IMG/VR virus record: IMGVR_UViG_3300032291_003129
Origin: an uncultured virus (IMG/VR IMGVR_UViG_3300032291_003129)
Lineage: Duplodnaviria > Heunggongvirae > Uroviricota > Caudoviricetes
Reading direction: 5' to 3' (one strand)
DNA: 20,000 bases
In this document: one piece after another, positions 1-20,000 of the stretch
Numbering within the stretch: the stretch's first letter is position 1
Layout of the letters: the number at the start of each line of letters is the position of its first letter
The notes under the pieces: generated by a model
Told to the model about the DNA's origin: nothing
The model's database searches: none
The model's input: the letters and a program-made list of their open reading frames with translations, nothing else
Translations under genes and position numbers: made by a program

Positions 1-123
1 AGTCAGACAGGAGCATCAAGTAGTAAATTTATTGTAGGTGCTCCATTCCAATTTTATTTTGGAACGGTAAAAGGTGCCACAGCATTAGATAAATTCAAAA
101 CAAAATACTCAATAGGTGAATAA
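1..123 (+). CDS. 3' end of an upstream hypothetical (probably virion structural) protein, truncated by the window start
   Basis: Frame 1 is open from base 1: SQTGASSSKFIVGAPFQFYFGTVKGATALDKFKTKYSIGE*, with TAA at 121-123 overlapping the GTG start (116) of the next gene. Not in the ORF track. Confidence 0.8.
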   Translation, partial: SQTGASSSKFIVGAPFQFYFGTVKGATALDKFKTKYSIGE

Positions 124-1810
124 GTATACTATAATACCAAGTAGTCAAGAATATAAGTCAGCACCTTTTGTTGACCAAGAGATTGCGGTTTCATTAGAAG
201 AACAAAGTCAACAAATGGTTGAATATGACAGAAGTCAAAGTATTAGTTTGGCTCAAGTTTTTGACGAGGAAAGACAAGCTTCTACTGTATTCAGACCAAC
301 ATTTAAAGTAAGTTATTTGTATGATAACACCTACACAGGTAGTACTAATTATAATCCATTTTTAAATAATTTATATTATGTTGACCCTGTTAATTCTATG
401 TCAACTAATATATGGAAAGGTTTACCACAATATTATGAATTTGATTTTTATAGACCCAATGTTCAAGACCAACATGTGGACTATAAAGCAATAAGTGCTT
501 ATACGTATAATTGGACTTATTATATGAGTTATGCGTATAGAAACAATTATGATAAACAATTATTTTATACTTTAGATAACAATAATTTAACGTGGACTGC
601 TTCTACAGGTATACCATTTACAATTAATAATTCAGTACAAAATGGTAGTGGATTAATTGCGTTTCAATGTATTGCTCCTCATGGATTGATTGAAGGTGAA
701 TATGTTGAGTTATCGTTTTCATATAATGGAAATAATTTGTTTCAAGTGTTCTCTTTAGGGAATGATAGTTTTGGTAGTGAGATATATGTGTTTAACATTT
801 ATAATCTTGGATATACAGGAACAACATTTGCAAATAGTACGTCAGGAACTTTTAAAAGAGTAATTAACCCTGAAAATATTTTAGAAACAACTTCAAAATA
901 TTATGTTAGAGAACATAAAATACTAACAAATGTTAATGATTGTATTATGACTAAAAATGCGTTTGAAAAAAACGTATATAATGAAGATAAAAAATTTGAA
1001 TATAGTTCAATAACACCTAATAAAGTCTCAAGAATATCTCAAAAGAATAGTAGTAATGTTTATAATATAACAGTTAACTATGATTTAAATTTATTGAATG
1101 TTTTAGATAATCAAAAAAGGCCTGTTAGTGAATTATTCTTAACCGTTATTAATAAAGGCTATACAGGATATTTTAATAAACCTAATAATGGGATTGGTTT
1201 AAAACAAGGATGGGAATTCAATTTAACTAACACGACTAATTCTTGGTGGGATTTGAATAATACTAATTCAAATACAAATATACAAACTTCGGATTACACT
1301 TTAACAAATGGAGCAACCAAAACATTCTATTTCAATCAAGATTTAATGTCGGGTGATACTATTGATGGAGATTTTTGTGAGTGGAATGATTATGAACAAT
1401 TAGAAAGAGTTATATCTCCTTATTATCATAAATTAAAGTATAATGAAGATGTGTTTCAAACAACAAATACTTCAAGTACAAACGCTCCTGGGTATTATTA
1501 TGGGCCGCACCACTCAATGCAAATAAGAGTATTTTCTGATTATATAGAAACTGGCGATTTACAATTTATTGACCAAGTACCAAGTTATTCTTATTACTCA
1601 AGTTCTGACCAAGAATTTAGATGGAGAGAAATATATACTTATGGTTTTATAGACAATCTTGGGAGAGGAGTTAATTATCCATTTTTGAATAGTGCTCAAT
1701 ATCCTTTTGGAGATATTGTATTTAGATTAATACCTGAAGGAATAAATTATAATGCCGATTTACTTGGTATTTCATACCCTTACAAACCGTTAATAGATGG
1801 ATGTGAATAA
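116..1810 (+). CDS. Hypothetical phage structural protein (564 aa), putative baseplate/tail component
   Basis: Long ORF with a GTG start overlapping the upstream stop. Rich in N/T/Y/F (beta-rich virion-like composition). Function inferred from context only. Confidence 0.75.
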   Translation: MNKYTIIPSSQEYKSAPFVDQEIAVSLEEQSQQMVEYDRSQSISLAQVFDEERQASTVFRPTFKVSYLYDNTYTGSTNYNPFLNNLYYVDPVNSMSTNIWKGLPQYYEFDFYRPNVQDQHVDYKAISAYTYNWTYYMSYAYRNNYDKQLFYTLDNNNLTWTASTGIPFTINNSVQNGSGLIAFQCIAPHGLIEGEYVELSFSYNGNNLFQVFSLGNDSFGSEIYVFNIYNLGYTGTTFANSTSGTFKRVINPENILETTSKYYVREHKILTNVNDCIMTKNAFEKNVYNEDKKFEYSSITPNKVSRISQKNSSNVYNITVNYDLNLLNVLDNQKRPVSELFLTVINKGYTGYFNKPNNGIGLKQGWEFNLTNTTNSWWDLNNTNSNTNIQTSDYTLTNGATKTFYFNQDLMSGDTIDGDFCEWNDYEQLERVISPYYHKLKYNEDVFQTTNTSSTNAPGYYYGPHHSMQIRVFSDYIETGDLQFIDQVPSYSYYSSSDQEFRWREIYTYGFIDNLGRGVNYPFLNSAQYPFGDIVFRLIPEGINYNADLLGISYPYKPLIDGCE

Positions 1811-2618
1811 AATACAAATAATGCAGAACGGATTTGTTGATAAACAAATCACAATACCTGTGCAATTAAGTTGGGATTATTTGGGTTTGGACCAAAGTAT
1901 TGATGAATACGAAACAGAAGTCATCACACAAGTTATTGGTGTTGGAAGAGACTTTGAGGTTAGTAGATTTCCACATGCACCTGAATCAGGGGATACTAAT
2001 AATACAGATATTAAATACCAATTTTATTTTTATTCGGGGGGTTCATTGAACGATGAATCTAATTGGAAAGTTGATTATAGAATGGAAGGGTTTACTACTC
2101 AAGAAATTTACTATTATAGTAATGGTTTTTCTAATTCATTTTTTAAATTAGACTTGTATGATAATGTGGACCCAAAAAAACAAACAAATTATATAACAAT
2201 TATATTACCAACACAACAAGGTTTGAAAATGGATGCTCTTATGCAAAGAACACCTGTAACGATTAAAAAACCTGATTATGTTTTGGACTATGTTGGTGAT
2301 AAAGAAGGGTTTTTTATTTATTGGTTGAAGAAAAGAAGATTCTTAGATATTAGCACATTCTTTATGAGCGCAAAGTTTTATGACGCTCAGAAAGGACAAT
2401 TTATCAAAATGATGAATATGCCTCAATCATCTATTTCGGGTGATAAGTACTCTTTTGATAGCTCACAGTTTTTCTATTATAGAGTTGAGTTAGACTATGA
2501 AAAACACAATTATAATGTGTTTAATATGAATAATAACCAAACAATATATGATGCAACTTATCAAAGAGCAGGGACATTGGTACCCATAAAATGGTATGAA
2601 TACGTAAATGCTAACTAA
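1797..2618 (+). CDS. Hypothetical phage structural protein (273 aa)
   Basis: Overlaps the upstream gene by 14 nt and the downstream gene via TAATG. Aromatic-rich; no motif recognised. Confidence 0.75.
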   Translation: MDVNKIQIMQNGFVDKQITIPVQLSWDYLGLDQSIDEYETEVITQVIGVGRDFEVSRFPHAPESGDTNNTDIKYQFYFYSGGSLNDESNWKVDYRMEGFTTQEIYYYSNGFSNSFFKLDLYDNVDPKKQTNYITIILPTQQGLKMDALMQRTPVTIKKPDYVLDYVGDKEGFFIYWLKKRRFLDISTFFMSAKFYDAQKGQFIKMMNMPQSSISGDKYSFDSSQFFYYRVELDYEKHNYNVFNMNNNQTIYDATYQRAGTLVPIKWYEYVNAN

Positions 2619-3700
2619 TGGAAGATTTATATAATATTATAATTTCGCCTGAAACCATTAAGGGGGACCTTTCAACAGTAACTTATAGTGGTGTTTCTGT
2701 AGGAGTTTACTCTGCAATGACTCAAGTTGTCAGCTCAGGTACTGACGGGTCGTCAACATTAACTGGATTAACAATTCCAATTCTAATAAGACAAACCGCG
2801 GTTGATGTAGGGTATTATAGTCCATTTGATGGTGCAATATTACAAAAAGATGTAGTTGCAAATTTCATCTTTTCTTCAACAACATCAAACCCTTATGTTT
2901 ATAATGTATATAACACTTCAAGTGAGTTTCAAAAATTCCTTGACTTATCTGCTTATAAAGTAGATTGGGGTGATAATTCACCAAAACAAACAATTACAAG
3001 TTATACGCCTGATTCACTTAGTCATACATATGCAACGGCTAATGCTCAATATACAATAGTTTTAGAACAAACAAATCCATGGGGTGTAACAAAAGTTGCT
3101 AAGACAATTACAACACCATATGAGAATGTTGTGATTAATAATCCAAATGGAGAAGCATTCTTTATACCTGCAGGTGGTAATTGGTTGAATACGCCAATAA
3201 GTTATGATTACATATTCTCAGGAGATGCTGTTAATGAAATTTCCGCCCAAACCTCAAACAATTATGTGACGGTCCCATTTACAATATCAGGACTAACCAA
3301 GTCAAGAATAACTGAATTAGCTTTATACGGTACTCCAAAATATCAAGTAGGTGTTCCTGTAATTAAGAATGGTCAAATATGGGGAGCTATCAGTGATATG
3401 AATTTAATATTTACAGCATATACTGTTCAAGAAGTTAACTACTATGACTATAATGATGGTACAACAATATTTTTTGAACAATCTTCAGGATTTACTCAAA
3501 ATAATTTATCACAAAGACCAATAACAAAAGAGGAAGTTTTATTGAGGGTTATTGACCAACCACAGATACAAACTAATGTTTTTGTAGAGAGAGGAAAGAA
3601 TTCAGCATACGAAAGAATTCAAAGATTAGGTGAGGTTGATAATTTGGGTGATATGATAAACTATGGGTATAGTTTTTTTAATGTTACGAAAAAAGAATAA
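2618..3700 (+). CDS. Phage structural protein with a PKD/Ig-like domain (360 aa)
   Basis: YKVDWGDNSP...SLSHTYATANAQYTIVLEQTNPWG resembles the PKD signature (W-D/x-F/W-G-D-G...H-T-Y...Y-T-V-x-L...N-x-x-G). TAATG coupling to the upstream gene. Confidence 0.65.
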   Translation: MEDLYNIIISPETIKGDLSTVTYSGVSVGVYSAMTQVVSSGTDGSSTLTGLTIPILIRQTAVDVGYYSPFDGAILQKDVVANFIFSSTTSNPYVYNVYNTSSEFQKFLDLSAYKVDWGDNSPKQTITSYTPDSLSHTYATANAQYTIVLEQTNPWGVTKVAKTITTPYENVVINNPNGEAFFIPAGGNWLNTPISYDYIFSGDAVNEISAQTSNNYVTVPFTISGLTKSRITELALYGTPKYQVGVPVIKNGQIWGAISDMNLIFTAYTVQEVNYYDYNDGTTIFFEQSSGFTQNNLSQRPITKEEVLLRVIDQPQIQTNVFVERGKNSAYERIQRLGEVDNLGDMINYGYSFFNVTKKE

Positions 3701-3704
3701 AGGG

Positions 3705-3712
3705 TATTTATA
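3705..3712 (+). promoter_or_regulatory. TATTTATA intergenic motif (putative phage late promoter)
   Basis: Lies in the 17-nt gap 5 nt before the HNH ATG. The same motif recurs in three other intergenic gaps. Confidence 0.5.
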
Positions 3713-3717
3713 AGAAT

Positions 3718-4383
3718 ATGAAAGTTTGTAATAAATGTAATACTGAAAAAACTTTAGAAGATTTTACTTATCGTAAAGATACTGAACAATATGAAAGTAT
3801 ATGTTGTGATTGTGTTAAACAATATAATAGAGAATACTATATCAAAAATAAAAAAAAAATAATAGATAGAAGTAATTTATATTATAAAGAAAATACTCAA
3901 AATGTTTTGAGAGTTACAAAAAAATATAGAGAAAATAATATTGAGAAAGTAAAACAAAGAAAGTCAGATTATCATATTAAAAATAGTGAAAAGATTAAAG
4001 AAAAAACTAAAAATTGGCGAAAAGAAAATAAAGAAAAAAGAAATAAAACAGAAAGAGAGAGACGAAAAAATAATACTTCACATAAATTAGTTCATTATTT
4101 AAGAGTAAGAACTAATTTTTATATTAAAAAAATGAATATAAGTAAATGTAATCCATCATTAAAAATTATTGGGTGTTCTCCTGAGTTTCTTAAAGAATAT
4201 ATTGAAAAAAAATTTACAGATGGAATGTGTTGGGATAGAATGGGAAAAGAGATACATATTGACCATATAATTCCATTATCTTCTGCTAAATCTGAAGACG
4301 AGATTTATAAATTGTGTCATTATACAAATCTTCAACCTTTATGGGCTGAAGACAATTTAAAAAAAAGTAATAAAATATTATAA
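3718..4383 (+). CDS. Free-standing HNH (homing) endonuclease with N-terminal zinc finger (221 aa)
   Basis: N-terminal CNKC...CCDC, a K/R/E-rich helical middle, and C-terminal HIDHIIPLSS...HYTNLQPLWAEDNLKKSNK (HNH core). Markedly more A-rich and basic than its neighbours. Confidence 0.88.
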   Translation: MKVCNKCNTEKTLEDFTYRKDTEQYESICCDCVKQYNREYYIKNKKKIIDRSNLYYKENTQNVLRVTKKYRENNIEKVKQRKSDYHIKNSEKIKEKTKNWRKENKEKRNKTERERRKNNTSHKLVHYLRVRTNFYIKKMNISKCNPSLKIIGCSPEFLKEYIEKKFTDGMCWDRMGKEIHIDHIIPLSSAKSEDEIYKLCHYTNLQPLWAEDNLKKSNKIL

Positions 4384-4392
4384 AGAAAAAAA

Positions 4393-5301
4393 ATGGCAAT
4401 AGGTTCATATGGTACTATAAGACCTTCAGACGTAAGTCCTGAAGATGTACAAATTTTGTTAAATTACACACCATCAAGAGATGTTACGGATAACTTTGTC
4501 CTTACTGAACTTGATGCTCAAACTATATTAAAACCTTATTTCAATAATACTGAAACAGGAGGTAATGCTGGCGTTGAGGTTCTTGGTGGATTATATAATT
4601 TAACATTACCTGCGGAACAATTCAATGCTCTTGGATTCTACACACTTTATTTAAGACCCGCACAAATTAGAACTGTAATTACAGATTGCGGAGTGTTGAG
4701 TGCATTACCGAACGTAAAAGGAATTATAATTGATGTTACTAATGTACCTGTACAATATCAAAATAAATTTGTACCTCAAGGTTTAGTAGGGTTTAGAATT
4801 GAGTATTTAAATTCCGATGGGTCAAAAATACCTAACTTCTTTAGAGTTGTTACATCATCTTTCTTTTGTGAGCCAGTAGTAATTAATGAAGTTAATACAA
4901 CACAAAAATCTGTGAGATATAGATATGTTGATGGCACATCTAATTTAATTTTCTTAACACTTTCACCATCATCTTCACCAACAAATAAGCCAAACGCAAC
5001 ACCGTATATTGGACAACCAAGTCAGAATATTATCATAACTAATACATTCTTCAATCCTGTAACATTAGAGGTTGAAATGGTTGAATACGATATTTCATCT
5101 CTTGCAATTGCTCTTTATGGTAATCAAACTAAGTCTATTGATGATGGTATCTACACAATTTACGATAGTGAAGATAACATCTACAGACAATACAACTTGT
5201 ATGAGATTAGAGACCAATTTAACGCATTATTGTATGAGGTTAGACAGAGTAGAGGAAATAATATTGATTTCAGTAAAAACTTCACAAATATAACCACTTA
5301 A
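4393..5301 (+). CDS. Hypothetical phage structural protein (302 aa), putative baseplate component
   Basis: Clean ORF with an A-rich leader, coupled by TAATG to the gpI-like gene. No motif recognised. Confidence 0.75.
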   Translation: MAIGSYGTIRPSDVSPEDVQILLNYTPSRDVTDNFVLTELDAQTILKPYFNNTETGGNAGVEVLGGLYNLTLPAEQFNALGFYTLYLRPAQIRTVITDCGVLSALPNVKGIIIDVTNVPVQYQNKFVPQGLVGFRIEYLNSDGSKIPNFFRVVTSSFFCEPVVINEVNTTQKSVRYRYVDGTSNLIFLTLSPSSSPTNKPNATPYIGQPSQNIIITNTFFNPVTLEVEMVEYDISSLAIALYGNQTKSIDDGIYTIYDSEDNIYRQYNLYEIRDQFNALLYEVRQSRGNNIDFSKNFTNITT

Positions 5302-8279
5302 TGGCAACATCAAGAACTAAATATTTTTATCCACCTAGACCAGGAAGCGGTGCGGGTACATTTTCTGACAACATTGTAGGTTTACAAACCGTTGAAGGTG
5401 GTGGACTTACGCAAGGAAATTTTGAGTTTACTACAGGTGTTACTGAAAAAGTTAATAGAAAATTCAATGTAGGAGCGTTCTCGGAACCAATCTCATTGGA
5501 TATGTTGAACATTGACAGTTTAGAGGAGAGTAGAAGAATTTTATCAACTCAATTCAGAGTATATCCTAATTATGATGTCAGCCAAGTTCTGAATTTTTCA
5601 ATGTATGGTTCATTGGCAAAAAGATTCAGTGTATCTATTACTCAAATCATTAACTATTTTCCAGCGTCGTTAGATGTTGTTTTTAATAGTTCAGACTATA
5701 CGACAGGAGACACTGCGATTAATATTTCATATGATGTTCAGAATGATGAAACTTACTTCCAAGTTAATGTTAATAGAATTAACAATCCGTTTGATATAGA
5801 TTATTCTTTGAGTGCGGCAACAAATCTTTCTGCAAGAGAATTACAAGTTTCTCCTTACAGAGATTTATATGCAACTTACTTAGATTATTGTATTAGTATA
5901 AATGATAACATATATAATGTATTATCATTTGCACCATCTGATACTTTATCTTCGGGTTACTTAACATTTTATGTTTCAGGTGCTCCATTTGGAACAACGG
6001 CAAGTACAATTAATGATGACTTCCAAATTAGACCAAATGATTTTATAGTTGATAAAGTATTTGCCGAGACGTTTAATGAAGTTGAAAAGTTTTTAGTTAA
6101 TAGATTAATAAGACCTGAGTATACTGCAATATTTCAAGTACCTCAACAAAATGAATATGGTCAAGTATATACTGACTATCAACAAGTAACATGGCCAAAA
6201 AATGGACCTTGGAATTTAGATATTAGGTCTTTCTTATTTGATAGATACTTGGAAGAAATTCAAGCAATTGCAATTAACTTAGATGAATTTAAAACCAATT
6301 TAATTTCAAGATTTTTAGTGACAGATTCATTAAAAGAATTTGATACTTTAGGGCATAAAGTAGAAAAAATATTCCAAATATATGGTAGAAGTTTTGACCA
6401 AATAAAACAATTCGTTGATGGATTGGCTTACATGACTTCGGTTAATTATAATCCTTCAAATGATATCCCGTCAGAGTTATTGGTTAATTTGGCAAGAACT
6501 TTAGGTTGGTCATCAAATTTTTCACCAATAACTAATGAGGATTTCTTAGGGTCAGTCTTTGGTAATACAAATACTCCAACTTACCCTGGATATGCAAGAG
6601 CCTTAACACCAACGGAATTAAACTACTCGTTTTATAGAAATTTAATATTAAATGCTTCTTATTTGTTTAAGTCAAAAGGAACAAGAAGGTCTATTGAATT
6701 TTTATTAAGATTGATAGGTGCGCCTGATTCATTGATTGAATTTAATGAACATATTTATTTGGCTGACCAAAAAATTAATTTGGACCAATTCTATACTCAA
6801 TGGGCTCAAATATCTGGTGGTACTTATGTTGAACAAAGTCCAAGTTATTTGACCAATGACACATTTAAAGTTAAAGGGCAATTATTTACAGCATTTACTG
6901 CAACATCATCTTATCAAGATACAAGTATTAGATTAGTTGATTATCCTATGGATATTGAAGGTTATCCAAAAGCGCCACTTAACACTGAAACTTATTTTTT
7001 CCAAATAGGTTCAGGTTGGTATGAAGAAACACCACAACATAGAAGCCCTGATGAAGTGGTAATTACTGGTGCGGTTTTTACAGGTCAAAACTTTGATATT
7101 CAAACACAATTAATGCCGTTTACTTATGGTCAAACATATTTGAATAGATTTAGAAATTTTCCATATATGAATGAAGGTTTCAAACTTCAAAAAGTTGTGG
7201 ATAATAATAAATCATGGTTACAAGACGATAATAAAATTAGAGTATCAACACAAGGAGACTACAACGCTTATTATTATGTTGATAATGAGAAATTAGTTTT
7301 AAATGTCAAGAATGTTGATTTGTTTTTAAATCCTGCTCAAGGTATTGTTTACGATGTGTGGGATGAATCAAGAAGATATGACTATCCGATACCTGAATCA
7401 GGTTTAACGGTTGGATATCCCGTGCCAGGTGGTGTGGATTGGACATATATTAATCCTGAACCAAAGAAGAAAACATTCTTTGAGTTTTCTCAAACTTTTT
7501 GGGAGAATATGATTAATGTAAGAAACAGACAATACATTTCGGATGGTAAGACTGGAGGGTATCCAACACTTCAATCTATTTTTTGGAAATATATTGAATC
7601 TGAACAAACAGTGGGATTGCCAAACAATCAATATACATATCAAAAGTTAATTGACTATGTGAATGGTATTGGTCCTTATTGGTTAAAGTTAGTCGAACAA
7701 ATGATGCCTGCAACTACCATTTGGCAAGGGGGAATAAAATTAGAAAATAACGTATTCAACAAACAAAAATTTGTTTATAGAAGACAAAGAGGTTGTCAAT
7801 TCATACCAGTTCCCGTTGACCCATGTTATATTATATCAAACATATTTGATTATACATGTTCAACAGAATATGTTGACTTCTTTATCTATCCTTGGTTGAA
7901 CGGTGATGTTACGGTATCTAACTTTAGTAGTATATTAGTTAATAGAGTGAATAATATGTTGGCATCAAGTGGATTAACTTTAAGTCAATGTGTTGAAAAC
8001 TCAATCGCAACTAATTGGTATGTAGATTTAAGAATTGGAACTGATGTTATTATTCAAAGTTCATTCTATAATGGATATGGATTAACTGATGTACCTACAA
8101 ATTCTCAATGGAGAACTGCATTGATTAATTATTTACCTAATATATATGAATATGGCTATACATATTTCCTAAATGGTAATACATTAACCATAACTAACTT
8201 AACTTGCCAACCTCAAAATTTACAAGAGACTGTTTATTTAAATGTTGGGATAAATATTAATATAGATTGTACTAACTAA
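5301..8279 (+). CDS. Putative baseplate wedge protein (P2 gpI / Tail_P2_I-like core; 992 aa)
   Basis: PSELLVNLARTLGW...FYRNLILNASYLFKSKGTRRSIEFLLRLIG (KGT at 6675-6683) and a later LVEQMMPATT match the L-x-x-LA...KGT...PA pattern of gpI-like wedge proteins of contractile tails. Confidence 0.62.
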   Translation: MATSRTKYFYPPRPGSGAGTFSDNIVGLQTVEGGGLTQGNFEFTTGVTEKVNRKFNVGAFSEPISLDMLNIDSLEESRRILSTQFRVYPNYDVSQVLNFSMYGSLAKRFSVSITQIINYFPASLDVVFNSSDYTTGDTAINISYDVQNDETYFQVNVNRINNPFDIDYSLSAATNLSARELQVSPYRDLYATYLDYCISINDNIYNVLSFAPSDTLSSGYLTFYVSGAPFGTTASTINDDFQIRPNDFIVDKVFAETFNEVEKFLVNRLIRPEYTAIFQVPQQNEYGQVYTDYQQVTWPKNGPWNLDIRSFLFDRYLEEIQAIAINLDEFKTNLISRFLVTDSLKEFDTLGHKVEKIFQIYGRSFDQIKQFVDGLAYMTSVNYNPSNDIPSELLVNLARTLGWSSNFSPITNEDFLGSVFGNTNTPTYPGYARALTPTELNYSFYRNLILNASYLFKSKGTRRSIEFLLRLIGAPDSLIEFNEHIYLADQKINLDQFYTQWAQISGGTYVEQSPSYLTNDTFKVKGQLFTAFTATSSYQDTSIRLVDYPMDIEGYPKAPLNTETYFFQIGSGWYEETPQHRSPDEVVITGAVFTGQNFDIQTQLMPFTYGQTYLNRFRNFPYMNEGFKLQKVVDNNKSWLQDDNKIRVSTQGDYNAYYYVDNEKLVLNVKNVDLFLNPAQGIVYDVWDESRRYDYPIPESGLTVGYPVPGGVDWTYINPEPKKKTFFEFSQTFWENMINVRNRQYISDGKTGGYPTLQSIFWKYIESEQTVGLPNNQYTYQKLIDYVNGIGPYWLKLVEQMMPATTIWQGGIKLENNVFNKQKFVYRRQRGCQFIPVPVDPCYIISNIFDYTCSTEYVDFFIYPWLNGDVTVSNFSSILVNRVNNMLASSGLTLSQCVENSIATNWYVDLRIGTDVIIQSSFYNGYGLTDVPTNSQWRTALINYLPNIYEYGYTYFLNGNTLTITNLTCQPQNLQETVYLNVGININIDCTN

Positions 8280-8281
8280 TA

Positions 8282-10414
8282 ATGGCAGATTTTAATTATA
8301 TTATATCGGTAACGGGTGATTGTCAATCAAATAGTGTTGGTGCTATGTCATTATCCTATACAGGAGGTACAGACCCGTATACTACTGAATGGGTATTACC
8401 TTATATCACATACACAGCAACAACAAATCCTGCGGTTTTAACTAATTTAAGTGCTGATACATACGTTCTTAGGGTTAATGATAGTACTTTACCTATAAAC
8501 CAAGAATTTTTCATTAACGTTCCAATATCAAGTGGAGTTTGTTCAAGCATTACTGCGGTACAAGGTACGACTTGTTCGTTGGATAACGGTTCTGTTACTG
8601 GTACATCTACATCAGAGTATTCCTCAACAAATTATTATCTTTATTTTGCGGATAATACTTATATTACCTCTGCAACAACTAATACATCATATATTTCCTT
8701 TGGAAATTTAACTGCAGGAACTTATTACATGACAGTTGAAGATTTAGGAGGATGTTCAGGTACAACTTCTGATTTTATAATTGAAGATTCGGACCCATTA
8801 AGTTATGGTTTATATGTTGTACCAAATTCAAGTTGTGGTGGAACTTCAATTGGTAAGATTTTTGTTACGGGAGTAACGGGTCATGCACCATATACTTATT
8901 TGTGGAATACAGGACAATCAGGCAGTACAATTACAGGATTAACAAGTGGAAATTATTCGGTTCAAGTAACAGATAATTACGGTTGTACATTAACTCAAGA
9001 TGCATATATTGCTGATGTTTCTCCAATTGGCCTAAGACCATTCCAAGCAACACAGCCTAGTTGTTTTTCATCTGATGGTACAATAACTGTTCAAATTACT
9101 GGAGGAACTGCGCCATATTATTATTCAGCATCAACTGGAAATATTTTTATAGGTTATCCTCAAACATGGACACTATCAGGTTTATCTGCGGGGCAATATA
9201 ACTTTCAAGTTACGGATGCTGCGTTATGTACTGTTATTGGTGGTACTACTTTAGAAACACCTCAAGGAATCGCTTCATTAAACATAAGTGCTCAAGGGTC
9301 AACTTGCTCAAGCTCAGGAGGTACAATTACTGTTTCAGTTATTGGAGGAACAACTCCATATGTTTATACTTTAATATATCCAAATGGAAATACGGTTAAT
9401 GTTAATAATACACAAACAACCCAAGTATTTTCAAATTTGAGTACTGGTACATATACTGTGGCTGTTGCAGATGCCGTTGGTTGTTCATACATGCAAGAAG
9501 TAACTTTATTTGCAACCAATACTTTTACAATATCAACACAAGTAACAGGAACAACTTGTAACCAAAATAATGGTACTATTTTGGTAACAAAAACTACGGG
9601 TGGTACTTCACCTTTTACCTATACTTTAGATGGAAATGTAAGTGTATTAGATACTGCTTTATCTGCTATAACATTTAATAATGTTGCGGGTGGACAACAT
9701 ACAGTAACTGTATCAGACGCTACGGGATGTACTCAAACAACTCAAGTATATGTTGGGCAAAGTGTTCCTTTAGATTTTATATTATATAAAACATCTTGTG
9801 GTACAGGTTCAAGTGGTAGTTTGACGGCATTTATTTCATCAGGTACTCCACCATATACATTTAATTGGTCAAGTAATGTTTCAAGTAATCCTCAACAAAT
9901 TCAAGTAACAGGATTAACCGCTGGAACATATAGTTTAACTGTAGTTGACAATGCAGGTTGTTCTTTGAAAAGAACAAGTATTATTGATTGTGACGAGACT
10001 TACGTATCGTATCAAACTTACGTTATGGGTTCTGAGAAATTCAATGTTGAATCATTAACTAAGTATGGTTTATCACAAATGTTGAATGAAGGATTTAATG
10101 ATTTAACTTCAGGTAATACAAGTTGTGGTTTAGTGACTGCAACATTTGGAGTTAAAATTTCTGTTAATCCTTTAGGTACGACTGCAAGTTCAAATTTCTT
10201 TACAACAACTTCATTAGTTACTGCGCCAACAGACAATCAGTATTATGATACTGTGAAAAATTTATTAAGTACAATATCGGGTATCGGAAATATAATTGTT
10301 GACGATTCCAATAACCAAATAACTATTGAAACAAATCCTGGTGACACATCATTAAATGGACAAGAAATTGTTGTGGATTTAACAATAGTATATGACATTA
10401 TGTGTATATCATGA
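8282..10414 (+). CDS. SprB-repeat-containing virion protein (710 aa; about 7 Ig-like repeats plus a ~140-aa C-terminal domain)
   Basis: Repeated C...G-x-I-x-V...GG-T-x-P-Y-x-Y/W...G/N-L-x-A-G-x-Y-x-V-x-V-x-D-x-x-G-C units, e.g. SGTPPYTFNWS...TGLTAGTYSLTVVDNAGC. No evident signal peptide. Confidence 0.78.
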   Translation: MADFNYIISVTGDCQSNSVGAMSLSYTGGTDPYTTEWVLPYITYTATTNPAVLTNLSADTYVLRVNDSTLPINQEFFINVPISSGVCSSITAVQGTTCSLDNGSVTGTSTSEYSSTNYYLYFADNTYITSATTNTSYISFGNLTAGTYYMTVEDLGGCSGTTSDFIIEDSDPLSYGLYVVPNSSCGGTSIGKIFVTGVTGHAPYTYLWNTGQSGSTITGLTSGNYSVQVTDNYGCTLTQDAYIADVSPIGLRPFQATQPSCFSSDGTITVQITGGTAPYYYSASTGNIFIGYPQTWTLSGLSAGQYNFQVTDAALCTVIGGTTLETPQGIASLNISAQGSTCSSSGGTITVSVIGGTTPYVYTLIYPNGNTVNVNNTQTTQVFSNLSTGTYTVAVADAVGCSYMQEVTLFATNTFTISTQVTGTTCNQNNGTILVTKTTGGTSPFTYTLDGNVSVLDTALSAITFNNVAGGQHTVTVSDATGCTQTTQVYVGQSVPLDFILYKTSCGTGSSGSLTAFISSGTPPYTFNWSSNVSSNPQQIQVTGLTAGTYSLTVVDNAGCSLKRTSIIDCDETYVSYQTYVMGSEKFNVESLTKYGLSQMLNEGFNDLTSGNTSCGLVTATFGVKISVNPLGTTASSNFFTTTSLVTAPTDNQYYDTVKNLLSTISGIGNIIVDDSNNQITIETNPGDTSLNGQEIVVDLTIVYDIMCIS

Positions 10415-10758
10415 TACAAGTAAGAATAACCAGTATTTCAGGGGGTACAGTTCCAATTAGTGTTTATATTGCTGATGTTTACGGTAATAATAAATCTTTG
10501 CTTGGAACAATTTCTTCAAGTGTTCCGCCAACAGTTGAGTATAATTCAGTAATACCTTCAATATTTTATACTGCACCTGAGATAATGTTAATATTATCGG
10601 ATTCTTCGGGTTGTGAAGTATTCCAAATTTTAGATTGTACTTTCGGATGTGCATTTGCTATTACCATAGAATTGGCATCTTGTATTGTTGATATGACTAT
10701 ACAAGAGGCGTCTTGTACGGTATCAATTACTACTGATTTAACAATTACCACTACATAG
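10411..10758 (+). CDS. Small hypothetical structural protein (115 aa) with one degenerate SprB-like unit and three 11-aa Cys repeats
   Basis: The ATG at 10411 forms an ATGA overlap with the upstream TGA and is preferred over the GTG at 10402. Contains ISGGTVPISV...ILSDSSGC, then CAFAITIELAS/CIVDMTIQEAS/CTVSITTDLTI. Confidence 0.7.
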   Translation: MIQVRITSISGGTVPISVYIADVYGNNKSLLGTISSSVPPTVEYNSVIPSIFYTAPEIMLILSDSSGCEVFQILDCTFGCAFAITIELASCIVDMTIQEASCTVSITTDLTITTT

Positions 10759-10824
10759 TTTTGGCGATAATATCTTTAAAAAAATCTTTTTCTAATAAGT
10801 TTTAATGAAATCTATTCGTCGTGG

Positions 10825-10831
10825 TATTTAT
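10825..10831 (+). promoter_or_regulatory. TATTTAT intergenic motif (putative phage late promoter)
   Basis: GGTATTTAT 16 nt before the ATG at 10848; the same GGTATTTAT occurs at 3703-3711. Confidence 0.45.
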
Positions 10832-10847
10832 TTAATAAAAACCGCGG

Positions 10848-12761
10848 ATGACTACATATTCAATTCTTGTTACCAACAATGCTCCAGGTTGTAATAATGA
10901 CATAGAGCAACAACTTAGTGTAACAGGCTGTACAACATATATTGTTAGATTAGCTTCTAATTCAAATGCACTTGGTCCATTTAATGTTTATGTGGACACA
11001 AGTATTTATTATTCAGCACAAACAAGAACAGAAATGTTAAATGGTGTTGTTGTTAATTTGTCATGTGTAACACCTTCACCAACTGCAACTCCAACTCTAA
11101 CTCCAACTCCAACTCAAACGGACCCATTAACAGGTGCAACACCAACAACAACTTCAACACCAACAAATACTCCAACTAATACAACAACTTCAACAGTTAC
11201 ACCGACTAATACTGAAACTCCAACAACAACTCCAACAAATACGCCAACTAATACAACAAGTGTAACTCCAACTAATACGGCAAGTGTAACTCCAACTAAT
11301 ACAGAGACTCCGACAAATACACCGTCAGAGACTCCTACAAACACGCCAACTAATACCGAAACATCTACGCCGACTCCGACAGAGACTCCTACAAACACAC
11401 CAACAAATACTGCAAGTGTAACTCCAACTAATACTGAAACTCCAACACAGACTCCAAGTGAGACTCCTACAAACACGCCAACAAATACACAAACACAGAC
11501 TCCAACTAATACAGAGACTCCTACAAACACACCAACAAATACTGCAAGTGTAACTCCAACTAATACCGAAACATCTACACCAACTCCAACTAACACTGGG
11601 ACAGTAACTCCAACTAACACTGAGACAGTAACTCCAACTAATACAGAGACTCCGACAAATACACCTTCAGAGACTCCTACAAACACGCCAACTAATACCG
11701 AAACATCTACGCCGACACCTACAAATACTCCTACAAATACTGAGACTTCAACACCTACAGTAACACCAACTAATACAGAAACACCTACAAATACTCCAAG
11801 TGAGACTCCTACAAGCACTCCAACTGAAACACCAACTCAGACTCCAACAGTTACTAGCACACCTACTACAACATTAACATCAACACCTACTGAAACAGCA
11901 ACTTCAACACCTACTCCAACTAATACTGCAACAGTAACTGCTACAGCTACTGAAACTCCTACTCCAACAGTAACGGCTACATCAACTGAAACTCCAACAC
12001 CAACGGCTACTGCCACACCTACTGAGACGGCAACTCCAACTCAAACTGCAACTATAACTTCAACACCTACTGAGACACCAACAAATACACCAACGGTAAC
12101 ACAAACAAATACACCAACTAATACAGCAACACCAACACAGACTTATACTCCAACAACTACAACAACATTAACTCCAACTCCGTCAACTACACCACCTGCG
12201 TTATTGGCGTATATGATTATTGACCAAAACTCCACCACACCAAAAGCTAATTTAAATGCTTGGATGACATCAAAAGGAAGTACTTGGAAAGGATTTAATG
12301 GGGTCCCTGCGGCACCTAGTCAAATTCAGGCAACATTTAATAATCAAATGAACGCTTATATGAGCTATAGCGGATGGGGTGTTTATAATCCAGCAATAAT
12401 CACATCTCCAATATCTACGACATCTGGTGGAGTTGATGCTTATGGCCAACCAATTAGTGCGTATAAATTCCAAACAGCACAACTTCCTGTAGGGGTTATG
12501 TCAGCAACAAGTTGGGTTACTTGGTTTGTATCTACTGCGGCAACTAATGGACAACAATATACAACAATATACAACGGAAGTGATGCCGCTGGTTTACCAA
12601 GAACAATGACTACAAACTACTCAAATCTTATTGTGAATTATACTGGTAGTACAAATATGCCAGCAGGAGTTTATAAAGTATATACAACATATACAGATTC
12701 AACATTTAATGTTGCGGTGGCAAATTTACCACAATATTATAGAGGTGGGGATTTAATTTAA
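10848..12761 (+). CDS. Thr/Pro-rich stalk protein (637 aa): short Cys-containing N-domain, mucin-like stalk, ~185-aa globular C-domain
   Basis: Translation shows about 74 aa of complex sequence, a TPTNTPTET-type tract, then a W/Y-rich C-terminal domain. Confidence 0.8.
11070..12197 (+). repeat. Coding low-complexity (Thr-X)n repeat, about 376 aa
   Basis: Thr (sometimes Ser) at nearly every second residue, with X = P, N, E, A, V, Q or S. Includes an 89-nt near-perfect internal duplication (11286-11374 vs 11628-11716). Confidence 0.92.
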
Positions 12762-12789
12762 TAAAATAAAAAAATAAAAACATAAAATA

Positions 12790-15700
12790 ATGAGTTTTAA
12801 CTATAAAAACCCCGTATCTGCAACTTTAATTACAGGGCCGTTCTCAGTAGTTCGTGAATCTACTGCAGGTACTAACTTTAGTGTTGATACTGTTGGAGGA
12901 TATATGGAAGTATTCTATTTATCCGATTTGAATTGGACAATTCCTCAACAAACTTATGATGAGGGAGGTCCTGTACAATATTCAGGAAACTCAATACCAA
13001 TTGAGTTTTCTTATGGGGGTGATTTAAATCCACCACCTGTTCTAGAAATACTTACAATGTATAATGATGGTATTTCTTCTGGTAGAAGAAGATTGGGTAT
13101 GTTGGTATTTGTTCAAGAAACTCAGACGACATATCAGTACCATATTCCAAATTTTGAATCTCTTTGGAATGCCGCAGAAGCGGATAATTGTATAGATACA
13201 TTTACTACTGGATACCAAGTATATAATGCAGATAAAGACACTTTGGAGCCAAAAGCCTCAGGACAAGCATTTGTAAATGCTTGGACAGGGTCAACTATTG
13301 AAGGGGTTAGTGGTGTTACAAGAGAAAATGCAAGATGGAAAATTGCCAATTTAAATGACACCTTTGTTACAGGTGGTACATATTTTTCTGCGACTACAAC
13401 TTTACAGTTATATGAAAATGATGGTCAAACAATAACAATCACAGGATTTACAGGAACAGTAACTGGAGGAACATATAATAGTGGTACTTCAACAATAACT
13501 TTAAATAATAGTGATGGTAGTGTAGTATCAATTACGGGTATTACTTCAGGGTCTGGCTCAGCCTTATCAGTTGGAGATGGAACTACGACAGTTACTTCTG
13601 TTTCAGGGATTACATTTAGTGGAGCATCGGTTATAAATAATGGTGGTGGAAACATTACAGTATCAATAACAGGAGGTACTGGTACAAATGGTACAAGTGG
13701 AACTAGTGGTACTAGTGGTACTAGTGGTACTAGTGGTACATCAGGATTAAGTGGTGTTAATGGAACAAATGGTACTTCAGGTACTAGCGGTACTTCAGGA
13801 ACAAACGGTACTAGTGGAACAGATGGTACTTCAGGAACTAGCGGTACAGATGGAACTAGCGGTACTAGTGGAACAGATGGTACTTCAGGAACTAGCGGTA
13901 CAGATGGAACTAGCGGTACTAGTGGAACAGATGGTACTTCAGGAACTAGCGGTACTACAGGAACATCAGGTACAAGCGGTTCTAACGGAACATCAGGAAC
14001 ATCAGGTACAGATGGTACTTCAGGAACAAACGGTACTAGTGGAACAGATGGTACTTCAGGAACATCAGGTACAAGCGGTTCTAACGGAACTAGCGGTACT
14101 TCAGGTTCAAATGGAACATCAGGAACTAGTGGCTCAAACGGAACATCAGGAACTTCAGGAACAAACGGTACTAGTGGTACAGATGGAACTTCAGGAACAA
14201 ACGGTACTAGTGGAACAGACGGAACAAGTGGTACTTCAGGGTTAAGTGGTGTTAATGGAACAAGTGGTTCAACAGGTACTTCAGGAACTAGTGGTACAAC
14301 AGGAACTAGCGGTACAGACGGAACTTCAGGAACTAGTGGTACAACAGGAACTAGCGGTACTAGTGGAACAGATGGTACTTCAGGTACGGACGGAACAAGT
14401 GGTACTTCAGGTACGGACGGAACAAGTGGTACTTCAGGTACTAGCGGTACTAGTGGAACAGATGGTACTTCAGGAACAAGCGGTACTTCTGGAACAAGTG
14501 GTTCAACAGGAACTAGTGGTACTTCAGGAACAACAGGAACAAGTGGAACAGATGGAACTTCAGGTACAACAGGAACTAGTGGAACAGATGGAACTTCAGG
14601 AACTAGCGGTACAGATGGAACTAGTGGAACTAGCGGTACAGATGGAACTTCAGGAACTAGTGGAACTTCAGGAACTAGTGGAACTTCAGGTTCAACAGGA
14701 ACCTCAGGAACTTCTGGTACTTCGGGAACTAGCGGTACTGATGGAACAAGTGGTACTTCAGGAACTAGCGGTACGGATGGAACTTCAGGAACAGATGGAA
14801 CTAACGGAACTTCAGGTACAGATGGAACATCAGGTACTAGTGGACTAAGTGGTGTTAACGGTACATCAGGTACTTCAGGTACAAGTGGAACAGATGGTAC
14901 TAGCGGTACATCAGGAACAACAGGAACAAGTGGTACAACAGGAACTAGCGGAACTTCAGGTACAGATGGTACTAGCGGTACTTCAGGAACTAGTGGAACT
15001 TCAGGAACTAGCGGTACGGATGGTACTTCAGGAACTAGTGGAACTTCGGGCACAGATGGTACTAGCGGTACGAATGGAACTTCAGGAACTAGCGGTACAG
15101 ATGGAACAAGTGGTACATCGGGAACTTCTGGCTCTTCAGGAACTAGTGGTACAACAGGAACGTCAGGTTCGAGTGGTACAACAGGTACTTCAGGAACTAG
15201 CGGTACAGATGGAACTTCAGGAACTAGCGGTACAGATGGAACTTCAGGCACTAGTGGCTCAAGTGGTACGACAGGTACATCAGGAACAAGCGGTACGACA
15301 GGAACTTCTGGCTCTTCAGGAACTAGTGGTACAACAGGTACATCTGGGTCAAGTGGAACTACAGGAACTAGTGGAACTACAGGAACTAGTGGAACTTCGG
15401 GTACGGATGGTACTTCAGGAACTAGCGGTACTTCAGGAACGGATGGAACATCAGGTTCGAGTGGAACTACAGGAACTAGTGGAACTTCGGGTACAGATGG
15501 TACTAGCGGTACTTCAGGAACTAGCGGTACGGATGGTTCTTCAGGTACTAGCGGAACTTCGGGTACAAGTGGTACAACAGGAACTAGCGGTACAGATGGA
15601 ACTTCAGGTACTAGTGGCTCAAGTGGTACAACAGGTACATCAGGAACAAGTGGTACGACAGGAACATCAGGAACTTCAGGTTCAACAGGAACCTCAGGGA

Positions 15701-18093
15701 CTTCTGGTACAGATGGTACAACAGGAACAAGTGGTTCTTCAGGAACTAGTGGAACTTCAGGAACATCTGGTACATCAGGTACTAGTGGAACAGACGGTAC
15801 TTCAGGAACTTCGGGAACTAGCGGAACAGATGGTACATCAGGAACTAGTGGTACAACAGGAACATCAGGTTCGAGTGGTACTTCAGGTACAGATGGTACA
15901 AGTGGTTCTTCAGGAACGACAGGAACTAGTGGAACTTCGGGTACAGATGGAACTTCAGGAACAACAGGAACTAGCGGTACTAGTGGAACAGACGGAACAT
16001 CAGGAACTTCTGGTTCAAGTGGTACTACAGGTACATCAGGAACTAGTGGAACAACAGGAACTAGCGGTACTAGTGGAACAGACGGAACATCAGGTTCAAG
16101 TGGAACTTCAGGAACTAGCGGTACAACAGGAACTAGCGGTACAACAGGAACTAGCGGTTCAAGCGGTACAACAGGTACATCAGGTACAAGTGGTACAACA
16201 GGTACTAGTGGAACAGACGGAACATCAGGTTCAAGTGGAACTAGTGGTACAGATGGTACATCTGGCTCAAGTGGAACGACAGGAACTAGTGGTACTTCAG
16301 GAACTAGCGGTACAGATGGTACATCGGGAACTTCTGGCTCAAGTGGAACTAGCGGTACAACAGGAACATCGGGTTCAAGTGGTACTAGCGGAACTACAGG
16401 TACATCAGGAACTAGCGGTACAGATGGAACTTCAGGTACCAGTGGTACAACAGGTACATCAGGAACTAGCGGTTCTTCAGGAACAACAGGAACTAGTGGC
16501 TCAAGTGGAACTTCAGGTACAAGCGGTTCTTCAGGAACTAGCGGAACAACAGGTACTTCAGGTACAAGTGGTACTTCAGGTTCAAGTGGAACTAGCGGTA
16601 CTTCAGGTACATCTGGTACAACAGGAACGTCAGGTTCAAGTGGTACATCAGGAACTACGGGTACTTCTGGTTCAAGTGGAACGACAGGAACAAGTGGTTC
16701 TTCAGGAACTTCTGGAACAAGTGGTTCTTCAGGAACATCAGGTACAACAGGAACTAGCGGTACATCAGGAACAACAGGTACTAGCGGTACATCAGGTACA
16801 TCTGGTACTTCAGGGTCTAGCGGTTCGTCAAGTACAAGTGGAACTTCAGGTTCAAGTGGAACCTCAGGAACTAGCGGTACAACAGGAACGTCAGGTACTT
16901 CAGGGTCTAGTGGTTCGTCAAGTACAAGTGGAACTTCAGGAACAAGTGGAACAACAGGAACATCTGGTTCTTCAGGTACATCAGGTACAAGTGCTTCAGA
17001 TGGAACTAGCGGTTCAAGTGGTTCAAGTGGAATATCTGGTCAAGCAGGAACTTCTGGGGTTTCAGGAACCTCAGGTACTGCGGGAATAAATGGAACTAGT
17101 GGTACAACAGGAACAAGTGGTACTACGGGTACTTCAGGAACTAGTGGAACAACAGGAACTTCAGGTACATCAGGTATAGGTTCGGCAGGAACAAGTGGAA
17201 CTTCAGGAATAACAGGAACTTCAGGTACATCAGGTATAGGTTCAGAAGGAACAAGTGGAACTTCAGGAACAACAGGAACAAGTGGAACAACAGGAACGTC
17301 AGGTACTTCAGGTACAGGTTCTGCAGGAACAAGTGGAACTTCAGGAGTTACAGGATGTTCAGGATTTGATGGAACTTCAGGTATTAGTGGTACAAATGGA
17401 ATTTCAGGAACTAGTGGTACTTCGGCTACATCAGGAACGTCTGGTACAACAGGAACGTCAGGGACTAGTGGAACATCAGGTACAAGTGGTACATCTGGTA
17501 CTTCGGCAACCGCAGGTTCATCTGGTACATCAGGTACAAGTGGAACATCAGGTACAACAGGTACATCTGGTACAACAGGAACTAGTGGAACATCAGGTAC
17601 TTCAGGACTTGCAAATATTACAAATAACTTTAACGATTATGTTATTACTGCAACAGGAACTGCAGGCCAAATTAATGGTGAAACTAACATGAGATTTAAT
17701 GGTTCAACGTTATCAATCACGGGTGATACAACAATGACAGGTTCATTGACTGCGGCATCTAAATCATTTGATATCCCTCACCCAACAAAAGAAGGGTACA
17801 GATTAAGATATGGAGTTTTAGAGGGACCTGAACATGGTGTTTATTTTAGAGGTAAAACGACAGAAAATGTGATTGAGTTACCTGATTATTGGACAGGTTT
17901 AGTGGATGAGGATTCAATTACAGTTCATTTAACACCAATCAAAGGAGCAATTACTCACTATGTAGTTGATGTTAAAGACAACCAAATTAAAATTGACTCT
18001 TACAACGGAATAATTAACACTTACTATATAATTCACGCTGAACGTAAGGATATTGATAAAGTTTTACATGAGTACAAAACAATTATTGAGTAA
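12790..18093 (+). CDS. Giant G-X-Y (Gly-Thr-Ser) repeat fibre protein (1767 aa), putative tail/virion fibre
   Basis: N-domain with RRRLGMLVFVQE and two 31-aa VTGGTY repeats, ~1311 aa of G-X-Y, a neck NNFNDYVITATG...INGETNMRFNG, and C-terminal KSFDIPHP...LEGPEHGVYFRG...IELPDYW, which I recognise from phage fibre C-termini. Confidence 0.82.
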   Translation: MSFNYKNPVSATLITGPFSVVRESTAGTNFSVDTVGGYMEVFYLSDLNWTIPQQTYDEGGPVQYSGNSIPIEFSYGGDLNPPPVLEILTMYNDGISSGRRRLGMLVFVQETQTTYQYHIPNFESLWNAAEADNCIDTFTTGYQVYNADKDTLEPKASGQAFVNAWTGSTIEGVSGVTRENARWKIANLNDTFVTGGTYFSATTTLQLYENDGQTITITGFTGTVTGGTYNSGTSTITLNNSDGSVVSITGITSGSGSALSVGDGTTTVTSVSGITFSGASVINNGGGNITVSITGGTGTNGTSGTSGTSGTSGTSGTSGLSGVNGTNGTSGTSGTSGTNGTSGTDGTSGTSGTDGTSGTSGTDGTSGTSGTDGTSGTSGTDGTSGTSGTTGTSGTSGSNGTSGTSGTDGTSGTNGTSGTDGTSGTSGTSGSNGTSGTSGSNGTSGTSGSNGTSGTSGTNGTSGTDGTSGTNGTSGTDGTSGTSGLSGVNGTSGSTGTSGTSGTTGTSGTDGTSGTSGTTGTSGTSGTDGTSGTDGTSGTSGTDGTSGTSGTSGTSGTDGTSGTSGTSGTSGSTGTSGTSGTTGTSGTDGTSGTTGTSGTDGTSGTSGTDGTSGTSGTDGTSGTSGTSGTSGTSGSTGTSGTSGTSGTSGTDGTSGTSGTSGTDGTSGTDGTNGTSGTDGTSGTSGLSGVNGTSGTSGTSGTDGTSGTSGTTGTSGTTGTSGTSGTDGTSGTSGTSGTSGTSGTDGTSGTSGTSGTDGTSGTNGTSGTSGTDGTSGTSGTSGSSGTSGTTGTSGSSGTTGTSGTSGTDGTSGTSGTDGTSGTSGSSGTTGTSGTSGTTGTSGSSGTSGTTGTSGSSGTTGTSGTTGTSGTSGTDGTSGTSGTSGTDGTSGSSGTTGTSGTSGTDGTSGTSGTSGTDGSSGTSGTSGTSGTTGTSGTDGTSGTSGSSGTTGTSGTSGTTGTSGTSGSTGTSGTSGTDGTTGTSGSSGTSGTSGTSGTSGTSGTDGTSGTSGTSGTDGTSGTSGTTGTSGSSGTSGTDGTSGSSGTTGTSGTSGTDGTSGTTGTSGTSGTDGTSGTSGSSGTTGTSGTSGTTGTSGTSGTDGTSGSSGTSGTSGTTGTSGTTGTSGSSGTTGTSGTSGTTGTSGTDGTSGSSGTSGTDGTSGSSGTTGTSGTSGTSGTDGTSGTSGSSGTSGTTGTSGSSGTSGTTGTSGTSGTDGTSGTSGTTGTSGTSGSSGTTGTSGSSGTSGTSGSSGTSGTTGTSGTSGTSGSSGTSGTSGTSGTTGTSGSSGTSGTTGTSGSSGTTGTSGSSGTSGTSGSSGTSGTTGTSGTSGTTGTSGTSGTSGTSGSSGSSSTSGTSGSSGTSGTSGTTGTSGTSGSSGSSSTSGTSGTSGTTGTSGSSGTSGTSASDGTSGSSGSSGISGQAGTSGVSGTSGTAGINGTSGTTGTSGTTGTSGTSGTTGTSGTSGIGSAGTSGTSGITGTSGTSGIGSEGTSGTSGTTGTSGTTGTSGTSGTGSAGTSGTSGVTGCSGFDGTSGISGTNGISGTSGTSATSGTSGTTGTSGTSGTSGTSGTSGTSATAGSSGTSGTSGTSGTTGTSGTTGTSGTSGTSGLANITNNFNDYVITATGTAGQINGETNMRFNGSTLSITGDTTMTGSLTAASKSFDIPHPTKEGYRLRYGVLEGPEHGVYFRGKTTENVIELPDYWTGLVDEDSITVHLTPIKGAITHYVVDVKDNQIKIDSYNGIINTYYIIHAERKDIDKVLHEYKTIIE
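13681..17613 (+). repeat. 9-nt-period coding repeat (GGW ACW TCA/AGY) encoding about 435 G-X-Y triplets
   Basis: 3933 nt = 1311 aa of GTS/GTD/GTT/GSS/GTN triplets with no Pro, and three 2-residue interruptions near the 3' end. Confidence 0.95.
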
Positions 18094-18100
18094 TCAAAAT

Positions 18101-18145
18101 AAAAGGAAAAGAAAGGGGAGTTATCACTCCTTTCTTTTTCTTTTT
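18101..18145. terminator. Rho-independent terminator, probably bidirectional
   Basis: AAAAGGAAAAGAAAGGGG (18101-18118) pairs with CTCCTTTCTTTTTCTTTT (18127-18144): 18 bp with two G-U pairs and an 8-nt loop, 7 nt after the fibre stop codon, with a U-rich 3' side and an A-rich 5' side. Confidence 0.8.
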
Positions 18146-18149
18146 AACA

Positions 18150-18157
18150 TATTTATA
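18150..18157 (+). promoter_or_regulatory. TATTTATA intergenic motif (putative phage late promoter)
   Basis: Immediately downstream of the terminator and 30 nt before ATG 18188, where a new promoter would be required. Confidence 0.55.
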
Positions 18158-18187
18158 GTCAATAAATTAATTGAAAAAAAACATTAA

Positions 18188-18589
18188 ATGTCGATATTAA
18201 GTTTAAAAAATGGTATAAGTTCTATTAGTGGTGCAACCGTAAAAGGAGATTTTAACTATTTTTCTGGAGGTACTAGAGCATTAGGACCGTCAGATGTAAC
18301 AGGTTTTTATTCTGGATATGATGCACCTGAAAATGGGTATTCCGTATATAAAACATTTGGTGCGAGTGGATTTACAATAACTATTGCAGAAGATACATTT
18401 GAATTGAATTACATTTTAATTCGGATGGGAGGAACTGGTTCTACCGTTGACCAAAATGTTACATGGGCAACAAATACTGATTCTGTTTTTGTTAATAGCG
18501 GAATAACAACACCACAATTCTATATACTTACACAGGAGGGTCAGATAATTGCAGCCCAAGATGGTAGTGCGATAGAATATCAACATTAA
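18188..18589 (+). CDS. Small hypothetical virion protein (133 aa), possible fibre adaptor
   Basis: ORF with an A-rich leader, core GPSDVTGFYSGYDAPENGYSVY and C-terminal FYILTQEGQIIAAQDGSAIEYQH. Confidence 0.7.
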   Translation: MSILSLKNGISSISGATVKGDFNYFSGGTRALGPSDVTGFYSGYDAPENGYSVYKTFGASGFTITIAEDTFELNYILIRMGGTGSTVDQNVTWATNTDSVFVNSGITTPQFYILTQEGQIIAAQDGSAIEYQH

Positions 18590-18594
18590 GATAA

Positions 18595-18602
18595 TATTTA
18601 TA
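18595..18602 (+). promoter_or_regulatory. TATTTATA intergenic motif (putative phage late promoter)
   Basis: In the 17-nt gap, 4 nt before ATG 18607. Confidence 0.5.
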
Positions 18603-18606
18603 CAAA

Positions 18607-20000
18607 ATGGCAAACATATTAATATCAAATTTACCTACATATATAGGAAACACTGACGGTGTTTTTGTGGTTATGAACGACAGTGGTAATACCACAACAT
18701 ATAAAGTAACCAAAGAAGATTTAATTGGGGCCTCAGGTACTTCGGGTACTAGCGGTACTTCAGGCACTAGTGGAACTTCAGGTACATCTGGTACATCAGG
18801 AACTAGTGGAACATCAGGTACTTCTGCAACCGCGGGAACTGCGGGTTCATCAGGAACAAGTGGGACTTCGGGTACATCAGGAACTTCTGGTACTACGGGT
18901 ACATCAGGAACATCTGCAACTAGTGGAACTTCAGGTACAAGTGGAACATCAGCAACAGCTGGTACTACGGGTACATCAGGAACTTCAGGAACATCAGGTA
19001 CAACAGGAACTAGTGGTACTTCAGGAACATCAGGAACATCTGCAACTAGCGGAACTTCAGGTACATCTGGTACTTCAGGCTCAACAGGAACTAGCGGAAC
19101 ATCTGGAGGAACAGGTTCTACAGGAACAAGCGGTACAAGTGGAACTTCAGGAACATCTGCAACTAGCGGAACTTCAGGTACTTCAGGCTCAACAGGAACT
19201 AGCGGAACATCTGGAGGAACAGGTTCTACAGGAACAAGTGGTACTTCGGGTACAACAGGAACTAGTGGAACATCTGGCACAACAGGAACATCAGGCTCGT
19301 CAGGTACAACAGGAACTAGTGGAACTTCAGGTACTTCGGCAACTGCAGGAACTGCGGGTTCTTCGGGTACAAGTGGTACATCAGGAACTAGTGGTACAAC
19401 AGGAACTAGCGGAACATCTGGTACAACAGGAACTTCAGGTACAACAGGAACTTCAGGTACTTCAGCAACCGCAGGAACTGCAGGTTCATCTGGTACTAGT
19501 GGAACATCAGCTACTTCAGGAACTAGTGGTACTTCAGGTTCAACAGGAACTAGTGGTACATCAGGAACTAGCGGAACATCAGCGACTTCAGGTTCAACGG
19601 GAACTAGTGGTACATCAGGAACTAGCGGAACATCAGCGACTTCAGGAACATCTGGTTCAACAGGTACATCAGGGACTAGTGGAACATCAGGTACTTCGGC
19701 AACCGCAGGAACTGCAGGTTCATCTGGTACGAGTGGAACTTCAGGCTCAACAGGAACTAGTGGAACATCGGCTACTTCAGGAACATCTGGTACAACAGGA
19801 ACTAGTGGTTCAAGTGGAACTTCAGGTACATCAGGAACAACAGGAACTAGTGGTACATCAGGAACAACAGGAACATCAGGTACCTCGGCAACCGCAGGAA
19901 CTGCAGGTTCGTCTGGTACAAGTGGAACAACAGGTACATCAGGAACTAGTGGAACATCAGGTACAACAGGAACTAGTGGAACATCAGCTACTTCAGGAAC
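18607..20000 (+). CDS. Second G-X-Y (Gly/Ala-Thr-Ser) repeat fibre protein, truncated by the window end (>464 aa)
   Basis: ATG 18607: [40 protein letters not shown] then GASGTSGTS..., with the frame open to base 20000. Absent from the ORF track because it has no stop in the window. Confidence 0.88.
18727..20000 (+). repeat. 9-nt-period coding repeat ([18 protein letters not shown] triplets)
   Basis: About 141 triplets up to the window end. The higher-order unit [12 protein letters not shown] occurs five times. Confidence 0.93.

Follow-up and report, generated by a model that had tools for sequence, protein, structure and literature searches.

A proline-free Gly-Thr-Ser tract of 1,311 residues in a probable collagen-like fibre protein of an uncultured jumbo phage

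Collagen-like tail fibres of phages have been described under the name 'Bacteriophage collagen' (Smith et al. 1998, cited in PMC1079782) and for cyanophage P-SSM2, where orf028 encodes such a protein (PMC1079782), and prophages of E. coli O157 carry a phage collagen-like protein, EPclA (PMC3368898). EPclA has abundant proline at the X position of its triplets and approximately 22% charged residues (PMC11923368), and in bacterial collagens proline makes up 19-31% of X (PMC8968730). Furthermore, a survey from 2025 with 58,002 collagen-like domains proposed Lys-Glu and Lys-Asp salt bridges as a universal folding code of collagens, including those of viruses (PMC11923368).

Proline-free collagen-like regions are known from Burkholderia, where Bucl3 contains GTS/GSS regions of 38-63 triplets (PMC4565658). 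Recombinant (GAS)19 of the Bucl8 type gave a weak triple-helix signal in circular dichroism (CD), with a shallow peak at 220 nm that was seen at 25 °C and had disappeared at 50 °C (PMC7682875). In their accessible portions, these two papers report neither a glycosylation enzyme nor a triple helix for GTS itself (PMC4565658, PMC7682875). With respect to sugars, BclA from the exosporium of Bacillus anthracis and the cuticle collagen of Riftia are glycosylated collagens built on Gly-Pro-Thr, with Pro at X and Thr at Y, and the peptide (Gly-Pro-Thr)10 folds only if it is glycosylated (PMC11923368). The heptosyltransferase TibC is reported to modify Ser, not Thr, in Gly/Ser/Thr-rich peptides and beta-helix repeats (PMC4358343).

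Here, we describe a fibre gene in a stretch of 20,000 nucleotides (the window) from an uncultured virus of the Caudoviricetes (IMG/VR record IMGVR_UViG_3300032291_003129). Its central tract is probably, at odds of slightly better than even (probability about 0.55), the shaft of a homotrimeric, collagen-like virion fibre of ~375 nm, which is probably stabilised by O-glycosylation. Our literature search on Gly-Thr-Ser-type repeats found only the Burkholderia paper and nothing on a phage fibre of this kind, and a search for a collagen-like phage fibre associated with a heptosyltransferase found none.

A Gly-X-Y tract between two end domains

The fibre gene (12790..18093, plus strand) is a single open reading frame (ORF) of 1,767 aa in which a Gly-X-Y shaft separates an N-terminal from a C-terminal domain. 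It matches the Pfam family Collagen (PF01391) with 551.4 bits against a cut-off of 27.2 (E 7e-170), and the Pfam scan found no other family in the protein. The shaft, translated from positions 13681-17613 (+), extends over 1,311 residues without a stop and is composed of 433 G, 427 T, 358 S, 47 D, 17 N and 9 A, plus 7 I, 5 V, 4 L and one each of Q, E, C and F, such that hydrophobic residues account for less than 2%. P, K, R, H, M, W and Y are not present at all. The known stabilisers of collagen, that is Pro or hydroxyproline at X or Y and Lys-Asp/Glu salt bridges, are hence absent from the tract, as there are 0 Pro, Lys or Arg in 1,311 residues.

Neighbouring glycines are three residues apart in 424 of 432 intervals (98%), and Gly-Gly (spacing 1) never occurs. 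There are 430 perfect triplets, 263 of them GTS. The first 350 (13681..16830, +; GTS, GTD, GTT and GSS) are uninterrupted and contain nearly all Asp residues; they are followed by a C-proximal shaft of 80 triplets in 8 runs (16831..17613, +), which has 8 interruptions (nt 16822-17497) and most of the hydrophobic residues, with I, V, F and C concentrated at tract residues 1117-1240. All eight exceptions to the spacing fall within the last 264 residues of the tract. Five are replacements of Gly by Ser or Ala, which give a spacing of 6 and keep the register, and three are one-residue deletions of the type G-x-G with a spacing of 2. Over the 430 triplets, X is Thr in 367 (85%) and Ser in 46, and Y is Ser in 306 (71%), Thr in 55, Asp in 46 and Asn in 17. 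Asp and Asn triplets are mostly 2-4 triplets apart, which amounts to a short-range order, and at longer range no offset or lag is prominent (autocorrelation at most 0.18); the best self-identity of the tract protein is 0.80, with a mean of 0.77. GTD occurs 6-10 times per 50 triplets and declines to 1 toward the C-terminal end.

An earlier note, made from the letters of this DNA, had described 1311 residues with Gly at nearly every third position, X almost always Thr or Ser, Y given as Ser, Asp, Thr or Asn, and no Pro, Lys or Arg, and our counts confirm this pattern. It had put the number of consecutive triplets at about 435; the repeat tract is indeed there, but the exact number is 430 perfect triplets, of which 350 are unbroken. 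Its judgement that this is not ordinary collagen is borne out by the lack of both published stabilisers, proline and basic residues. Its premise, by which such triple helices would as a rule require Pro and charged pairs, was too absolute, because Pro-free GTS/GSS regions of Burkholderia and a CD signal for (GAS)19 have been published.

The N-terminal domain (residues 1-297; 12790..13680, +) is a probable virion-attachment module, judging from its homologues and domain fusions. Of 80 syntenic loci, 42 contain a homologue, and a further set of homologues comprises 147 database proteins; elsewhere, the domain is fused to other distal parts, namely Peptidase_S74, a DUF5122 propeller or DUF2793. 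Its AF2 model has a mean pLDDT of 60; a comparison of this model by VIA-align gave a best Z of 4.1 and no usable fold match, and tblastn against phage records returned no match.

The C-terminal domain (159 aa; 17614..18090, +) is modelled as a beta-sandwich and probably constitutes the distal tip or a trimerising knob. It belongs to phrog_17490 (E 2.5e-38) and has 561 relatives in IMG/VR. It matches 46 phage records at 40-57% identity, among them the 'putative tail fiber-like protein' of Flavobacterium phage immuto, for which our literature search found no virion proteomics. The domain is common to fibre proteins of cyanophages and the Flavobacterium phage, and fibre-like proteins carry it whether or not they have a collagen shaft. 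The model reaches a pLDDT of 82-97 over most of its length, and its nearest fold is the C-terminal end of the cyanophage Pam1 tailspike, with a middling Z of 8.0 (rmsd 1.9 Å over 65 residues); further likeness is seen to AP22 gp53 (Z 6.2) and the R2 pyocin fibre (Z 5.6), and a Foldseek search against the PDB gave nothing at E <= 0.001. Because the N- and C-terminal domains recur with other modules, and because the C-terminal fold resembles the tips of fibres and tailspikes, we read the protein as an anchor, a shaft and a tip. Profile searches with both end domains against PDB sequences gave 0 matches, so that a close homologue solved as a standard collagen, which the earlier note had named as a finding that would speak against its view, was not encountered.

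Reading frame and length of the tract

The tract frame is the sole stop-free frame of the six, and it runs on into the flanking domains, for which numerous relatives exist. Long ORFs also occur in other frames and on the minus strand; these are by-products of the repeat. Glycine is encoded by GGT (208) and GGA (208), threonine mainly by ACA (215) and ACT (184), and serine by five codons from both of its codon families. The longest exact DNA repeat measures 96 nt, all 101-mers are unique (3,833 of 3,833), and DNA matches at a period of 9/18 amount to only 62-70%. The tract is not a simple expansion, because its DNA is so heavily scrambled at synonymous sites, and the fact that the Gly period was kept despite this scrambling points to selection on the protein pattern.

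The question then arises whether the tract, while real, was inflated in length or order or made chimeric during assembly, since short reads cannot resolve it. Related assemblies often break at this point: 27 of 42 N-domain ORFs stop at a contig end inside the tract, one contig (L168) terminates in tracts at both sides, and contigs with identical C-terminal domains carry 53, 354, 519 and 572 triplets. We checked the length with short Logan contigs from four public runs, of which no piece spans the tract, so that its exact length is unconfirmed. In run X1, which is possibly the window's own sample, exact pieces of 144-582 nt inside the tract have a depth of 51-68, as compared to 54-63 in the unique flanks, and in run X2, from the same study, the values are 9-12 and 10-12; runs with a small share of words were excluded from this comparison. 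The many 'joints' in run X5 had sides of less than 30 letters and a very high summed depth and were taken as cross-matches from other collagen-like genes. This equality of depth argues against an artefact, as do the uniqueness of the 101-mers and the shortness of the exact repeats, and complete ORFs of 289-705 triplets are found in many independent assemblies. We thus regard an inflated or chimeric tract as quite improbable.

Complete long Pro-free Ser/Thr tracts from independent assemblies count 289, 354, 465, 519, 572, 645 and 705 triplets, and also 358 and 378; among relatives, the range is from 53 to more than 800. Such tracts are of practical concern, because they break short-read assemblies and can pass for terminal repeats, so that the completeness of jumbo phages is misjudged.

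Gene neighbourhood and a heptosyltransferase in relatives

Judging by gene order, the phage is a member of a large family of jumbo myophages that are uncultured, and the fibre gene lies in their baseplate/tail-fibre module. Its position downstream of a g564-g273-g360-g302-g992-SprB710-g118 module is conserved, and the genes upstream of it show synteny in every related locus (80 of 80). In the complete relatives G001 and G002 (321-326 kb), genes for GPW_gp25 and Baseplate_J precede this module, an arrangement that belongs to these relatives rather than to what is seen of the window's own genome. From the order of the genes, the most likely role of the protein is that of a baseplate or tail fibre in the virion of such a myophage. 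The family is abundant, in that a neighbouring gene has 233 relatives in IMG/VR, in addition to those of the C-terminal domain. Megablast of window positions 1-10000 against phage records gave no match; the 992-aa neighbour protein gave one weak partial match by tblastn against phage records and no usable match in the ESM Atlas, and Terminase_6C had no match in G001. Also in the neighbourhood, a Thr/Pro-repeat protein is encoded at 10848-12761.

Downstream, a terminator-like hairpin with a T-run lies 21 nt past the fibre stop codon (18114..18133, +). There are 4 terminator-like sites in the region, with 3.9 expected from shuffling, so that it is the position of this hairpin that speaks for it. 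A small conserved gene of 133 aa without a family match (g133; 18188..18589, +) separates the fibre gene from a second proline-free, Gly-Thr-Ser collagen-like gene (18607..20000, +; 464 aa; Pfam Collagen E 9e-50), which is open at its 3' end and runs off the window. Relatives of g133 adjoin fibre genes in the metagenome contigs L168-L173. A search with g133 for what follows past the window end returned one relative in IMG/VR, with no collagen gene nearby, and 21 metagenome contigs, the close ones ending inside the second tract.

In relatives of this phage, a phage-encoded O-heptosyltransferase of the TibC/Aah type is located beside the fibre gene and is fused to further sugar-handling domains. 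The corresponding model, TIGR04414, exceeds its 200-bit cut-off in five of five records of relatives and in one of five further records, the other four being fragments of 4-25%; the domain scores in relatives are 203-297 bits. The domain is part of a single ORF that also contains FkbM-methyltransferase and GT1 domains and is located 32-720 nt from the fibre stop; it adjoins the fibre gene in loci L009, where this ORF measures 1,229 aa, and L018. Among C-domain loci with a Ser/Thr tract, 21 of 27 have the enzyme within 8 kb, as opposed to 1 of 53 loci that lack a tract, though these numbers are inflated by kinship and correspond to about five lineages by enzyme identity. The remaining 6 of the 27 tract-bearing loci have no enzyme within the flank, and in the complete relative G001 it lies far from the fibre gene. 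No glycosyltransferase was found in the window, which ends 1.9 kb past the fibre stop, and the fibre gene here is followed by g133 and the second collagen gene, an order unlike that of the relatives in which the enzyme is adjacent. Nevertheless, because the relatives' enzyme adjoins the fibre gene, a triple helix stabilised by glycosylation, which the earlier note had offered beside a disordered tether and a polyproline-II bundle, gains support, albeit indirectly.

TibC-type enzymes typically accept Ser within a beta-helix passenger that is built of strand-loop-strand repeats, a setting that the tract does not offer; Ser acceptors as such are plentiful (358). TibC has been reported to act on Ser and not Thr, in beta-helix repeats, which counts against the sugar step, in a different substrate context. 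A beta-helix for the tract itself, as the TibC substrate might suggest, was discarded in view of the 3-residue period, the scarcity of hydrophobic residues (below 2%) and the lack of a 19-residue repeat.

Possible folds of the shaft and comparison with known systems

If the tract is a collagen-like rod, the globular domains at its two ends would keep three identical chains in register, and the Gly-Thr-Ser tract would be wound into a collagen-type triple helix of ~375 nm (1,311 residues at ~0.29 nm each) without proline or salt bridges. Such a helix might be stabilised by its great length, anchored at both ends, by hydration of the Thr and Ser hydroxyls and, probably, by O-glycosylation of exposed Ser or Thr, carried out by a heptosyltransferase of the TibC/Aah type that the phage would encode and that would bear domains for sugar extension and methylation. 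Unopposed by any basic residue, the 47 Asp residues would maintain the solubility of the rods and prevent them from sticking together. Contact with the host would be made by the C-terminal beta-sandwich at the distal tip, and the N-terminal domain would connect the fibre to the virion. Host-guest tables of triple-helix propensity give low ranks to Thr at X and to Ser at Y, which counts against the helix.

In a monomer model, the shaft has a pLDDT of ~31 and neither secondary structure nor a fold. This is as expected for a single collagen chain, and it gives no support to a triple helix either.

An unstructured monomer would also suit a glycosylated, mucin-like flexible tether, whose chains would be joined only at their globular ends and would form an extended sugar brush that is not triple-helical, the G-x-S/T period then being a recognition motif for the enzyme. 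The lack of Pro and of salt bridges is in keeping with such a tether, as are the random coil formed by unglycosylated (Gly-Pro-Thr)10 (PMC11923368) and the dedicated glycosylation island of the relatives, and the neighbouring Thr/Pro-repeat protein indicates that the phage also makes structural proteins of low complexity that are clearly not collagen. However, a disordered linker would hardly maintain a Gly period of 98% over 1,311 residues despite scrambled codons, with most of its breaks in register. Furthermore, known TibC acceptor sites are not 3-residue sequons (PMC4358343), and (GAS)19 appears triple-helix-like in CD already without sugars (PMC7682875). All in all, we consider the flexible tether unlikely, if worth bearing in mind.

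The earlier note had further raised a polyproline-II/polyglycine-II bundle of the kind found in snow flea antifreeze protein and in the sandwich of T-even gp38 adhesins, in which the chain would be folded back into stacked polyproline-II helices with a flat hydroxyl surface. The tract shares with these bundles a three-residue Gly period and small side chains, here hydroxyl residues, and is to this extent formally compatible with them, and the most frequent distance of 2-4 triplets between Asp/Asn triplets might be accommodated as well. However, known polyglycine-II bundles are richer in Gly and have Gly-Gly-X units, whereas Gly here is exactly one third (33%), Gly-Gly is never found, and 85% of X is the beta-branched Thr. 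Moreover, no periodic turn signal emerges from the autocorrelations, the monomer model is without a fold, and a length that varies so widely among relatives fits a rod and not a closed bundle. The bundle has thus lost support, and we hold it to be very improbable.

Returning to the collagen-like rod, we tentatively propose, with less than even confidence, that the fibre represents a third way to the collagen helix. It would be a rod of ~0.4 micrometre whose stability is post-translational, in that a heptosyltransferase/GT1/methyltransferase enzyme might decorate the Ser at Y of every Gly-Thr-Ser, and it would constitute an exception to the Lys-Asp/Glu 'folding code'. The tract may then be a fast-evolving spacer of variable length that sets the reach of the tip from the virion. 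Collagen stability is now explained by imino acids, hydroxyproline or Lys-Asp/Glu salt bridges, and none of these occurs in the 430 triplets. If the tract is triple-helical, it provides a natural test of whether hydroxyl residues and sugars alone can carry a collagen helix, a question that goes back to Riftia collagen and the (Gly-Pro-Thr)10 peptides, and materials work would gain a charge-poor, protease-poor rod whose length can be tuned. A fibre of this size, longer than most tails, would also alter ideas of how giant phages find their hosts in dilute water.

Among known systems, the pairs TibC-TibA and Aah-AIDA-I (BAHT) resemble the situation in the relatives, where the enzyme adjoins a Ser-rich, repetitive surface fibre. 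In contrast to these, the relatives' enzyme is phage-encoded, fused to GT1 and FkbM-methyltransferase domains and presumably directed at Gly-X-Y rather than a beta-helix, and it is not seen in the window. As in BclA and Riftia collagen, sugar-bearing hydroxyl residues may take over the role of hydroxyproline, the sugars here being presumed, whereas the tract has Thr at 85% of X and Ser at 71% of Y, with no Pro.

Proline-free GTS repeats, in Burkholderia, and phage collagens are already known. With Bucl3 and Bucl8, the tract has in common Pro-free triplets of small and hydroxyl residues, including GTS and GSS units, but those are bacterial cell-surface or efflux proteins with at most 63 triplets and unrelated flanking domains. 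The phage collagen-like tail fibres, finally, likewise have a Gly-X-Y shaft between non-collagen ends, are encoded among tail-fibre genes and are presumed to be trimeric; however, they contain Pro and are much shorter, whereas the fibre described here has 430 triplets with no Pro and no basic residue.

Composition and coding of the Gly-X-Y tract

Read on the + strand, window positions 13681-17613 encode 1,311 residues with no intervening stop codon (G 433, T 427, S 358, D 47, N 17, A 9, I 7, V 5, L 4, and a single Q, E, C and F each), among which Pro, Lys, Arg, His, Met, Trp and Tyr do not occur. Glycines are spaced by 3 in 424 of 432 intervals. The tract opens with 350 uninterrupted triplets, and all eight breaks are confined to its final 264 residues, five of them being register-keeping changes of Gly to Ser or Ala and three one-residue deletions (G-x-G). 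Translation and residue counts bear out the earlier note in its description of proline-free Gly-Thr-Ser triplets, while its "about 435" becomes 430 perfect triplets by count, a figure which is the length as assembled in the window's contig. The commonest of these are GTS (263), GTT (49), GTD (45) and GSS (35); X is Thr in 367/430 and Y is Ser in 306/430. The tract matches Pfam Collagen with an E value of 7e-170. Of its 47 Asp residues, 46 are at Y, and with basic residues absent they give each chain a net charge of about -48. Asp becomes rarer toward the C-terminal end, which is also where interruptions concentrate, together with the few hydrophobic residues.

The tract is enclosed in a single ORF of 1,767 aa (12790-18093, +), which we refer to as the fibre gene. 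In a six-frame check, only the frame of this gene was stop-free across the tract. Stops are nonetheless few in some alternative frames (7 in one forward frame, 1 in one reverse frame), which results in long shadow ORFs over the tract. Such shadows of the repeat, not to be used for gene calling, are a 608-aa ORF of V-P-E/L repeats at 13425-15251 (-), an ORF in another forward frame at 13751-17692 (+), and several further forward ORFs. The fibre-gene frame is the coding frame, because its ORF extends into the adjoining domains, for which numerous relatives exist.

The underlying DNA repeat is degenerate. Gly is encoded by GGT (208) and GGA (208), Thr mostly by ACA (215) and ACT (184), and Ser by five codons from both codon families; tandem-repeat matching reaches just 62-70% at periods 9 and 18, no exact repeat exceeds 96 nt, and each of the 3,833 101-mers occurs once. 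It is thus at the protein level that the pattern is maintained, and the degeneracy rules out a recent expansion of one unit as the origin of the tract. The leader before the ATG is A-rich and has no Shine-Dalgarno motif. A terminator-like hairpin lies 21 nt past the stop codon, and the number of hairpins in the region equals the shuffle expectation.

Length and turnover of the shaft

An inflated assembly, in which the contig would misstate the exact length of the tract, seems very improbable to us. Twenty public sequencing runs share words with the window, and the four compared in detail all consist of short Logan contigs, none of which spans the tract. Exactly matching pieces of 144-582 nt from within the tract are covered as deeply as the unique flanks, both in a run that is possibly the window's own sample (51-68 in the tract, 54-63 in the flanks) and in a second run from the same study (9-12 and 10-12). 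This even depth fits single-copy DNA from one genome. Assemblies of relatives commonly break in this region: 33 of 42 ORFs with the fibre's N-domain leave their locus inside the tract, 27 of these at a true contig end. Four loci with complete fibre ORFs (L006, L009, L010 and L011) carry 53, 572, 519 and 354 triplets, respectively, with C-domains that are identical to one another and 67.5% identical to that of the window, and a neighbouring enzyme that is 100% identical; the spread reflects either genuine polymorphism in length or collapse during assembly. Many independent assemblies contain complete ORFs with 289-705 Pro-free Ser/Thr triplets, which shows that tracts hundreds of triplets long do exist in the fibre family.

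A 321-kb relative, G002 (the record behind loci L128 and L012), is rated complete and falls in the class with direct terminal repeats. It has collagen-like frames at both ends (1,806 aa at 93-5207 and 505 aa at 320273-321196), and its "terminal repeat" may be a fibre tract where the assembly broke.

The metagenome contig L168, both ends of which fall inside a tract, carries at least 340 triplets and is 95-97% identical to the window at the protein level in the C-domain and the next gene. When it is compared with window 14492-19200, tract identity is only about 68-77% at the nucleotide level, with hundreds of gap positions, as against the 95-97% protein identity of the flanks, and is no higher than between parts of one tract. 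Sequence turnover is thus far quicker in the shaft than on either side of it, although the period is retained.

Downstream of the fibre gene come a 133-aa gene and then a second collagen-like gene (18607-20000, +), which has a short head of 40 residues and runs off the window's end, its 3' end being open. The second gene shows recurrent in-register Gly-to-Ala breaks (G-T-S-A-T-x-G) that are more regular than the interruptions of the first. Contigs found via the 133-aa gene terminate in the second tract. The window has two collagen-like genes of this type, and relatives' genomes have several.

Genomic setting, end domains and probable glycosylation enzymes of relatives

The upstream genes encode proteins of 564, 273, 360, 302, 992, 710 and 118 aa. 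Among the loci reached via the 992-aa protein, which has 233 relatives in IMG/VR, the first five genes are syntenic in 80/80, the 710-aa gene in 77 and the 118-aa gene in 71. Two relatives rated complete (326 and 321 kb) have GPW_gp25 and Baseplate_J above cut-off immediately upstream of the syntenic module, and a weak sheath-like match, below cut-off, in an ORF of about 1,070 aa. Synteny and these baseplate genes place the fibre gene in the baseplate/tail-fibre module of a contractile-tailed jumbo phage. Searches of phage records with window positions 1-10000, the N-domain and the 992-aa protein found no cultured relatives, the last query giving one weak partial hit. SprB repeats in the 710-aa neighbour, a Flavobacterium phage match, a G+C content of about 30% and the leader without Shine-Dalgarno motif hint at a host among the Bacteroidota; one compared run is labelled freshwater metagenome.

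Ig-like repeats make up the 710-aa protein (8282-10414, +), which contains SprB repeats (PF13573, E 5.6e-17) and weakly matches Hoc-like head decoration families. Immediately before the fibre gene, a 637-aa protein (10848-12761, +) contains about 400 residues of Thr/Pro-rich repeats of the T-P-T-N-T-E type and a C-terminal domain (phrog_15511, E 3.6e-17) matched in 3/80 syntenic loci only; it is a second low-complexity structural protein, not a collagen, and possibly a further glycosylation target. An HNH/endonuclease VII-like gene (3718-4383, +; phrog_1035, E 8.8e-13) separates two conserved structural genes and resembles an inserted mobile homing endonuclease, because it is found at that site in only 11/80 syntenic loci.

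The N-domain (residues 1-297 of the fibre protein) has homologues in 42/80 syntenic loci and in 147 database proteins. Elsewhere it is joined to Peptidase_S74, which serves tail fibres and spikes as a self-cleaving chaperone, to a DUF5122 propeller, to DUF2793 or to nothing collagen-like. Confidence in its model is intermediate (pLDDT 60), and no known fold matched it (best Z 4.1). The C-domain (the last 159 residues; phrog_17490, E 2.5e-38) has 561 relatives in IMG/VR and is found in 46 phage records, including 33 Synechococcus phages, 2 Prochlorococcus phages and 4 Flavobacterium phage records; in the latter it terminates a 'putative tail fiber-like protein' without a collagen tract. In its confident model (pLDDT 82-97), the final 75 or so residues resemble the C-terminal ends of the cyanophage Pam1 tailspike (Z 8.0, rmsd 1.9 Å over 65 residues), the AP22 tail fibre gp53 (Z 6.2) and the R2 pyocin fibre (Z 5.6), all middling values; Foldseek returned nothing significant for this model. 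Sequence searches with the end domains found no solved structure of any fibre homologue. Loci L115 and L147 retain the N-domain and tract but have different C-domains, and such swapping is the anchor-shaft-tip modularity typical of phage fibres.

There is no glycosyltransferase in the window's 20,000 nt. TIGR04414, the family of TibC/Aah-type autotransporter O-heptosyltransferases (cut-off 200 bits), scores 208-297 bits in 5/5 relatives' records and 203 bits in 1/5 further records, the four misses being fragments rated 4-25% complete. In L009 the domain forms the C-terminal end of a 1,229-aa ORF that also bears FkbM-methyltransferase and GT1 domains; this ORF converges on the fibre gene, whose stop is about 720 nt away, with a second FkbM gene in between and a GT9 gene following. 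In L018 the fibre stop is separated by 32 nt from a 1,024-aa GT1-heptosyltransferase ORF, which has a methyltransferase-GT34 gene beside it. Among 80 C-domain loci, the enzyme is found within the 8-kb flank in 21/27 with a Ser/Thr tract versus 1/53 without (an ORF cut by the contig start), a contrast inflated by kinship, as the positives form about five lineages by enzyme identity. In G001, a complete relative, the enzyme and fibre genes lie far apart. A heptosyltransferase of the window's own phage is thus an unproven candidate, drawn from relatives.

Past the glycosylation genes, L018 encodes a protein of 972+ aa (13521-16436, +) with a Laminin_G_3/ConA-like lectin domain (E 1.6e-18) and L009 one of 769+ aa (14163-16469, +) without family match; these may be additional fibre or adhesin genes.

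Proposed structure of the shaft and comparison with known collagens

We favour, at a probability of roughly 0.55, a reading of the tract as a homotrimeric collagen-type helix, because the near-perfect Gly period is kept despite strong synonymous drift, the interruptions preserve register, the globular ends could align three chains, wide length variation suits a rod, and recombinant (GAS)19, likewise lacking Pro and charged residues, produced a weak triple-helix CD signal at 25 °C that disappeared at 50 °C (PMC7682875). At a rise of 0.29 nm per residue (PMC8968730), a triple-helical shaft would be about 375-380 nm long. The globular ends would set the register of the three chains, sugars O-linked to Ser at Y would stabilise the helix, and the Asp charge, with no basic residues, would hold rods apart. 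O-glycosylation of Ser at Y is a reasonable inference, because (Gly-Pro-Thr)10 is a random coil unless Thr bears galactose (as recounted in PMC11923368) and TibC heptosylates Ser, not Thr, in Gly/Ser/Thr-rich peptides (PMC4358343).

The same sugars could instead decorate a non-helical tether, which we consider unlikely; the monomer model of the tract is unstructured (pLDDT about 31) and the sequence has poor credentials for a helix, but a tether would leave the Gly period unexplained unless the modifying enzyme requires it. More doubtful by far is a polyglycine-II bundle, given a Gly content of 33% without Gly-Gly, Thr at 85% of X, no turn periodicity, and a tract length that varies among relatives.

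Phage collagen-like fibres are already known. In a literature search covering few subscription journals, no Pro-free Gly-Thr-Ser-type phage fibre and no published account linking collagen-like fibres to heptosyltransferases in phages was found; the sole match for the former was a paper describing Pro-free GTS/GSS collagen-like regions of 38-63 triplets in Burkholderia Bucl3 (PMC4565658). The published collagen stabilisers are absent from the tract. A 2025 survey proposes that Lys-Glu/Lys-Asp clamps are shared by all domains and by viruses (PMC11923368), whereas the window's tract has no Lys. Bacterial collagens have Pro at 19-31% of X and Thr at 32-48% of Y (PMC8968730); in contrast, the tract described here, free of Pro, places Thr at X and Ser at Y.
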